This document shows positions 1-34,617 of a stretch of 34,617 nt of DNA, in pieces. Both the position numbers and the translations under genes were made by a program. This DNA comes from a virus. Lineage: Duplodnaviria; Heunggongvirae; Uroviricota; Caudoviricetes. Positions within the stretch are counted from its first letter, which is position 1. Each line of letters begins with the position of its first letter. The stretch lies in the IMG/VR virus record IMGVR_UViG_2541047909_000003. The stretch is one strand, 5' to 3'. The notes beneath the pieces were generated by a model. It was given only the letters and a program-made list of their open reading frames with translations. It searched no databases and was not told the DNA's origin.

Positions 1-147
1 TCAATAAATCCCATCATTGCGATCAACCTCATCCTTAACCATTGATGCGAGCAGTTCTTCCAGTTTCTGCGCTGACAGCTTTACCTGGTGATCTTCAGCA
101 TCTTCCCGGGCTATTGTGGTTCGCGCAGTGGCTGATTTTGCTGACAT
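1..147 (-). CDS. small hypothetical protein (about 49 aa) downstream of tfa remnant
   Basis: ATG near 147 running to TGA at 1-3 on minus strand (MSAKSATARTTIAREDAEDHQVKLSAQKLEELLASMVKDEVDRNDGIY); weak RBS, no recognisable motif. Confidence 0.2.
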   Translation of the reverse strand: MSAKSATARTTIAREDAEDHQVKLSAQKLEELLASMVKDEVDRNDGIY

Positions 148-233
148 CACCACAGGGGGCAGACGGACCATTGAACCATGGCCTCCGGAACAAATAAGGG
201 CAAAAATAACAACCACTATCGAAAGCTCACAAA

Positions 234-533
234 CTAACCGCAGCACGTTCCTGCATACGACGTGTCTGCGGCATAATCCCAATGATTACTCCCTGACAGG
301 ATTTGCAGGCCACTCAATATCGGTGCAGTTGATGTATCAACACGATTCAACAATACCCGATATTTATTCCATGCCTCCAGCAACGATCTTTCTTCCTCCG
401 TTGCGATTTCCAGATCTACAGCATCCTGCAGTGGCGCAATATACTCACTGAATTCCTGGATGTAGAACTGTGTGGTGACGGTCTTCCAGCCATTCGGCTC
501 CTGCTGTATCGAAGCATACCAGGCTAGAGCCAC
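234..533 (-). pseudogene. tfa: tail fiber assembly protein (Tfa) C-terminal fragment
   Basis: 99-aa ORF with Tfa C-terminal signature ([38 protein letters not shown], cf. lambda Tfa); the start is GTG with an in-frame TGA immediately upstream, so the usual N-terminal half of Tfa is absent; overlaps stf 3' end out of frame. Confidence 0.6.
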
Positions 534-3129
534 TCAGACTGTGCGTATGCGCCCCGGTGTTATTCGTGGATTTGGTTCCGTAATCAAACGACGATGTGTT
601 TTTCGTCCCCAAATCCGTACTGGATGCGCTGGCGCTGTGGGTGTGCGATTTAATGCCGTCCTGTTCCTGAGACAATACGGCACGACCACTGGCGGGTTTG
701 CCCTTAATCGTCCAGCCACGCATATCAGGGATCACGCCTGACGGATAAGCGGCTGCAAGTTTCGGGTATGCAGATTTGTCAAAAGTCTGCCCCTGCATCA
801 GGGCATAGCCAGACGGAACGGTATCTGATGGCCACGGGATTGGTGCGCCAGGCGGATAAAACTGCTCTGATGGCGTATAGAGTGAATAAACTGTACCGTC
901 CGTTAACCCTTCCGGCTTATTAGCAGAATATGCTGGTGACGTATGAATCGTCACGCTGGCATTACTGGTATAATCCCATTGAATATTTACACCAGTCGCA
1001 TAATTTCCGATTGCAACGTAAATATCGTAAGTATCACCAGATGTATTGACCCAGGCAAAATTTGTAAACCCTGTCGATGTGCGCTGCCATAAAGCACCAG
1101 TAATCCCCTTCGGATTACCATTACCTGCACGCAAAACAAGTTCAGATATACCTGCCTGTTGAGGTGACCCCACGTTAAATCCCGCACCACCAATCAACGT
1201 AATTGAAACAACAGAACTCGCCTGTGGCATGGTTACCGTTGCTAATTTGAACCAACCAGCACCACCGCTGAATGACATTGTTGTTGAGTTAAGCGTACCA
1301 ATATCTTTCGGCGTCAGTGTTATATCCGCTGAAAGCGCCTTACCATTCACCTTACGGGCAGAAGGTACCCGACCATTCGCATTATCATTAGCTGCTTTCA
1401 CTGCTTTCGGTGTCGCGGCAAGCGTTTCAGATGCGCTGTTGGTTGCACTACTGAGCTGGACAATTCCTTTTTGTGCTGTCGTAGCGTCCTGAGCAGTATA
1501 TTTCCCGTTAGCAAGGTCATAGGCTGCCTTTACCGACTTTGGCGTTGCCGCCAGCATTTCAGATGTGCTGTTGGTCGCGTTGCTAAGCTGAACTATCCCT
1601 TTCTGTGCTGTCGTTGCATCCTGTGCGGTGTATTTCCCGTTAGCCAGCTCATACGCGGCCTTAACGGCTTTTGGCGTTGCCGCCAGTGACTCGGAAGTGC
1701 TGTTAGTCGCACTGCTGAGCTGTACTATCCCCTTTTTCGTCGTGCTCGCATCCTCAAGCGCCACGGCGGATGCAATATCCTCTGCCCGTTTTGCCGCTGT
1801 CTCAGCGCGCGTTGCCGCGGATTCCGCCGTACTTTTGCTCTGAGCTGCCGCCGTCGCACTGCCAGCTGCCTCTGTCGCCTTCGTGGATGCCGTCGTGGCG
1901 CTGCCCTTTGCTGCTGACGCCTGTCTGGTCGCCTCATCTTTTGAAGCAGACGCAGATGATGCCGATGACGCCGCCGAACTGGCGGACGATGCGGCAGCCG
2001 TTTTTGAGGATTCTGCGCTGGTTCCCGACGCTTTCGCGTTCGTCTCGGATGTCTTCGCTGCGGAAGCAGACCTCGCTGCTGCGCTGGCCTGTACAGCGGC
2101 TTCGCCAGCCTTCGTTGTGGCTGTTGAAGCAGACGATGCAGCACTTTCTGCCGATTTTCCGGCGGCGGTGGCACTGGCTGAGGCCTGCCCGGCACTTGTT
2201 GACGCGGCACTGGCAGATAATGCAGCCGCTGTTTTTGAGTCTGCCGCAGCTGAGGCGCTCTGTCCCGCTGCCGTTTCAGAAGACCTGGCGTTCGTCTCGG
2301 ACGTTTTTGCCGCCTTCGCAGAATTTGCTGCCGCCGTTGCCGAGGAAGCTGCGCTGCTGGCGCTCGAGGCTGCGTTCGTTTCTGATGATTTTGCCGCCTC
2401 TTTTGAAGCCGACGCATCCCGTGCTGAAGTGGCTGCTTCTGACGCTTTCGTGGTCGCGGTGGATGCAGAAGTGGCTGCTGATTGTTGTGACGCTGCCGCA
2501 TTCGTTTCTGACGTTTTCGCGGCACTGGCACTGGTAGCTGCCGCGCTTTTTGAGGACTCTGCAGCAGCAGCACTTTTCGATGCTTCACTGGCCTTTGTTG
2601 ATGCCGCTCCTGCGCTGGAAGACGCTGACTGAGCCGACGACGCGGCCTGTCCGGCTGACGTGCTGGCGGCACGTGCTGAGGCTGCAGCATCGGTTACATG
2701 AGTTGCCGCCTCGCTGGCTGATGCACTGGCATCGCTGGCTGATTTTTTCGCGGCTGCCGTATTCTGTGCAACCGCGGAGGCGTTACGTGACACCTCTTCC
2801 ACCATCTGCTCAAAGCGGCGCAGTGCCTCCGGTCGGACATCATCCTCCGTCATGGCACCGAGAAAATCATTCAGCGTACCTGGTCTGGAACCTTCATAGA
2901 CGGTAATGGTCCCGGCATGTGAAGGCGGAAAACCTTCAACCAGCAGGGTGACGCTGTACTGACCATGCTCAACATCCATGCTGTAACGTCCGGCTTCATC
3001 CGGATTTTCAGAGGCCACCGTGTTCACCACCACCGTGCTGCTGGTTCGTCTGGCCTTCAGCACAATGGTGCAGTTCTGTACTGGTTTTCCTGTGCCATCT
3101 TTAAGCACGCCAGAAATTTTTACTGTCAT
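445..3129 (-). CDS. stf: side tail fiber protein, StfR-like, apparently C-terminally truncated
   Basis: 894-aa ORF; N-terminal [28 protein letters not shown] tail-fiber N-domain, long Ala/Ser/Thr-rich shaft, 44-aa fiber repeats, distal HTHS His-box, then abrupt non-homologous tail ([25 protein letters not shown]) and stop. Confidence 0.85.
1340..1735 (-). repeat. about three tandem 132-bp (44-aa) phage tail fiber repeats inside stf
   Basis: Protein repeat [44 protein letters not shown] occurs 2 full times plus a partial third; DNA shows matching 132-bp periodicity. Confidence 0.7.
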
Positions 3130-3140
3130 ACTTTTCCACC

Positions 3141-3175
3141 AATAAAAAAAGCCCGCAGCAGTGACGCCACGGGCT
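3141..3175 (-). terminator. intrinsic terminator-like hairpin between lom and stf
   Basis: GCCCG-N14-CGGGC stem followed by T-run on minus strand (A-run aataaaaaaa on plus). Confidence 0.5.
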
Positions 3176-3280
3176 TCAGGACAGTGTAACTTTACGTTTC
3201 CTCAAACGCAGTTCACCCCATAAGGTGGATGAACCTGCGTATCATAACAATATTTACAGAAGATAAATCGGCGTCTGTTG

Positions 3281-3880
3281 TCAGAAACGGTATCCGATAC
3301 CAACAATAAATGCATCCGTTCGCCAGTCGCCACTACCGGAACCTTCATAAGCAAGGTCAATGGTCACGGATTCGGTCGGGTTAAACTGCACGCCAGCCCC
3401 CCACGCCAGAGACGTGTTGCTGTGGCGACCGTCATCACTTCCGGTCAGCACATCGTGCGTTTTCCCCTTGTTGTCAGTTACGCGGAGATAATCCCCGGAG
3501 AAAGTCGACACACGGCTGTAAGCCACACCCGCCATCGCATACGCGCTGAACCATTCATTCACGCGCACAGACGGCCCCGCCATCACGCTGAACCAGCGGT
3601 TACGCACGGAATCTTCATGCCAGCGGGTATCGCTGTAGCGCGTTTTTTGCTCATCCTCAGCATTGGCATAACTGAAGGACGTAATCAGCCCCAGCGCGTC
3701 CGTAAACTCATAACGGTATTTCACGTTAATCCCGTTCAGATCATCACTACCGGGAACGTTCGTCGAGGCATGGAGATACCCCGCGCTCAGCGTGGACTGA
3801 TGTTCTGCTGCACTCGCTGGCGTAGCAGCGGCGACCTGCCAGACTACTGCGGACAAAATAACAGCACATAATTTACGCAT
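3281..3880 (-). CDS. lom: Lom/Ail/PagC-family outer membrane beta-barrel protein
   Basis: 199 aa, signal peptide, aromatic-rich beta strands ending GIGYRF; located between J and stf as in lambda. Confidence 0.9.
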   Translation of the reverse strand: MRKLCAVILSAVVWQVAAATPASAAEHQSTLSAGYLHASTNVPGSDDLNGINVKYRYEFTDALGLITSFSYANAEDEQKTRYSDTRWHEDSVRNRWFSVMAGPSVRVNEWFSAYAMAGVAYSRVSTFSGDYLRVTDNKGKTHDVLTGSDDGRHSNTSLAWGAGVQFNPTESVTIDLAYEGSGSGDWRTDAFIVGIGYRF

Positions 3881-3902
3881 AATTACCTCTCGCTTTTCTG
3901 CA

Positions 3903-3929
3903 ATAAAAAAGGCGCCATTTCTGGCGCCC
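3903..3929 (-). terminator. intrinsic terminator-like hairpin between J and lom
   Basis: GGCGCC-N6-GGCGCC stem followed by T-run on minus strand. Confidence 0.5.
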
Positions 3930-3947
3930 GTATCTGGGTTATAAAAT

Positions 3948-6900
3948 TCAGCTAATCGTGATGCCTGCAGTGGCTTTCTTCATCACCACAACCAGCAAAT
4001 CGCTGATACTTGCTGTGGGATACCAGTTATTTACCAGCCATGCTGACACCGAAAACTCCAGTGTCATGTGACCGTGACCGGCAGGCATATCAATAACACC
4101 ACTGTAAATCAGCGTATTATCCAGCGCGGTACGGTTATAAATTTCAGCACCGTTTTTCCGCACTATCAGACGGCATGAGGAGTAAATATCAGTATGCTCT
4201 TTCTCATGTTTAGCGCCGCTGAATGCCACCGCCGGAATAACAATCTGCCGGTCAAACGGCTGATCGTCATAAACCCTGACGGTAATGGTTCCTGATGGCC
4301 ACCGCTCCGGTGCACGGGAGTCCCGGGGGAAAGCTTTGCCCACTGTTTTAACGAGATCGCCTTCAATCTGGTTCGCGGACAATTTTCCCAGAACCCGACA
4401 GTTCTCGTTAATCGTGACGTTGTTGAGCGTCCCGGAGTTCGCATTCACGTTACCGCTGATATCGGCATTTTTCGCCGTCAGCCGCCCGTCCGGTGTCAGG
4501 GAAAATGCCGGAGGATTACCGCCGCTGGTAATGGTCGGAGCCGTCAGGCGTTTCAGGAACACGTCGTTCATGAATATCTGATCGCCCTGACCAACAAACA
4601 TCGGCTTTGTGTTGCCATTCGCAGGATTAATCATCGCAATCCGGTCAGCAGCCAGAAGCACCTGACTCTGCATACCTGCTGGCGTATTCTCAATACCGAC
4701 TCCGATACCCGCAATATAAAGGCGTCCGTCCTTCATCTGCTGCAGTTTCACGGCCCACATGCTGTTCAGGTTATTATTTGTATCAACCTGAACTTTCTGT
4801 ATCTGCTGGATTGCCGCACTCTGGTCTTCCAGTTTTTTATTGACGGTCTGCGTGATTTCATTGCTGACATTCGTAATGGACGTCCTGATTTCAGCCAGGT
4901 CCGGCGCAAGCTGACCGTTATCAATCTGCGTCCACAACTCCTGGGCCAGATGTGTTTTCCCGATTTCTCCTTTGAAAAAATCCAGGTAACCTTCCGCATC
5001 ATCGCTCGCCCGACCGACAGCCTCCACGAATGCCGATTTGCCAACGGTGTTCACACTGCGAACGTAAAAATAATAATCATGGCCCGGTTTGATATTGATA
5101 CTGGCGGCTATCCAGTACAGCGCCGTACCAAGATAGCGGGCTGTGGTTTCAACCTGCCTGATATCGGTAATCCGCTTTTCTGAGAACCAGAACTCAAACT
5201 GTACCGTCGGGTCATAAACAGCAAGATGCGGCGTGGCGGTTATCTGAAAATAGCCCGGCGTCAGCTCAATCCGCGACGGTGCTGCCGGTGCGGCAATCCG
5301 GAAGGTGGTGGTGGCAGGTTCACCCTGCTGGCCATAGCTGTTTATCGCCCGCACCGTCAGGGTGTATTCCCCGAGCGGCAGGCCGCTGAAACGGTGCTCC
5401 GTGTCTGCGGTGATGGCGGTGGTCACCAGTCTGGCATCCGTTCCCTTACCACTGGTCAGGCGCAGACTGAAGCGCACGCCCTTCACCACCCGCGGCGTGT
5501 CCCATTTAGCCTGCGCCAGATACTGGCCGTCAGCTGCACTCACCTCCACCGTCAGGTGCTGTACTGCCGGTGGGATGACGCTGTTCAGGGAACCTGACTG
5601 CGGCTCAAAGCGGGCACCGTTATCCACGATGGCTTCTTTTTCCGGTACGTGCTGCACCGCCGTGATGGCAAAGGTGCCGTCCGTGTTTTCCCGGACGGAG
5701 ACACAGCGGAACAGGCGACGGCGCAGTGACGGCAGGGAGAGTCCCCACACCCCGTATGTCTCCACACCATCAGGCAGGGTACTGACCTGTATCCGGTCCG
5801 GCGCGGGGTGTGCGGTGATGTCCACACTCACCGGCTTACCGCTTCCGTTAATCAGGTTCACCGCCGATGTACCTGTCTCCGGCAGGGTAACCTCACGGTC
5901 CAGCGTCAGGGTGCGCGTGGCAGCATCAATGGACAGGACACGTCCGCCGGTCAGGGTCCCGGCATAGTCATTATCACAGATTTCAATAATGTCACCGGGT
6001 GTGTGCCGCAGCCCCTGAGACCCGAGCGTGAAATCCACCGTCTGCGTTTCCAGCAGTTCGGTCTTTATCACCCACAGTCCGGCACGGTGGGCCTGACCGC
6101 GGCTGGTACAGCCGAACGCGTCCATCTTCAGCAGGTTGCGTCCGTAGCGCAGTATGGCTTCCGGGTCTTCCACCAGTTCCGTGGAGGTCTGCCAGCCGTT
6201 CTGCGGGTCGGTGTAATTCACCTCCACCGCCGTGTGCCGGTCCTTCAGGGCACTGAAGCTGTAGCGGAATCCCACGCCGTTATCATCCACCACCACATCG
6301 CTGTTGGTGTACGGCCACACCACATCCGACGGGCGGTCCTGAACGAACGTCAGCGTCTGACCGTTCCATACCGGCATACAGCGCATCGCAGAGCAGAAAT
6401 CACTGAGAACGTCCCACGCCTTACGCTGTTGTGCCAGGTACGCATTAAAGGTCATCCGCGGCTCGGTCCCCCCGAAACCATCCGGGACCGTCTGGTCGCA
6501 GTACTGCCCGATGGCATACAGCGCCCACTTGTCCACATCCGCCGCCCCCAGACGTTTTCCCATGCCGTAGCGCGGGTGAGTCAGCATGTCCCACAGACAC
6601 CAGGCCGGGTTGTTGCTGTATGCCGGTTTCAGACTGCCGTCCCAGATACCACTATACGTGCGTTTTTCCGGGTCATAGTTTGACGGCACCTGGATGATGC
6701 GACCGCGGATATGGTAGTTCACCGTCATCTGCTGGCCGCCGAACTGCTCCGCATCCACCTGCAGCCCCACAATGGCCGTGTTCGGGTAGCACTGTTTCAC
6801 ATCGATGATTTCGGTGTATGACGACCACAGCGTCTTATTCTGCAGCTGGTCCGTGGTGCTGTCCGCCGTCTCCCTGACCATCCGGATGTTAAAGGGCCGG

Positions 6901-7421
6901 GGAGGCAGATTATCCAGAATCACCGAGGCCAGGAACTGTGAGGTGGTCTTGCCGTTAATGGTGACGTCCTTTTCTGTCACCCAGTTACCGTTACGCTGTA
7001 ACTGAATCAGCAGGCGGACGGATGCCGGGTTACGGTCACCCTTTGAGGTGGTCTCCACCAGTGACTGCACCCCGAAGGTAACCCGCAGGCGGTCAATGTT
7101 CGCGGACGTAATGGTGCGCGTCACCGGTTTTGCCTTCGTCACTTCCACGCCCAGTCCGGTTTCAGCTCCGGAGGACTCAAAGCCTTCCGGTGGTGTCTGC
7201 TCCTGCTCCCCGGCACGCCAGACCGCGGTCACACCGTGTATCACGGGATTGCCGTCCGTGTCCGTCAGTGGGGTTTTGTTCACCAGAATACTCTGCAGTC
7301 CCTTCACCGGACCTTCTATCGGTCCCTCACCAATCGCATCAATCACACTCATCATCTGCGTGGATTTGAGATTATCCTTCGCCTCACGAGGCGTGTGTGC
7401 CTTACCGCCACCTTTTCCCAT
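3948..7421 (-). CDS. J: host specificity (central tail fiber/tip) protein J
   Basis: 1157 aa; N-terminus [39 protein letters not shown] and long co-linear similarity to lambda J as recalled. Confidence 0.95.
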
Positions 7422-7524
7422 ACAGCCTTCCCCTGAATAAATTAACCGCCACTTGCCATTCCGTACAGAAGTCGGATATCCTTCGCCCGAAAAGCATGAA
7501 ACACATTTCTGCCATGCTAAAGAG

Positions 7525-7554
7525 AAACCCCGGTATCAGCAGATACCGGGGTTT
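7525..7554. terminator. 13-bp perfect hairpin (bidirectional terminator-like) inside expanded I-J spacer
   Basis: aaaccccggtatc-agca-gataccggggttt, T-rich on both sides. Confidence 0.4.
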
Positions 7555-7624
7555 TCTTTCATGCCCACCGATAATCCTGTTGGTTAAAACCGGTAATGGC
7601 ATAAAAATTCTGAATATCTTCACA

Positions 7625-7760
7625 TTTTCACACACTGACTGTGGCGCTTATAATTTCGCTGCGTTAGTGTTTTTTTGCCCGAGTAACAAAAACAACTCCT
7701 TAACATTGATCTTCATTTGTCTGTCCCCGCAGCTCCGCGATCACTGCGGGATTTTTTTAT
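7625..7760 (+). ncRNA. candidate small RNA (about 100 nt) antisense to late operon in I-J spacer
   Basis: Possible sigma70 promoter (TATAAT at about 7649-7654 with weak -35), CA-rich body (aacaaaaacaacucc), and strong intrinsic terminator cccgcag-N11-ctgcggg + T7 at about 7726-7759 on plus strand. Confidence 0.3.
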
Positions 7761-7763
7761 GTT

Positions 7764-8444
7764 TTATCCCTGTCGCCCGACAACCACGACCATTCCGCCC
7801 CCGCCTTCATCACGGGTGCTGATGTCCTGGGATATACGGCGGGAGCCAACCAGCATTTCCCCGTAAGGCACCGGCATCGGGTTCCCCTGGGCAATCATGT
7901 TATCCAGCGAGGAAAAGTACGTGTTCTGTCTGCCGTTATCCGTTGCGCGGTAATCCGGTGTTTTTGCCTTCGGGGCCAGCATCTGGGCCACACCGCCCAG
8001 AATCATGCTGGCTCCAAGTGAAAACAGCATCGTGGTGGCAGAAAAACCACCGGCTGCCAGGGCTGAACCCCATAACGCCATTGATGCCCCGGCAGTGAAG
8101 AAAGAGCCCACGATGGCTGCCGCCCCCAGCACAATCTGCAGTCCACCCTTTCCGGCCCCGGCCAGTCGCGGCACAATATGGATGACCGTTCCCTCACCCA
8201 GCTGTTCGTGAAGACGGGCGTACACCGCCTCCGGTGCCGTGTCATAACCGGCAATACGTATCTGGTACCAGCCTTCGTTCATCTGACGGCGAAAGCCCGG
8301 CACCTGTAACGACAGCGCCCGGATGGCTTCCGCTGCCGTGTTCACATACAGGCTGAGGCGGCGGCCAAATCGTTGTAAATCCCCGTGAAGGCAGATGCGT
8401 GCCAGTGGCGGTGACGCCAGACAGAATGCGTTCGTCGTTGCCAT
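7764..8444 (-). CDS. I: tail tip assembly protein I
   Basis: 226 aa; MATTNAFCLASPPLARICLHGDLQRFGRR resembles lambda I N-terminus; Gly/Ala-rich C-terminal region. Confidence 0.9.
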   Translation of the reverse strand: MATTNAFCLASPPLARICLHGDLQRFGRRLSLYVNTAAEAIRALSLQVPGFRRQMNEGWYQIRIAGYDTAPEAVYARLHEQLGEGTVIHIVPRLAGAGKGGLQIVLGAAAIVGSFFTAGASMALWGSALAAGGFSATTMLFSLGASMILGGVAQMLAPKAKTPDYRATDNGRQNTYFSSLDNMIAQGNPMPVPYGEMLVGSRRISQDISTRDEGGGGMVVVVGRQG

Positions 8445-9085
8445 TTTTCGGAATACCTCTCCCGTTTACTCAGTTGTTCAGGCAGATGGTGAAGCAGCTC
8501 ACCGTTGCCGCAGTAAATGGCGGCATGGTTCGGTACCGAAGCACCAAAGCAGCACAGCAGAATATCGCCCGCCTGTGCAGAGGACAGGGGCACCCGGTAA
8601 AAGCCGGTGACCGCCATATTGTCCAGGTAAAGGTTCTGACCGTTGCGCCACCAGTCATCCTCGCGATGAAAATCCGGCATTTCAGTCCCCGCCAGATGAT
8701 AAGCATCCCGGAACAGCGTGTAACAGTCCGTCACCCCGTGCTCAAAGCGCCGTCCTGTCAGATGTGGTACACAGCGGAATTTGTGAATGTCACCCCGGCA
8801 GACCAGCCACCAGGGCAGTGCGCTTTTTATCTGCAGCCGCCGGTCAGCCTCGCTCAGCCAGGGCAGCCCACCGGGATGACTGTGGACCAGTGCCACAATC
8901 TCCCCCTGCATCTCTGCCCGCAGCCAGTCTTCCGGTGCGATACGAAAATACGCCTCCGGCTCTGCAGAAATATTCACACAAGGGATATACCACTCCCCCT
9001 CCGGCGTGCTTATCACGAAGCCGCACGACTCCGCAGGCGCACACCGCCGGGCATGCGCCAGAATCGCTGATTCAGTCTGTGTCAT
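8342..9085 (-). CDS. K: tail tip assembly protein K (JAB/MPN + NlpC/P60-like)
   Basis: Starts MTQTESAILAHARRCAPAESCGF; HSHPGG JAMM-like motif; overlaps I start by about 100 nt as in lambda; the 310-aa track ORF has a spurious N-terminal extension. Confidence 0.85.
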   Translation of the reverse strand: MTQTESAILAHARRCAPAESCGFVISTPEGEWYIPCVNISAEPEAYFRIAPEDWLRAEMQGEIVALVHSHPGGLPWLSEADRRLQIKSALPWWLVCRGDIHKFRCVPHLTGRRFEHGVTDCYTLFRDAYHLAGTEMPDFHREDDWWRNGQNLYLDNMAVTGFYRVPLSSAQAGDILLCCFGASVPNHAAIYCGNGELLHHLPEQLSKRERYSEKWQRRTHSVWRHRHWHASAFTGIYNDLAAASACM

Positions 9086-9297
9086 AAACCGGGATTTACT
9101 GCGAAAGTTTATTAATGGAAAGGAAACCGCCAAAATTGCCGACATTCCTGCGCAGTTCACACCCGCGCATGCACTTGCTGCATCTGTCCTTACGGATATC
9201 CGTGGTGGGGTTGTCGAACTCATCCGCCACCGCAGGACCGTTAAGGTGCGCCCCAGACGGAGCGCAAGTCGCATCAGAAAGCGAATTTCCGGGCGGG

Positions 9298-9672
9298 CTA
9301 CTTTTTTCTGGCCGACTCTGCATCAGCGATCAGTTCCAGTGCCTGACGCAGCAACCGGGCATGTACCGGACCATAGACGGCCAGCACCTGCTCACGGTCG
9401 TCCGGAGCGAACACCCGCTGCAGATCCGTATCACACAGGACATCGCAGAACAGCGTCACATCCGCTTCCAGGTTACGGCGGGTTTTCGCCACCACCGACA
9501 GGGTATCGTCATCCTCTCCATCACCATTGAGCACTTCCTGCCACAGATACCAGGCCTCTGCCGAAGGCTCCCGCAGCACCACGCTGACATTACCCCATTC
9601 CGGCACCTTCACCGTTTTATGACGAAACCCTGACAGTCTGGCCAGCGCCAGCGTTTTCAGATCCTTTTTCAT
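9298..9672 (-). CDS. putative tail assembly chaperone (G-like position)
   Basis: About 124 aa from MKKDLKTLALARLSGF; acidic C-terminus; sits immediately after major tail protein gene; no T frameshift extension or tape measure follows. Confidence 0.45.
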   Translation of the reverse strand: MKKDLKTLALARLSGFRHKTVKVPEWGNVSVVLREPSAEAWYLWQEVLNGDGEDDDTLSVVAKTRRNLEADVTLFCDVLCDTDLQRVFAPDDREQVLAVYGPVHARLLRQALELIADAESARKK

Positions 9673-9686
9673 GATGACCCATCCCC

Positions 9687-10403
9687 TTATCCGGCGGCTG
9701 CGCTCACTGTCACGGTGCATTCAACAGACGTCACACTCTGTGCTTTCTCTGCCGAATCGGTCACCACGCAGGTATATTTCCCCGCATCAGCGGACTGCGC
9801 ACCTGGCTTACTGAAGGTGTCTGTCGTCTGCCCGTCAACCGGCTGACCATCCTTCTTCCAGGCGTATTTATACGGCGGCGTTCCCCCGTTGGCACTGACT
9901 GACATTGTCAGCAGCGCACCTGTATTCACGGTAAGTGTTTTATCCAGATTTTTCACAAACGCCAGCGGTACCACAAAGGACACCAGTTTGCCTTTCATAC
10001 GCAGTGAAAACGTTGCTGCCACCACGCCGTTGGTACCGGATGACCAGGTGTGCTGACGCACTTCCGCCAGGAACTTAAAGCCCTTACCGGACGGAAACAG
10101 CACCTTAAACGCATACAACGCGTCATTGTCATAGGCATCACGCAGGGCGTTCTGGGCCTGATTCAGATAAAAATTACCCGACATGGAAATCTCAGACGAC
10201 GCCCCCAGACCGTTGATGTTCTCCTGCTCGGTGGAGCAGAGCGTGGTCACATCAATATCCTGTTTCTGACCGGCGGTGAACTGGACTTCCTTGATGGTGC
10301 AGTCCAGGCGCAGATATTCCGCCTTATCCATAGTTTCAGCAGTCGCCGGGGCAGATGAAATCATCACCTGCGTCAGCTGTGAGCGTTCATACAAAGCAGA
10401 CAT
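9687..10403 (-). CDS. major tail (tube) protein with C-terminal Ig-like domain
   Basis: 238 aa; strong AGGAGG RBS; C-terminal segment PPYKYAWKKDGQPVDGQTTDTFSKPGAQSADAGKYTCVVTD is Ig-like (Big_2-type). Confidence 0.75.
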   Translation of the reverse strand: MSALYERSQLTQVMISSAPATAETMDKAEYLRLDCTIKEVQFTAGQKQDIDVTTLCSTEQENINGLGASSEISMSGNFYLNQAQNALRDAYDNDALYAFKVLFPSGKGFKFLAEVRQHTWSSGTNGVVAATFSLRMKGKLVSFVVPLAFVKNLDKTLTVNTGALLTMSVSANGGTPPYKYAWKKDGQPVDGQTTDTFSKPGAQSADAGKYTCVVTDSAEKAQSVTSVECTVTVSAAAG

Positions 10404-10416
10404 TCTGCCTCCTGAT

Positions 10417-10441
10417 AATAAAAAACCCGCACGCGGCGGGG
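10417..10441 (-). terminator. terminator-like hairpin upstream of major tail gene
   Basis: cccgc-acgc-ggcggg hairpin followed by T-run on minus strand. Confidence 0.35.
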
Positions 10442-10469
10442 TATGGGTTTTGTAGAAAAAAAGAAAAAG

Positions 10470-10814
10470 TCACACCGTGACCTGAAACTCCAGGGTTGCA
10501 CGGTAACAGCGGTTTTCCGGAATATAGTCCTGCATTTCACTGACGGATCCCGGGGCCAGCAGCATTATGGCTTCACGGGCGTCCTGACGTATCTGACGCG
10601 CCTGCGTCACAGTCCCGGCATAAACGTCTATCTGCACCGACACTGAGGACTCCGCCTGCCCGCCCATCACGTCCGCAGACACCGATGAAATCAGGCTGAA
10701 AACCACCCACGGAAGCGCCACCGACGGCCTGCCATCCAGCAGGGGGACCACATACGGGTACACCTGCCCGCCGGCAAGATGCGCCAGATGAGGATACAAA
10801 TCCGCCTCCGTCAT
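10470..10814 (-). CDS. tail component (tail terminator, U-like position)
   Basis: 114 aa; position between Z-like and major tail genes; pattern DGRPSVALPWVVF loosely like lambda U. Confidence 0.45.
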   Translation of the reverse strand: MTEADLYPHLAHLAGGQVYPYVVPLLDGRPSVALPWVVFSLISSVSADVMGGQAESSVSVQIDVYAGTVTQARQIRQDAREAIMLLAPGSVSEMQDYIPENRCYRATLEFQVTV

Positions 10815-11257
10815 CGTCTCAGTACCTCATCAATGGCCCGGTTCATCCGCGCAATCGCCACCTGAGCTGCCTGTTCACTGCGCACATCAAACGCCGGGCG
10901 CACAAACGGGTGCGGTGGCATATTCACGGTCCCCATTTCCACAAACCGCCAGTAGAAAGCATTGCGCGGGTTATCCGCCTTCATGGTGTTATCGCTGTTA
11001 CCGGTGTCCGGATTAACACCACGGATATGGACACCGGATTCCATCCCGCCATCGCGGGAGCGCCGGGAAAGGACCACCACATTGCGGCGCAGTTTTCCCC
11101 TGCGTACCGGTGCCCGTGACACCACTTCTTCTTTCAGCACATTCGCACCCGCACGGGTTGCCTCACGCAGCACCCGGTTATTTTCCGCACCACTCAGAAG
11201 CTGCAAATCGCGGCTGATGTCCTCCAGCCCCGAAAAATCCAGCAGGGTTTCGATCAT
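10811..11257 (-). CDS. HK97 gp10-family tail completion protein
   Basis: 148 aa; HPFVRPAF motif and gene order. Confidence 0.65.
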   Translation of the reverse strand: MIETLLDFSGLEDISRDLQLLSGAENNRVLREATRAGANVLKEEVVSRAPVRRGKLRRNVVVLSRRSRDGGMESGVHIRGVNPDTGNSDNTMKADNPRNAFYWRFVEMGTVNMPPHPFVRPAFDVRSEQAAQVAIARMNRAIDEVLRR

Positions 11258-11604
11258 TTTTCCCCTCCCAGCCGACAGAGAATTTCCAGACGCCCGCCGG
11301 TCGCATCCGGCACGGGCAGCCCGACAACGTTCAGGATCCGGTCACGCCATGGACCACTCAGCACATGAAGTCGTGACGCTGCCGTGATTTCCCGACCGGA
11401 CTGACCGCGCACCCAGATGCGGATTTCCGCCTGCGCCATTTCCGCACCGGACTGCATCCGCTCCCGGCTGCTCCTGCCTCGGATATCCGCATGAATTTTC
11501 CCGCATGACACCCATTCTTCCGTCATTTCTCCGGCAGCGTTACGGGTTAACACCGGGTTCAGAACACTTATCATCTGTGTCAGACGACCTGCAGATATTG
11601 CCAT
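11254..11604 (-). CDS. head-tail adaptor / head closure protein
   Basis: 116 aa; size, overlap coupling and position after connector gene. Confidence 0.6.
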   Translation of the reverse strand: MAISAGRLTQMISVLNPVLTRNAAGEMTEEWVSCGKIHADIRGRSSRERMQSGAEMAQAEIRIWVRGQSGREITAASRLHVLSGPWRDRILNVVGLPVPDATGGRLEILCRLGGEK

Positions 11605-11613
11605 TCCCCCTCC

Positions 11614-11940
11614 TCATAACACCGTCGGACAACGCAAATCGTAAATCAGCACGGAAACAGAAAACGGCAGCTCCCCCTGAAGCAGTTCTTCCCGCTCCGC
11701 AAGATCCGGATTCCGGTACAGCATCCCGGTCAGTCGCATGGCAGCCCCCTTCATCCGGGTTAATGCCTCGCCCGGGATCAGTTCACCGTCCTCACGGATC
11801 ACTTTATCCCGGCTGCCCTGAATGTAGGCCAGCAGCACGGCGGTAGCCTGACGAACCTTGTCCATCAGCATGTCATCATCCGCGTCATGGTCGACACGCA
11901 GATGTGCCTTGATCTCTTCCAGTGTCAGTAATGCCGTCAT
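11614..11940 (-). CDS. gp6-like head-tail connector protein
   Basis: 108 aa; N-terminus MTALLTLEEIKAHLRVDHDADDDML typical of the family. Confidence 0.7.
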   Translation of the reverse strand: MTALLTLEEIKAHLRVDHDADDDMLMDKVRQATAVLLAYIQGSRDKVIREDGELIPGEALTRMKGAAMRLTGMLYRNPDLAEREELLQGELPFSVSVLIYDLRCPTVL

Positions 11941-11942
11941 TT

Positions 11943-12392
11943 TCAGCCTCCTGCATCCCGCCCACGTTTTGCAGCCAGGGTCCAGGCTGATGAATGAGCT
12001 TCTCCGGGTTTATCTTCGGTCATACTGTTGCAGTGCCACAGCGAGCCCCCCCACGTCACCGTATCGCCGGGGTGGTAGGTTTCACCGGCTCTGAACACAC
12101 CGCGGTAGAGCATCACCGGCAGGGAAAATGTTTTTTCCGTACGCTGGCCACTGCTCTGCCGGACCACCACAGAGAACAACCGCTCACCCGTCATGCTGAC
12201 GTCAATATCCGCCACCCCGTCAACCAGGCATTCCCATCCCCGCATCCCGTGCGTTTTTTCATACGCCCGCCAGAGTCCGCCCTGGTGTGTGGCATACGTG
12301 CCCCGGGGAAAGGATTTTTGATCGTCAATGGCGGGGAGTATTTCCAGAGCCGTGGCATCACGCCCGTCCTGCGGAGCCGGCAGGGCACTCAC
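11943..12392 (-). CDS. hypothetical phage protein, possibly a remnant at a deletion junction
   Basis: 149-aa ORF between TerL fragment and connector genes, where portal, protease and major capsid genes are expected. Confidence 0.3.
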   Translation of the reverse strand: MSALPAPQDGRDATALEILPAIDDQKSFPRGTYATHQGGLWRAYEKTHGMRGWECLVDGVADIDVSMTGERLFSVVVRQSSGQRTEKTFSLPVMLYRGVFRAGETYHPGDTVTWGGSLWHCNSMTEDKPGEAHSSAWTLAAKRGRDAGG

Positions 12393-12441
12393 CGCATCCA
12401 GAACCGCCTTCTGCAGAACATCCGGATCGTAGTCACGACCA

Positions 12442-12855
12442 TCACGCGGAACATGAATATGGCTTGAAGGCGTTGGCCGCCACCTCCACAGTCGGGGCCA
12501 GAATCGTGTAACCCGCCGCCTGCCGCCAGTTCAGTAACAGTGCAGTCATCATGATCCCCGCGGCCAGCGTGGACTTCGAGTTTTTCTTGGGGATAAGGAT
12601 AAAAACTTCCTTGATATGGCGTACACCGGTCTGCGCATCGTAGGAGCCAAACAGGGCCGCCACCAGGTCAAACACCCACGGTGCACAGGACTCCCCGAAC
12701 GTAGGGCTACCAGGTGCATCCACAATCCGCAGTTGTTTAAAAATCGCCAGGGCATGTGCGGCCTCGTCCGGATAAATCGGATCCGGAATAATCGACAGCC
12801 CCTTTTTCAGGCGCTCTGCCCAGTCCGGGCAGGCTGTGCTCCATACAGGTATCAT
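12442..12855 (-). pseudogene. terminase large subunit, N-terminal fragment only
   Basis: 137 aa containing ILIPKKNSKSTLAAGIMMTALLL (Walker-A-like TerL N-terminal region); ORF terminates far short of a full TerL (about 450-650 aa). Confidence 0.65.
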
Positions 12856-13415
12856 CCGTTGCCCTCATTATCGTTATTCACCACCAGTCGGGGTGGCGGT
12901 GGCACCGCAAAACGGTTAGCCGCTTTTTTCGCGGCATCATCTTTTGCCGATTTTTTCCCGGTATCCCCTTTTTTATGGTGCGTGAACTGCGCCAGACGCC
13001 AGGCCGCATCCAGTGCCAGTTTCGGATCAATGCAGAGGTTTTCCACCAGGATCCGCCCCATGGCTTTCACCGGATCGGGAAGACCATCCTCCATATATTC
13101 AATACCAGGAGACATCACCGCGGACGGTGGCATCTCCAGATTGTTTTCGTCCGGCTGTGGTATTGCAGCCGCCTCACGGCGACGGGGTTTATCCTCCTGC
13201 TCTGATTTTTTCTGCCGGTAAACAGGAACCTCATCCACCTCCACCGTCTCGCATTGTTTACGGGCTATAAACGCAAGCACCTCAGGATCTTTTGCCAGCT
13301 GCGAGCCTTTAACCCTGGCGGTCTTCGCCGAATAACCGGCGGCAATGGCTGACGCTGTTTTGTTTTTCCCGGACATGAGCGCCAGCGCAAATTTTCGTTT
13401 TTGCGTTGTCAGCAC
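12852..13415 (-). CDS. terminase small subunit
   Basis: 187 aa; N-terminal HTH-like segment, basic/acidic C-terminus; directly upstream of TerL fragment and downstream of cos/HNH. Confidence 0.7.
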   Translation of the reverse strand: MLTTQKRKFALALMSGKNKTASAIAAGYSAKTARVKGSQLAKDPEVLAFIARKQCETVEVDEVPVYRQKKSEQEDKPRRREAAAIPQPDENNLEMPPSAVMSPGIEYMEDGLPDPVKAMGRILVENLCIDPKLALDAAWRLAQFTHHKKGDTGKKSAKDDAAKKAANRFAVPPPPRLVVNNDNEGNG

Positions 13416-13705
13416 AGCCTCCTCCCGGGTCCAGAACGCACTCAGCCGGGTATGGTTCAGCCCATTTTTCCCGGCGTCTCATGCCGCAAATGTTAACTGC
13501 TGCCTGGTTAACATTTGCTGAAAAAGCCTGTTAACATTTTTTCCGCACAACAAACTGAATAATAAAGATAAAAACCGCAAAAATGCCCGGGCAGCCAGTT
13601 AACATGTTAACTGCCCTGAAACGGGAATTTTTTCTCTGCGTGAGAGGGGGCGCGGTGTCCAAAGCGATCGTTTTTTACGCCGGATGATACCCCCCCGGGG
13701 TCGGG
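13416..13705. other. putative cos / terminase recognition region
   Basis: Non-coding gap between HNH and TerS carrying 4-5 copies of ATGTTAAC-type motifs, including the 18-bp perfect palindrome cagttaacatgttaactg and a G-rich tract gagagggggcgcgg. Confidence 0.35.
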
Positions 13706-14071
13706 TTACAGTCCGATGATGTCGTCCTCTCTGCCACTACCTCCGGACACCTCCGGCAGCGTCGGGTCCGGCATATCACTCGCCGCTTCACGAGCAGACT
13801 TTTGTCGATGGCATTCGGTACAGAGCGTCCAGAGATTCGTCTCCTCATTACCACCACCGAACTGAAGTGCAATTCGGTGATCGAGTTCACTGTCACAGAG
13901 GTCAACCACACGACCACAGAGACGGCACTGCCCGGCGTCCCTGAGCCAGATATGACGCTTGAGGGAAACACGTGCACTGCCACTGACACGACGCTGTTCA
14001 CCCTTCAGAATATTCACCCGTCGGGTATTCAGTGTTTTGATTCTGCTCTGGAGTGTACGAAGCTCAGCCAT
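13706..14071 (-). CDS. HNH endonuclease (packaging-associated)
   Basis: 121 aa; CRLCGR...DHRIALQFGG..N...LCTECH HNH motif; immediately upstream of cos/TerS as in HK97-like phages. Confidence 0.85.
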   Translation of the reverse strand: MAELRTLQSRIKTLNTRRVNILKGEQRRVSGSARVSLKRHIWLRDAGQCRLCGRVVDLCDSELDHRIALQFGGGNEETNLWTLCTECHRQKSAREAASDMPDPTLPEVSGGSGREDDIIGL

Positions 14072-14112
14072 GTAAAATCCCCGTCATATGGCAATCAGTA
14101 AAGGAAATAAAT

Positions 14113-14313
14113 ATGTCATCGAAAAACCGTACCCGCAGAACCACAACCCGCAATATCCGTTTCCCCAATCACATGATTGAACAGATCAACATCGCCCTTG
14201 AGCATAAAGGGTCCGGTAACTTTTCAGCGTGGGTTATTGAAGCCTGCAGGAGAAGGCTGGCAACAGATGCAACGCATCTGCGCCCGGCCAGCATGACAAA
14301 TAACGAGAAATGA
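14113..14313 (+). CDS. small ribbon-helix-helix-like protein (YlcI/DUF3950-like)
   Basis: About 66 aa from MSSKNRTRRTTTRNIRFPNHMIEQINIALEHKGSGNFSAWVIEACRRRL; divergent from HNH gene. Confidence 0.55.
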   Translation: MSSKNRTRRTTTRNIRFPNHMIEQINIALEHKGSGNFSAWVIEACRRRLATDATHLRPASMTNNEK

Positions 14314-14444
14314 ACGTTCGGTTACAGGAGCAGGTACCCACTGTCCTCCAACAATATTTCATCTTCATATCCGACGGAACAATACTTACCCTGCCGGGAT
14401 GTACAGAATAACAACAGAGTGATAATTAATTTCTGATGAAATAA

Positions 14445-14786
14445 TCAGTGTGCAGAAGGACTAAAGATAAACGTTTTCTTCACGCCTTTACACGGCCTGT
14501 CCTTCTCAAATCGCCATTTTGCCATCGCCTTTACAACCTGCTCATCAAACAGATGGTGCGGCTCTGAACGAATAAACTCAATTCGGGTGACAGTACCATC
14601 AGCACCAATATCAAACCTCACATCAACCCGTCCCTTTATATAATTTGCCGCTGCATAGGCCGGATATTGTGGTAATGCCTTAACCAACTGTCGGGGCATA
14701 TCTGTTTTATGTTGCGTACAGCCCATAACCAGAGAAGACAACAAAATAATTAACGGAAGATTTCTTTTCATTTTCATTCCCCGCAC
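14445..14786 (-). CDS. lipoprotein consisting of a TonB C-terminal domain (moron)
   Basis: 113 aa; signal peptide with LVMGC lipobox-like site; PQYPAYAAANYIKGRVDVRFDIGADGTVTRIEFIRSEPHHLFDEQVVKAMAKWRF aligns with E. coli TonB residues about 160-230 as recalled. Confidence 0.8.
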   Translation of the reverse strand: MRGMKMKRNLPLIILLSSLVMGCTQHKTDMPRQLVKALPQYPAYAAANYIKGRVDVRFDIGADGTVTRIEFIRSEPHHLFDEQVVKAMAKWRFEKDRPCKGVKKTFIFSPSAH

Positions 14787-15109
14787 AGATAAGAATAAGT
14801 CTTATTCTAACAATGCCGCCCTGTCGGTCATCAATCCTCTGCTTAATGGCAACGACAATTATCCGACTTAAATCACAAATCAGACACATGACATAACAGG
14901 GCTTGCGAGGTAACACATCGTCCTGTTTCTTCCACCATCGCACCGGACTGGCGACTATGAGGGGACAACGCCGCGCTCCGTTAACGCGGTAAACCCCGGT
15001 GTGTATCGTTTTTGATTATCCCCGCACACTCGCGCAGAGGAGTCTCCCTGTCGGGCTGCGGTCTCTGTTAATGAGGGAATACAGCGACGATACGGCGCAT
15101 CAGCAAAAC

Positions 15110-15577
15110 TTAGTTCAGGCACTGAGTGCGGATATAGTCCTGTGCCCCTTCCAGCTGCTTCTGCATTGTCATCAACCGTTCTCTGAGGATGAAATAATCC
15201 CGTTCAGCGGTGTCTGCCAGTCGGGGGCCGGTTGCATTATCCACGCCGGAGGTGCCGGTGGCTTCACGCACGGTACCGGAGCAGGTGGCGTTGATCCGCA
15301 GGCGCTTACGACCAGCGGCAACATCAGCACGCAGAGTTTCATTTTCAGCTCTCGCATCGGCTAATTCCCTCGAGTATCTGGCATCAAGTTCAGCGACATC
15401 ACGCTGGCGTATCTGCATATCAGTAATTGTCGCGTTCGCCAGTTTCAGCTCACTGACTTTTTTATCGCGCTGCGCTTTGTAGGTGATGGCGTTATCGCGG
15501 TAATGATTCAGCCCCAGACTAAGCACACCACAGGCTACCAGCAGGACAATAATCACCACACACAGAACACGGTTCAT
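15110..15577 (-). CDS. Rz: i-spanin Rz
   Basis: [18 protein letters not shown]...[16 protein letters not shown]...[15 protein letters not shown], near-colinear with lambda Rz; the 183-aa track ORF includes a spurious N-terminal extension. Confidence 0.9.
15172..15357 (-). CDS. Rz1: o-spanin Rz1 (embedded in Rz, +1 frame)
   Basis: Lipoprotein signal (LVVSAC) followed by Pro-rich segment [24 protein letters not shown]. Confidence 0.85.
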
Positions 15578-15676
15578 ATCACCACCAACGGATTGCCCAG
15601 ACCAGAACAGCAATGGCCACAATACGAATGGCAAATGCCATTGCCCGAATAAGTTCAGCACTCATCTTTTTAAAGT

Positions 15677-15927
15677 TCACGATTTCAGCGCAATGACCAG
15701 TTTTGCCAGCCCATACAGCATCGGAGACACAGCAATACCAACAGCCACCCACTTAATAGCAAAAGCCAGCGCTCTGCTGATGTCATCAGTCACTGTCACC
15801 CCAGCAGCCCCGACGAAGACAACATCACCCAGGCGAGGGACAGAAAAAGAGCAACCAGCATTAGTGAAAATGAAATACCGACAATCACACACAGGACCTT
15901 TGCCGGCGTTATGAGTTTGTCTGACAT
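15677..15927 (-). pseudogene. small two-TM membrane protein gene, apparently frameshifted
   Basis: ATG near 15927 gives MSDKLITPAKVLCVIVGISFSLMLVALFLSLAWVML then stop after 43 codons; a second hydrophobic segment continues in another frame to 15677 (DDISRALAFAIKWVAVGIAVSPMLYGLAKLVIALKS). Confidence 0.3.
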
Positions 15928-15929
15928 AG

Positions 15930-16025
15930 CTACCCCTTAATTGCCACAATTAACTGGGATACTACCCATAAAAAAGGGATGCTCCAGACCAGCAAAAATT
16001 TCCAGTTTGGTAATTGACTAATCAT
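15930..16025 (-). CDS. 31-aa hydrophobic peptide
   Basis: AGGGAG RBS 9 nt upstream of ATG; MISQLPNWKFLLVWSIPFLWVVSQLIVAIKG; below the ORF-track length cutoff. Confidence 0.3.
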   Translation of the reverse strand: MISQLPNWKFLLVWSIPFLWVVSQLIVAIKG

Positions 16026-16096
16026 GAGTCGCAACTCCCTAATCAGTTTGCTAAAATCAATCAAGGCAGCCTCCCATAGCTTACTGCCATAAAAAC

Positions 16097-16130
16097 AAAA
16101 CCCCGCTTGCTGCCAACAAACGGGGTTTTT
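16097..16130. terminator. bidirectional terminator-like hairpin downstream of endolysin
   Basis: aaaaccccg-N15-cggggtttt with T-runs on both sides. Confidence 0.5.
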
Positions 16131-16219
16131 ACTTTTATTCACTTACATTTTGCCAGTTCGCAGGATTTCGTGTTATCCGTCCGCCTTGGCCAACGTCATT
16201 TATTAGCAAAATATTCTGC

Positions 16220-16753
16220 TTATCTGTCGATTCCCCAGCACGCCAGCGCGCTCTCCTGGTCACGACGGGATACCTGACCGTAACAGTTATTTGAGCGAAT
16301 ACGGCAGTCCCTGCCACCGTCCTTAATCCACCAGCGAATCGCCTCACACGCTCCCCTGCGATCACCTGCATTAATTCGTTTATAAAACGTCGACGGAAAA
16401 CACTTACCGGGGCCAATGTTGTACGGACAGAATGACGCGATCCCCGCTTTCTGGGGTTCACTCAATGGCACTCTGATGTTTTTCTCCACCCATGCCAGCG
16501 CCTTATCACGCTCAATGGCGTTAACCCGGTCGCATTTTTCCTTCGACAACTTCATGCCCGGAACGACAGGTTTGCCATCCACCAGGATGGCACCGCGGCA
16601 GATGGTCCAGATACCCGCGCCATCACGGTATGCCGTGGTGTGGTTACCTTCCTTTTCATCCAGAAACTGGTCGAGAATGTCAGGCGCAGGCGCACCAGCG
16701 GCAATCAGCGCCAGAACGGCAGCCGACAAGCCGTATTTGATTTTGGTGTTCAT
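16220..16753 (-). CDS. R: SAR endolysin (phage lysozyme, P21 R-like)
   Basis: 177 aa; N-terminal signal-anchor-release segment LSAAVLALIAAGAPAP followed by a lysozyme-like domain (GH24 family from memory). Confidence 0.9.
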   Translation of the reverse strand: MNTKIKYGLSAAVLALIAAGAPAPDILDQFLDEKEGNHTTAYRDGAGIWTICRGAILVDGKPVVPGMKLSKEKCDRVNAIERDKALAWVEKNIRVPLSEPQKAGIASFCPYNIGPGKCFPSTFYKRINAGDRRGACEAIRWWIKDGGRDCRIRSNNCYGQVSRRDQESALACWGIDR

Positions 16754-16816
16754 GGATATTTATCAGGATTTATCGGTTTCTGCCCACGGACAGGTTTATC
16801 TGTTCCGGTCAGTGAC

Positions 16817-17167
16817 TTAAGGTTGTGATTCCGGAGGAGTCTTCAGAGAACCAGTAATTATTCCCGGTAGCTTTCCTTTGTAGGTTATCCATACATTCTG
16901 CGCCTCTAAAATTACGGGGCGCTTTTCCGGCGACTGCTCATCCCCTTCACATAACCCGGCAGCAACATCCAGGAAGACCTGTCTGATGCTCCTTCTGGCT
17001 GCTGCCTCATAAAACTCCAGCGTGGCACCTTCAACACGGTCCAGCGAGATGTCCAGGTCAAAAATTTCACCGTCAAAGCGTTTTTTGTCCCGTAACGCTA
17101 AAGTTACCGTAACTTTATTCTCAAAATTGCGGATCCCTTTCACAATCAGTTCATAGTTTTGAGTCAT
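16817..17167 (-). CDS. DUF1327-like protein (YdfR-like) between holin and endolysin
   Basis: 116 aa; position and recalled similarity to Qin ydfR. Confidence 0.55.
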   Translation of the reverse strand: MTQNYELIVKGIRNFENKVTVTLALRDKKRFDGEIFDLDISLDRVEGATLEFYEAAARRSIRQVFLDVAAGLCEGDEQSPEKRPVILEAQNVWITYKGKLPGIITGSLKTPPESQP

Positions 17168-17171
17168 TGAA

Positions 17172-17387
17172 TTACTCTCCCCGTGCCGCCTTACGACGGT
17201 CCTCTCTGATTTTGAAATACAGGTTAGTCAGATATGTCAGCAGCCCAAACAGCAGACTCCCCAGCACGCCTATTGCCGCCCACTGAGACGGGGAAACCCT
17301 GTCCAGCAACTGCAGGAACCAGTAGCCCGTTCCCACCGCTGACGTGGTGTATGACACACCTGTTGTGATTTTTTCCATCTGGTACAT
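17172..17387 (-). CDS. S: pinholin, S21-like, with dual-start motif
   Basis: [71 protein letters not shown] closely matches phage 21 S; two Met three codons apart; the 97-aa track ORF has a spurious extension. Confidence 0.85.
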
Positions 17388-17537
17388 ACCCCGTCTCCCG
17401 TTATCCGGAAGCTGACAACAATAAAAAAAGCCACCAGTTAAGTACTGATGGCTCTGATAACTCATGCAGGCATCTCAGACGACCCACTGACACTACCGGT
17501 GAGTTTAACGATACCTTCCATTTGACTGGCTCACTTT

Positions 17538-19409
17538 TTATGATGATGCCGGTGCATTTATCTCCAGCACCAGACTTTCTATCTCAACGCCATACGCTGC
17601 ATTTTTGGTAATATCCGTCAGCGTCAGCGCATTCAGCCCCAGTGTCAGACTGTCTTTTATGACCTGGAATGCCGGGCCAGCCACTCCATTCAGTTTCGGA
17701 GTAACCGTGGCACTGCCGGCGGTGAACACCAGCTCCAGCGTCTGCCAGTCGTTACTGTAATTCCCGAACTCGCCCAACTTTGTGTTTCCGGCTTTCTTGT
17801 GATGCATCAGATTCAGTTTGCCGTCTGTGGTCTGGGTGAAGAACGACATCAGGAACGGGTTACCAGTCCCGGTCATCGCCACGACGTCAGGTAACGCTAC
17901 ATCGGTATACAGATAAATTCCCAGACCGAACTGGTTGTTGGTCAGTGCGCCTGACAGTCGAAACTTACAGCTCAGTCTGCCACCCCGTGTCAGCAGGGAG
18001 ACTGCGTCATCCACCGGATGCATCAGGGACCAGGTTTTATTGCTCTGCTTGGTAACCTTAAACACACCATCTTCCAGCGCAACACTGCCGCCGGTGATGG
18101 TCCAGCCCTGCGCAGCAGCCTCTCCGGCTGTCGGCAGCAGGGAGACTGTACGAACGGATGTGTCACCATCAGACGGCCCCGATGGCGTGTCGCCGCCGGG
18201 CGAGGGTTTAATCTCCGGTGCGGTACCGCTGATGAAGGCGCTGGTTCGACCAACTGCGTTCAGAATAGCGGTTGCCAGGCGATCCGAAATAATGCCCCTG
18301 CGCGCCCATGAACTGAAATGTGTCGGACGATTTGACGATACCCAATTACCATTACTACGGGATTGCGCGCCGTAATAACCTGCATCAGCAATATCCGGGT
18401 CTTCTGCCGGTAAGTTGGTGGGCGTGTTGTTGCCGTTACCGTCGGTCATGAACGGCACAAAGAAAACGTTGTCGCTCTCCCTGTTTTTGTACGCGCCGTA
18501 GACGGAGTCATACTGTGTGCCGTATGTGTTTTTCCAGTAATACGTCGTGTCGCCACAAATCCACGGTACAACTGCAGCACTGCCGCCATGGCACTGCGCG
18601 TTAAATCCGGAAAGGTCAGTACGGAACTGCTTCAGCATGGCCGTGAACAGGTCCGGTTGCTGTGCGTAGGTGGCAGCGCTCATGTCAAATTCCCCCTGCA
18701 TCCAGCATATCGCCAGCAAAACGTTTTTCGGGTTTTTCTGCAATGCTGCCTTCGTGCGGAAAAGCAGATCCTGATATAACGGCTTACCCACTCCCCAGCG
18801 AGCCGAATCCTGACTGGCCCCCGTGGACTCGCTGAATGTCCCCTCCGTGCCCTTGGTGAATGCCGAACCACCACGACAGCATGGTACCAGCAGGATCCCC
18901 GCATTATTAGGGATATACGGAAGCAGTTTTTTGGCAATATGTAAGCCCTGTCCGACACAACCGTACTGCCCTTTGCTCAGGTCAGCCCGGGGATGGTTAA
19001 TCGTACTCATATCCTGAACATCATGCAGACAATGGTCAGCAGGAATGATGTCGTTAAATACGCATACTTCGCCACCGGGAGTCACTGTGTTACGACGGGC
19101 CAGTTGCTTAATGCGCGGATGGGGCGCATCGTATGAATCCGGAAGCGGAAGCCCTTCACCGTAAGCCATGGCATTGGACTGCCCGGCCAGTACGATGACG
19201 TAGTACCACTCCGGCTCAGTTGCACCACTGACGACCACATCACCTTCTGCTGCAATCGCCTGCATCAGGGTATAAGGGGTTATGGCCACCGGACTACCAA
19301 ACGGCTGCCAGCCCTCTTTCAGTTTATGTGTCAGCTTTTCCGCAAGATCTGACGGCGACGCCGCCCTGACAACATCATAGTGTTTAAATGCCATGGTTCT
19401 TTCCACCAT
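17538..19409 (-). CDS. prophage sialate O-acetylesterase (NanS-p-like) with N-terminal DUF1737
   Basis: 623 aa; MAFKHYDVVRAASPSDLAEKL N-domain then VIVLAGQSNAMAYGEG esterase (SASA-like) motif; same position relative to lysis genes as in Stx phages. Confidence 0.8.
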   Translation of the reverse strand: MVERTMAFKHYDVVRAASPSDLAEKLTHKLKEGWQPFGSPVAITPYTLMQAIAAEGDVVVSGATEPEWYYVIVLAGQSNAMAYGEGLPLPDSYDAPHPRIKQLARRNTVTPGGEVCVFNDIIPADHCLHDVQDMSTINHPRADLSKGQYGCVGQGLHIAKKLLPYIPNNAGILLVPCCRGGSAFTKGTEGTFSESTGASQDSARWGVGKPLYQDLLFRTKAALQKNPKNVLLAICWMQGEFDMSAATYAQQPDLFTAMLKQFRTDLSGFNAQCHGGSAAVVPWICGDTTYYWKNTYGTQYDSVYGAYKNRESDNVFFVPFMTDGNGNNTPTNLPAEDPDIADAGYYGAQSRSNGNWVSSNRPTHFSSWARRGIISDRLATAILNAVGRTSAFISGTAPEIKPSPGGDTPSGPSDGDTSVRTVSLLPTAGEAAAQGWTITGGSVALEDGVFKVTKQSNKTWSLMHPVDDAVSLLTRGGRLSCKFRLSGALTNNQFGLGIYLYTDVALPDVVAMTGTGNPFLMSFFTQTTDGKLNLMHHKKAGNTKLGEFGNYSNDWQTLELVFTAGSATVTPKLNGVAGPAFQVIKDSLTLGLNALTLTDITKNAAYGVEIESLVLEINAPASS

Positions 19410-19654
19410 CTGAAAAATGATTCTTTAAAATACCTGACATGTAATACAGAAAAAAAACAAAACCATACCTTAAATAAAAACCTCATCATCAAGCAGATAT
19501 GCATGGATAAACTACAAGACGAGATATAAACCACCCTGCATTTAAATAAACAATAAACAACATCAGAAAAATAATTCTGCTCTATGGTTTACAATCAAAA
19601 ATATCATTTATACTTTTCAGAACATCACCAGCAAGGCATAAACAAGGAAACTAA

Positions 19655-19990
19655 ATGAAGTGGATTGTGATTGATACAGTTATCCAGCCATCATGCGGAA
19701 TATCTTTTTCAGTCATATGGAGTAAAATAAAATTAATAATCTGGTATCAATCGGATGCTTTCTTACCTCCTGAAAGTATATTTACACTGACTCACACAGG
19801 CATCATGCTCAATAACAAAGTGCTACCTGTAACCATTTACAACGTAGTGCCATTCAATAAAACATTCTGGAATTTAATCAAAAACAGCCAGGAATGCCCT
19901 ACAAATACAGATAACGTATTGAATGAATGCTTTAATAACCGTTGCACTCTGCAAATATGTCCTTATGGACTAAAACAACAAAGTCCATAA
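19655..19990 (+). CDS. hypothetical AT-rich, Cys-containing protein (111 aa), antisense to late operon
   Basis: AAGGAA RBS about 7 nt upstream of ATG; strongly AT-rich codon usage unlike neighbours; C-terminal cluster [26 protein letters not shown]; stop lies in an 11-bp stem-loop. Confidence 0.45.
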
Positions 19991-20021
19991 GGAGTTTACT
20001 CACATCTGACAAAATCAATAT

Positions 20022-20048
20022 AAACAGCCCCTCCGGAGAGGGGCTGGA
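20022..20048 (-). terminator. terminator-like hairpin (minus-strand orientation)
   Basis: cagcccctc-cgga-gaggggctg 9-bp stem followed by T/A-rich tract on minus strand. Confidence 0.4.
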
Positions 20049-20411
20049 GAGTGGCGCTATGTGCCATTGCATGGTGCCGGGTGCCTCCCGGTGAATTCAG
20101 TACCAGCACCTGAATCCGCGATTATCCCATATACCTACTCGCTGATTGCCCCTCCGCACAGGGGGATTCACCATGCGATGTAATTTTTAACAAATTCTCC
20201 GGCAGCCAGACAATCATCAAGCTGTGGAATTGTGAGGTATTTAAAAATTTCAACGGGTAACTGATACCCTGCTAATCGCCTGATGCTTTCTTTTTCAGCA
20301 ACGGGAAAGCAACAACCACACACCCGCCACCAAAACACCATCAGACAGCACCGACATTATCCGGCTGCTGAAGTCCACCATCACCACCAGAAACAACAGG
20401 AGTGCAACCAC

Positions 20412-20456
20412 AGCTGCTTAGAAGGCAATTGCTCTGTCCGGCTGAGCTAACAACGC
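20412..20456 (-). pseudogene. truncated tRNA-Arg(UCU)-like remnant
   Basis: Acceptor 5' strand, D-arm (GCTCAGCCGGACAGAGC) and anticodon arm with CTTCTAA loop present, but no T-arm or matching 3' acceptor strand. Confidence 0.4.
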
Positions 20457-20469
20457 ATGATGCAGATAA

Positions 20470-20546
20470 TGGACCGCCATCGGGGACTTGAACCCCGCGC
20501 AGCCAGCTTCGAAGGCTGGCGCTCTATCCCGATGAGCTAATGGCGG
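20470..20546 (-). tRNA. tRNA-Arg (anticodon UCG)
   Basis: Full cloverleaf by hand-fold: 7-bp acceptor stem, D-arm, anticodon loop CTTCGAA, T-arm CGGGG-TTCAAGT-CCCCG, encoded CCA. Confidence 0.8.
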
Positions 20547-20553
20547 TATGTGA

Positions 20554-20629
20554 TGGTGGCCCTTGCTGGATTTGAACCAGCGACCTGGCGATTATGAGTC
20601 GCTCGCTCTCACCACTGAGCTAAAGGGCC
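20554..20629 (-). tRNA. tRNA-Ile2 (anticodon CAU, lysidine-type; ileX/ileZ-like)
   Basis: Full cloverleaf; anticodon loop CTCATAA; body nearly identical to E. coli ileX as recalled; encoded CCA. Confidence 0.85.
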
Positions 20630-20678
20630 GGGAGCAGAATAATAATGGTGCGTAATTAATTCTGCAATCTCATCCGTT

Positions 20679-21728
20679 TCAAACGATTAAATCCTGAACT
20701 TCCCTGACTGTCTGCTCAAAACGTCCGGTCTCCAGTTCAACGCCAATCGCACGACGCCCGAGCGCCAGTGCCGCTTTTACCGTTGAACCTGAGCCCATAA
20801 AAAAATCTGCAACCAGGTCACCCGGACGACTGCTTGCGCTGATTATCTGCTGCAGCATTTCTGCCGGTTTTTCGCACGGATGTTTCCCGGGATAGAACTG
20901 CACCGGTTTATGTGTCCACACATCCGTGTACGGCACCTGCGCCGTCACACCAAAATACCGCCGCAGATGCTTATATTCACTCTGCAGCTCCACATACTGC
21001 CGGTTCAGTGACGTATACGTATCCACCAGCTGGTGGTGGGGCTTTTCCAGTTCACCGCGCTGATGTTTCTCTTCTGCCACCCGGGCAAACAGCGACTGTA
21101 ATTTCAGATAATCGCTTTCGTTCGGTAGCTGCCACTGACTGGCACTGAACCAGTGCGACACCATGTTTTTCTTTCCTGTGGCATCTGCAATCTGTTTTGC
21201 CGTTATCCCCAGGGCCGCGCGCGCATCACGAAAGTAAGAAATCAGCGGGGCCATCACATGCTGTTTCAGTGCACTGCCCTTCGCCGCATACCCGGCATCT
21301 TTCGGACGATACGGCCCCTGATAATGTTCCGCGAACAGAATGCGCTCTGTGGCGGGGAAATACGCCCGCAGGCTTTCCTTGTTGCATCCGTTCCAGCGTC
21401 CGGACGGCTTCGCCCAGATAATATGGTTCAGCACACTGAAGCGTTCACGCATCATGATTTCGATATCAGATGCCAGGCGATGACCACAGAACAGGTAAAG
21501 ACTTCCGGCAGGTTTCAGCACCCGCCAGAACTGCGCCAGACACTGGTCCAGCCACTTCAGGTAATCATCGTCGCCCTTCCACTGGTTATCCCAGCCCTCA
21601 GGCTTCACTTTAAAGTACGGCGGGTCCGTGACTATCAGGTCAACAGAATTTTCGGGTAACGACCGGATAAATTCCAGGCAGTCGGCGTTGATTAACTCAC
21701 AACTGGATATTTTTACAGTATTAAGCAT
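20679..21728 (-). CDS. orphan DNA methyltransferase (N6-adenine/N4-cytosine class)
   Basis: 349 aa; DPPY catalytic motif near N-terminus and FMGSGST AdoMet-binding motif near C-terminus; no restriction endonuclease gene adjacent. Confidence 0.85.
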   Translation of the reverse strand: MLNTVKISSCELINADCLEFIRSLPENSVDLIVTDPPYFKVKPEGWDNQWKGDDDYLKWLDQCLAQFWRVLKPAGSLYLFCGHRLASDIEIMMRERFSVLNHIIWAKPSGRWNGCNKESLRAYFPATERILFAEHYQGPYRPKDAGYAAKGSALKQHVMAPLISYFRDARAALGITAKQIADATGKKNMVSHWFSASQWQLPNESDYLKLQSLFARVAEEKHQRGELEKPHHQLVDTYTSLNRQYVELQSEYKHLRRYFGVTAQVPYTDVWTHKPVQFYPGKHPCEKPAEMLQQIISASSRPGDLVADFFMGSGSTVKAALALGRRAIGVELETGRFEQTVREVQDLIV

Positions 21729-21864
21729 GGATCATTAAGCCTGTCTCTGATAGGCTCATTCTGCTTTTGCGCAAAGCAGTGGGCCTGAGGTTTGCTTGTG
21801 AACCCAACGCATGAGCAGATGGCTGGTGGGTGCCCCTAACACCCACCAGCCGCCCATTTACCAC

Positions 21865-21892
21865 AAATAAAAAAGCCTTCACTGCGGAAGGC
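21865..21892 (-). terminator. intrinsic terminator overlapping stop of small HTH gene
   Basis: gccttc-actgcg-gaaggc followed by T-run on minus strand. Confidence 0.55.
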
Positions 21893-22076
21893 GTCTGTAA
21901 CAACCGAACTGATAGTCTGCCAGACCCGCCATAACCAGCTGGGTCAGTATTAACTGGCAGCGTTCGCGTGAAAGGTAAGTATTCTGTGCAATCTCCCCGA
22001 CTGTCGCCGGTTCGGTAACGCTTAATTCATTAAACACTACTCTGGCGGTTTCTGTCATATCCTGCTGTTTTAGCAT
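21879..22076 (-). CDS. small winged-helix/HTH protein (about 65 aa), first ORF after tR'
   Basis: MLKQQDMTETARVVFNELSVTEPATVGEIAQNTYLSRERCQLILTQLVMAGL; start chosen at the Met with an AGGGA RBS. Confidence 0.4.
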   Translation of the reverse strand: MLKQQDMTETARVVFNELSVTEPATVGEIAQNTYLSRERCQLILTQLVMAGLADYQFGCYRRLPQ

Positions 22077-22194
22077 GTCTTTTTCCCTTTTCCGGTTAAC
22101 GTGACACACCAATAACTCTTGTCGAAAAAGCCAGCAAGCTGAAAGACAGGTATTCACCGCCACCAGCGCGTTTACTGTACTGACGCGATTTCAG

Positions 22195-22221
22195 TCATAA
22201 AAAACCCGCCAGGCGGCGGGG
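22195..22221 (-). terminator. predicted tR' (Q-dependent antitermination target)
   Basis: cccgcc-gcct-ggcggg + T-run on minus strand, about 60 nt downstream of candidate pR'. Confidence 0.55.
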
Positions 22222-22261
22222 TGTAAAAAATCTTCTAACGTCAGGCATAAAACGCCCATCG

Positions 22262-22300
22262 TTAGAGCAAATTTACCACAGATTCGGGAAAAATCAACAA
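22262..22300 (-). promoter_or_regulatory. predicted late promoter pR' / qut region
   Basis: TTGATT-N16-TAAATT on minus strand immediately downstream of Q stop. Confidence 0.4.
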
Positions 22301-22302
22301 CA

Positions 22303-23124
22303 CTATCGCGTTACCCTCTTTAACTGCCGCTCCGCCCATGCCTCTTCAATGTCAAACCGAACCACCAACGTATCGTAAAAGCGTTTCACTGATTTTTTCC
22401 ACGTATCAAGCGTGATAGCACTCGTCACTTTGCATATGGCATTAAATGCCTCCGTTGATGGCAGCCTTTCACAGCCACGACCACCACAACGCTGGCAGTC
22501 TCTGATAACAGGCATACCACGTTTTACCGACTCTTCACGATGAATGGCGACACCACGCCCACGGCAATCCTTACAGGCGGTGGAAACCTCACCCTTTCCG
22601 CCACACTCCGGACAGGCAACTTTTACCACCTCCCTGACTTTTTTCCATTCTTCCCAGTAAGACGGATACACGCCTTTTGTGCACTTTGCCCACACTGGTG
22701 GCTTACCATCCGGATACTGGATCTTGTTTGTAAAAACCTCGCTTTCAATAAATTTTTTTCCGTGACAGCAGGGGCACTGTTTTTTGCTCGCCGCGCTACG
22801 GGCATAATCTTCAAACGCATACGAAGCCATAATGCGCATCACTACCGGTTTTATTTCTGCCGGAAGTTTTCTCAACGCCGCCACACGATCGCACCGACTG
22901 AGTGCATAATCTGCCAGTAATTCTGTTGCCCGCGCCCTGTCATTCATACTGATGCCCATTTTCCCCAGGAACGCAGAAAAACCCATCTCAGCCCGATTCT
23001 GTGTCATGCCCTGCGCGGCCATCACATCAGTGATACTCAGCGCATCTTTTGACGTTGAGGCCGATGCATCGGTCAGGCCGGGGGATTTTGGGGAGTAGTA
23101 TTTCGGTAAATCTTCCAGTTTCAT
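22303..23124 (-). CDS. Q: antitermination protein Q (long, zinc-finger-containing type)
   Basis: 273 aa with several CxxC pairs (CPCCHGK, CPECGGKG, CKDCRGRG, CQRCGGRG); followed by pR'/tR'; preceded by rusA. Confidence 0.8.
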   Translation of the reverse strand: MKLEDLPKYYSPKSPGLTDASASTSKDALSITDVMAAQGMTQNRAEMGFSAFLGKMGISMNDRARATELLADYALSRCDRVAALRKLPAEIKPVVMRIMASYAFEDYARSAASKKQCPCCHGKKFIESEVFTNKIQYPDGKPPVWAKCTKGVYPSYWEEWKKVREVVKVACPECGGKGEVSTACKDCRGRGVAIHREESVKRGMPVIRDCQRCGGRGCERLPSTEAFNAICKVTSAITLDTWKKSVKRFYDTLVVRFDIEEAWAERQLKRVTR

Positions 23125-23501
23125 TTTTTGACCTGCTCTTCATGCATTATGGGGTAAATCTTCACCCCCAGACGTCCACCAGATACTGGCTGACCACGAA
23201 CAATATTGATTTCATCAAACTGCTCATCGTCCATTAACACTCCCGCATGCGTCAGCGCATCCAGCGGTGCTTTCAGGATATTGTCCAGGTCGCGACGACG
23301 CTTATCCGGTGGCTCTGCAATCACCTTTATCGCCAGCCTTCCGGACAGGCTTAATTTCAGCCGCTGCTGGCGAACAATAAGCGCCACTGCCCGGCGATAA
23401 CGCTCCCCGGCTTTTGATACAAAATATGTGCTGCCACGACGTCGCCAGTAAGTGTTCACCGTTGGCGGGTAAGGCAAAACAAATTCTATGCGTTCAGTCA
23501 T
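23121..23501 (-). CDS. rusA: Holliday junction resolvase RusA
   Basis: 126 aa; YPPTVNTYWRRRG ... RRRDLDNILKAPLDALTHAGVLMDDEQF matches RusA motifs; ATGA overlap with Q. Confidence 0.9.
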   Translation of the reverse strand: MTERIEFVLPYPPTVNTYWRRRGSTYFVSKAGERYRRAVALIVRQQRLKLSLSGRLAIKVIAEPPDKRRRDLDNILKAPLDALTHAGVLMDDEQFDEINIVRGQPVSGGRLGVKIYPIMHEEQVKK

Positions 23502-24557
23502 TTATGCTTTCCACTTCAGAACACCCGAATTTCTCGCGTGCATTAAAAAACGAATCAGCAACAACAGCTGGCTGCCGTGTTTTTCTTCAAAATCTTTTAC
23601 CCCGGCGTGTAGTTCGCTATGGCATTTACGGCACAGCGGAATAACAAACAAATCATCAGCCTTTGTTCCCATCCCTCCCAGTCCATGACCAATGATGTGA
23701 TGCGGATCATCTGCCTGATTGCCACACGTCATGCATTTCTGCGTTTTTACCCAACGCGTGTATACAGGCATCTCTTCCCGTTGTGATTTCTGGCGCTGGA
23801 GATACTGAGCCGGTGACTCCGGATCAACGGCAATGCTGACCACCGTCTTTTCCTGTGGCGGGTTTTGCTGGTGGGCGTGAGGCAGCGGCGCAAGATTTTT
23901 TGTGCGCTGCTTCAGTATGCTGGTGGCGATCTGCTCTCCCGGTACGATGTCGCTTTCACGGTACATTGAGCGGATTTTTTCCGCACGCAACCCCAGCGAA
24001 CGACGTAATACCGCTTCCGGTAGCGCGTCCGCCACCTGATTGCGGACCGCCCACCAGGATAATTCAGCCAGCGATAATTCCCGTTCCTGCGAGCCATTCA
24101 TTGCATGGCGTATGACGTCAATCATCCATGCAAACAGGTTTTGGTGAGCAAGTTGCCCGAGTGATTCGGAGGTCTGGTCGCGCAGCTGGTTGTCGCAGTG
24201 CCAGCACAACACCATTGCGCCGGTACCATAACGGTGAATGACGGTTTCACTGTGGTGATAATCGCCGTGTGGCCACTGGCAGGATTTAACATGGCGCAGT
24301 AACCAGTCAGACAATGCGCCAGCGCCACCAGCAGCACGAATCACTCGTTCGTCGCTGAAAAATGGCAGTAATGATTTATCCTCCGCCAGCGGCTGGCGAA
24401 CGGCAGGAACGACCCCGGACGGCAGATTACGCATGCTTTTCGGTTCCGGCTCCACCAGTACCCGGGTATTGTGGAATACCGGCATGGATTCACGGCCCGG
24501 CTTAACGATCACCAGCCCGAGTTCCGGTACCAGAACAGGTCGAAGTAATACCCGCAC
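23502..24557 (-). CDS. DUF968-like protein with C-terminal HNH-type Cys/His motif (YdfU/NinG-like position)
   Basis: 351 aa; C-terminus CMTCGNQADDPHHIIGHGLGGMGTKADDLFVIPLCRKCHSELH. Confidence 0.55.
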   Translation of the reverse strand: MRVLLRPVLVPELGLVIVKPGRESMPVFHNTRVLVEPEPKSMRNLPSGVVPAVRQPLAEDKSLLPFFSDERVIRAAGGAGALSDWLLRHVKSCQWPHGDYHHSETVIHRYGTGAMVLCWHCDNQLRDQTSESLGQLAHQNLFAWMIDVIRHAMNGSQERELSLAELSWWAVRNQVADALPEAVLRRSLGLRAEKIRSMYRESDIVPGEQIATSILKQRTKNLAPLPHAHQQNPPQEKTVVSIAVDPESPAQYLQRQKSQREEMPVYTRWVKTQKCMTCGNQADDPHHIIGHGLGGMGTKADDLFVIPLCRKCHSELHAGVKDFEEKHGSQLLLLIRFLMHARNSGVLKWKA

Positions 24558-24558
24558 G

Positions 24559-24831
24559 TTACCTCCAGATGCGTTGCTGGAATGTGCGGGACGGACGCGG
24601 TGGGCGTTCAGAGTAAGGAAGCCTGACGGAGATTATCCAGTGACGATAATCGAGGCTGAGGGCTTTCTTAATCTCGTATCCGCGTCTGCGGTAGTTATGA
24701 ATTAGCCATTCGGCCTGTTCTTCAGTACATGGTGGGTGTTGGTACCAGTCGGTTTTAAATGCGTGTGAACGCCGCCCATGCCGGATGGCAAGGTCGGTAT
24801 CAGAATTGTGAAATTTGGTTTTGTGCGCCAT
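24559..24831 (-). CDS. hypothetical 90-aa nin-region protein
   Basis: ORF in operon with DUF968 gene; no motif recognised. Confidence 0.35.
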   Translation of the reverse strand: MAHKTKFHNSDTDLAIRHGRRSHAFKTDWYQHPPCTEEQAEWLIHNYRRRGYEIKKALSLDYRHWIISVRLPYSERPPRPSRTFQQRIWR

Positions 24832-24900
24832 CTGTTTTCTCTGCTGGCGCAGCAGGTGTCAGGTGTTCAGGCTGACGTGCGAATTGTAAACCAGAATGCC

Positions 24901-24930
24901 AGAAAAAAACAAAACCCGCCGAACCGGGTT
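24901..24930 (-). terminator. terminator at 3' end of hok transcript
   Basis: acccg-ccgaac-cgggt hairpin + long T-run on minus strand. Confidence 0.5.
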
Positions 24931-24998
24931 AAGTGCGGGTGCGTTGAGGATGCCTGACACATCAGAGGTGGCGAGGGATTTCTCCCCCGCCAGGTCTC

Positions 24999-25154
24999 TT
25001 ACTCCTCAGGTTCGTAAGCTGTGAAGACAGCGACCTCCGTCTGGCCGGTTCGGAGTCGTACCTCGCAGAGGTCTTTCCTCGTTACCAGTGCCGTCACTAT
25101 GACGGTTAAACAGATGACGATCAGGGCGATTAACATCGCCTTTTGCTGCTTCAT
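24999..25154 (-). CDS. hok: Hok/Gef-family type I toxin
   Basis: MKQQKAMLIALIVICLTVIVTALVTRKDLCEVRLRTGQTEVAVFTAYEPEE, near-identical to HokD/RelF as recalled. Confidence 0.85.
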   Translation of the reverse strand: MKQQKAMLIALIVICLTVIVTALVTRKDLCEVRLRTGQTEVAVFTAYEPEE

Positions 25155-25330
25155 AGCCTGCTTCCCCTTGCCTTTCGGCACGTAAGAGGCTAACCTACAT
25201 TTGTGAGACATAGATTGGGCCTCAGATTAATGTTAAGCGTCTTGCAGGACGCGAAATGTTAACTGGGGCTTTTCTCTATCTGCCTTTCAGTGTTCATGCC
25301 TGAGACAGATAGCCTCAAGCACCCGCAGCC
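25155..25330. promoter_or_regulatory. hok leader with predicted antisense sok RNA and fold-back elements
   Basis: Leader contains inverted segments (gcttgaggctatctgtctcaggcatg) typical of hok mRNA structure; exact sok ends not determined. Confidence 0.35.
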
Positions 25331-25391
25331 ATTCTACTTAACTCACGTCACCTCGCCAATATGAAATCAATCAGAAAGGTGATCCATAAAA

Positions 25392-26078
25392 TCACTCCTT
25401 CTCTTCTTTTCCGTAGTGGAGTTGGCCAATTTTGATAAGAGGGCGTCCCTGAGATTTGCGGTGTAGATTGGTATCGCGCAGAGAATACACACAGCCACAA
25501 TATTCCTGCTGATAGAATTTTTCGCGCTTGCTGATTTCAATCATACGGGACGAGCCGCCCTGCTTGCGCCAGTTATAATCCCAGTACACCATACCCGGAT
25601 AATGCGCAACAGCTCGCCGCCCACACTCGTTAACCTGCTGCATATTTTTCCAGCGTGAAATGCCCAGTGAACTGCTGATCACACTGAAACCATTTTCAGC
25701 AGCGTACAACGCTGTCCGCTCAAAACGCATGTCAAAACACATGGTACAACGGATCCCCCTCTCAGGCTCCCATTCCATTCCTTTGGCACGTTCAAACCAG
25801 TTGTCGGTGTCGTAATCAGCATCGATAAACGGCACGCCGTGTTGTTCAGCAAAGCGAATATTTTCATCCTTACGAATTAAATACTCTTTCTGAGGATGAA
25901 TGTTCGGGTTGTAGAAAAAGATGGTGTAGTCGATTCCCGAGGCCTGAAGCGCCTCCATCACTTCACCGGAACATGGAGCACAGCAAGAGTGCAGTAGTAG
26001 TTTGTTTGCCCCGTTTGGGAGCTCCAATTTAGGCCGTTTGAAATCAGCAATAGTCATAAATATTTTTATTGGGGTCAT
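25392..26078 (-). CDS. QueH-like protein (DUF208, epoxyqueuosine reductase family)
   Basis: 228 aa; N-terminal [11 protein letters not shown] and C-terminal EYCGCVYS motifs as recalled for QueH; own AT-rich upstream region. Confidence 0.65.
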
Positions 26079-26231
26079 GAAAATAGCACAGAGTGTAGCA
26101 TCAGAGCAGGGCTATCGGGAATATATGTCTAAATCTGGTAATATCTGGTTTTGACGCAAAGCGGACAACCACGCTGGCTCTACCCTGCGCCATGAAAATG
26201 TCAATTCACATCTGAACTAATGCTCTTTAAT

Positions 26232-26657
26232 CTAGTAACGTCTAAAATACCTAACATTTCCTTGATAAAATGCCAGTACACGCTGCATAGCTTCGCTCTT
26301 CCGGCACTCGCGACAGATTATATTCAGGCGCCTGTCGTAGCGGCGTATTTCGCCGTCTGGTAACGACCAGATAAGGTCCGGATCAACCACTGCAGGTTTC
26401 TTCACCTTTGCCCTTGAGAGTTTTTTGCGAGCATTTTGCCAGTCCTTACGCGCCTGTTCAGACGGGAATAACCCGTAACCAGAGTTGTATACATCGCCAC
26501 TGGCAACCAGCTCTCTGGCCAGAACGCTCATCAGATATCTTGTTGCCCCAGTTTTAGTTTCCAGTTGTCGTAACGTCTCGCGCCCACTCTGGCGTACGAG
26601 TTCAACAACCTGCCCTTTAATTTTCTCCCGCTCTTCTTGTGTAAAAACTTTTGCCAC
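26232..26657 (-). CDS. hypothetical 141-aa protein downstream of replication initiator
   Basis: Basic protein with one CxxC (ICRECRK); occupies the position of lambda P but is too short and lacks loader motifs. Confidence 0.35.
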   Translation of the reverse strand: MAKVFTQEEREKIKGQVVELVRQSGRETLRQLETKTGATRYLMSVLARELVASGDVYNSGYGLFPSEQARKDWQNARKKLSRAKVKKPAVVDPDLIWSLPDGEIRRYDRRLNIICRECRKSEAMQRVLAFYQGNVRYFRRY

Positions 26658-26697
26658 AAGCCCTCCTGAAAATTACCTCATGACCAGAAATTAACAC

Positions 26698-27660
26698 TTA
26701 CCCCCTGAAGCCCGGCGGAATTTCAGTGTCCGGTTCAGAAATGTGATTCACGCAACGCTGCGCAGGCGAACGCCCCAGGCGGATAACCAGTTCATCCCAT
26801 TTTTCCCGGAGTTTTGCCGGACTCATGATGTTTTTTACCCAGAACGAATCCCGCTGGAGACGCCCAAACATTTCACAAATTTGTCTGTGAGTTCTGCCAT
26901 CCAGCATCCGCATTGTGCGAACGTCATTGGCCCATGCTGTCCAGTTGGGTTCTTTCGGTCTAGTGATCTCGCCATCATCGCTGGCCGCCTGCTCGTAAAG
27001 ACTCACGATTCGTCCCCAGATCCACTGTGCGCACACCAAATCTTCCTGACTTCCCCACTGGCGTTTTTTCGCACTGAACACAACCGCGTCAGGGTGTCGG
27101 GTTAAAAAATCCTGTTCAGCCGTCTGCGGGTCCGGTTGCGAAGCGTCCGGACAAGAAGATCTTTTATCTGACGGATCAGGTTTTAATACTGACGGATCGG
27201 GGTCAATCATCGCCCCCCTAATCGGCAGTTTTTTATCAACAGTTGATCCATCAAAATTTGACGGGTCAACCGTTGAGGGGTCAATATTTGACGGGTCAAC
27301 TGTTAACGGGTCATTTTTTGCCGGGCTAATTTTTCTTTTCGGTTTATATGACTCACGCGCCGCCGCCGCAGCTGCTTCGAGTTTTTCCACATTAAGCCGA
27401 TAGATATTGCTTACATTACGCCCACCGACCTTACGCTCTTCCTTCGTCAGCCAGCCCTCTTTCGCCAGTTCTGCAATAGCCGATTTCACTGTGGATTCAC
27501 TTCTTGCACCGATCTGACGCCGGATAGTTTCAATGGCAGGCCATGACACGCCCTCGTCATTGCTGTAGTCTGCAAGACGGGCCATAACCGCCACCCTGGA
27601 TAAGATCATGCCGGTGAAGGCGCACCCTTCCCAGACAAGACCATGAAGCTTGCTGCTCAT
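26698..27660 (-). CDS. replication initiation protein (O-like architecture, iterons inside gene)
   Basis: N-terminal HTH (ARLADYSNDEGVSWPAIETIRRQIG...STVKSAIAELAKEGWL), central repeat VDPSNIDPSTVDPSNFDGSTVD encoded by DNA iterons. Confidence 0.7.
   Translation of the reverse strand: MSSKLHGLVWEGCAFTGMILSRVAVMARLADYSNDEGVSWPAIETIRRQIGARSESTVKSAIAELAKEGWLTKEERKVGGRNVSNIYRLNVEKLEAAAAAARESYKPKRKISPAKNDPLTVDPSNIDPSTVDPSNFDGSTVDKKLPIRGAMIDPDPSVLKPDPSDKRSSCPDASQPDPQTAEQDFLTRHPDAVVFSAKKRQWGSQEDLVCAQWIWGRIVSLYEQAASDDGEITRPKEPNWTAWANDVRTMRMLDGRTHRQICEMFGRLQRDSFWVKNIMSPAKLREKWDELVIRLGRSPAQRCVNHISEPDTEIPPGFRG
27181..27320. repeat. origin-like iterons within initiator gene
   Basis: Direct repeats of TTGACGGGTCAAC-type units (at least 4 copies) with adjacent A/T-rich tracts. 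Confidence 0.5.
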
Positions 27661-27682
27661 AAAACCCCCGAACACCGTGCTT

Positions 27683-28108
27683 TTAGTGCATCACCACAGC
27701 ATTCCCTGCCGGGCCGCCGCGATTCATCTGGTCATACAAAACAACCGCTGACGCAACAAAATCATCGACATCCTTCACCAGCCGATCCCTCCGTTCGACG
27801 ATCTCACGATAATATTCAGAACTGTGGCTGCGCATACGGGCCACCAGCAAAGGCGGCATCGCCTTTTCGATCGCCGGTAACAGAGCCTGCATTTTTTCAA
27901 CAGCATCAGGGGTGTCTTTCTCTACCCAGCGGAAAATTTTCTGGGTATTGCGAGCCAGGGCTTCCGGATGGCTGTCGTCATACAGTTCTGGGAACGTCAT
28001 ACCCAACTCAAAATAAGCCTGGGTTATTCCAGCTGCTGGAACTTTTTCGCCATCAGGACGCGCCCAGGCATTCATCGCCATGCGGATGTGTTCATGCTTG
28101 ATTTTCAT
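27683..28108 (-). CDS. YdaT-like protein (Rac-type, CII-position)
   Basis: 141 aa starting MKIKHEHI as in Rac YdaT; follows Cro-like gene. Confidence 0.65.
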   Translation of the reverse strand: MKIKHEHIRMAMNAWARPDGEKVPAAGITQAYFELGMTFPELYDDSHPEALARNTQKIFRWVEKDTPDAVEKMQALLPAIEKAMPPLLVARMRSHSSEYYREIVERRDRLVKDVDDFVASAVVLYDQMNRGGPAGNAVVMH

Positions 28109-28359
28109 GAATCAACTCCCATCAGCTTTTTCGTAGTAGTTTTATTCCTGCCAATAGTTAAAATTGCATCGGCAGAAAATAATCCGTTTGATGCAAGAGC
28201 GATTTTTTCAGCGTAATTTGTTTCGCCGGTATATTCTGTGCGAGGCAATTTTCCGTTATCCATCCATTTATAGATTGCTCTTTGGCTGACACCACAAACG
28301 TCGGCCACAACAGCAACGCGAACAGTTTTGATTACATCTTCAAGTGTTTTCTGGTTCAT
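28105..28359 (-). CDS. Cro/YdaS-like HTH regulator
   Basis: About 84 aa from MNQKTLEDVIKTVRVAVVADVCGVSQRAIYKWMDNGKLP; divergent from repressor. Confidence 0.6.
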   Translation of the reverse strand: MNQKTLEDVIKTVRVAVVADVCGVSQRAIYKWMDNGKLPRTEYTGETNYAEKIALASNGLFSADAILTIGRNKTTTKKLMGVDS

Positions 28360-28438
28360 ATCACCCTCACAATGTGAACTTTGAGTACATGCTATAACAG
28401 AACTGACAGTACATTCAAGAGCGAATATCATTGAACTT
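28360..28438. promoter_or_regulatory. divergent promoter/operator region of immunity switch
   Basis: 79-bp spacer with two AGTACAT motifs and a gtgaactt/ttgaactt repeat. Confidence 0.45.
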
Positions 28439-28858
28439 ATGGTTCATGAAGATAAAGCGCGTAAAGAGTTCGCCAGTAGGCTTGCGCTAGCCTGTGAAAA
28501 CGCTGGTTATGAACAACATGGAAGGCAGGCAGAAATTGCCCGTCGAATGAAATTAACACCAAAAGCGGTTAGCAAATGGTTTAATGGCGAAACAATTCCT
28601 CGCCGGGAGAAATTAAGGGAATTAGCAACACTAATAGGAACAACACCAACCTATCTTTTGGGAGAGGATACAGAAGAAAGTGGACAGGTACGTTTCTATC
28701 AGGAGTTAAATCCAAGACAAAAAATCATCATTGACCTTCTGGACGAGCTCCCTGACAGTGAGACAGATGAACTTTTAAAAACTCTTGAAGAGAAAAAACA
28801 GAAGTACAATGCAATTTACGAAGAGTTAGCACGAAAGAAAAAACAAAAAGCCTCTTAA
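28439..28858 (+). CDS. prophage repressor, XRE-family HTH (no S24 peptidase domain)
   Basis: 139 aa; HTH QAEIARRMKLTPKAVSKWFNGETIP; charged/coiled C-terminus. Confidence 0.8.
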   Translation: MVHEDKARKEFASRLALACENAGYEQHGRQAEIARRMKLTPKAVSKWFNGETIPRREKLRELATLIGTTPTYLLGEDTEESGQVRFYQELNPRQKIIIDLLDELPDSETDELLKTLEEKKQKYNAIYEELARKKKQKAS

Positions 28859-28899
28859 ACCAGCATAAATCCGGTAGCGCCTTCCTCCGGGTTTGTGCT

Positions 28900-29070
28900 T
28901 CACTTTATCCCATCTCATTTTTTTACACACAAAATGTACTAAAAGTACTTTACAACAATGAACACAAAGTACATTATATACCTGCCACCACCCCGCCCCA
29001 CAGAATGCAGGGCAATACTTCGAGTTACCAGGCAGTGGTCAGGGGTTAAGTAGCCAGCCCGAGGCGTAAG
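28900..29070 (+). promoter_or_regulatory. early-left promoter/operator candidate
   Basis: TTTACA-N18-ATTATA candidate promoter overlapping GTAC-containing palindromes (aaagtacttt, agtacat) resembling those between repressor and cro. Confidence 0.35.
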
Positions 29071-29154
29071 AACATGACGGCAGGGTTCAACTTTAATAAC
29101 TATGCAGCAGGTTTTTGTTCCGCTACCCCGGCGTTAAGGGGAAATGAGGTCAGC

Positions 29155-29310
29155 ATGGATACTATCGATCTTGGCAACAGCGAATCTCTGGTATGTGGCG
29201 TGTTCCCCAACCAGGACGGCACGTTCACCGCAATGACGTATACCAAAAGCAAAACGTTTAAAACCGAAAATGGTGCCCGTCGCTGGCTGGAAAGAAACTC
29301 AGGTGAGTGA
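29155..29310 (+). CDS. YdaF-like small protein (DUF1391-like, 51 aa)
   Basis: MDTIDLGNSESLVCGVFPNQDGTFTAMTYTKSKTFKTENGARRWLERNSGE; GAGG RBS. Confidence 0.5.
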   Translation: MDTIDLGNSESLVCGVFPNQDGTFTAMTYTKSKTFKTENGARRWLERNSGE

Positions 29311-29311
29311 T

Positions 29312-29440
29312 ATGGATTTCGACACAATCATGGAAAAGGCTTACGAAGAATACTTCGAAGGCCTTGCCGAAGGCGAAGAAGCTCTCAGCTTCAGTGAGTT
29401 TAAACAGGCGCTTTCCAGTTCGGCAAAATCTAACGGCTGA
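29312..29440 (+). CDS. YdaG-like small acidic protein (43 aa)
   Basis: MDFDTIMEKAYEEYFEGLAEGEEALSFSEFKQALSSSAKSNG; below ORF-track cutoff; translationally coupled to preceding gene. Confidence 0.45.
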   Translation: MDFDTIMEKAYEEYFEGLAEGEEALSFSEFKQALSSSAKSNG

Positions 29441-29469
29441 TAAGCGAAACAGCACCGCGAGGAATCAGT

Positions 29470-29688
29470 ATGCAGAAACGAGAACCCGTCATCATCGCGC
29501 CAGACTATACCGATGATGAACTTTATGAGTGGATGCACCAGAAAATTAATGCAGCGCAGGATCTGAAATGGGCCAATGAAGCCAGGGCTAAGCAGGCTGA
29601 AAATCTGTCCGCTCTGGAGCAGGATATCACTAATCTGGAAAAAGCAGCGGCATTAAGCATTGCCAGAATGATTACATACCCGCGTTAA
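29470..29688 (+). CDS. hypothetical 72-aa protein (Kil-like position)
   Basis: ORF in early-left operon; no motif recognised. Confidence 0.35.
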   Translation: MQKREPVIIAPDYTDDELYEWMHQKINAAQDLKWANEARAKQAENLSALEQDITNLEKAAALSIARMITYPR

Positions 29689-30255
29689 TAGCTAACCAAC
29701 GAAGCTAAGGTTGGTAATTAAGGAGTTCTCCACGGATGAGGTGGAGTGCGTGCGCCGGACACGGGTGAGCATCCGGCACAGACAGTTTACTGAAAGGATA
29801 TTTCCCTGAAAGGTCAGACCATAACGCGAAAGCGCACGGCGAGGTAGCTGGTTCATAGATAGCCTGTCGTTAAATTTTCGTCGACCGTGCGCTTCCGGTT
29901 GTGGCAATCCGCGAAATGGCGCGGCGGTGAGTATGGCGGGGTTATTCCTTCCCCGTTGAGGACACCGGGTTGTCAGGTTGACCATACGCTTAAGTGACAA
30001 CCCCGCTGCAACGCCCTCTGTTATCAATTTTCTGGTGACGTTTGGCGGTATCAGTTTTACTCCGTGACTGCTCTGCCGCCCTTTTTAAAGTGAATTTTGT
30101 GATGCGGTGAATGCGGCTGAGCGCACGCGGAACAGTTAAAACCAAAAACAGTGTTATGGGTGGATTCTCTGTATCCGGCGTTAATTGTTAACTGGTTAAC
30201 GTCACCTGGAAGCACCAGGCACCGCATCACAAAATTCATTGTTGAGGACGCGATA

Positions 30256-30444
30256 ATGGAAACGTTATTACCAAACGTTAATACGTCTGAAGGTTGTTTT
30301 GAAATTGGTGTCACTATCAGTAACCCTGTATTTACTGAAGATGCCATTAACAAGAGAAAACACGAACGGGAGCTATTAAATAAAATATGCATTCTTTCAA
30401 TGTTGGCCCGTTTACGTCCGATACAAAAAGGATGCTGGCAATGA
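30256..30444 (+). CDS. small protein (62 aa) upstream of exonuclease-fusion gene
   Basis: GAGGA RBS 7 nt upstream of ATG; METLLPNVNTSEGCFEIGVTISNPVFTEDAINKRKHERELLNKICILSMLARLRPIQKGCWQ. Confidence 0.4.
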   Translation: METLLPNVNTSEGCFEIGVTISNPVFTEDAINKRKHERELLNKICILSMLARLRPIQKGCWQ

Positions 30445-30632
30445 ATACAGCATTTGCACTTGTTCTGACAGTTTTTCTTGTTTCCGGAGAGCCAGTTGAT
30501 ATTGCAGTCAGTGTTCACAGGACAATGCAGGAGTGTGTGACTGCAGCAACCGAACAGAAAATTCCCGGTAACTGTTACCCGGTCGATAAAGTTATTCACC
30601 AGGATAATAACGAAATCCCGGCAGGTCTTTAA
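30441..30632 (+). CDS. small exported or membrane-anchored protein (63 aa)
   Basis: ATGA start/stop overlap with preceding ORF; hydrophobic N-terminus MNTAFALVLTVFLVSG; two Cys. Confidence 0.4.
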   Translation: MNTAFALVLTVFLVSGEPVDIAVSVHRTMQECVTAATEQKIPGNCYPVDKVIHQDNNEIPAGL

Positions 30633-30724
30633 AACAGTTCCGTAATAAACATCCGATTTCATTCTTATATGCCAGCAATGGCAGGGATTTGTTCACCCTT
30701 AAATCTGTAATGAGGTAAAACAAA

Positions 30725-33196
30725 ATGAGTAAAGTCTTTATTTGCGCCGCCATTCCGGACGAACAGGCAATAAAGGAAGAAGGTGCCGTCGCTGTAGCCA
30801 CTGCCATTGAAGCCGGTGATGAACGTCGCGCCCGCGCAAAATTTCACTGGCAATTCCTGGAACATTATCCGGCTGCTCAGGACTGCGCTTATAAATTTCT
30901 TGTTTGCGAGGATAAACCCGGTATACCCCGCCCTGCCCTCGATTCCTGGGATGCTGAATATATGCAGGAAAACCGCTGGGATGAGGCGTCTGCTTCCTTT
31001 GTCCCGGTCGAGACTGAATCCGATCCGATGAACGTCACTTTTGACAACCTAGCCCCTGAAGTACAGAACGCTGTCATGGTTAAGTTCCACACATGTGAAA
31101 AAATCACTGTTGATATGGTGATTAGCGCACAGGAATTGTTGCAGGAAGACATGGCAACATTCGACGGCCATATCGTTGAAGCGTTGATGAAAATGCCAGA
31201 AGTTAACGCTATGTATCCGGAGCTTAAGCTGCATGCCATCGGGTGGGTTAAGCATAAATGTAAGCCTGGTGCCAAATGGCCCGAAATTCAGGCAGAGATG
31301 CGCATCTGGAAAAAACGTCGCGAAGGTGAACGCAAGGAAGCCGGAAAATACACGTCTGTTGTTGATCTCGCCCGCGCCAGAGCCAATCAACAGCACACTG
31401 AAAATTCAACAGGAAAAATCAACCCGGTCATTGCTGCCATTCATCGCGAATACAAGCAGACATGGAAAACACTGGATGACGAACTGGCCTACGCTCTCTG
31501 GCCTGGTGATGTGGATGCCGGAAACATTGACGGCAGCATCCATCGCTGGGCAAAAAATGAAGTTATCGACAACGACCGCGAAGACTGGAAGCGTATCTCG
31601 GCATCAATGCGCAAACAGCCTGATGCCCTTCGCTACGACCGCCAGACTATTTTTGGCCTTGTCCGTGAACGTCCGATCGACATTCACAAAGACCCTGTGG
31701 CACTGAACAAATACATTACTGAATACCTGAATACAAAGGGCGTGTTTGAAGATGAAGGAACAAATCAGAGCGCAACTGATACTCTCTCGTCGCCAGTACC
31801 AGAAACTGATGCAGTGGAAACGGCAATTCCAGACAACGAAAAAACCGAATGCAAAGTGGAAGTCGAACCATCTGTAGAACGTGAGGGGCCGTTCTACTTC
31901 CTCTTCACCGACAAGGATGGCGAAAAATACGGTCGCGCAAACAAACTTTCTGGTCTGGATAAGGCGCTGTCTGCTGGGGCTACTGAAATCACGAAAGAAG
32001 AATATTTCGCCCGCAAAAACGGTACATACTCAGGTTCACAACAAAATACTGGTGCATCTGACACGACCGCACAACCAGGGTCAGTAAAAGTTACCGCTGA
32101 CGAAGTAAACAAAATTATGCAGGCAGCCAATATCAGCCAGCCTGACGCCGATGAACTGCTTGCAGTATCACGTGGTGAATTTGTTGAAGGGATTAGCGAC
32201 CCGAATGATCCGAAATGGGTTAAGGGGATCCAGACCCGCGATTCTGTGAACCAGAACCAGCAAGAAACGGAACAGAACGACCAGAAAGCGGAACAAAACA
32301 GCCCAAATACGCAACAAAACGAGCCAGAAACGAAACAACCTGAACCAGTAGTGCAACAGGAACCGGAAAAGATCTGCACCGCCTGCGGTCATAGCGGTGG
32401 CGGCAACTGCCCTGATTGTGGTGCGGTGATGGGTGACGCAACATACCAGGAAATATTCGATGGAGAGAATCAGCCTGAAGTTCAGGAAAATGATCCGGAG
32501 GAAATGGAAGGCACTGCGCATCAGCACAAGGAGAACACTGGCGGCAATCAGCATCATGCCAGCGATAGTAAAACTGGCGAGGCGTCAGATCCCTTAATTA
32601 AGGCGAACGGTCATCATAATCTCACATCCACCAGCAGAGCGGGGATTCATCTGATGATCGACCTTGAAACCATGGGAAAAAATCCCGATGCCCCGATTAT
32701 CTCAATAGGTGCAATATTTTTCGATCCGCAAACCGGAGATATGGGACCGGAATTTAGTAAGACTATCGATCTGGAAACTGCTGGCGGAGTCATTGATCGG
32801 GACACCATTAAATGGTGGCTTAAGCAATCACGCGAAGCGCAATCTGCCATTATGACCGATGAAATCCCGTTAGATGATGCACTGTTACAATTGCGGGAAT
32901 TTATCGACGAAAACTCCGGTGAATTTTTTGTTCAGGTCTGGGGAAATGGAGCCAACTTCGACAACACGATTTTGCGCCGTTCATACGAACGGCAGGAGAT
33001 CCCCTGCCCGTGGCGTTACTACAACGATCGCGATGTACGCACAATCGTTGAGCTGGGAAAAGCCATGGACTTCGATGCCAGGGCGGCTATTCCATTCGAA
33101 GGTGAGCGCCACAATGCGCTGGATGATGCCCGTTACCAGGCAAAATACGTTTCAACTATCTGGCAAAAACTGATCCCGAATCAGGCTGATTTTTAA
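30725..33196 (+). CDS. large multidomain protein with C-terminal DEDDh (DnaQ-like) 3'-5' exonuclease domain
   Basis: 823 aa; C-terminal Exo I MIDLETMG, Exo II WGNGANFD, Exo III HNALDDARYQA; CxxC-N9-CxxC zinc ribbon (CTACGHSGGGNCPDCG) inside a Q/E/N-rich linker; N-terminal about 550 aa unassigned. Confidence 0.8.
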   Translation: MSKVFICAAIPDEQAIKEEGAVAVATAIEAGDERRARAKFHWQFLEHYPAAQDCAYKFLVCEDKPGIPRPALDSWDAEYMQENRWDEASASFVPVETESDPMNVTFDNLAPEVQNAVMVKFHTCEKITVDMVISAQELLQEDMATFDGHIVEALMKMPEVNAMYPELKLHAIGWVKHKCKPGAKWPEIQAEMRIWKKRREGERKEAGKYTSVVDLARARANQQHTENSTGKINPVIAAIHREYKQTWKTLDDELAYALWPGDVDAGNIDGSIHRWAKNEVIDNDREDWKRISASMRKQPDALRYDRQTIFGLVRERPIDIHKDPVALNKYITEYLNTKGVFEDEGTNQSATDTLSSPVPETDAVETAIPDNEKTECKVEVEPSVEREGPFYFLFTDKDGEKYGRANKLSGLDKALSAGATEITKEEYFARKNGTYSGSQQNTGASDTTAQPGSVKVTADEVNKIMQAANISQPDADELLAVSRGEFVEGISDPNDPKWVKGIQTRDSVNQNQQETEQNDQKAEQNSPNTQQNEPETKQPEPVVQQEPEKICTACGHSGGGNCPDCGAVMGDATYQEIFDGENQPEVQENDPEEMEGTAHQHKENTGGNQHHASDSKTGEASDPLIKANGHHNLTSTSRAGIHLMIDLETMGKNPDAPIISIGAIFFDPQTGDMGPEFSKTIDLETAGGVIDRDTIKWWLKQSREAQSAIMTDEIPLDDALLQLREFIDENSGEFFVQVWGNGANFDNTILRRSYERQEIPCPWRYYNDRDVRTIVELGKAMDFDARAAIPFEGERHNALDDARYQAKYVSTIWQKLIPNQADF

Positions 33197-33260
33197 TGTT
33201 CAACCCCGGTCGTTGCCCACCAGCTATAGTGGCGGCGACCATGATTAGCGAACGACGCTC

Positions 33261-33509
33261 ATGGCAAGACTTATTCTGCTCACTGAGTGGGCAAAAGAGG
33301 AATTCAGTGAACCGGTCCCTACTCCGAGTACGTTAAGTAAATACGCTAAAGCCGGAATGATATTTCCTCTCCCCAAAAAAGTTGGAAGACGCTGGCGAGT
33401 GGATCCGCAAGCTCGCTTTGTCGGAATGGTAAACAAGCCGGAGGTGATCGCCACAGATCACCCTGCTTTGAAGAGGATACTGGAAGATGGCGCGCCCGCG
33501 AAAATATAA
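33261..33509 (+). CDS. xis: excisionase
   Basis: 82 aa; LLTEWAKEEF...FPLPKKVGRRWRV pattern like lambda Xis; overlaps int start. Confidence 0.75.
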   Translation: MARLILLTEWAKEEFSEPVPTPSTLSKYAKAGMIFPLPKKVGRRWRVDPQARFVGMVNKPEVIATDHPALKRILEDGAPAKI

Positions 33510-34617
33510 AACCGATGTTCCGGGATTATCTCCGTATTTTGACAAAAGAAATAACAAAGTTTACTGGCGTTACAGGCATCCCATAACAGGCAAAAATCAC
33601 GGTCTCGGCAGTATTGACCAGAAACTGGCAGAAACTATTGCAGCAGAAGCGAACAGCCGTCTTGCCCGGCAGCAAATGGAACAAATGCTCAGTCTGCAGG
33701 AGAAAATTATTAGTGATACCGGCGGTTCATCAACCGTTACCATTTTTCTGAATAATTACAGAAAAATTCAACAGGAAAGATATGAAAACGGCGAGATCAA
33801 ACTCAACACGCTGAAACAGAAAGCGGCCCCTCTCAGGGTATTTGATGAACGTTTTGGCACCAGACCGTTAGATGCCATAACCGTAAAAGATGTGGTATCA
33901 GTACTGGAAGAGTACAAGGCCAGAGGACATAACAGAATGGGACAAATTTTCAGGAAGGTACTGATCGATGTTTTCCGGGAAGCTCAGCAAACGGGCGATG
34001 TCCCGCCAGGCTTTAACCCTGCAGAATCGGCAAAAAAACCGCAGGTGCGGATATCAAGACAGCGACTGACTTTTGATGAGTGGATGATGATTTATAACGC
34101 AGCGGAAAAGGATGGTTACTTTTTACAGCGCGGTATGCTGCTGGCACTGATGACAGGCCAGCGCCTTTCAGATATTTGCAAAATGCAATTTTCGGATATC
34201 CGGGATGGTTATCTTCATGTCGAACAGCAAAAAACAGGAACCCGGATTGCCATCCCTCTGGCTCTGCGTTGCGATAAATTAAATCTCACCCTGGATGATG
34301 TAGTGTCATCCTGCCGCGATTGTGTTCTTAGTCCGTGGCTATTGCACCACCATCACGCGAAAGGGACAGCTAAGCGCGGCGGGATGGTTAAGCCAGCAAC
34401 ATTAACCGTTGCATTTAAAAAAGCCCGGGATTCTGTGGATTACAACTGGCGTGCTAATGGCACCCCACCCTCTTTCCATGAGCAGAGATCTTTATCAGAG
34501 CGATTGTTCAGAGAGCAGGGGGTTGATACCAAAATTTTGCTAGGCCATTCGAATCAAAAAATGACCGATATTTACAACGATGTACGCGGTAAGGAGTGGA
34601 AAAAACTGGTCATTTGA
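33487..34617 (+). CDS. int: tyrosine integrase (lambda Int family)
   Basis: 376 aa; C-terminal catalytic region colinear with lambda Int (GQRLSDICKMQFSDIRDGYLHVEQQKTG..., HEQRSLSERL, LLGHSNQKMTDIY). Confidence 0.9.
   Translation: MARPRKYKTDVPGLSPYFDKRNNKVYWRYRHPITGKNHGLGSIDQKLAETIAAEANSRLARQQMEQMLSLQEKIISDTGGSSTVTIFLNNYRKIQQERYENGEIKLNTLKQKAAPLRVFDERFGTRPLDAITVKDVVSVLEEYKARGHNRMGQIFRKVLIDVFREAQQTGDVPPGFNPAESAKKPQVRISRQRLTFDEWMMIYNAAEKDGYFLQRGMLLALMTGQRLSDICKMQFSDIRDGYLHVEQQKTGTRIAIPLALRCDKLNLTLDDVVSSCRDCVLSPWLLHHHHAKGTAKRGGMVKPATLTVAFKKARDSVDYNWRANGTPPSFHEQRSLSERLFREQGVDTKILLGHSNQKMTDIYNDVRGKEWKKLVI

Follow-up and report, generated by a model that had tools for sequence, protein, structure and literature searches.

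The spacer between the tail genes I and J of the viral DNA analysed here (34,617 nucleotides at full length, hereafter the window) probably carries a moron-type small RNA (sRNA) gene, an allele of the EcOnc22/23/24 family, which is read against the late operon. On the evidence of its sequence, the predicted RNA is a new variant (allele) of this family and not AgvB. EcOnc22, EcOnc23 and EcOnc24 are prophage RNAs of E. coli O157 Sakai found by Hfq crosslinking (Tree 2014), and EcOnc22 was described as a band of ~85 nt in Northern blots that is destabilised in an hfq deletion (Tree 2014, Table S2). An initial annotation of the DNA had proposed a small RNA gene with its own promoter and terminator on the + strand, opposite to the tail operon; this proposal is upheld, with the homologue EcOnc22 detected experimentally.

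The I-J spacer and its contents

J is an ORF of 1157 aa at 3948..7421 on the - strand (ORF table), and I occupies 7764..8444 on the same strand, with a match to Pfam Lambda_tail_I (E 2.3e-16). With these gene boundaries the spacer measures 342 bp, in agreement with the earlier estimate of about 340 bp against tens of bp in lambda. The spacer and the elements of the proposed sRNA unit are as follows.

7422..7763, no strand: intergenic spacer between I and J, 342 bp long (ORF table), the lambda spacer having 60 bp (lambda annotation)
7609..7624, + strand: CRP-like dyad TCTGA-N6-TCACA, directly upstream of the -35 hexamer and abutting it; candidate activator site
7627..7632, + strand: -35 hexamer TTCACA (promoter scan; 11/12 match together with the -10 hexamer, 16-nt spacer)
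7649..7654, + strand: -10 hexamer TATAAT (promoter scan; position fixed in all alleles)
7661..7758, + strand: predicted small RNA of ~98 nt, EcOnc22/23/24-family allele, with predicted start at G7661
7670..7676, + strand: 5' U-run (U7), 5 to 9 U in the relatives that could be scored
7682..7696, + strand: (ARN)5 tract AGU AAC AAA AAC AAC, candidate binding motif for the Hfq distal face
7696..7716, + strand: candidate seed, mostly unpaired, consisting of CUCC, the patch UUAACAUUG (7700-7708) and then AUCUUCAU
7726..7758, + strand: intrinsic terminator, with stem 7726-7732 / 7744-7750, 11-nt loop, A and U7

The unit thus has both a promoter and a terminator, whereas the lambda spacer has a hairpin only, on the tail-operon strand. 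An autonomous promoter/terminator unit lying among late-operon genes and missing in lambda is what characterises the morons of lambdoid phages (Juhala et al. 2000), and the I-J spacer holds such a unit, with the difference that its cargo would be a non-coding RNA and not a protein gene. The same junction receives other cargo in related elements. The sodC gene occupies it in strain CFSAN004176 and in Sakai Sp10, where the sodC moron has the insertion point and the orientation of the window sRNA unit, and a lipoprotein-like gene is found there in Enterobacter and Pseudocitrobacter relatives. In Sp10 the promoter has given way to the sodC insertion, and the RNA body remains.

Promoter and predicted RNA

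The promoter scan found three promoter-like sites in 7000-8200 against 0.7 expected. The TATAAT element on the + strand had been recognised earlier and stands, but the -35 element, described at that time as weak, is rather a good one, since the two hexamers together match at 11/12 positions. Among the family loci the -10 sequence is TATAAT in 77, AATAAT in 32 and TATCAT in 25, and the -35 position reads TTCTGT or TCCGGC in other alleles.

Counted from the first base of the -10 hexamer, the centre of the CRP-like dyad is 32.5 bp upstream (about -44.5), and the dyad is the sole site in the 34.6-kb window with at most one mismatch from TGTGA-N6-TCACA. Both half-sites are identical in 141/141 loci, with the N6 and the -35 hexamer variable; the TCACA half was fixed by the search pattern, so that only TCTGA counts as free evidence. 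A classical class II CRP site is centred at -41.5, and the dyad is thus placed ~3 bp further upstream. The promoter may take regulatory input through this conserved element.

Transcription from this promoter is predicted to end at the U-run, a 3' end for which, in the case of EcOnc22, a CLASH chimera gives support. The stem CCCGCAG/CUGCGGG followed by T7 at 7752-7758 bears out the strong intrinsic terminator previously placed about 100 nt downstream of the promoter, the RNA being ~98 nt from G7661. The transcript body, called CA-rich before, is A-rich instead, with five ARN triplets, and not generically rich in CA. Fold prediction gave high unpaired probabilities roughly over 7709-7724 and mixed values over 7696-7708. 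Searches of the spacer against Rfam returned no match at the gathering thresholds, with only sub-threshold terminator-like matches at E up to 10.

Class II Hfq sRNAs have an internal ARN repeat as well as a terminator and a U-tail, a set of features that predicts binding to both the distal and the proximal face of Hfq. The window RNA shares these features with ChiX and MgrR, a likeness of sequence features without homology, and by this analogy it would be expected to bind both Hfq faces.

Homology to EcOnc22, EcOnc23 and EcOnc24

The Table S2 coordinates of Tree 2014 place EcOnc22, EcOnc23 and EcOnc24 in the I-J spacers of Sp15, Sp14 and Sp11, respectively, on the strand opposite to the tail genes, which is also the arrangement of the window RNA (+ against tail -). 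These coordinates are misplaced on NC_002695.2 because Tree 2014 used an earlier genome version, and an offset of +133 to +142 was calibrated independently on AgvB1, AsxR and yjbJ. An EcOnc22 peak on the J-proximal hairpin, obtained by reading Table S2 directly on NC_002695.2, was consequently discarded as belonging to the wrong genome version. Likewise, the label 'asxR2' for an EcOnc22-family locus in one CLASH table appears to be a find-and-replace artefact (EcOnc2 to asxR) and makes no claim of homology.

An RNase E-CLASH read of EcOnc22 is printed in Waters 2017 and is located at 2902717-2902749. This read, GCCTGAAAAATAACTCCATAACGTTAATCTTCA, is identical to a stretch of the Sp15 spacer and aligns to window positions 7677-7715, and it therefore places EcOnc22 within the homologous promoter-to-terminator unit. 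The window unit and the Sakai EcOnc22 unit are 76% identical over 114 nt (E 1e-18), in an alignment that spans the -10 hexamer, the body and the terminator. The Sp15 unit is predicted to yield an RNA of ~91 nt, against the ~85-nt Northern band and the 98 nt predicted for the window unit. One EcOnc22 chimera links the RNA's own 3' end, ...CUGCGGGAUUUUUUU, with an internal site and so sets the end of EcOnc22 at U7.

The window RNA and EcOnc22/23/24 share the I-J spacer locus, the strand relative to the tail operon, the position of the -10 hexamer, the CRP-like box and the terminator, and have a common layout of U-run, ARN tract, CUCC, patch and AUCUUCAU. Differences from these RNAs are that the window promoter is better (TTCACA/TATAAT against TCCGGC/AATAAT), that the A-rich tract is 6 nt longer in the window allele and that the adjoining J-proximal module is a different one, roughly 100 bp longer. 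The stretch through which EcOnc22 pairs with yjbJ carries three substitutions, reading CCUUAACAUU in the window against CCAUAACGUU in EcOnc22.

CLASH hybrids for EcOnc22-24 are few. The EcOnc22-yjbJ duplex, which uses CCAUAACGUU, homologous to the window seed, rests on 3 reads, and the target of EcOnc22 is listed as unknown in a 2021 review. The window allele does not occur in Sakai, and its sequence is absent from the reads in the Sakai CLASH tables; strains with exactly this allele include E. coli E2865 (NZ_AP018808) and O157:H7 Gim1-1. Among possible targets within the prophage window, the strongest duplex (-25.4 kcal/mol) was no better than those of shuffled seeds. A literature search by sequence strings matched no paper; the follow-up papers on EcOnc RNAs treat other genes (HnrS, EcOnc27, StxS).

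Distribution and conservation of the family

The family was found in 1807 of 5426 complete E. coli genomes, at 5495 places and with up to 10 copies per genome. It is never annotated in these genomes, and RefSeq has no gene at the site. The junctions of 12 loci carrying relatives of protein I in other genera were without the sRNA.

Conservation was examined in 59 unique promoter-plus-RNA sequences from more than 120 viral contigs. These represent several alleles, which differ in a short patch and have an overall identity of only about 75%. The -10 position, a 5' GCGUUA, the U-run, the ARN tract, CUCC and AUCUUCAU are kept. At least three consecutive ARN triplets occur in 27 of 29 representative alleles, and variation within the tract falls on the N position. 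Column entropies are 0.57 bits for CUCC, 0.89 for the allele-specific patch and 0.39 for AUCUUCAU. The terminator stem is invariant, with its 3' arm fixed by the search pattern, and is the sole helix retained in the family consensus fold; conserved secondary structure beyond it was not detected in the family. Base-pair covariation was likewise not detected for any structure in the family, the one conserved helix being a helix that never varies.

These patterns bear on an improbable reading in which the promoter and the terminator are inert relics of earlier moron insertions and yield, if anything, a functionless RNA. The mosaic nature of the junction would suit such a history, in particular the RNA body that persists in Sakai Sp10 without its promoter, as would the fact that the family has no validated target. 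However, the promoter geometry, the TCTGA half-site, the ARN pattern, CUCC and AUCUUCAU are all kept across alleles of such low identity, an argument from which the TCACA half and the 3' terminator arm are to be left aside as fixed by the search pattern. Moreover, the homologue is abundant enough to give a reproducible Hfq-crosslinking peak and a Northern band.

Comparison with AgvB and AsxR

The initial annotation had drawn attention to AgvB-type anti-sRNAs, and this identity or analogy is rejected on locus, length, sequence, motif and GcvB pairing. AgvB and AsxR are 51-60 nt long with a common 3' region of ~42 nt, and are encoded 3' of PR' at a moron site, convergent with an STnc100-type (STnc100/EcOnc27) RNA (Tree 2014). 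The candidate RNA sits instead in the tail region and is predicted at 98 nt. The window has an STnc100 copy at 20016-20206, and neither an AgvB nor an AsxR homologue adjoins it. Alignment to the AgvB1 and AsxR regions of Sakai gave exact words of at most 8 nt and a single 11-nt match at 91%.

It is very doubtful that the tract acts as a mimic of GcvB targets, sponging GcvB and derepressing dppA and other transporters. The tract GUAACAAAAACAAC has some C/A character, a duplex of -13.9 kcal/mol with GcvB R1 is possible, and AgvB likewise has ARN motifs and binds the Hfq distal face. However, in windowed duplex prediction against R1 this best value was reached by 48 of 200 shuffles, while the AgvB1 control gave -20.3. 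The motif CACAACA, the GcvB R1 target consensus, occurs at 7 sites in the whole window and at none in 7422-7763. In addition, the tract is changed in other alleles, for example to GAAAAAUAAC and UAAGAAUAAU, so that it is the ARN pattern alone that is kept and not the CA content; the A/C-rich tract is thus conserved as an ARN repeat and not as a GcvB-target mimic.

What the window RNA, as known here from its sequence, has in common with AgvB and AsxR is that all are prophage-encoded, short and Hfq-associated (by prediction in the case of the window RNA), with ARN motifs and an intrinsic terminator, and that several alleles combine a variable pairing region with a conserved scaffold. The variable part of AgvB and AsxR is, however, their extreme 5' end, and there is no sequence similarity to the window RNA; AgvB has CACAACA and strong pairing with GcvB R1, and the window RNA has neither.

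Open reading frames in the spacer

The spacer had been described as without a convincing ORF. ORFs do exist, of 77, 141 (ORF table) and 22 aa, and the description holds in so far as all three were rejected as coding. Two of them are placed as follows.

7402..7635, - strand (tail strand): 77-aa ORF, 66 aa from the ATG at 7602; judged non-coding
7648..7716, - strand: 22-aa ORF MKINVKELFLLLGQKNTNAAKL (MKINVKELF...), antisense to the sRNA; judged incidental

In principle, a gene for a small protein on the strand of the tail operon, either the 22-aa ORF or a longer one spanning the spacer, could explain the conservation and make the + strand RNA secondary, and codons 2-11 of the 22-aa frame do vary periodically (0.31, 0.66 and 1.09 bits at codon positions 1, 2 and 3), with many synonymous changes such as ATT/ATC, GAG/GAA and TTA/TTG. 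This periodicity, however, falls on the N position of the + strand ARN repeat, which explains it; in allele D the register of the repeat shifts against the ORF frame, and the peptide changes along with the register. The 22-aa ORF starts with ATG in 28 of 59 unique variants and the others have ACG or ACA. The homopolymer of 5 to 9 residues breaks its frame, so that the resulting peptides are from 6 to more than 35 aa long and unrelated at their C-termini.

As regards longer frames, a 113-aa ORF runs across the whole spacer in one relative (L028) and hypothetical proteins are annotated at the spacer in some phage records, including the 66-aa version of the 77-aa ORF in phage ASU11. Against these, the 77-aa (J-proximal) ORF has frameshifting indels in 4 of 14 unique variants, all the spacer ORFs are frameshifted or without a start codon in many relatives, and none of the three has a Pfam or PHROG match. 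Searches with tblastn return the same loci only, and RefSeq never annotates a gene at the spacer, the J-proximal ORF included. The coding reading is hence considered highly improbable.

The J-proximal hairpin

A separate 13-bp perfect hairpin had been noted nearer J and was found there, together with a weak promoter-like site.

7525..7554, no strand: perfect 13-bp hairpin between an A-run and a T-run, terminator-like on both strands
7453..7482, + strand: weak promoter-like site TTGCCA-18-TATCCT (9/12 match, promoter scan)

The arms are AAACCCCGGTATC (7525-7537) and GATACCGGGGTTT (7542-7554) with the loop AGCA, and the fold of 7486-7562 has z = -7.3. Lambda has an I-J hairpin, ACCGCC-TGCG-GGCGGT, followed by TTTGTCATTT; Enterobacter, Rahnella and Pantoea relatives have a hairpin and T7 10-11 nt before the J start; and in short E. 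coli I-J spacers the hairpin shows one compensatory C-G to U-A change. By this comparison of sequences, the element is the local version of the terminator-like I-J hairpin that lambdoid phages have on the tail-operon strand, and it is separate from the sRNA unit. The weak site and the hairpin could also delimit a second, putative + strand RNA of ~70 nt. What looked in phage records like another copy of the J-proximal module was the palindrome matching itself.

Probable mode of action

In the preferred reading, that of a moron-type sRNA gene of the EcOnc22/23/24 family, the sigma-70 promoter at 7627-7654 would start an RNA of ~98 nt at about 7661, which the intrinsic terminator would end at the U7 run (7752-7758). 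The 3' hairpin and U-tail, together with the internal (ARN)5 tract, would hold the RNA on Hfq, and the unstructured CUCC-UUAACAUUG-AUCUUCAU would pair in trans with host transcripts, the allele-specific patch deciding which of them are paired. We infer that the window allele is expressed and acts in trans through this seed, with the possible CRP input described above.

The position of the unit also invites an explanation in cis, which is considered unlikely. The unit runs antisense to the late operon with its terminator directly next to the stop codon of I, and the RNA is the perfect complement of ~98 nt in the late tail transcript, immediately downstream of I; pairing-triggered cleavage or interference by convergent transcription could therefore tune or uncouple J expression, possibly also in co-resident prophages of the same allele, in keeping with the many alleles and with multi-lysogens holding up to 10 copies. 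However, the J ribosome-binding site lies outside the RNA, more than 230 nt away, and EcOnc22 is detected in uninduced lysogens, Hfq-bound and in chimeras with host mRNAs. From established lambda biology, Q-modified late transcription should also be abundant and able to withstand interference.

A broader and likewise unlikely proposal is that the family is an allele-diversified regulator, in which the patch retargets the alleles, prophages of the same allele cross-talk over tail production and the CRP box provides a nutritional link. Since each allele is an exact antisense to the late tail transcript made by phages with that allele, co-resident prophages might cross-talk or interfere. Were this true, allele-specific cross-talk or interference over tail production would add to any host targets, and the conserved CRP-like box would tie the sRNA family to the nutritional state of the host.

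Significance

The EcOnc22-type RNAs were seen once, in the Hfq-crosslinking screen of 2014, were never followed up, and are present neither in Rfam nor in genome annotation. The present analysis adds the exact placement of the family at the I-J junction, its occurrence in one third of complete E. coli genomes, often in multiple copies, and its division into distinct alleles, which share a conserved scaffold that includes an Hfq-type ARN tract and which all keep the CRP-like box.

HnrS (EcOnc10/11/12), which represses hha translation (Poudyal et al. 2026, PLoS Pathog), was first seen in the same screen as EcOnc22-24 and resembles them as a multicopy, Hfq-bound sRNA of the late regions of lambdoid prophages in pathogenic E. 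coli. It differs in gene and sequence (66 nt) and in its late-region position, and is not present in the window. As HnrS controls Hha and virulence, the EcOnc22-type RNAs are obvious next candidates for prophage control of host genes, and long I-J spacers of lambdoid prophages should be read in annotation as sites of sRNAs or morons and not as empty DNA.

Organisation of the I-J spacer

In the window, the lambda-like tail genes I and J are separated by a gap of 342 bp, compared to 60 bp in lambda. The features of this region are as follows.

3948..7421, - strand: J, an ORF of 1157 aa
7453-7482, + strand: weak promoter-like site (promoter scan)
7525-7537 pairing with 7542-7554: perfect 13-bp hairpin, nearer J (folding)
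7609-7624, + strand: CRP-like dyad TCTGA-N6-TCACA, just 5' of the sRNA -35
7627-7632, + strand: sRNA -35 hexamer TTCACA (promoter scan)
7649-7654, + strand: sRNA -10 hexamer TATAAT (promoter scan)
near 7726-7758, + strand: sRNA terminator (promoter/terminator scan)
7764..8444, - strand: I (Pfam Lambda_tail_I, E 2.3e-16)

The promoter scan and folding confirmed the initial annotation of a long spacer with a + strand promoter, a terminator and a separate J-proximal hairpin, and the I-J sRNA feature is real. The -35 element, earlier called weak, is a good one, the + strand promoter matching 11 of the 12 consensus positions with a 16-nt spacer between the hexamers. Counting 7 nt from the -10 element places the predicted start at G7661, and the predicted RNA, up to the end of the terminator, is therefore about 98 nt long. 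In its fold the terminator is a stem of 7 bp (CCCGCAG/CUGCGGG) with A and U7 after it, and the stretch 5' of the stem is partly unpaired. The body, earlier described as CA-rich, is better described by an A-rich three-base pattern.

Relationship to EcOnc22, EcOnc23 and EcOnc24

The window sRNA belongs, as a new allele, to the family of EcOnc22, EcOnc23 and EcOnc24 of E. coli O157 Sakai, prophage sRNAs that are known but uncharacterised. EcOnc22 is encoded in prophage Sp15 and its homologues EcOnc23 and EcOnc24 in Sp14 and Sp11, respectively; on Northern blots EcOnc22 runs at ~85 nt, and in the hfq deletion it is 'destabilised' (Tree 2014 Table S2, PMC4104026). As the published coordinates refer to an earlier version of the Sakai genome, the offset was calibrated four ways, using AgvB1, AsxR (described as '282 bp 3' of stx2B'; Tree et al. 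2014, PMC4104026), the yjbJ site and the RNase E-CLASH supplement, the last of which was decisive. The published EcOnc coordinates (Tree 2014, Waters 2017) are 133-142 bp lower than those in NC_002695.2 (Sakai loci L001-L005 and L031) and, if applied uncorrected to that record, lead to the wrong element. The label 'asxR2' given to EcOnc22 in one CLASH table is apparently a text replacement of 'EcOnc2'.

On the current Sakai record, all three RNAs lie in I-J spacers on the strand opposite to the tail genes. The EcOnc22 read 2902717-2902749, GCCTGAAAAATAACTCCATAACGTTAATCTTCA (RNase E-CLASH supplement, Waters et al. 2017, PMC5286369), is a segment of the Sp15 spacer that aligns with window positions 7677-7715, and EcOnc22-24 are therefore made from the homologous promoter-to-terminator unit. 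Over 114 nt, the window and Sakai units share 76% identity (E 1e-18); the homology and the gene anatomy are both established. In one chimeric CLASH read, ...CUCUGCGGGAUUUUUUU is joined to an internal position of EcOnc22 itself (Waters et al. 2017, PMC5286369), and the 3' end of EcOnc22 is therefore at the U-run. The EcOnc22 homologue is thus known to bind Hfq and to depend on it for stability, and its size and 3' end are established. The target of EcOnc22 was still given as unknown in a 2021 review, later papers on the EcOnc RNA set deal with other genes, and a literature search by sequence strings found none, among the papers covered, that prints the sRNA sequence.

Comparison with AgvB, AsxR and other prophage RNAs

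The initial annotation had raised the possibility of an AgvB-type sponge of GcvB. AgvB and AsxR are 51-60 nt long with a common 3' region of ~42 nt, their sites lie 3' of PR' convergently paired with a second RNA, and AgvB carries CACAACA (Tree et al. 2014, PMC4104026). Compared with the AgvB1 and AsxR sequences taken from the Sakai genome, the window sRNA has exact words of at most 8 nt in common (one 11-nt match, 91%), and alignment detected no homologue of either anywhere in the window. None of the 7 CACAACA sites in the window falls inside the I-J spacer. The best duplex of GcvB R1 with the sRNA body (-13.9 kcal/mol) was reached by 48 of 200 shuffled bodies, as against -20.3 kcal/mol for AgvB1 in the same test. 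An AgvB/AsxR identity was rejected on locus, length, sequence, absence of CACAACA and GcvB R1 pairing, and the GcvB-sponge reading is not supported.

An Rfam search returned nothing in the I-J spacer. The matches above the gathering score elsewhere in the window, which are usual RNA cargo of the late and early regions of lambdoid prophages, are:

20016-20206, - strand: STnc100
20473-20629, - strand: two tRNAs
25149-25324, - strand: hok/sok-type element
30030-30081, + strand: DicF

Beside STnc100, at 19960-19993 (+), where Sakai Sp10 has AgvB1 at such a place, the window has no AgvB/AsxR homologue; the segment forms a 12-bp hairpin (TCCTTATGGACT / AGTCCATAAGGA, loop AAAACAACAA) without a U-tail.

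Distribution and sequence variation

BLAST identified the sRNA unit in 147 phage records, all of E. coli lambdoid or Stx phages. Of 5426 complete E. coli genomes, 1807 carry it, with 5495 places in total and as many as 10 in a single genome; across these genomes it is never annotated. In viral contigs a pattern scan yielded more than 120 loci, among which 59 promoter-plus-RNA sequences are unique. Conserved elements include the 5' GCGUUA, a U-run (5-9 in length among relatives), the A-rich tract, CUCC, AUCUUCAU and the terminator, the conservation of the last being fixed in part by the search pattern. Between CUCC and AUCUUCAU lies an allelic patch, which reads UUAACAUUG in the window, AUAACGUUA in EcOnc22 and UUACACUUA, CUGUGGUUA, CUAUAGUUA and others elsewhere. 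Column entropy is 0.89 bits in the patch versus 0.39-0.57 in its flanks. Values of ~1.4 bits are found in the loop that follows the U-run and in the linker preceding the terminator, so that the patch, although specific to each allele, is not the most variable part of the RNA. The terminator is the only helix kept in the family consensus fold and, since it never varies, no covariation was detected in the family.

At least three consecutive A-R-N triplets are present in the A-rich tract of 27 of the 29 representative alleles (five in the window), and variation among alleles falls on the N position. Such a repeat is the pattern expected of the Hfq distal-face binding motif. The ARN motif type has also been noted in AgvB and AsxR (Tree 2014, PMC4104026).

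Two contigs carry tandem copies, each of two different alleles on one strand (L070, 4419-4553 and 4644-4784; L080, 542-679 and 995-1128). Near-identical E. coli prophage tail DNA with the sRNA was also observed on short contigs (L006, L008 and L015) of assemblies labelled Streptomyces flavalbus, Parendozoicomonas haliclonae and a Clostridiales MAG, where it is most likely contamination.

Coding potential of the spacer

Protein coding in the I-J spacer is unlikely. A 77-aa ORF on the tail strand, a 66-aa form of which is annotated as hypothetical in phage ASU11, has no family match in Pfam or PHROG and is frameshifted in 4 of 14 unique variants. A 22-aa ORF antisense to the sRNA is also unlikely to be a small protein gene: its frame shows periodic variation (0.31/0.66/1.09 bits at codon positions 1/2/3), but the variable positions are the same as the N of the ARN repeat, and in the Stx-phage allele the repeat is in a different register from the ORF, with the peptide altered accordingly. 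Moreover, the start is ATG in only 28 of the 59 variants, a variable homopolymer run shifts the frame, and the peptides range from 6 to more than 35 residues. In some relatives that have the long J-proximal module next to a different sRNA allele, as in L028 (381-722, - strand), a single 113-aa ORF starting at GTG covers the entire spacer on the tail strand; RefSeq does not annotate this ORF, and tblastn found no homologues beyond the same loci.

Promoter and CRP-like dyad

The -10 position is fixed in all loci (TATAAT 77, AATAAT 32, TATCAT 25), while different hexamers occur at -35 (TTCACA 91, TTCTGT 26, TCCGGC 15). The TCTGA half-site of the dyad, which lies outside the search pattern, is identical in 141 of 141 related loci, while N6 varies and TCACA is fixed by the search pattern. 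No other site in the window differs from the CRP core TGTGA-N6-TCACA by at most one mismatch and, compared by eye, the dyad agrees at 14 of 16 non-spacer positions with the 22-bp CRP consensus. It is centred 32.5 bp upstream of the -10 element, at about -44.5, an atypical spacing ~3 bp farther upstream than a textbook class II site, and a possible CRP-type input is therefore to be taken as a lead rather than a finding.

The I-J junction as a moron site

The 13-bp hairpin lies between an A-run and a T-run, and is therefore terminator-like in both directions. In most E. coli relatives the spacer measures 240 bp and contains a J-proximal 9-bp hairpin, CAGGCACCC-CGGA-GGGTGCCTG, bearing a U-rich tail on the tail-operon strand and showing one compensatory C-G to U-A change among its variants. 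The 60-bp lambda spacer (L154, 746-805) has ACCGCC-TGCG-GGCGGT followed by TTTGTCATTT, and in more distant relatives from Enterobacter, Rahnella and Pantoea a hairpin plus T7 stops 10-11 nt short of the J start codon. The presence of a terminator-like hairpin on the tail-operon strand is therefore old at this junction, and the window hairpin is, judged by sequence, a local, bidirectional version of it. Its module is ~100 bp longer and nearly invariant wherever found. Together with the promoter-like site at 7453-7482, the hairpin could bound a hypothetical second + strand RNA of ~70 nt. In lambda and in L010, L012-L014, L016 and L017 (about 2100-2190), the sole element just before J is a hairpin and T-run on the tail-operon strand.

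The junction is a moron site, where autonomous units are inserted between late-operon genes. In Sakai Sp10 and strain CFSAN004176, sodC occupies it on the same strand as the sRNA. The Sp10 insertion replaces the sRNA promoter, the RNA body and terminator being kept downstream of sodC. This sodC (Cu/Zn superoxide dismutase, ECs_1989) has its own terminator (L153, 11485-12335, corresponding to NC_002695.2 1963484-1964334); in CFSAN004176 (L030), sodC and an intact sRNA promoter occur together. Pseudocitrobacter and one Enterobacter relative have a lipoprotein-like ORF between I and J, seen at about 2110-2450 in L009 and L011, loci that encode distant relatives of protein I.

Proposed mechanism and possible targets

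In the lysogen, the sRNA promoter would drive expression of the window allele; the RNA would be retained by Hfq via its U-tail and ARN tract, and may pair with other RNAs through the stretch 7696-7716. The only recurrent CLASH hybrid of EcOnc22, with three reads, involves the yjbJ coding region (duplex CCAUAACGUU : AACGUUAUGG, predicted energy -21 kcal/mol). The window allele would leave two mismatches in this 10-nt duplex (paired by hand, the energies being only rough) and is therefore not expected to keep the pairing. Inside the prophage window, no site pairs with the sRNA better than chance.

The sRNA segment 7699-7712 (+), CTTAACATTGATCT, resembles the hok mRNA leader at 25224-25237 (-), CTTAACATTAATCT, at 13 of 14 positions in the same sense, a match at chance level (BLAST E about 5.5); an allele with ...CATTAATCT matches at 14 of 14. 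If real, the match would imply complementarity to Sok rather than hok.

The spread of the family, its copy number, the allelic patch and the conserved CRP-like box make this sRNA a reasonable experimental target.

Follow-up and report, generated by a model that had tools for sequence, protein, structure and literature searches.

Organization of the locus

The window analyzed here is a 34,617-nt stretch of DNA from an Escherichia coli prophage that is defective, in which the gene under study is nonetheless intact. The gene corresponds to a minus-strand open reading frame (ORF) at 14445..14786, which would encode 113 aa if the GTG at 14786 were used. The likeliest start is the ATG at 14771, which gives a 108-aa protein beginning with MKRNL. 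Alignment of the upstream regions shows that this start is common to phage 21 and JLK-2012, a GGGGAA/AGGAA sequence precedes it, and RefSeq uses the same 108-aa start (WP_000828071.1, "TonB family protein"). An earlier note on this DNA, made from the sequence alone, had given the gene as 14445-14786; the minus-strand ORF is real, but in view of the conserved ATG at 14771 its upstream end was drawn about 15 nt too long. Residues are numbered below according to the 108-aa form. The features of the locus, in the order in which the late strand is read, are as follows.

15110..15661, minus strand: Rz-type i-spanin ORF (RefSeq start at about 15577) with the embedded Rz1 o-spanin at 15172-15357; end of the lysis cassette, immediately upstream of the gene
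14804..14831, minus strand: promoter-like site with -35 ATGACC, a 16-nt spacer, and extended -10 TGtTAGAAT; found by a scan in which it does not by itself exceed shuffled expectation
14788..14806, plus strand: Fur-box-like site GATAAGAATAAGTCTTATT, matching the consensus at 13/19 positions, 16 nt from the start codon
14445..14771, minus strand: coding sequence of the 108-aa prolipoprotein, comprising signal peptide with lipobox, short linker, and TonB C-terminal domain (ORF, profiles, and RefSeq WP_000828071.1-type)
14718..14771, minus strand: signal peptide and lipobox MKRNLPLIILLSSLVMG, followed by Cys18 (read from the sequence)
14460..14696, minus strand: TonB C-terminal domain, residues 26-104, equivalent to E. 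coli TonB 153-231 (ungapped phmmer alignment)
14113-14313, plus strand: YlcI/YnfO, convergent, downstream of the gene (ORFs and RefSeq)
13706-14071, minus strand: HNH endonuclease, downstream of the gene (ORFs and RefSeq)
12852-13415, minus strand: terminase small subunit (terS), downstream of the gene (ORFs and RefSeq)

A lipoprotein signal followed by a TonB C-terminal domain

The N terminus of the 108-aa protein is a cleavable lipoprotein signal with the n-region MKRN, the hydrophobic core LPLIILLSS, and the lipobox LVMG-C18, after which Thr occupies position +2. It thus has the hallmarks of bacterial outer membrane lipoproteins, namely, a lipobox after a positive n-region and a hydrophobic core and a +2 residue other than Asp. 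The Met at lipobox position -2 is slightly atypical and is permitted by PROSITE PS51257. In E. coli, lipoproteins with a non-Asp residue at +2 go to the outer membrane, and because Thr is found at this position in the window protein, we infer that the protein is routed there. A linker of 7 residues (TQHKTDM) connects Cys18 to the domain, which accounts for the rest of the protein, and the mature form is 91 aa long. We found no transmembrane anchor in the 108-aa protein and no proline-rich periplasm-spanning spacer in the 7 residues that separate Cys18 from the domain.

Profile searches retrieved matches to Pfam TonB_C (PF03544; E = 9.7e-15, 55.2 bits versus a cutoff of 24.6) and TIGR01352 tonB_Cterm (E = 7.6e-15, 55 bits versus a cutoff of 27.1), and matches to the NCBIfam full-length TonB equivalogs were confined to about positions 152-240 of those models (49-74 bits versus cutoffs of 265-448). 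The Pfam scan of the protein gave TonB_C and TonB_2 matches only, with none to the Bor family. In phmmer searches against the PDB, residues 26-104 aligned without gaps with E. coli TonB 153-231 (E ~1e-15), and identity to host TonB C-terminal domains is 36-42% over the whole domain. The protein retains the YP motif (Y36 and P37), the aromatic residues F53, F75, W86, F88, and F103, and a beta3 strand (about residues 94-103), the counterpart of which in TonB pairs with TonB boxes.

Structure prediction with AF2 from a 12-sequence alignment gave a confident result in one of five models because the alignment was shallow. In that model, the domain has a pLDDT of 89-96 and the secondary structure H38-42, E47-55, E60-70, H76-84, and E94-103, in keeping with the alpha/beta fold and three-stranded sheet of TonB_C domains. 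Its best superposition is on 2GSK_B, the TonB chain of the BtuB:TonB complex (TM 0.91, 1.3 A), and the best Foldseek matches are 2gsk_B, 1u07_A, and 2grx_C, the last from the FhuA:TonB complex. It fits the intertwined dimers 1ihr and 1qxx poorly (TM 0.28-0.45), a comparison that has to be read with the reservation that a single-chain prediction cannot reveal a dimer. A search of the BFVD viral structure library returned nothing below E = 0.28, and the sole match among the PADLOC-DB 2.0 defense models, to a cyclase model, is at chance level (E = 0.039).

Most of what the earlier note had said of the protein holds up. It had described a signal peptide with a Cys lipobox, which is present as MKRN-LPLIILLSS-LVMG-C-T; about 85 aa matching the TonB C-terminal domain residue by residue, which the ungapped alignment bears out; and the lack of both the TonB membrane anchor and the proline-rich spacer, as is the case in a 108-aa protein whose domain starts 7 residues after Cys18. 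Its statement that the protein cannot transduce energy agrees with a stand-alone TonB C-terminal domain behind a lipoprotein signal. The TonB_C profile search and the structure prediction that it had proposed as checks came out significant (55 bits versus 24.6) and as a TonB C-terminal fold (TM 0.91 to 2GSK_B), respectively.

Some positions deserve separate mention. The equivalent of TonB Q160 is Leu (L33) in the window protein and Tyr in the phage 21 allele. Since TonB-box mutants of colicin M and FhuA regain activity with the Q160L variant of TonB (Braun 2024), Leu33 appears compatible with TonB-box binding, perhaps with relaxed specificity. Two TonB residues reported at the receptor interface are altered: R166 is replaced by Tyr throughout the family described below, and R158 is replaced by Lys or Thr. 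The second Cys, C94, varies with Arg between copies, and there is thus no conserved disulfide.

Position between the lysis and packaging genes

Wherever its neighbors are recognizable in a phage or prophage, the gene lies on the late strand between the holin-endolysin-Rz genes and the HNH/terS/terL genes. Loci with this arrangement are those of the window, JLK-2012, phage 21, Klebsiella phage ST13-OXA48phi12.4, a Serratia prophage, and IMG/VR contigs, and the position is constant although the lysis and packaging modules themselves differ between loci. The gap between the Rz stop and the start codon of the gene is 338 nt, and the unit that travels together begins directly after the Rz stop (position 15100 in the window) and takes in this 338-nt leader. 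In JLK-2012, a KilA-N gene is inserted between Rz and the TonB-domain gene. The location that the earlier note had given, between Rz/Rz1 and the packaging genes, is therefore correct, with Rz/Rz1 at 15110-15661 upstream and HNH/terS/terL downstream of a late-strand gene. Its further equation of this site with the Bor position is apt as regards the Rz-to-packaging interval but not as regards occupancy: in phage 21 and in a prophage of Nissle 1917, an antisense bor/iss gene lies between Rz and the sense-strand TonB-domain gene. Given this side-by-side co-occurrence, Bor and the TonB-domain gene are not alternatives for one slot.

No intrinsic terminator was detected between Rz and the gene or after the gene, and the 141 nt downstream fold no better than shuffled sequences (z = 0.31). 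As the gene runs in the direction of the late operon and nothing resembling a terminator was seen, read-through from that operon into the gene is likely.

A promoter-like element upstream and Fur boxes in the family

Immediately ahead of the start codon, the two E. coli alleles of the gene, types A and B, share little sequence apart from the extended -10 element, which reads TGTTAGAAT at 14804-14812 of the window and, in phage 21, TGTCAGAAT. At the position of this element, two distant viral homologs (L101 and L109) have TGTTAGTAT. The own upstream noncoding region that the earlier note had ascribed to the gene is thus present, extending over 338 nt from the Rz stop and holding a conserved promoter-like element. 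A search of the upstream region against Rfam at E <= 1 gave no match, and folding of the 166-nt conserved block after Rz did not support a structured RNA there (z = -0.82).

The Fur-box-like site of the window overlaps both the -10 element and a 17-bp palindrome, AGAATAAGaCTTATTCT, and is borderline against control upstream regions (P ~0.04). In phage-borne relatives, a near-consensus Fur box is found 15-18 nt before the start codon, directly downstream of the extended -10 (e.g., AGTATTGATAATCATTATC at 16/19 and GATAATGTTGATTATCATT at 14/19); in two Serratia copies, it lies about 45 nt upstream of the start codon, and chromosomal family members score 14-17/19. Scored by the count of consensus matches rather than with a calibrated matrix, a Fur box of at least 14/19 is present in 14 of 20 family upstream regions and in 1 of the 189 upstream regions that served as controls from those loci. 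The phage 21 site has been lost via a 13-bp deletion, the best remaining match being 9-11/19. Host tonB is itself iron-regulated. To judge from these upstream sequences, the family looks iron-regulated and expressed under iron limitation, and the window copy is a candidate for Fur control.

Alleles, prevalence, and maintenance

The gene occurs in E. coli as two alleles that are 72% identical. Type A, the window allele, is also found in JLK-2012, Lys8385Vzw, and several Stx1a phages; type B includes gene CPT_21_73 of the classical phage 21, which is annotated as "TonB C-terminal domain protein." Among 5,426 complete E. coli genomes, 413 (7.6%) contain type A, at a coverage of at least 80% of a 701-bp query, and 1,223 (23%), including Nissle 1917 and the type strain, contain type B; both figures denote DNA coverage and not intact ORFs.

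Comparison of the window allele with that of phage 21 gave a dN/dS of 0.115 at a dS of 1.66. All 80 type A copies from IMG/VR viral contigs are full length, and among them 19 polymorphic codons vary synonymously only, versus 7 with amino acid changes. Several phage 21-type database entries (P0012, P0013, P0016, P0018, P0019, and P0020) have frameshifted C termini. The gene is maintained under purifying selection and is not a decaying tonB fragment.

A wider family of lipoprotein TonB C-terminal domains

An exhaustive HMMER search of 1.84 billion representative proteins recovered 4,729 TonB_C proteins at E <= 1e-3, the best matches among which include a group of single-domain proteins of 107-133 aa, nearly all with a lipobox and a few with a plain signal peptide. 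The family has no curated model and is defined here as proteins of about 105-135 aa in which a single TonB_C domain with the motifs YPxYA and S(E/x)PxxLFD begins within about 8-16 residues of a preceding lipobox Cys, all of which our alignments show in the window protein. The Tyr of YPxYA occupies the TonB R166 position, and S(E)PxxLFD stands in place of the TonB motif (A/Q)PANMFE. The lipobox Cys falls in the same alignment column in 11 of 13 diverse short members, and the non-Asp +2 residue and the short linker are kept down to 33-45% identity.

In a neighbor-joining (NJ) tree based on about 80 aligned positions, the family forms a clade of its own (95% bootstrap support), with the C-terminal domains of enterobacterial TonB proteins outside it. 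Members from phages and from chromosomes are intermingled in this clade, the Serratia prophage grouping with the Serratia grimesii chromosome (91%) and Klebsiella/Raoultella chromosomes with Klebsiella-type phages (88%). A scan of one genome per species with a seven-sequence alignment uncovered 15 loci in Raoultella, Klebsiella, Erwinia, Serratia, Pantoea, and Pseudescherichia. Several of these lie in ordinary, Pfam-confirmed chromosomal neighborhoods, next to LacZ/LacI, MinD...DsbB/FadR, or FliD; the copy of Serratia montpellierensis is in a prophage, with a lysozyme/Rz-like pair on one side and the small terminase on the other. Hence, on its sequence features and phylogenetic placement, the gene belongs to a separate Enterobacterales family of lipoprotein TonB C-terminal domains of about 110 aa, some of which are chromosomal. 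A recent capture of host tonB was considered as an origin and was rejected in view of the NJ tree and the family signatures. The earlier note had classed the gene as a moron; this fits insofar as the gene has the character of an accessory gene and a conserved promoter-like element of its own, but it is not a one-off, as the family is also chromosomal.

A predicted competitor of TonB for TonB boxes

TonB captures the TonB box of a transporter as an added strand on its beta3 edge (2GSK and 2GRX). Because the window protein retains both the fold and the edge strand used for this beta-augmentation, TonB-box binding is its most likely activity, and we suggest, with a probability of about one-half, that it acts as an unenergized competitor of host TonB for TonB boxes. 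Under this proposal, the protein, anchored in the outer membrane, would display an unenergized TonB C-terminal domain to the periplasm on its 7-residue tether, and the domain would bind TonB boxes by its beta3 edge in competition with host TonB. The targets would be TonB-dependent transporters (TBDTs) and possibly incoming group B colicins. The predicted outcome is less irreversible adsorption of T1/phi80-type phages and less import of colicins and microcins, at the cost of less siderophore and B12 uptake. Transcription probably comes by two routes. One is the gene's own extended -10 promoter, which is overlapped by Fur boxes in the wider family (in weakened form only in the window copy) and would be active when iron is scarce and the receptors are derepressed; the other is read-through from the late operon.

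The earlier note had likewise proposed a periplasmic TonB-box decoy that gives superinfection exclusion or alters iron uptake, a plausible hypothesis that is partly supported here; the Fur boxes of the family leave room for a part in iron/TonB physiology besides phage and colicin exclusion. Several precedents are consistent with such an activity. Soluble TonB fragments bind FhuA with a KD of 20-200 nM (Braun 2024). An overproduced periplasmic TonB domain inhibits TBDT-mediated iron import in E. coli, periplasmic TonB fragments inhibiting both FecA- and FhuA-dependent transport (Howard, Herrmann, Stratilo, and Braun 2001, J Bacteriol 183:5885, as cited in later work). Likewise, a pentapeptide with the TonB-box consensus lowered TonB-mediated colicin killing and phi80 infection (Tuckman and Osburne 1992, as cited in later work).

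Other observations count against the competitor reading. The replacement of R166 by Tyr throughout the family and that of R158 by Lys or Thr may weaken it. The shortest TonB C-terminal fragments (about 77-86 aa) dimerize and bind FhuA poorly, and the 91-aa mature protein is near the length at which FhuA binding is said to fail. The Fur site of the window reaches 13/19 only, and that of phage 21 is lost. In the chromosomal members, a TonB blocker derepressed via Fur looks paradoxical because iron uptake is most needed under iron limitation. Finally, the late-strand position next to the lysis genes fits a role in the lytic cycle equally well.

Comparison with known systems

The window protein shares with E. 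coli TonB (P02929, about residues 150-239) the fold, the YP motif, the aromatic core, and the beta3 edge strand. Unlike TonB, it has neither the N-terminal transmembrane helix that couples to ExbB/ExbD nor the Pro-rich spacer, and it is predicted to be lipid-anchored in the outer membrane, whereas TonB is anchored in the inner membrane. The two also differ in sequence, with (A/Q)PANMFE in TonB versus SEPxHLFD in the family, and R166 and Q160 of TonB versus Tyr and Leu in the window protein. The engineered TonB fragments are the direct experimental model for our proposal, being likewise TonB C-terminal or periplasmic domains that reside in the periplasm and have no anchor to the inner membrane. 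They are, however, artificial, overproduced, soluble, and host-derived; the window protein is natural, diverged, predicted to be tethered to the outer membrane, and probably under iron-responsive control.

Among phage proteins, a functional parallel would be T5 Llp and the Cor family (phi80, N15, HK022, and T1). Llp and Cor are lipoproteins of the inner leaflet of the outer membrane that exclude superinfecting phages by binding FhuA from its periplasmic side, and many coliphages are said to encode lipoproteins directed at TBDTs. The resemblance that we infer lies in small size, location in the inner leaflet of the outer membrane, and action on the periplasmic face of TBDTs. The folds are unrelated, that of Llp/Cor being small and disulfide-bonded and that of the window protein being TonB_C, with no conserved disulfide. 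Llp and Cor jam the FhuA plug specifically and close its extracellular loops by allostery, whereas a TonB C-terminal domain would be directed at the TonB box, a generic element, and could thereby affect many transporters. The lambda Bor/Iss proteins are similar in being outer membrane lipoproteins encoded by accessory genes between the Rz and packaging genes of lambdoid phages; bor/iss is antisense to the late operon, whereas the TonB-domain gene is in the sense orientation.

Alternative explanations

The positional conservation could instead reflect a role in the lytic cycle, with the protein made mainly from the Q-antiterminated late transcript and acting around lysis. By analogy with T5 Llp, it might put TonB-dependent receptors out of action on infected cells and their debris, which would keep progeny from being wasted or competitors from being admitted; a variant would be envelope modulation at lysis. 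The late-strand position between the lysis genes and HNH/terS/terL in every phage context with recognizable neighbors, the absence of a detected intrinsic terminator between Rz and the gene or after it, and membership of the gene in PHROG 1267, which is labeled lysis, are all in keeping with this. Yet the conserved promoter-like element and the Fur boxes speak for expression that does not rely on late transcription, chromosomal members of the family have no lysis context, and the defective prophage of the window still has an intact gene. Position alone is weak evidence, as accessory genes in general, bor/iss among them, tend to land at the lysis/packaging junction. Weighing these points, we regard a primarily lytic function as unlikely. 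A lytic role and competition for TonB boxes are not mutually exclusive.

It is similarly doubtful that the gene is an iron-physiology accessory, i.e., that a Fur-regulated, outer-membrane-tethered TonB-like domain helps or tunes TonB-dependent uptake and is a lysogen fitness gene borrowed by phages. Such a protein might bring FhuD or other periplasmic binding proteins to the transporters, keep hold of exposed TonB boxes, or dampen signaling by the transporters. The TonB C-terminal domain has been reported to bind FhuD, which would suit the first of these modes. The strong Fur boxes (14-17/19) upstream of chromosomal and phage members, the chromosomal copies in core-gene neighborhoods of Raoultella, Klebsiella, Serratia, and Pantoea, and the interleaving of chromosomal and phage copies in the NJ tree point the same way. 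Against this, no partner genes are linked, the neighborhoods differing in every genus; the E. coli phage alleles have degraded Fur boxes; and for an unenergized domain that engages the strand bound by TonB, the role of competitor is the simpler one.

Identity of 36-42% to host TonB C-terminal domains across the whole domain, and the crystallization of TonB C-terminal fragments as dimers (1IHR and 1U07), would also suit a protein that poisons TonB itself, by forming heterodimers with it or by binding the peptidoglycan, Lpp, or OmpA sites that TonB uses, and not TonB boxes. The model, however, superposes on monomeric, receptor-bound TonB (TM 0.91) rather than on the intertwined dimer (TM 0.28-0.45), and the physiological relevance of TonB C-terminal dimers is disputed; we consider this explanation improbable. 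The phenotype of such a poison would be much like that of a TonB-box competitor.

Selection, phylogeny, and anatomy contradict the status of a nonfunctional relic (a captured piece of host tonB) or of a spanin, suggested by the older annotations "partial tonB-like" and "TonB fragment," by the frameshifted C termini of several phage 21-type entries, and by the PHROG label, which makes either highly implausible: the dN/dS is 0.115 with 80 of 80 copies intact, the protein has its own signal peptide and lipobox, the 95% bootstrap clade of the NJ tree excludes enterobacterial TonB C-terminal domains, and a canonical Rz and Rz1 are already present 338 nt upstream of a protein with no C-terminal transmembrane segment and no proline-rich o-spanin character. 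We likewise rejected the "Rz-like spanin" label of PHROG 1267 as a description of the product, which has a globular TonB_C domain and no C-terminal hydrophobic segment and whose gene neither abuts nor overlaps Rz.

Implications of the proposed competition for TonB boxes

The domain has been known at the level of annotation since the EDL933 genome, in which it appears as a "partial tonB-like membrane protein." Our literature search turned up no functional work on this protein or on any other natural lipoprotein built from a TonB C-terminal domain, in agreement with the earlier note, which knew of no characterized example; a 2024 review of superinfection exclusion has Cor as its only FhuA entry. 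The K-12 prophage DLP12 has ybcV/ybcW in the equivalent slot in place of the gene, which may explain the lack of study.

Returning to the reading as a competitor for TonB boxes, phage outer membrane lipoproteins aimed at TBDTs are a known category, within which a TonB-box handle would be generic and different. More broadly, we tentatively raise the possibility that these proteins are natural, iron-regulated, dominant-negative versions of TonB, that is, Fur-controlled decoys tethered to the outer membrane, common to Enterobacterales chromosomes and temperate phages, and conferring broad protection across transporters. If so, they would protect against TonB-dependent phages, group B colicins, and siderophore-microcins at the time when the receptors are derepressed, and the putative decoy family would be present in roughly a quarter of complete E. 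coli genomes, including Nissle 1917, as well as in phage 21. This would amount to a generic form of superinfection and bacteriocin exclusion, distinct from the receptor-specific Llp/Cor mechanism, and to a second, mechanistically different class of phage lipoproteins aimed at TBDTs. Many phages, colicins, and microcins enter cells through these transporters, as do siderophore-conjugated antibiotics of the cefiderocol type; a dampening of TonB coupling might thus alter phage host range, bacteriocin sensitivity, and possibly the uptake of "Trojan horse" drugs in a large share of E. coli strains. The protein would, in addition, offer a natural tool for the study of TonB-box capture.

State of the prophage and of the type B allele

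Judging from its gene content, the prophage in the window is defective, because a stretch of about 5.5 kb that takes in the major capsid gene and the greater part of both the portal gene and terL is missing at the junction 12461-12465 (relative to positions 1626-7161 of locus L001, which comes from an E. coli NCCP15648 prophage 99.5% identical to the one in the window). The remnant of terL is only 137 codons long (12442-12855). Despite this loss, the TonB-domain gene is still intact.

For the type B allele, the version typified by phage 21, many of the sequences in the databases have alternative C termini from about residue 90 to 96 onward (P0012, P0013, P0016, P0018, P0019, and P0020). These are consistent with frameshifts that delete the β3 strand. 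P0012 represents 130 member sequences versus 368 for the intact P0008. The variants could reflect cryptic-prophage decay, assembly errors, or a slippery site.

Family assignment and related architectures

The TonB-domain protein matches phrog_1267 with an E value of 5e-42. This family carries the label "Rz-like spanin" in the lysis category, which looks like a misannotation derived from gene position and the lipoprotein signal. Two further homologs, P0155 and P0142, are lipoproteins in which a linker of about 40 to 60 aa precedes the C-terminal domain, and this domain is much nearer to that of genuine TonB (P0155 has SAQPANIFEREV). These features suggest that the combination of a lipobox with a TonB C-terminal domain had more than one origin.

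The leader

Between Rz and the TonB-domain gene, the following elements were delineated:

14940-15105, minus strand: noncoding block of 166 nt, directly after the Rz stop codon
14873-14938, minus strand: small ORF of 21 aa, counted from its ATG
3846-3983 of the phage 21 locus (L003): the small leader ORF of that phage, 46 aa, annotated as CPT_21_72

The 166-nt block is about 90% identical between the window and phage 21, whereas the adjacent coding sequence is just 70% identical. It is present in 398 phage records, mainly of lambdoid and Stx phages, many of which have no TonB-domain gene. An Rfam search with the block returned no match, and its folding did not stand out either (z = -0.82). The block may be a sequence at a junction between modules. 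Both small ORFs start with MVEETG(R/S)C(V/I)T but diverge completely past about 10 residues, and hence they probably do not represent a conserved protein.

Neighboring gene and RNAs

A YlcI/YnfO gene lies within the late operon, convergent to the TonB-domain gene, and ylcI is placed likewise in DLP12 of K-12. Elsewhere in the prophage, several RNAs were matched at the Rfam gathering level, and the sok match implies a putative hok/sok module. The positions of the YlcI/YnfO gene and of the RNA matches are:

14113-14313, plus strand: YlcI/YnfO (DUF3950) gene
20016-20206, minus strand: sRNA STnc100
20473-20546, minus strand: tRNA gene, downstream of Q
20557-20629, minus strand: second tRNA gene, downstream of Q
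25149-25324, minus strand: sok antitoxin RNA
30030-30081, plus strand: DicF

Follow-up and report, generated by a model that had tools for sequence, protein, structure and literature searches.

An AT-rich insert in the late region of a lambdoid prophage very probably carries iraL, a known cargo gene for an IraM-family anti-adaptor of RssB

The open reading frame at 19655–19990 on the plus strand of the window (the whole stretch of viral DNA analysed here, 34,617 nt) is very probably iraL, a cargo gene, or "moron", of a lambdoid prophage, whose product binds the adaptor RssB and stabilises the stress sigma factor RpoS. The frame is a real gene and not a new one: iraL has already been characterised and named, and RefSeq genomes carrying the same DNA annotate the frame as "anti-adapter protein IraM". 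With the NCBI annotation pipeline already naming it as an IraM-family anti-adaptor, the assignment by itself adds little as a finding. The gene starts with ATG, encodes 111 aa and is the single intact frame in 19410–20024, where it runs antiparallel to the late operon on the minus strand. These 615 bp, adjoining nanS-p, have a GC content of 0.322, whereas the whole window is at 0.518 and nanS-p at 0.55. Within them, the frame itself (0.348) can be set against the intergenic DNA at 19410–19654 (0.290), and its GC3 is 0.35 as compared with 0.60 in nanS-p. A preliminary description of this DNA, made from its letters, had reported an AT-rich insert with one 111-aa frame on the opposite strand, a good ribosome binding site (RBS) and a C-terminal cluster of cysteines, and our analysis bears out all of these: the RBS is AAGGAA at 19644–19649, 5 nt ahead of the ATG, and the cysteines are C81, C92, C97 and C102, with a further one at C14. 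The proposal that this was a separately acquired cargo gene likewise fits the composition, the orientation and the sharp boundaries of homology to phage 933W.

The evidence that carries the assignment is identity at the protein level. The predicted product matches IraL of uropathogenic Escherichia coli CFT073 (WP_000871291.1) at 111 of 111 residues; the CFT073 copy lies in the prophage adjoining potB (13465–13800 of locus L004). To K-12 IraM (b1160) the identity is 62% over 107 aa. The frame matches the NCBIfam model NF007393 over model positions 1–113 of 114, scoring 162 bits (E 4.7e-48) where the curated cut-off is 121, and residues 1–78 match the IraM chain of PDB entry 8twd (8twd_A) with an E-value of 9e-32. 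Sensitive homology search and structure prediction had been proposed as a check on the gene, and they converge: the NCBIfam model, the match to 8twd and the AlphaFold model described below agree on the IraM family. The function had been called unknown, a view that does not survive, because the protein is 100% identical to the experimentally tested IraL of CFT073 (PMC4045071).

What this protein does has been worked out elsewhere. RssB is the adaptor that passes RpoS to ClpXP, and IraM, whose fold has been described as PmrD-like, covers the RpoS-binding face of RssB (PMC10844676). Binding of IraL to RssB was seen by two-hybrid assay, deletion of iraL halved the log-phase half-life of RpoS, complementation from the gene's own promoter restored it, and cloned iraL raised RpoS in K-12 (PMC4045071). 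With the identical protein, RssB binding and slowed RssB/ClpXP-dependent degradation of RpoS have been reported from CFT073, S. sonnei and K-12 (PMC4045071), and IraL levels are higher in a CFT073 fur mutant (PMC7157518). By analogy with this literature on the identical protein, the window protein should bind RssB and lengthen the half-life of RpoS.

A profile search through 1.84 billion representative proteins gave 93 relatives of IraL. An AlphaFold prediction run with 16 close homologues was unusable (pLDDT 54.8); with 39 distant representatives as the alignment, the core of the model became fixed and the tail did not, giving a pLDDT of 85.7 overall, above 90 for residues 1–80 and between 58 and 70 in the tail. 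Compared with 8twd_A by Foldseek, the model has a TM score of 0.90 and an rmsd of 1.3 Å over 78 columns (E 6.5e-9), and its next-best PDB matches are three structures of PmrD, namely 4hn7 (E 6.6e-4, TM 0.73), 2jso and 2rqx. The predicted fold of IraL is thus the PmrD-like beta-barrel-plus-helix, as in IraM. Fourteen IraM residues, in clusters I–III, have been reported in contact with RssB (PMC10844676). Ten of them are identical in IraL, and the remaining four are changed (T13S, H63N, I64V and L75I). The precise mode in which IraL binds RssB may differ, and is not simply transferable from 8twd.

The AT-rich intergenic DNA between the nanS-p start and iraL (19410–19654) contains the promoter and 5′ UTR of the gene. 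On alignment it is near-identical to the DNA upstream of iraL in CFT073; with the region upstream of the Stx2c-phage paralogue the similarity is only patchy, and when a counterpart was sought in 933W none was found. The start of the iraL mRNA has been mapped by 5′-RACE in CFT073 (PMC4045071). The published 5′-RACE sequence, ACATCACCAGCAAGGCATAAACAAGGAAACCA, agrees with the window in 31 of 32 bases, beginning at 19622, which places the start at 19622 and gives a 33-nt 5′ UTR (19622–19654, plus strand) that includes the RBS. This is also the length of the leader in the published complementing clone, which covers –100 to +33 (PMC4045071). The likely –10 hexamer, TATACT at 19609–19614 on the plus strand, lies 7 nt upstream of the mapped start; its counterpart in the alignment ahead of the phage 1717 paralogue is TATAAT. 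TTTACA at 19588–19593 may be the –35, in which case the spacer would be short, at 15 nt. A plus-strand site at 19547–19575 returned by a generic promoter scan was set aside for the experimentally mapped start. Near the promoter, three bases differ from CFT073 (just 3′ of the possible –35, at –1 and at +31), and neither the –10 hexamer nor the transcription start nor the RBS is affected. A –35 variant is found in the second iraL copy of strain JJ1886, with a consequence stated there to be unknown (PMC4045071).

Upstream of iraL, at 19543–19559, there is an element that resembles a PhoP box with one mismatch, and a similar element occurs at the aligned site upstream of the phage 1717 paralogue. 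Matches this good arise in 4.9% of dinucleotide shuffles of the AT-rich region, and we treat the element as a weak lead on which we make no claim.

The genes around the insert all lie on the minus strand, in the late order that the preliminary description had given. The antiterminator Q (22303–23124; Pfam Antiterm) is followed in the late operon by a frame for a DNA methylase (20679–21728), a tRNA with a CAT anticodon (20554–20629) and tRNA-Arg(TCG) (20470–20546), both called by ARAGORN, the gene for the small RNA STnc100 (20016–20206), and then nanS-p (17538–19409), which encodes a 623-aa SASA-family sialate esterase (Pfam DUF1737, SASA and DUF6645) and forms the downstream boundary of the slot. 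The lysis function is represented by a P21-type holin (17172–17465) after nanS-p, and a DUF1327 gene comes last in the listed order. Terminator-like sites on the minus strand downstream of Q, at 22220–22205 and 21892–21875, fit tR′ and are candidates for it. The tRNA region (20470–20629) is 92% identical to that of 933W. From tRNA-Arg to nanS-p the interval is 1060 bp, about half of it filled by iraL and one sRNA, and among the frames of at least 40 aa in this interval none is long enough for stxA or stxB; the statement that the phage lacks stx genes is upheld by this length criterion.

The placement of the gene at the stx locus is another matter. In 933W the order is tRNAs, stx2A, stx2B, STnc100, AsxR (reverse) and nanS-p; in the Stx2c phage 1717 it is stx2cA, stx2cB, STnc100, an IraM-like gene (reverse, 75% identical to IraL) and nanS-p, and the annotated gene order of the Stx2a phage Stx2_EH2201 is the same as in phage 1717. 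The window and CFT073 have tRNAs, STnc100, iraL (reverse) and nanS-p. Homology between the window and 933W stops just past the STnc100 terminator and restarts at the start codon of nanS-p, and iraL is one element downstream of the stx slot, between that terminator and nanS-p. Since stx lies upstream and iraL downstream of STnc100, iraL is outside the stx slot; and since Stx2c phages and some Stx2a phages have an IraM-family gene adjoining stx2, the two are not alternative occupants of a single slot. Phage 1717, with both stx2c and the IraM-like gene, speaks directly against the claim that iraL sits where stx would be. The comparison with related prophages, which had been suggested as a check, leaves one part of that claim in place, as iraL does share the tRNA-to-nanS-p interval with stx, but assigns it the position of AsxR in 933W. 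Cargo in reverse orientation, be it AsxR, iraL or a third IraM paralogue, recurs in the short stretch that separates the STnc100 terminator from nanS-p.

Two hairpins follow the coding sequence of iraL. The first (19960–19993, plus strand) spans the stop codon; its perfect stem has 12 bp (19960–19971 paired with 19982–19993), its loop 10 nt, and the TAA stop (19988–19990) lies in its 3′ arm, so that the stop codon is inside a stem as described earlier, though the stem has 12 bp and not 11. The folding energy is –17.5 kcal/mol (z = –4.5), with 0 of 200 shuffles as good, and CFT073 and strain AF44 (locus L001) have the hairpin in identical form. Its 3′ arm falls within a 28-nt stretch that is missing from the paralogue of the Stx2c phage 1717. 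These 28 nt are the PYGL codons copied in inverted orientation, and they add the residues QQSP to IraL; the stop-codon hairpin is specific to iraL among the aligned sequences. As an intrinsic terminator it is not canonical, because no U-tract follows 3′ of the stem: 5 of the 12 pairs are GC, the tail reads GUUUACUCAC, and the terminator scan did not call it.

The second hairpin (20025–20046, minus strand) belongs to STnc100, which is convergent with iraL. STnc100 is a known prophage sRNA family, and the match to its Rfam model RF02076 in the window reaches 133.7 bits (gathering score 47, E 1.8e-29) over model positions 1–206 of 206. Members of the family also follow stx2B immediately in 933W (207.7 bits) and stx2cB in phage 1717 (158.5), and adjoin iraL in CFT073 (132.4); STnc100 is phage backbone beside the cargo and not cargo itself. 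The hairpin lies at the 3′ end of the Rfam match and is the terminator of the sRNA, with a 9-bp stem that includes 7 GC pairs, a 4-nt loop and, on the minus strand only, a T-rich tail, TTTATATTGA. Its energy is –24.2 kcal/mol on the plus strand and –20.8 on the minus strand, and its stem is identical in phage 1717. A second hairpin had been noted at about 20024–20045; it is there, but as the STnc100 terminator on the other strand and not as part of the insert.

Of 5426 complete E. coli genomes, 1445, or about a quarter, carry the iraL promoter together with the gene at an identity of at least 90%, each in one to three copies. The context of the gene, from Q through nanS-p to holin, was the same in all cases examined (CFT073, IPCEC42, E. 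albertii and another E. coli), and a locus search with an alignment of closer relatives returned seven loci. Among iraL, K-12 iraM and the phage paralogue, dN/dS is 0.10–0.14, with synonymous sites near saturation; for iraL against its paralogues the values are 0.12–0.14. These ratios indicate that the iraL family is under purifying selection, as expected of a real and maintained gene. The possibility that the region is a degraded remnant, raised in the preliminary description, is not supported: the frame is conserved in 1445 genomes and shows the mark of purifying selection.

Beyond the core, IraL ends in a motif of four cysteines, CP-x9-C-x4-C-x4-CP (19895–19960, plus strand; codons 81–102). 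In 17 close relatives C81, C92, C97 and C102 are invariant, and C14 is often serine. In the 39 representatives, whose identities fall as low as about 20%, no column other than W72, C81, C97 and C102 is fully invariant, and C92 and P103 are each retained in 38; W72 and the four cysteines are the most conserved positions. Of the 66 relatives of 100–175 aa, 54 have the motif, and most of those without it seem to be frameshifted or truncated. Elsewhere the tail varies more than the core, with a mean column entropy of 2.88 versus 2.30. In the structural work on IraM, residues 79–107 were removed after proteolysis of the full-length protein, and the tail was called less conserved and flexible, with no mention of cysteines or zinc (PMC10844676). 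No work on the C-terminal cysteines of the IraM/IraL family was found in the literature searched. The Cys4 tail is a signature of the family that is absent from the structural work. From this pattern of conservation we tentatively suggest that C81, C92, C97 and C102 might together bind a metal or respond to redox state, and as a module govern how stable or active the anti-adaptors of the IraL/IraM family are, an idea to which we give somewhat less than even chances. If so, signals such as the supply of metal or oxidation would reach RpoS stability through the anti-adaptor protein itself, and not only through transcription of its gene.

We propose that iraL, having the opposite orientation to the late operon and its own promoter, would therefore be expressible in the lysogen, with transcription from a sigma-70 promoter starting at 19622. 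IraL would then bind RssB, which resembles a response regulator, and RpoS would not be delivered to ClpXP; the more stable RpoS would prime the general stress regulon even in exponential growth. The layout further suggests that in the lysogen the STnc100 terminator may shield iraL from antisense transcripts out of the tRNA region, and that after induction the Q-antiterminated late transcription would cross iraL in antisense. In this way the prophage-borne gene would rewire the general stress response of its host through RpoS stabilisation. That iraL is expressed in the source strain is probable, although we word this with caution because three bases near the promoter are changed and the DNA is AT-rich, of a composition prone to silencing by H-NS.

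Those same features are the ground for supposing that iraL is intact but silenced by H-NS, carried along as a passenger by a cryptic prophage in decay and currently without influence on RpoS. DNA of 29–35% GC is of the kind silenced by H-NS, and the promoter region, at a GC of 0.29, is AT-rich. The prophage itself looks defective, as it is without the tape-measure, portal and capsid genes and part of the terminase genes in comparison with the closest intact prophage, and its promoter region carries the three changes relative to CFT073. We nevertheless consider silence unlikely: there is no amino-acid change from the functional CFT073 allele, none of the changes touches the –10 hexamer, the transcription start or the RBS, the paralogues are under apparent purifying selection, and the CFT073 copy is expressed and functional despite the truncated nanS-p beside it.

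The fold of the protein invites a different question, namely whether IraL could be a connector of the PmrD type whose target is not RssB but another response regulator, as would be the case if it protected phospho-PmrA. Besides the structural matches to 4hn7, 2jso and 2rqx, precomputed Pfam labels place all matches of the family in PF11183 (PmrD). The label depends on the version of the model: PF11183.15 marks all members of the IraL family, whereas PF11183.13, which gives 159 bits for PmrD itself, matches neither IraL nor IraM at E-values up to 10, and the failure of our local Pfam search to match either protein follows from this reach of the older model. Identity to PmrD is only 14–20%, PmrD is without the Cys4 tail, and the identical protein binds RssB and stabilises RpoS (PMC4045071), which makes a PmrD-type role very improbable. 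Hardly any credence is left for the idea that an uncharacterised and perhaps toxic cargo gene replaced stx at the stx locus. Such a reading could draw on the shared tRNA-to-nanS-p interval, the foreign composition and the reverse orientation, but stx lies upstream of STnc100 and iraL downstream, an IraM-family gene coexists with stx2 in Stx2c and some Stx2a phages, and the function is known from the identical IraL (PMC4045071); we reject the toxin or unknown-cargo reading because of this identity. We therefore retain iraL, an anti-adaptor gene carried as prophage cargo, as the identity of the frame.

Among known systems the closest is IraL of CFT073 (formerly ycgW; Hryckowian et al. 2014, PMC4045071), with the same protein, promoter and 5′ UTR, and prophage context. 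The two loci differ in their surroundings: nanS-p is intact in the window (623 aa) and truncated in CFT073, and Q is followed by three tRNAs and IS200 in CFT073 but by two tRNAs and a DNA methylase in the window. IraM of K-12, the anti-adaptor of Mg2+ starvation, shares the fold and Cys4 tail of IraL, which has four residues (QQSP) beyond IraM. At the DNA level the homology between the two genes is confined to the coding sequence (about 70%), and an alignment search for a shared promoter or shared flanks found none. K-12 iraM has its own canonical terminator about 60 nt past the stop codon, a kind to which the hairpin at the iraL stop codon does not belong, and it lies just outside the annotated e14 prophage, whereas iraL lies in the Q-to-lysis region. 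Induction conditions and RssB domain contacts have also been reported to differ between IraL and IraM, and RssC of Salmonella has been grouped with both as one family, at 47–49% identity (PMC4045071). PmrD (PF11183), the connector of PhoPQ and PmrAB, is more distant: it has the same small fold and also binds a protein with a receiver domain, but its identity to IraL is 14–20%, its target is PmrA and not RssB, and it has no Cys4 tail.

In its position iraL has counterparts of two kinds. AsxR (Rfam RF02703), the anti-sRNA of 933W and Sp5, has the same place and orientation, right after the STnc100 terminator and before nanS-p, but it is a 53-nt RNA and not a protein gene, with no sequence similarity to the iraL insert. 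The IraM-like gene of Stx2c and some Stx2a phages (gp43 of phage 1717, phage 2851, Stx2_EH2201) has the same slot and orientation as iraL, to which its product is 75% identical; this paralogue has 107 aa, is without the stop-codon hairpin and QQSP, and lies beside stx2. A relative of IraL is encoded in 46 phage records, 41 of them at 60–80% identity and almost all of these Stx2c or Stx2a phages, and in most phage records among the matches listed the IraM-like gene is unannotated. Our literature search found no papers on the IraM genes of Stx phages. An unstudied IraM paralogue beside the toxin genes would link Stx lysogeny to the control of RpoS.

The late region of the window encodes a full-length copy of the prophage sRNA STnc100 (window 20016-20206, -; Rfam RF02076, 133.7 bits), convergent with iraL, and STnc100 also lies 3' of stx2B in phage 933W and of stx2cB in phage 1717. 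A 57-aa ORF (window 20168-20341, -) overlaps the 5' portion of the sRNA; its homologue in phage JLK-2012 is annotated as TciB.

Stx2c and some Stx2a phages carry an IraM-family gene of their own. We observed this gene, encoding 107 aa, in Stx2c phage 1717 (L008 4501-4824), Stx2a phage Stx2_EH2201 (L009 4001-4324) and 39 further phage records; its product is 75% identical to IraL. The gene is reverse-oriented, with stx2B and STnc100 on one side and nanS-p on the other. It is left without annotation in most records among the matches listed, and our literature search on this gene found no paper. Precomputed Pfam labels assign PF11183.15 (PmrD) to every IraM-family protein (P0001-P0020), and a local scan of IraL and IraM with PF11183.13 gave no match for either. 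Evidently, the PmrD family was broadened in the later Pfam version and now takes in IraM.

Upstream of iraL, 63-79 nt 5' of its transcription start, lies a PhoP-box-like direct repeat (window 19543-19559; reverse complement TGTTTAttgttTATTTA) with 1 mismatch to the PhoP box consensus, and the phage 1717 paralogue has a similar element upstream at the aligned position. Judged by sequence, the window repeat is a weak candidate PhoP box, because 4.9% of shuffles reach an equally good match.

The K-12 iraM region (L003 8681-10108) may be a remnant of a prophage other than e14; we found no homology between the flanks of K-12 iraM and those of the iraL locus. The K-12 gene lies 268 bp beyond the annotated end of e14 and adjoins ycgX. 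DUF1398 genes like ycgX also occur in lambdoid prophages, an example being ydfO in the CFT073 prophage.

Using its closest intact relative, the E. coli IPCEC42 prophage (L010), as the reference for missing segments, we found that the window lacks three, at about 9230-9243, 12461-12465 and 26666-26694. The absent DNA comprises ~4.4 kb with the tail tape measure gene and its neighbours, ~5.2 kb with portal, major capsid and part of the large terminase, and ~1.5 kb of the replication region. From its gene content, the window prophage is probably defective.

Other RNA genes include a sok antitoxin RNA (window 25149-25324, -; Rfam, 120.5 bits), whose corresponding position in relatives carries a hokD annotation, and the sRNA DicF (window 30030-30081, +; Rfam, 76.7 bits), near whose place relatives have a dicB annotation. 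The tRNA with anticodon CAT (window 20554-20629, -) is tRNA-Met according to ARAGORN, and its homologue is annotated as tRNA-Ile (ileZ type) in RefSeq relatives and 933W. At window 20368-20415, between the DUF3927 region and tRNA-Arg, many relatives are longer by roughly 470-570 bp (L010 22498-23067 in the IPCEC42 prophage), and BLAST matches H4-H25 are broken into two pieces there.

The window has two phage tRNAs, whereas 933W and CFT073 each have three. In 933W, the place taken by iraL in the window is held by the anti-sRNA AsxR (L005 4985-5037), likewise reverse-oriented, which suggests that the interval from the STnc100 terminator to nanS-p is a recurrent cargo slot.

Follow-up and report, generated by a model that had tools for sequence, protein, structure and literature searches.

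A predicted QueH-type epoxyqueuosine reductase gene carried as mobile cargo by a lambdoid prophage

Results

Organization of the early-right region

We analysed a stretch of 34,617 nucleotides of viral DNA (IMGVR_UViG_2541047909_000003), hereafter called the window. Along its minus strand, the genes run in the order cro-like, YdaT-like, HTH O-like initiator (26698-27675), DUF977, queH, hok/sok, orf90, DUF968, RusA and Q antiterminator (22303-23124). A cI-like repressor gene (28439-28858) diverges from these on the opposite strand. A prophage of E. coli IPCEC42 that is 96.8% identical lies next to ompW; it is a complete element of the lambdoid type and has head genes of the HK97 type. The gene order of the window bears out the earlier note on this DNA, which described queH as prophage cargo with replication genes on one side and the nin region on the other; in this place, queH is variable cargo of a lambdoid prophage.

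The slot that holds queH is bordered by two conserved genes, both on the minus strand. Its upstream neighbour, which defines the slot, is a DUF977/Ren-like gene (26232..26657; Pfam DUF977, E 3e-28; phrog_142, 'Ren-like exclusion protein'), and the downstream border of the variable region is a DUF968/HNH-like gene (23502..24557; Pfam DUF968, E 1.6e-63), after which RusA and Q follow. Between them (window 24999-26231), queH and hok/sok were found. A mok/hok-type frame of 70 aa (24999..25211, minus strand) contains a Hok toxin domain at residues 25-66 (Pfam Hok/gef, PF01848, E 1.6e-22); RefSeq places a 51-aa HokD inside this frame, and hokD is annotated in the near-identical prophage. The hok/sok regulatory RNA region (25149..25324, minus strand) matched the full Rfam 'sok' model RF01794 at 120.5 bits, the gathering score of which is 59. 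Both matches confirm the addiction module that had been described directly downstream of queH. Sok is antisense to the leader of hok, yet the RF01794 match is on the hok strand; what the model describes is probably the leader region of the hok mRNA and not the Sok transcript.

The contents of the slot vary among related prophages. In O157:H7 Z1812 (positions 9806-11816 of locus L001), hok has given way to a Dcm-like methylase and an NgoMIV-like endonuclease beside queH, and the homology with the window breaks off within the hok/sok leader. The slot of E. coli strain 20 (positions 4017-6406 of locus L094) has no queH and holds AbiH and an unknown 463-aa protein encoded on the other strand. The presence of AbiH and this unknown gene in place of queH marks the slot as a cargo hotspot.

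Module swapping was also observed directly upstream of the slot. Where the window has one HTH_36 protein of 325 aa as its replication module, the middle of which is repetitive and rich in DPS (26698-27675), the IPCEC42 and O157 prophages, similar in other respects, carry genes for an O-like protein, a DnaC-like ATPase and DUF1627. Farther downstream, past the Q antiterminator and a DNA methylase, are two phage tRNA genes (20470-20629). One encodes tRNA-Arg (UCG); the other has a CAU anticodon and was called Met by ARAGORN, its homologue being Ile according to RefSeq. Neither tRNA is a queuosine substrate.

The queH reading frame and its product

An uninterrupted ORF of 228 codons was found at 25392-26078 on the minus strand, in the same direction as the early-right operon, and its translation contains the motifs on which the earlier note had based its assignment, namely an 11-residue motif and YCGCV. 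This longest ORF reaches an ATG at 26078 that is absent from three plasmid-borne copies of queH, which have ATT or ACT instead. The ATG at 26057 (26057-26055) and its context, ATTTATGA, are invariant across the aligned mobile copies, and the RefSeq model of the protein (WP_000150294.1) is 221 aa long. As the ATG at 26057 is invariant and that at 26078 is not conserved, a 221-aa product is likely; the true start is probably the ATG at 26057, and the coding sequence would then span 25392..26057 (221 aa plus stop).

The profile search placed the protein in the QueH (DUF208) family, as had been proposed. Pfam PF02677 matched over profile positions 1-174 of 175 at E 1.1e-65 and 221.5 bits, the curated cut-off being 23.5 bits, and the solved QueH of T. 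maritima (7lc5) matched residues 27-203 at E 7.8e-22. In an alignment of 31 diverse QueH sequences (36-72% identity), all 19 invariant columns are kept in the prophage protein. Seven invariant cysteines are present (C25, C26, C29, C104, C107, C187 and C189, in the motifs CCxPC, CxxC and CGC), as are the invariant residues N52, E58, Y59, R62, E99, R103, R111, K137, Q184, G188 and S192. The conserved cysteines of QueH are reportedly, in work by Li et al. from 2021, metal ligands. The N-terminal motif of the prophage protein, CCAPC, is the family norm, occurring in 100 of the 104 QueH representatives that have the motif, whereas T. maritima QueH deviates from this norm with CCAPD.

An AlphaFold model of the protein (pLDDT 75.7, pTM 0.78) had as its top five PDB matches the QueH crystal entries 7lc7, 7lc5, 9d86, 9deu and 9dco, with target-normalised TM of 0.80-0.81, rmsd of 3.0-4.7 Å and a probability of 1.00; the matches that ranked after these were generic adenine-nucleotide-alpha-hydrolase-fold proteins only. 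The protein has no extra domain. In fold, full-length profile and invariant residues, it is like known QueH (DUF208, PF02677, EC 1.17.99.6; T. maritima PDB 7LC5, 7LC7, 9DEU). Judged from sequence and predicted fold, it is a bona fide QueH orthologue with an intact set of catalytic motifs.

The name of the enzyme is unevenly used in databases. RefSeq already gives 'epoxyqueuosine reductase QueH' to this gene in about 1000 E. coli genomes; since NCBIfam release 20 has no match to the prophage protein, the RefSeq name must rest on other evidence. In PHROGs, phrog_3217 matches the prophage QueH (25395-26057) at E 1.7e-138 and is labelled 'unknown function'; this model is truncated at the N terminus and has 188 positions. 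The queH of Escherichia phage HannyBb is annotated as 'hypothetical protein', and no paper on a phage-borne QueH turned up when the literature was searched for QueH or DUF208 in combination with phage or prophage. The enzyme family, the reaction and the gene name are all already known, and nothing here is categorically new; labelling these entries as QueH is a simple annotation fix for phage databases.

A predicted promoter upstream of queH

The upstream region of queH had been described as AT-rich and its own. It is only mildly AT-rich (GC 0.43 versus about 0.50), and it contains a conserved promoter-like element, a predicted extended -10, TGcTACACT (TGCTACACT; pattern TGnTAnnnT), at 26100-26092 on the minus strand. 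Of six mobile copies that were aligned, five share the sequence TGATGCTACACT unchanged (window, HannyBb, O157 prophage, Salmonella IncF and Klebsiella IncFII), and the sixth, from a Klebsiella IncR plasmid, reads TGAATGCTAAAAT. At an equal distance upstream of chromosomal queH, TGCTACA[CA]T-like elements were found in Scandinavium, Kluyvera, Enterobacter, Symbiopectobacterium and Erwinia. The element implies a predicted transcription start near 26085 and an A/U-rich leader of about 28 nt, from which a Shine-Dalgarno sequence is absent. The -35 of this predicted promoter is poor, and a generic two-hexamer sigma-70 scan called no promoter upstream of queH, so that the proposal rests on conservation. 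A terminator scan found none between queH and hok. We infer from the conserved element that queH has its own promoter, which would be active in the lysogen.

The Rfam search of the window, with E up to 1, gave no riboswitch or known RNA element upstream of queH, such as a cobalamin or preQ1 riboswitch, and at the gathering threshold no RNA element was found at three plasmid queH loci. Given that there is no upstream riboswitch, nothing in the sequence ties queH expression to B12 status. Just upstream of the predicted promoter lies a direct repeat, ACCAGAtATTACCAGAtTTA, with two ACCAGAT copies 10 nt apart (26120-26165, minus strand). The repeat is shared by the prophage, HannyBb and the Salmonella plasmid and is not conserved in the Klebsiella copies; it could be a regulator site.

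A mobile queH module under purifying selection

Homology breakpoints delimit a mobile module, made up of the predicted promoter and the coding sequence, at approximately 25390..26155 on the minus strand. Homology to the window spans 26153-25388 in a Salmonella IncF plasmid, 26122-25385 in a Klebsiella IncFII plasmid and 26173-25386 in HannyBb. Conversely, QueH-less prophages match the window up to about 25389 from the hok side and up to about 26144-26157 from the DUF977 side. From these sharp breakpoints, the size of the module was set at about 0.76 kb. No flanking direct or inverted repeats of a transposon, integron or att-type cassette were found at its boundaries.

The dN/dS ratio of queH was 0.046 against the HannyBb copy (7 non-synonymous and 33 synonymous changes) and 0.039 against the Salmonella IncF plasmid copy. 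Overall, pairwise ratios among mobile copies were 0.02-0.06, with dS of 0.29-2 between the diverged ones. Such strong purifying selection argues that the gene is in use.

The nearest relatives of the prophage protein come from elsewhere in the Enterobacterales, from Erwinia, Providencia, Proteus, Photorhabdus, Serratia, Dickeya and Gibbsiella, whose QueH matches it at 78-86% identity; the promoter-like element, too, is common to the prophage gene and chromosomal Enterobacterales queH. The chromosomal context was inspected in three lineages. In Providencia and Erwinia, queH lies among core genes, between tmcA-side genes and purC in the former and between purL and glrK in the latter; in Photorhabdus, the chromosomal gene is beside benE and toxin-complex genes. 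The prophage gene looks like a capture from an Enterobacterales chromosome together with its presumed native promoter. QueH in Erwinia and the other genera named above also makes the statement that enterobacteria normally use QueG too broad for the order; for E. coli, in which queG was found in 5425 of 5426 complete genomes, the statement stands.

Beyond the Enterobacterales, the prophage protein is 75-80% identical to QueH from Sphingomonas, Stenotrophomonas, Pseudomonas and Neisseriaceae (L048, L055, L075 and other loci). These values suggest that the proteobacterial QueH clade is unusually conserved, through either very strong constraint or wide horizontal spread.

Distribution of queH

We found queH in 994 of the 5426 complete E. 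coli genomes (about 18%), and 706 of these copies are at least 99% identical. With queG in nearly every one of the same genomes, queH is catalytically redundant there. The gene sits in the same slot across related prophages: 879 E. coli genomes have queH joined to DUF977, and 796 have it joined to hok/sok, while part of the DUF977-queH probe, mostly its DUF977 end, is matched by 2691. All 80 IMG/VR loci with an identical QueH protein have DUF977 upstream; downstream of queH, 56 have hok, 21 have the Dcm-like methylase of a restriction-modification pair, and 3 end with the contig. One isolated phage, HannyBb, carries queH in the same slot beside a hok-type gene.

In IMG/VR, a single-protein scan for close relatives detected queH in about 190 contigs. 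A scan guided by a profile and run over 2.9 million contigs of the same database gave 216 relatives, about 190 of which were already known from the single-protein scan. With only 216 relatives among 2.9 million contigs, QueH is rare in viruses, and the prophage lineage is dominant.

Plasmids are a further setting of the gene. A queH homologue was present in 302 plasmid records, among them 99 from Klebsiella and 67 from Escherichia. Three plasmids that were inspected (Klebsiella and Salmonella) are IncF/IncR replicons in which queH is a lone gene, and their copies (L004 6004-6672, L005 6022-6690 and L006 6022-6690) have the 0.76-kb module with the promoter element; one copy adjoins fec iron-citrate genes and another IncFII repA. 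The module also occurs without hok/sok, both on IncF/IncR plasmids and on chromosomal islands of Klebsiella, Salmonella, Enterobacter and Scandinavium.

Discussion

E. coli has no de novo cobalamin synthesis; because its QueG needs a cofactor that the cell cannot make, oQ accumulates without B12. QueG is a cobalamin and [4Fe-4S] enzyme (PMC4646009), and QueH is treated as its cobalamin-independent counterpart (PMC11906303; PMC13443448). In the summary of Frey 1988 that is given in PMC6850298, bacteria have oQ34 on glucose-salts medium without B12 and Q34 in rich media.

Against this background, we consider it likely that the prophage queH is a moron-type cargo gene encoding a functional QueH, which would give the lysogen a B12-independent conversion of oQ to Q from the gene's own promoter, with a benefit directed at the host. 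As a cobalamin-independent iron-sulfur epoxyqueuosine reductase, the enzyme would convert oQ34 to Q34 on tRNA-Asp, Asn, His and Tyr. The 0.76-kb self-contained module would have been captured from an Enterobacterales chromosome and placed in the early-right cargo slot of a lambdoid prophage, where its own promoter would drive queH expression in the lysogen; through QueH, the lysogen would finish Q whatever the B12 supply. As queH is co-oriented with the PR operon, expression after induction is expected too. We infer enzymatic activity, expression in the lysogen and B12 independence as the selected benefit from the sequence comparisons described above. Of the reprogramming of tRNA queuosine status that had been envisaged for the infected cell, this completion of oQ to Q without B12 appears to be the only plausible part. 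We know of no phenotype that separates oQ-tRNA from Q-tRNA, and a fitness benefit of queH is for this reason a conjecture.

The prophage protein and QueG, the housekeeping enzyme of E. coli, would have their reaction in common, oQ34 to Q34 on tRNA (PMC9508795; PMC13443448). QueG, in contrast, is non-homologous, needs B12 and is core in E. coli (5425/5426), whereas queH is accessory (994/5426). The two enzymes also co-occur in S. aureus, and this has been attributed to different cofactor availability (PMC13443448). What sets the prophage copy apart from known QueH is its place, a lambdoid early-right slot (and IncF plasmids as well) in species with a QueG of their own. It resembles lambdoid morons and lysogenic-conversion cargo in that it is a single gene with an autonomous promoter-like element, has conserved phage genes on either side, is present in only some of the related prophages and can give way to other cargo; it differs from them in that the cargo is a tRNA-modification enzyme, with its own predicted promoter, and not a toxin, exclusion or defence gene.

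Other explanations for the presence of queH were weighed against these data. The gene might be a neutral hitch-hiker, a functional or decaying passenger spread by its linkage to the prophage and hok/sok that benefits neither phage nor host. QueG in essentially every E. coli host genome, the adjoining post-segregational killing locus and the 706 of 994 copies with at least 99% identity, which fit recent clonal spread, all agree with such a passenger, but a dN/dS of 0.02-0.06 at a dS of 0.29-2 between diverged mobile copies does not. Moreover, the module is independently retained on plasmids and chromosomal islands without hok/sok, its promoter element is conserved, and the O157-type variant retains queH with hok swapped for a restriction-modification pair. 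We regard neutral passage as unlikely. A function in conflict is, in our estimate, very unlikely. Here a change of Q34 on GUN-anticodon tRNAs would alter the susceptibility to anticodon nucleases or superinfection, or would tune the decoding of phage NAU/NAC codons in lytic growth. The company that queH keeps speaks for it, with AbiH in the slot of strain 20 and the Dcm-like methylase and NgoMIV-like endonuclease beside queH in the O157-type variant, as does the orientation of queH with the early-right operon, by which it would also be made after induction. However, PADLOC gave no match to QueH, DUF977, orf90 or DUF968, while the AbiH control from the slot did match; the protein is a near-unchanged orthologue of housekeeping QueH (80-86%) that has no extra domain and no accelerated evolution; on plasmids, the module adjoins metabolic and iron-uptake genes; and the prophage tRNAs (Arg-UCG and CAU) are not Q substrates. 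In a wider form that we consider a long shot, the oQ/Q state of GUN-anticodon tRNAs would matter in conflict or niche adaptation and would keep queH in a cargo/defence hotspot. The gene might, for example, offset the cost to tRNA modification when the B12 and phage/colicin receptor BtuB is lost or repressed, or it might change the susceptibility to anticodon-targeting nucleases or superinfecting phages; if true, the final step of queuosine synthesis would gain its first phenotype.

That the substrate of QueH is a 7-deazaguanine base of phage DNA and not tRNA is extremely improbable; the earlier note had raised a 7-deazaguanine-type DNA modification as one possibility. The idea was rejected because no partner gene was found. 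oQ is made on tRNA by QueA, and we know of no oQ in DNA. Of 58 features annotated in the 96.8%-identical prophage, none is a DpdA/TGT-like transglycosylase, FolE, QueD, QueE or QueC, and Pfam scans of 15 window ORFs, taken from outside the tail region (1-12000), gave no DpdA/TGT-like or preQ0-synthesis gene. The same module, furthermore, lives on plasmids and bacterial chromosomes. All that favours a DNA substrate is the general precedent of phages that use queuosine-pathway enzymes on DNA (PMC6884629). The phage clusters in question (DpdA with FolE, QueD, QueE and QueC) share with this prophage the presence of a queuosine-pathway enzyme in a phage; they put preQ0-derived bases into DNA, for which DpdA and preQ0-synthesis genes are required, and do so without QueA, QueG or QueH, whereas only QueH was found in the prophage. 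In a survey of queuosine-pathway genes in viruses, QueA, QueG and QueH were not found among the viruses analysed (Hutinet et al. 2019, PMC6884629).

The setting of queH is mildly notable: the viral survey reported no QueH, yet about 18% of the complete E. coli genomes have the module, and so do hundreds of plasmids from enterobacteria. Its abundance, the purifying selection on it and the retention of its apparent native promoter in hosts with queG argue that cobalamin-free conversion of oQ to Q may have real fitness value. The queH module also offers a natural, easily deleted gene for asking whether oQ and Q differ physiologically.

Other features of the prophage

Two small RNAs were recognized in the prophage, STnc100 at 20016-20206 (133.7 bits, minus strand) and DicF at 30030-30081 (76.7 bits, plus strand). 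Upstream of the lysis genes, positions 17538-19409 encode a protein of 623 aa that contains DUF1737, SASA (sialate O-acetylesterase-type) and DUF6645 domains and resembles the esterase cargo genes of lambdoid prophages.

Follow-up and report, generated by a model that had tools for sequence, protein, structure and literature searches.

A RecE-family N-terminal region joined to a predicted DEDDh exonuclease domain in the dicBF-type early operon of a Qin-like Escherichia coli prophage

In a Caudoviricetes genome (IMG/VR record IMGVR_UViG_2541047909_000003; 34,617 nucleotides, the whole of which is called the window below), an 823-aa protein encoded just ahead of the excisionase and integrase genes carries a RecE-family N-terminal region in which the PD-(D/E)XK 5'-3' nuclease of RecE is replaced by a DexA/Rv2179c-like DEDDh domain. 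Most of the finding is ordinary, the operon and both of its small proteins having been described before; the large gene is the noteworthy part. It is found in roughly three quarters of the complete E. coli genomes, where it is commoner than genuine recE, often occurs in several copies per genome and is often labelled exonuclease VIII. Its predicted polarity is opposite to that of RecE and it has no annealase partner; in annotation, such genes should not be taken as RecET recombination systems.

Organization of the early operon

The region, with the gene order repressor, ydfA-ydfB-ydfC, DicF small RNA, dicB, ydfD, large exonuclease gene, xis, int, is the distal half of a PL-type early operon (dicBF) in a Qin-like E. 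coli lambdoid prophage. Since ydfABC and DicF lie just upstream and the two small proteins are DicB and YdfD, the operon is the dicBF operon already described. The features, by position in the window, are as follows.

28439..28858, plus strand: helix-turn-helix repressor gene, cI-like, in the DicA position (ORF; helix-turn-helix annotation)
28949..28977, plus strand: candidate sigma-70 promoter between the repressor gene and ydfA, in the dicBp position (TTTACA-17-CATTAT, 9/12 matches)
29155..29310, plus strand: ydfA homologue (DUF1391), 96% identity to K-12 YdfA
29312..29440, plus strand: ydfB, 100% identity to K-12 YdfB
29470..29688, plus strand: ydfC, 99% identity to K-12 YdfC
30030..30081, plus strand: DicF small RNA (Rfam RF00039, E 4.3e-16; 76.7 bits, gathering score 48)
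30256..30444, plus strand: dicB, cell-division inhibitor, 62 aa (Pfam PF05358, 1.7e-37; NCBIfam NF049927, 3e-39)
30441..30632, plus strand: ydfD, 63 aa, DUF1482 (Pfam PF07358, 3.7e-25)
30725..33196, plus strand: 823-aa exonuclease gene, intact ydfE, in which a DEDDh domain follows a RecE-family scaffold
33261..33509, plus strand: excisionase gene xis (Pfam PF07825; annotation)
33487..34617, plus strand: lambda-type tyrosine integrase gene int (Pfam, annotation), reaching the window end

The genes run away from the repressor and towards xis-int, in keeping with the early-left operon of the original prediction, which had also given the 823-aa ORF and the two coupled ORFs of 62 and 63 aa correct coordinates. 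The dicB stop and the ydfD start share the tetranucleotide ATGA, the TGA of one overlapping the ATG of the other; AAGGA lies upstream of the ydfD start, GAGG sits 10 nt ahead of the 823-aa ORF, and xis starts 64 nt past the end of that ORF and is followed by int. The small proteins had been treated as anonymous, which proved wrong: they are DicB and YdfD, with 89% and 94% identity to their K-12 counterparts. The 63-aa protein does begin with a hydrophobic stretch (MNTAFALVLTVFLVSG), previously described as signal-like; the signal-peptide reading was dropped because K-12 YdfD is known as a lysis protein and IspG inhibitor that binds IspG via its N-terminal part (PMC8835842).

Gene order and strand are the same as in the K-12 Qin operon (ydfABC-dicF-dicB-ydfDE), with YdfA/B/C, DicB and YdfD at 89-100% identity, and DicF, upstream of dicB, has the same sequence as K-12 dicF across the Rfam match. 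In contrast to K-12 Qin, where IS2 interrupts ydfE, the ydfE, xis and int genes are all intact here, and the prophage retains head, tail and lysis genes. Its repressor shares only 25% identity with K-12 DicA and appears to represent a different immunity type. The candidate promoter is a consensus match only, and sigma-70 consensus matches are no more numerous in the region than in shuffled sequence. An identical prophage in strain THO-006 adjoins ompW. The 3.2 kb segment was found at a coverage of at least 80% in 3465 of 5426 complete E. coli genomes, with a median of 2 places per genome; a recurrence of the three ORFs on this scale is far beyond chance.

A RecE-family N-terminal region

The 823-aa product is the full-length version of the IS2-truncated K-12 pseudogene ydfE, the K-12 YdfE fragment corresponding to its aa 1-256 at 95% identity. 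Its architecture consists of three folded N-terminal modules and a clade-specific putative zinc ribbon on long disordered acidic linkers, with the nuclease domain at the C-terminus.

30725..31339, plus strand: Domain 1 (aa 1-205), alpha/beta plus helical (AF2 pLDDT >90)
31457..31753, plus strand: Module B (aa 245-343), helical domain (AF2 pLDDT >90)
31877..32035, plus strand: small beta-beta-alpha domain (aa 385-437; AF2; gap in the RecE alignment)
32149..32598, plus strand: segment aa 475-625, including the Q/E/N-rich acidic linker (blastn, BLASTP)
32375..32419, plus strand: CxxC-N7-CxxC putative zinc ribbon (C551, C554, C562, C565; sequence motif)
32648..33163, plus strand: predicted DEDDh 3'-5' exonuclease domain (aa 642-813; Pfam PF16473)

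The N-terminal part of about 550 aa, left unassigned in the original prediction, turns out to be RecE-type. The first 625 aa form a RecE-family region, homologous to the non-nuclease region of RecE-type exonucleases, and the 823-aa protein is a mosaic. BLASTP matched aa 262-625 to Rac RecE 278-591 (2e-59), the NCBIfam model for exodeoxyribonuclease VIII (NF007259) was hit at 1.4e-79 over model positions 270-603 of 877, and the N-terminal and middle region matched PHROG 607 (4e-94). At the DNA level, blastn against Rac recE revealed mosaic junctions and 76% identity over the segment encoding aa 475-625, which is mostly disordered by prediction. For aa 1-210, remote homology to RecE 1-230 is probable (hhalign E 1.9e-5, probability 78%). 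An assignment to RecE itself was dropped: the NF007259 match reaches 268.3 bits against an equivalog cut-off of 1269, the nuclease is a different one and RecT is missing.

Module B is the best-conserved module of the family and is common to Rac RecE; the beta-beta-alpha domain, found in many relatives, is an addition with respect to Rac RecE. No solved structural relative of Domain 1 was found. A Foldseek search of the PDB with the full-length model matched the DEDDh domain and not the N-terminal region, the latter gave no match at E <0.001 among viral predicted structures, and profile searches of the N-terminal region and module B against PDB sequences returned spurious matches to de novo designed proteins only. 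PF27430 and PF27432 are precomputed families reported for relatives, and the local Pfam holds no model of the N-terminal region.

Part of the description of the linker, originally given as Q/E/N-rich with a CxxC zinc ribbon, had to be amended: it is Q/E/N/P-rich and acidic, and both CxxC pairs are present, separated by seven residues and not nine. It is predicted to be disordered around the ribbon, where the AF2 pLDDT is about 60. The surroundings of the ribbon are nearly identical in Rac RecE, and its cysteines are kept in Rac RecE and in two of our surveyed loci (L007, L013), but among 65 long representative relatives just one has them.

A DexA-like domain in the place of the RecE nuclease

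The C-terminal DnaQ-like DEDDh exonuclease domain foreseen in the original prediction is strongly supported. PF16473 (Rv2179c-like) matches with E 8e-67 and 224.8 bits against a gathering threshold of 27, over model positions 2-177 of 177. The complete catalytic set (D646, E648, D746, H796 and D801) aligns to that of T4 DexA (D7, E9, the FD aspartate, H186 and D191), so that the two-metal active site is intact by sequence. DexA (PDB 8KEL) is the top solved relative (sequence 1.4e-6, fold E 4.6e-8), with the same DEDDh fold at about 25% identity, and the DexA insertions are absent here. The domain is also similar in fold to RNase T and oligoribonuclease. Since PF16473 is named for an exoribonuclease, an RNA substrate is possible. 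As for RecE 606-866, the part that was swapped, the 823-aa protein has neither a Pfam match to the nuclease domain PF12684 nor BLAST similarity to RecE 600-866 (PD-(D/E)XK nuclease).

While DexA and EcD, an E. coli DexA homologue, stand alone, the domain here is joined to a 640-aa RecE-type region. Stand-alone PF16473 exonucleases from both temperate and virulent phages (such as c341 gp30, mEp460 gp26 and 9NA gp71) are single-domain proteins of about 170-190 aa encoded in early DNA-metabolism regions, the enterobacterial ones sharing 55-60% identity with aa 642-818. In Salmonella phage c341 (Rad52-like erf, ssb, DEDDh, abc2) the gene lies between ssb and abc2, by a Rad52-like annealase that has no counterpart here; in phage 9NA it is found between helicase and primase, and in P2-like phages upstream of the replication gene.

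Nuclease type and RecT across loci

In every locus examined, the nuclease swap accompanies loss of the RecT gene. This survey of nuclease type and RecT context covered about a dozen loci, a module B search having yielded 11. The DEDDh-ended ones (the window, L005, L007, L010, L011 and L013) go directly to xis/int, and a BLAST search of them for RecT gave no match. Those ending in a PD-(D/E)XK nuclease (Pfam PF12684; L012, L017, L018, L020 and Rac) are each followed, within about 15 nt, by the start of a Pfam RecT gene. The N-terminal modules of L012 are 86-94% identical, yet this locus encodes a PD-(D/E)XK nuclease and RecT. In the window, as had been noted from the sequence, xis and int come next and no RecT/Bet gene is adjacent; the annotation of the identical THO-006 prophage includes no annealase at any position. 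The arrangement that the original prediction had set against its own reading, a standard RecE N-domain with recT nearby, is thus encountered in its first half only, the N-terminal region being RecE-type and no nearby RecT having been found. Rac RecE, whose non-nuclease region is homologous, is likewise encoded in an early-left operon ahead of xis-int. Together these loci provide a natural experiment on the RecE N-terminal region, one scaffold being found with two unrelated nucleases; consequently, the binding target of the scaffold is probably independent of nuclease type.

Proposed function and alternatives

Taken as a whole, the locus is, on balance, probably best explained as a Qin-type early operon encoding a RecE-type scaffold with a DEDDh 3'-5' exonuclease of phage DNA metabolism. 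Once the repressor is lost or the prophage is induced, the 823-aa protein would be made together with DicF, DicB and YdfD, the only characterised members of the operon according to a 2023 study (PMC10448788), which detected no K-12 transcript continuing into ydfE. As a Mg2+-dependent 3'-5' exonuclease, it would digest DNA from 3' ends. Its RecE-type scaffold might direct the nuclease to the substrate or partner of RecE itself, probably DNA ends; this targeting idea is a conjecture, since the role of the RecE N-terminal region is itself unexplained (PMC11611040). Such a polarity would strip the 3' tails required by annealases and RecA, and an annealase is absent, so a start of single-strand annealing is unlikely. 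The activity would more probably serve 3' end or flap trimming, or degradation of linear DNA, in phage DNA metabolism in the manner of T4 DexA. Our literature searches on ydfE, Rv2179c with phage, prophage DEDDh, and exonuclease VIII with dicB retrieved no functional study of the 823-aa protein. From the two roles first proposed, (anti-)defence and non-canonical recombination, the former gained no specific support, and recombination or DNA-end processing appears to be the most consistent reading.

A prophage nuclease that protects the lysogen by degrading superinfecting modified DNA, as proposed for EcD/HREX, or RNA-phage genomes, as proposed for TONDO/ISG20-like exonucleases, seems unlikely. 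Plasmid-borne EcD conferred resistance to T4 (PMC12153337), and protection against RNA phages has been described for prophage DEDDh enzymes that carry auxiliary domains (bioRxiv 2026, PMC13344964). The neighbouring DicB is reported to block some phages (PMC6832061, restated in PMC8835842), and the large gene is very common among E. coli prophages. Like the protein studied here, TONDO/ISG20-like exonucleases combine a prophage-borne DEDDh domain with an auxiliary domain, a likeness in architecture; that set was chosen as ISG20 homologues shorter than 500 aa, whose targets are the 3' UTRs of RNA phages (PMC13344964). With regard to modified DNA, W152 and D169 of DexA were reported to be needed for 5hmC recognition in the DexA/EcD exonucleases ('HREX', NAR 2025, PMC12153337), and the D90 tetramer contact is lost in EcD (A78), a loss proposed to restrict activity to modified DNA (PMC12153337). 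Here, W152 aligns to Y766 (W is kept in the EcD-like protein used for comparison), D169, which lies in a DexA insertion, aligns to K (E in the EcD-like protein) in a stretch where the alignment is uncertain, and D90 is retained as D718. An HREX assignment was dropped on these grounds. The EcD-like protein, found by the forward-primer 17-mer, is 189 aa long, fits every stated EcD feature and is only probably identical to HAK9828821.1; it shares only 39% identity with the DEDDh domain here. PADLOC returned only a generic Cas-associated DEDDh match (8.9e-6), and the gene lies in a presumably repressor-controlled early operon and not in a constitutive moron position. No transcript reaching ydfE was detected in K-12 (PMC10448788). 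Defence and anti-defence readings have no specific support here, and stand-alone homologues occupy replication and recombination modules.

Alternatively, the RecE-family N-terminal region could be a nuclease-agnostic targeting platform whose DEDDh cargo destroys 3'-ended immune nucleic acids or the DNA ends of competing phages early, a proposal that we regard as unlikely as well. Its targets would include retron msDNA and the cDNA of defence reverse transcriptases, and the commonest cargo in E. coli would be DEDDh rather than a 5'-3' nuclease with RecT; this part of the proposal we view with the same reserve. If true, it would mean that a conflict function is hidden in a gene routinely annotated 'exonuclease' or 'exonuclease VIII'. 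The protein becomes important only if such a conflict role, defensive or anti-defensive, or a new role in DNA-end processing proves true.

That the protein is a true RecE analogue, starting phage recombination either with host RecA/RecFOR or with an annealase that another prophage, such as Rac or a Red-type phage, provides in trans, is rather improbable. RecT, Redbeta and RecA use 3' tails, and 3'-5' digestion gives 5' tails. RecE-RecT and Exo-Bet are normally cognate pairs, and RecT is gone in every DEDDh-ended locus examined and kept in every PD-(D/E)XK-ended one. Nevertheless, the gene holds the recE position between a division inhibitor and xis-int (compare kilR ... recE-recT ... xis-int in Rac), the RecE scaffold is in common, several lambdoid prophages per E. 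coli genome are usual, as the median of 2 places illustrates, and the full-length RecE N-terminal region boosts linear-linear recombination (PMC11611040).

An anti-defence nuclease, destroying retron msDNA, defence-RT cDNA or immune signalling oligonucleotides early in the lytic cycle, we consider distinctly improbable. Anti-defence genes are often located in early accessory regions, and DEDDh exonucleases can act on short ssDNA or RNA, for which the support here is the fold similarity to RNase T and oligoribonuclease only. Expression early in the lytic cycle would coincide with the need for counter-defence, and the host 3'-5' exonuclease SbcB is reported in a preprint to help control activation of the DRT10 reverse-transcriptase defence. 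Such a role, however, leaves the large RecE-type scaffold without explanation, and no match of the protein to a characterised anti-defence family was found.

Finally, a decaying or functionless RecE remnant born of an illegitimate fusion is very improbable: the K-12 and Shigella (L014) copies are disrupted and disorder is predicted for about a quarter of the 823 residues, but all catalytic residues are conserved, intact ORFs of 811-823 aa with 66-99% identity occur in E. coli, E. albertii, E. ruysiae and the phage records mEp460_ev081 and vB_EcoS-813R8 (813 aa), the DEDDh domain is also fused to the other N-terminal type among relatives, and its DNA is present in 4088 of 5426 complete E. coli genomes (75%), compared with 32% for the Rac RecE nuclease.

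Non-mobilizable plasmids of about 27-75 kb were also observed to encode the stand-alone DEDDh domain, and phage-type regulator genes are present on one of them.

The dicBF operon and its distal gene

The 823-aa protein is a RecE-family scaffold in which the exonuclease has been swapped and which is not accompanied by RecT; such proteins are common, routinely annotated and uncharacterised. Its gene lies at the end of a dicBF operon, directly before xis and int of the prophage.

Features of the locus
28105-28431 (-), cro-like gene, at the DicC position
28439-28858 (+), repressor, at the DicA position; the pair differs from that of K-12
30030-30081 (+), DicF sRNA (Rfam, 76.7 bits), between ydfC and dicB
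30256-30444 (+), DicB, 62 aa (ORF, Pfam and NCBIfam)
30441-30632 (+), YdfD, 63 aa, with a hydrophobic N-terminal stretch (ORF and DUF1482)
30725-33196 (+), 823-aa exonuclease ORF, with a GAGG Shine-Dalgarno in the preceding spacer
33261-33509, xis, 3' of the 823-aa ORF
33487-34617, int, lambda-type, following xis

ORF analysis confirmed the predicted arrangement of three plus-strand ORFs at 30256-33196, with two overlapping small ORFs and a hydrophobic start to the 63-aa product. The ATG of the 63-aa ORF overlaps the TGA of the 62-aa ORF (ATGA), and a 92-nt spacer containing the GAGG Shine-Dalgarno separates the former from the 823-aa ORF. The two small ORFs had been taken for anonymous coupled proteins; they are in fact DicB (Pfam 1.7e-37; NCBIfam 3e-39) and YdfD/DUF1482 (3.7e-25). 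DicF, which the original prediction did not mention, shows no difference from K-12 dicF within the stretch that Rfam matches. Further upstream come homologues of ydfA, ydfB and ydfC, and the whole arrangement is collinear with ydfABC-dicF-dicB-ydfDE of the K-12 cryptic prophage Qin, with protein identities of 89-100%. A prophage integrated beside ompW in E. coli THO-006 is 100% identical to the window, and the 3.2-kb region is present at a coverage of at least 80% in 3465 of 5426 complete E. coli genomes.

The operon and its small proteins are already known. DicB inhibits cell division and also blocks some phages, and YdfD, a lysis protein, binds IspG; DicA represses the operon, whose only characterised products are DicF, DicB and YdfD, and no transcript extending to ydfE was detected in K-12 (PMC8835842, PMC10448788). 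Since the longest transcript detected in K-12 stops after ydfD (PMC10448788), the spacer that follows this gene, with its weak hairpin, TGCCAGCAATGGCA, at 30670-30683 (+), may be a site of processing or attenuation.

The repressor at the DicA position shares only 25% identity with DicA, and the immunity type therefore differs from that of K-12 Qin. Sequence comparison indicates that the immunity region is a mosaic, the repressor/cro-like pair being divergent whereas the downstream operon is 89-100% identical. A YdaT-family toxin gene is located just past this pair, on the minus strand.

A RecE-type scaffold with a DEDDh exonuclease

Residues 1-256 are 95% identical to the product of the IS2-cut ydfE pseudogene of K-12, which indicates that the 823-aa protein is the intact YdfE. 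As predicted, its C-terminus is a DnaQ-like DEDDh exonuclease domain (aa 642-813; Pfam PF16473, Rv2179c-like, 8e-67). The nearest solved relative is T4 DexA (PDB 8KEL; sequence 1.4e-6, fold E 4.6e-8), RNase T and oligoribonuclease ranking after it in the fold search, and D646, E648, D746, H796 and D801 align with the DexA catalytic residues. The putative zinc ribbon was found to have the spacing CxxC-N7-CxxC (C551, C554, C562, C565) rather than CxxC-N9-CxxC. AlphaFold models resemble beads on a string, with confident domains at aa 1-205, 245-343, 385-437 and 640-820 connected by extended disordered stretches rich in acidic residues and Q, and by the zinc ribbon, which is predicted with low confidence.

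The N-terminal region had been described as unassigned, but the alignments identify it as RecE-like and not an orphan. Residues 262-625 match residues 278-591 of RecE (exonuclease VIII) from the E. coli prophage Rac (BLASTP 2e-59), are nearly identical to it near the zinc ribbon, and the alignment ends just short of the RecE nuclease domain. The NCBIfam exodeoxyribonuclease VIII model matched only at positions 270-603; its score of 268 bits falls below the cut-off of 1269. Profile-profile comparison further aligned aa 1-210 with RecE 1-230, collinear over 192 columns (probability 78%, E 1.9e-5). Searches of solved and viral predicted structures found no resemblance to the N-terminal domains. 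Precomputed Pfam assignments place PF27430 and PF27432 in the N-terminal region of close relatives, and the curated names of these families might already describe these domains.

Nuclease and recT are exchanged together

A query with aa 1-344 against 1.84 billion representative proteins yielded 171 clusters. Module mapping revealed two alternative first domains, of YdfE or RecE type, a nearly universal module B (aa 258-345), and a C-terminus that is DEDDh, PD-(D/E)XK (PF12684) or without Pfam match; the two nuclease types each occur with both first domains. The gene is also mosaic in its DNA: it shares nt 1-1494 with a PD-(D/E)XK-ended gene of 987 aa at the related locus L012 (88% identity) and nt 1425-1874 with Rac recE (76%). 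The zinc ribbon, found in only one of 65 long representatives, is restricted to an E. coli clade comprising the 823-aa protein, Rac RecE, L007 and L013.

The large gene leads straight to xis/int, bearing out the prediction that no RecT/Bet annealase gene is adjacent. Annealase is likewise absent from the other DEDDh-ended loci, namely L005 (phage mEp460_ev081), L007 (phage vB_EcoS-813R8), L010 and L013 (E. albertii) and L011 (E. ruysiae), where the gene also runs directly into xis/int. In each of the PD-(D/E)XK-ended loci (L012, L017, L018, L020 and Rac), a gene that matches Pfam RecT (E 1e-36 to 3e-44) begins within ~15 nt. Among the loci compared, nuclease type and presence or absence of RecT are thus exclusively associated, and the exchanged unit is the PD-(D/E)XK nuclease plus recT for the DEDDh domain. 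DNA encoding the DEDDh domain occurs in 4088 of the 5426 complete E. coli genomes, at 8142 places; that for the nuclease domain of Rac RecE occurs in 1735.

The L012 allele (6293-10305, +), with N-terminal modules 86-94% identical, a PD-(D/E)XK end and RecT 12 nt downstream, is the closest relative with the other nuclease cargo and a natural control for nuclease swaps. Relatives of ~755 aa from Erwinia and Pantoea (L015:6347-9120 and L016:6347-9168, both +) share the N-terminal modules; their ~320 C-terminal residues lack a Pfam match and may be a third cargo type, and the next gene is Sipho_Gp157, not RecT or xis.

Proposed function

The analysis establishes the order and identity of the genes, a scaffold of RecE type and an intact DEDDh active site. 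Upon derepression, the operon would yield DicF, DicB and YdfD, which arrest the host, together with the 823-aa protein. The C-terminal domain would use two metal ions to digest DNA from its 3' ends, and the scaffold would carry it to RecE's own target, probably a host partner or the DNA ends themselves. Such 3'-5' trimming or degradation of DNA ends in phage DNA metabolism, similar to that by DexA, is the mechanism we somewhat favour. An enzyme of this polarity destroys 3' tails, and it has no annealase beside it, so that it would not start annealing-based recombination.

Stand-alone DEDDh genes (~180 aa; 738 phage records) are located in early DNA-metabolism regions: in Salmonella phage c341 the order is Rad52-like erf, ssb, DEDDh, abc2; helicase and primase flank the gene in phage 9NA; and in P2-like phages it lies upstream of the replication gene.

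A defence nuclease is an unlikely alternative. Kang et al. (NAR 2025, PMC12153337) reported that DexA reads 5hmC DNA via W152 and D169 and that EcD, an E. coli homologue without the D90 tetramer contact, confers protection against T4. The EcD primers led us to a 189-aa candidate that fits all stated EcD features (MIDTET start, A78, a 3' end matching the reverse primer except at one base) and is 39% identical to our DEDDh domain. The 823-aa protein was rejected as a member of these 5hmC-recognising exonucleases (HREX): Y766 aligns with W152, D169 has no conserved counterpart and, unlike in EcD, D90 is kept (D718). The only PADLOC hit was to a generic DEDDh model. True RecE-like recombination, with an annealase supplied in trans, would suit the scaffold but not the 3'-end polarity, and is likewise unlikely. 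An anti-defence role, also raised by the original prediction, is very unlikely, and a functionless remnant, given the intact active site, even more so. The original observation stands, and its interpretation is partly supported.

Literature searches found no paper describing the nuclease swap or testing the 823-aa protein. The weight of the finding is modest; it would grow if a conflict function were proved, or if the protein helped to explain the N-terminal region of RecE.

Other elements of the prophage

An STnc100 sRNA (Rfam, 133.7 bits, 20016-20206) adjoins phage tRNA genes within 20016-20629 (-); PGAP places a third tRNA-Arg at ~20380-20456, undetected by both ARAGORN and Rfam.

20470-20546 (-), tRNA-Arg(tcg)
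20554-20629 (-), CAT-anticodon tRNA, Ile according to PGAP

A hok/sok type I toxin-antitoxin system (25149-25324, - and ~24999-25154, -) is indicated by a sok antitoxin RNA (Rfam, 120 bits) adjoining an annotated hokD gene. The early-right region also carries an annotated epoxyqueuosine reductase QueH gene (~25392-26057, -), a tRNA-modification enzyme that is unusual cargo for this part of a prophage.
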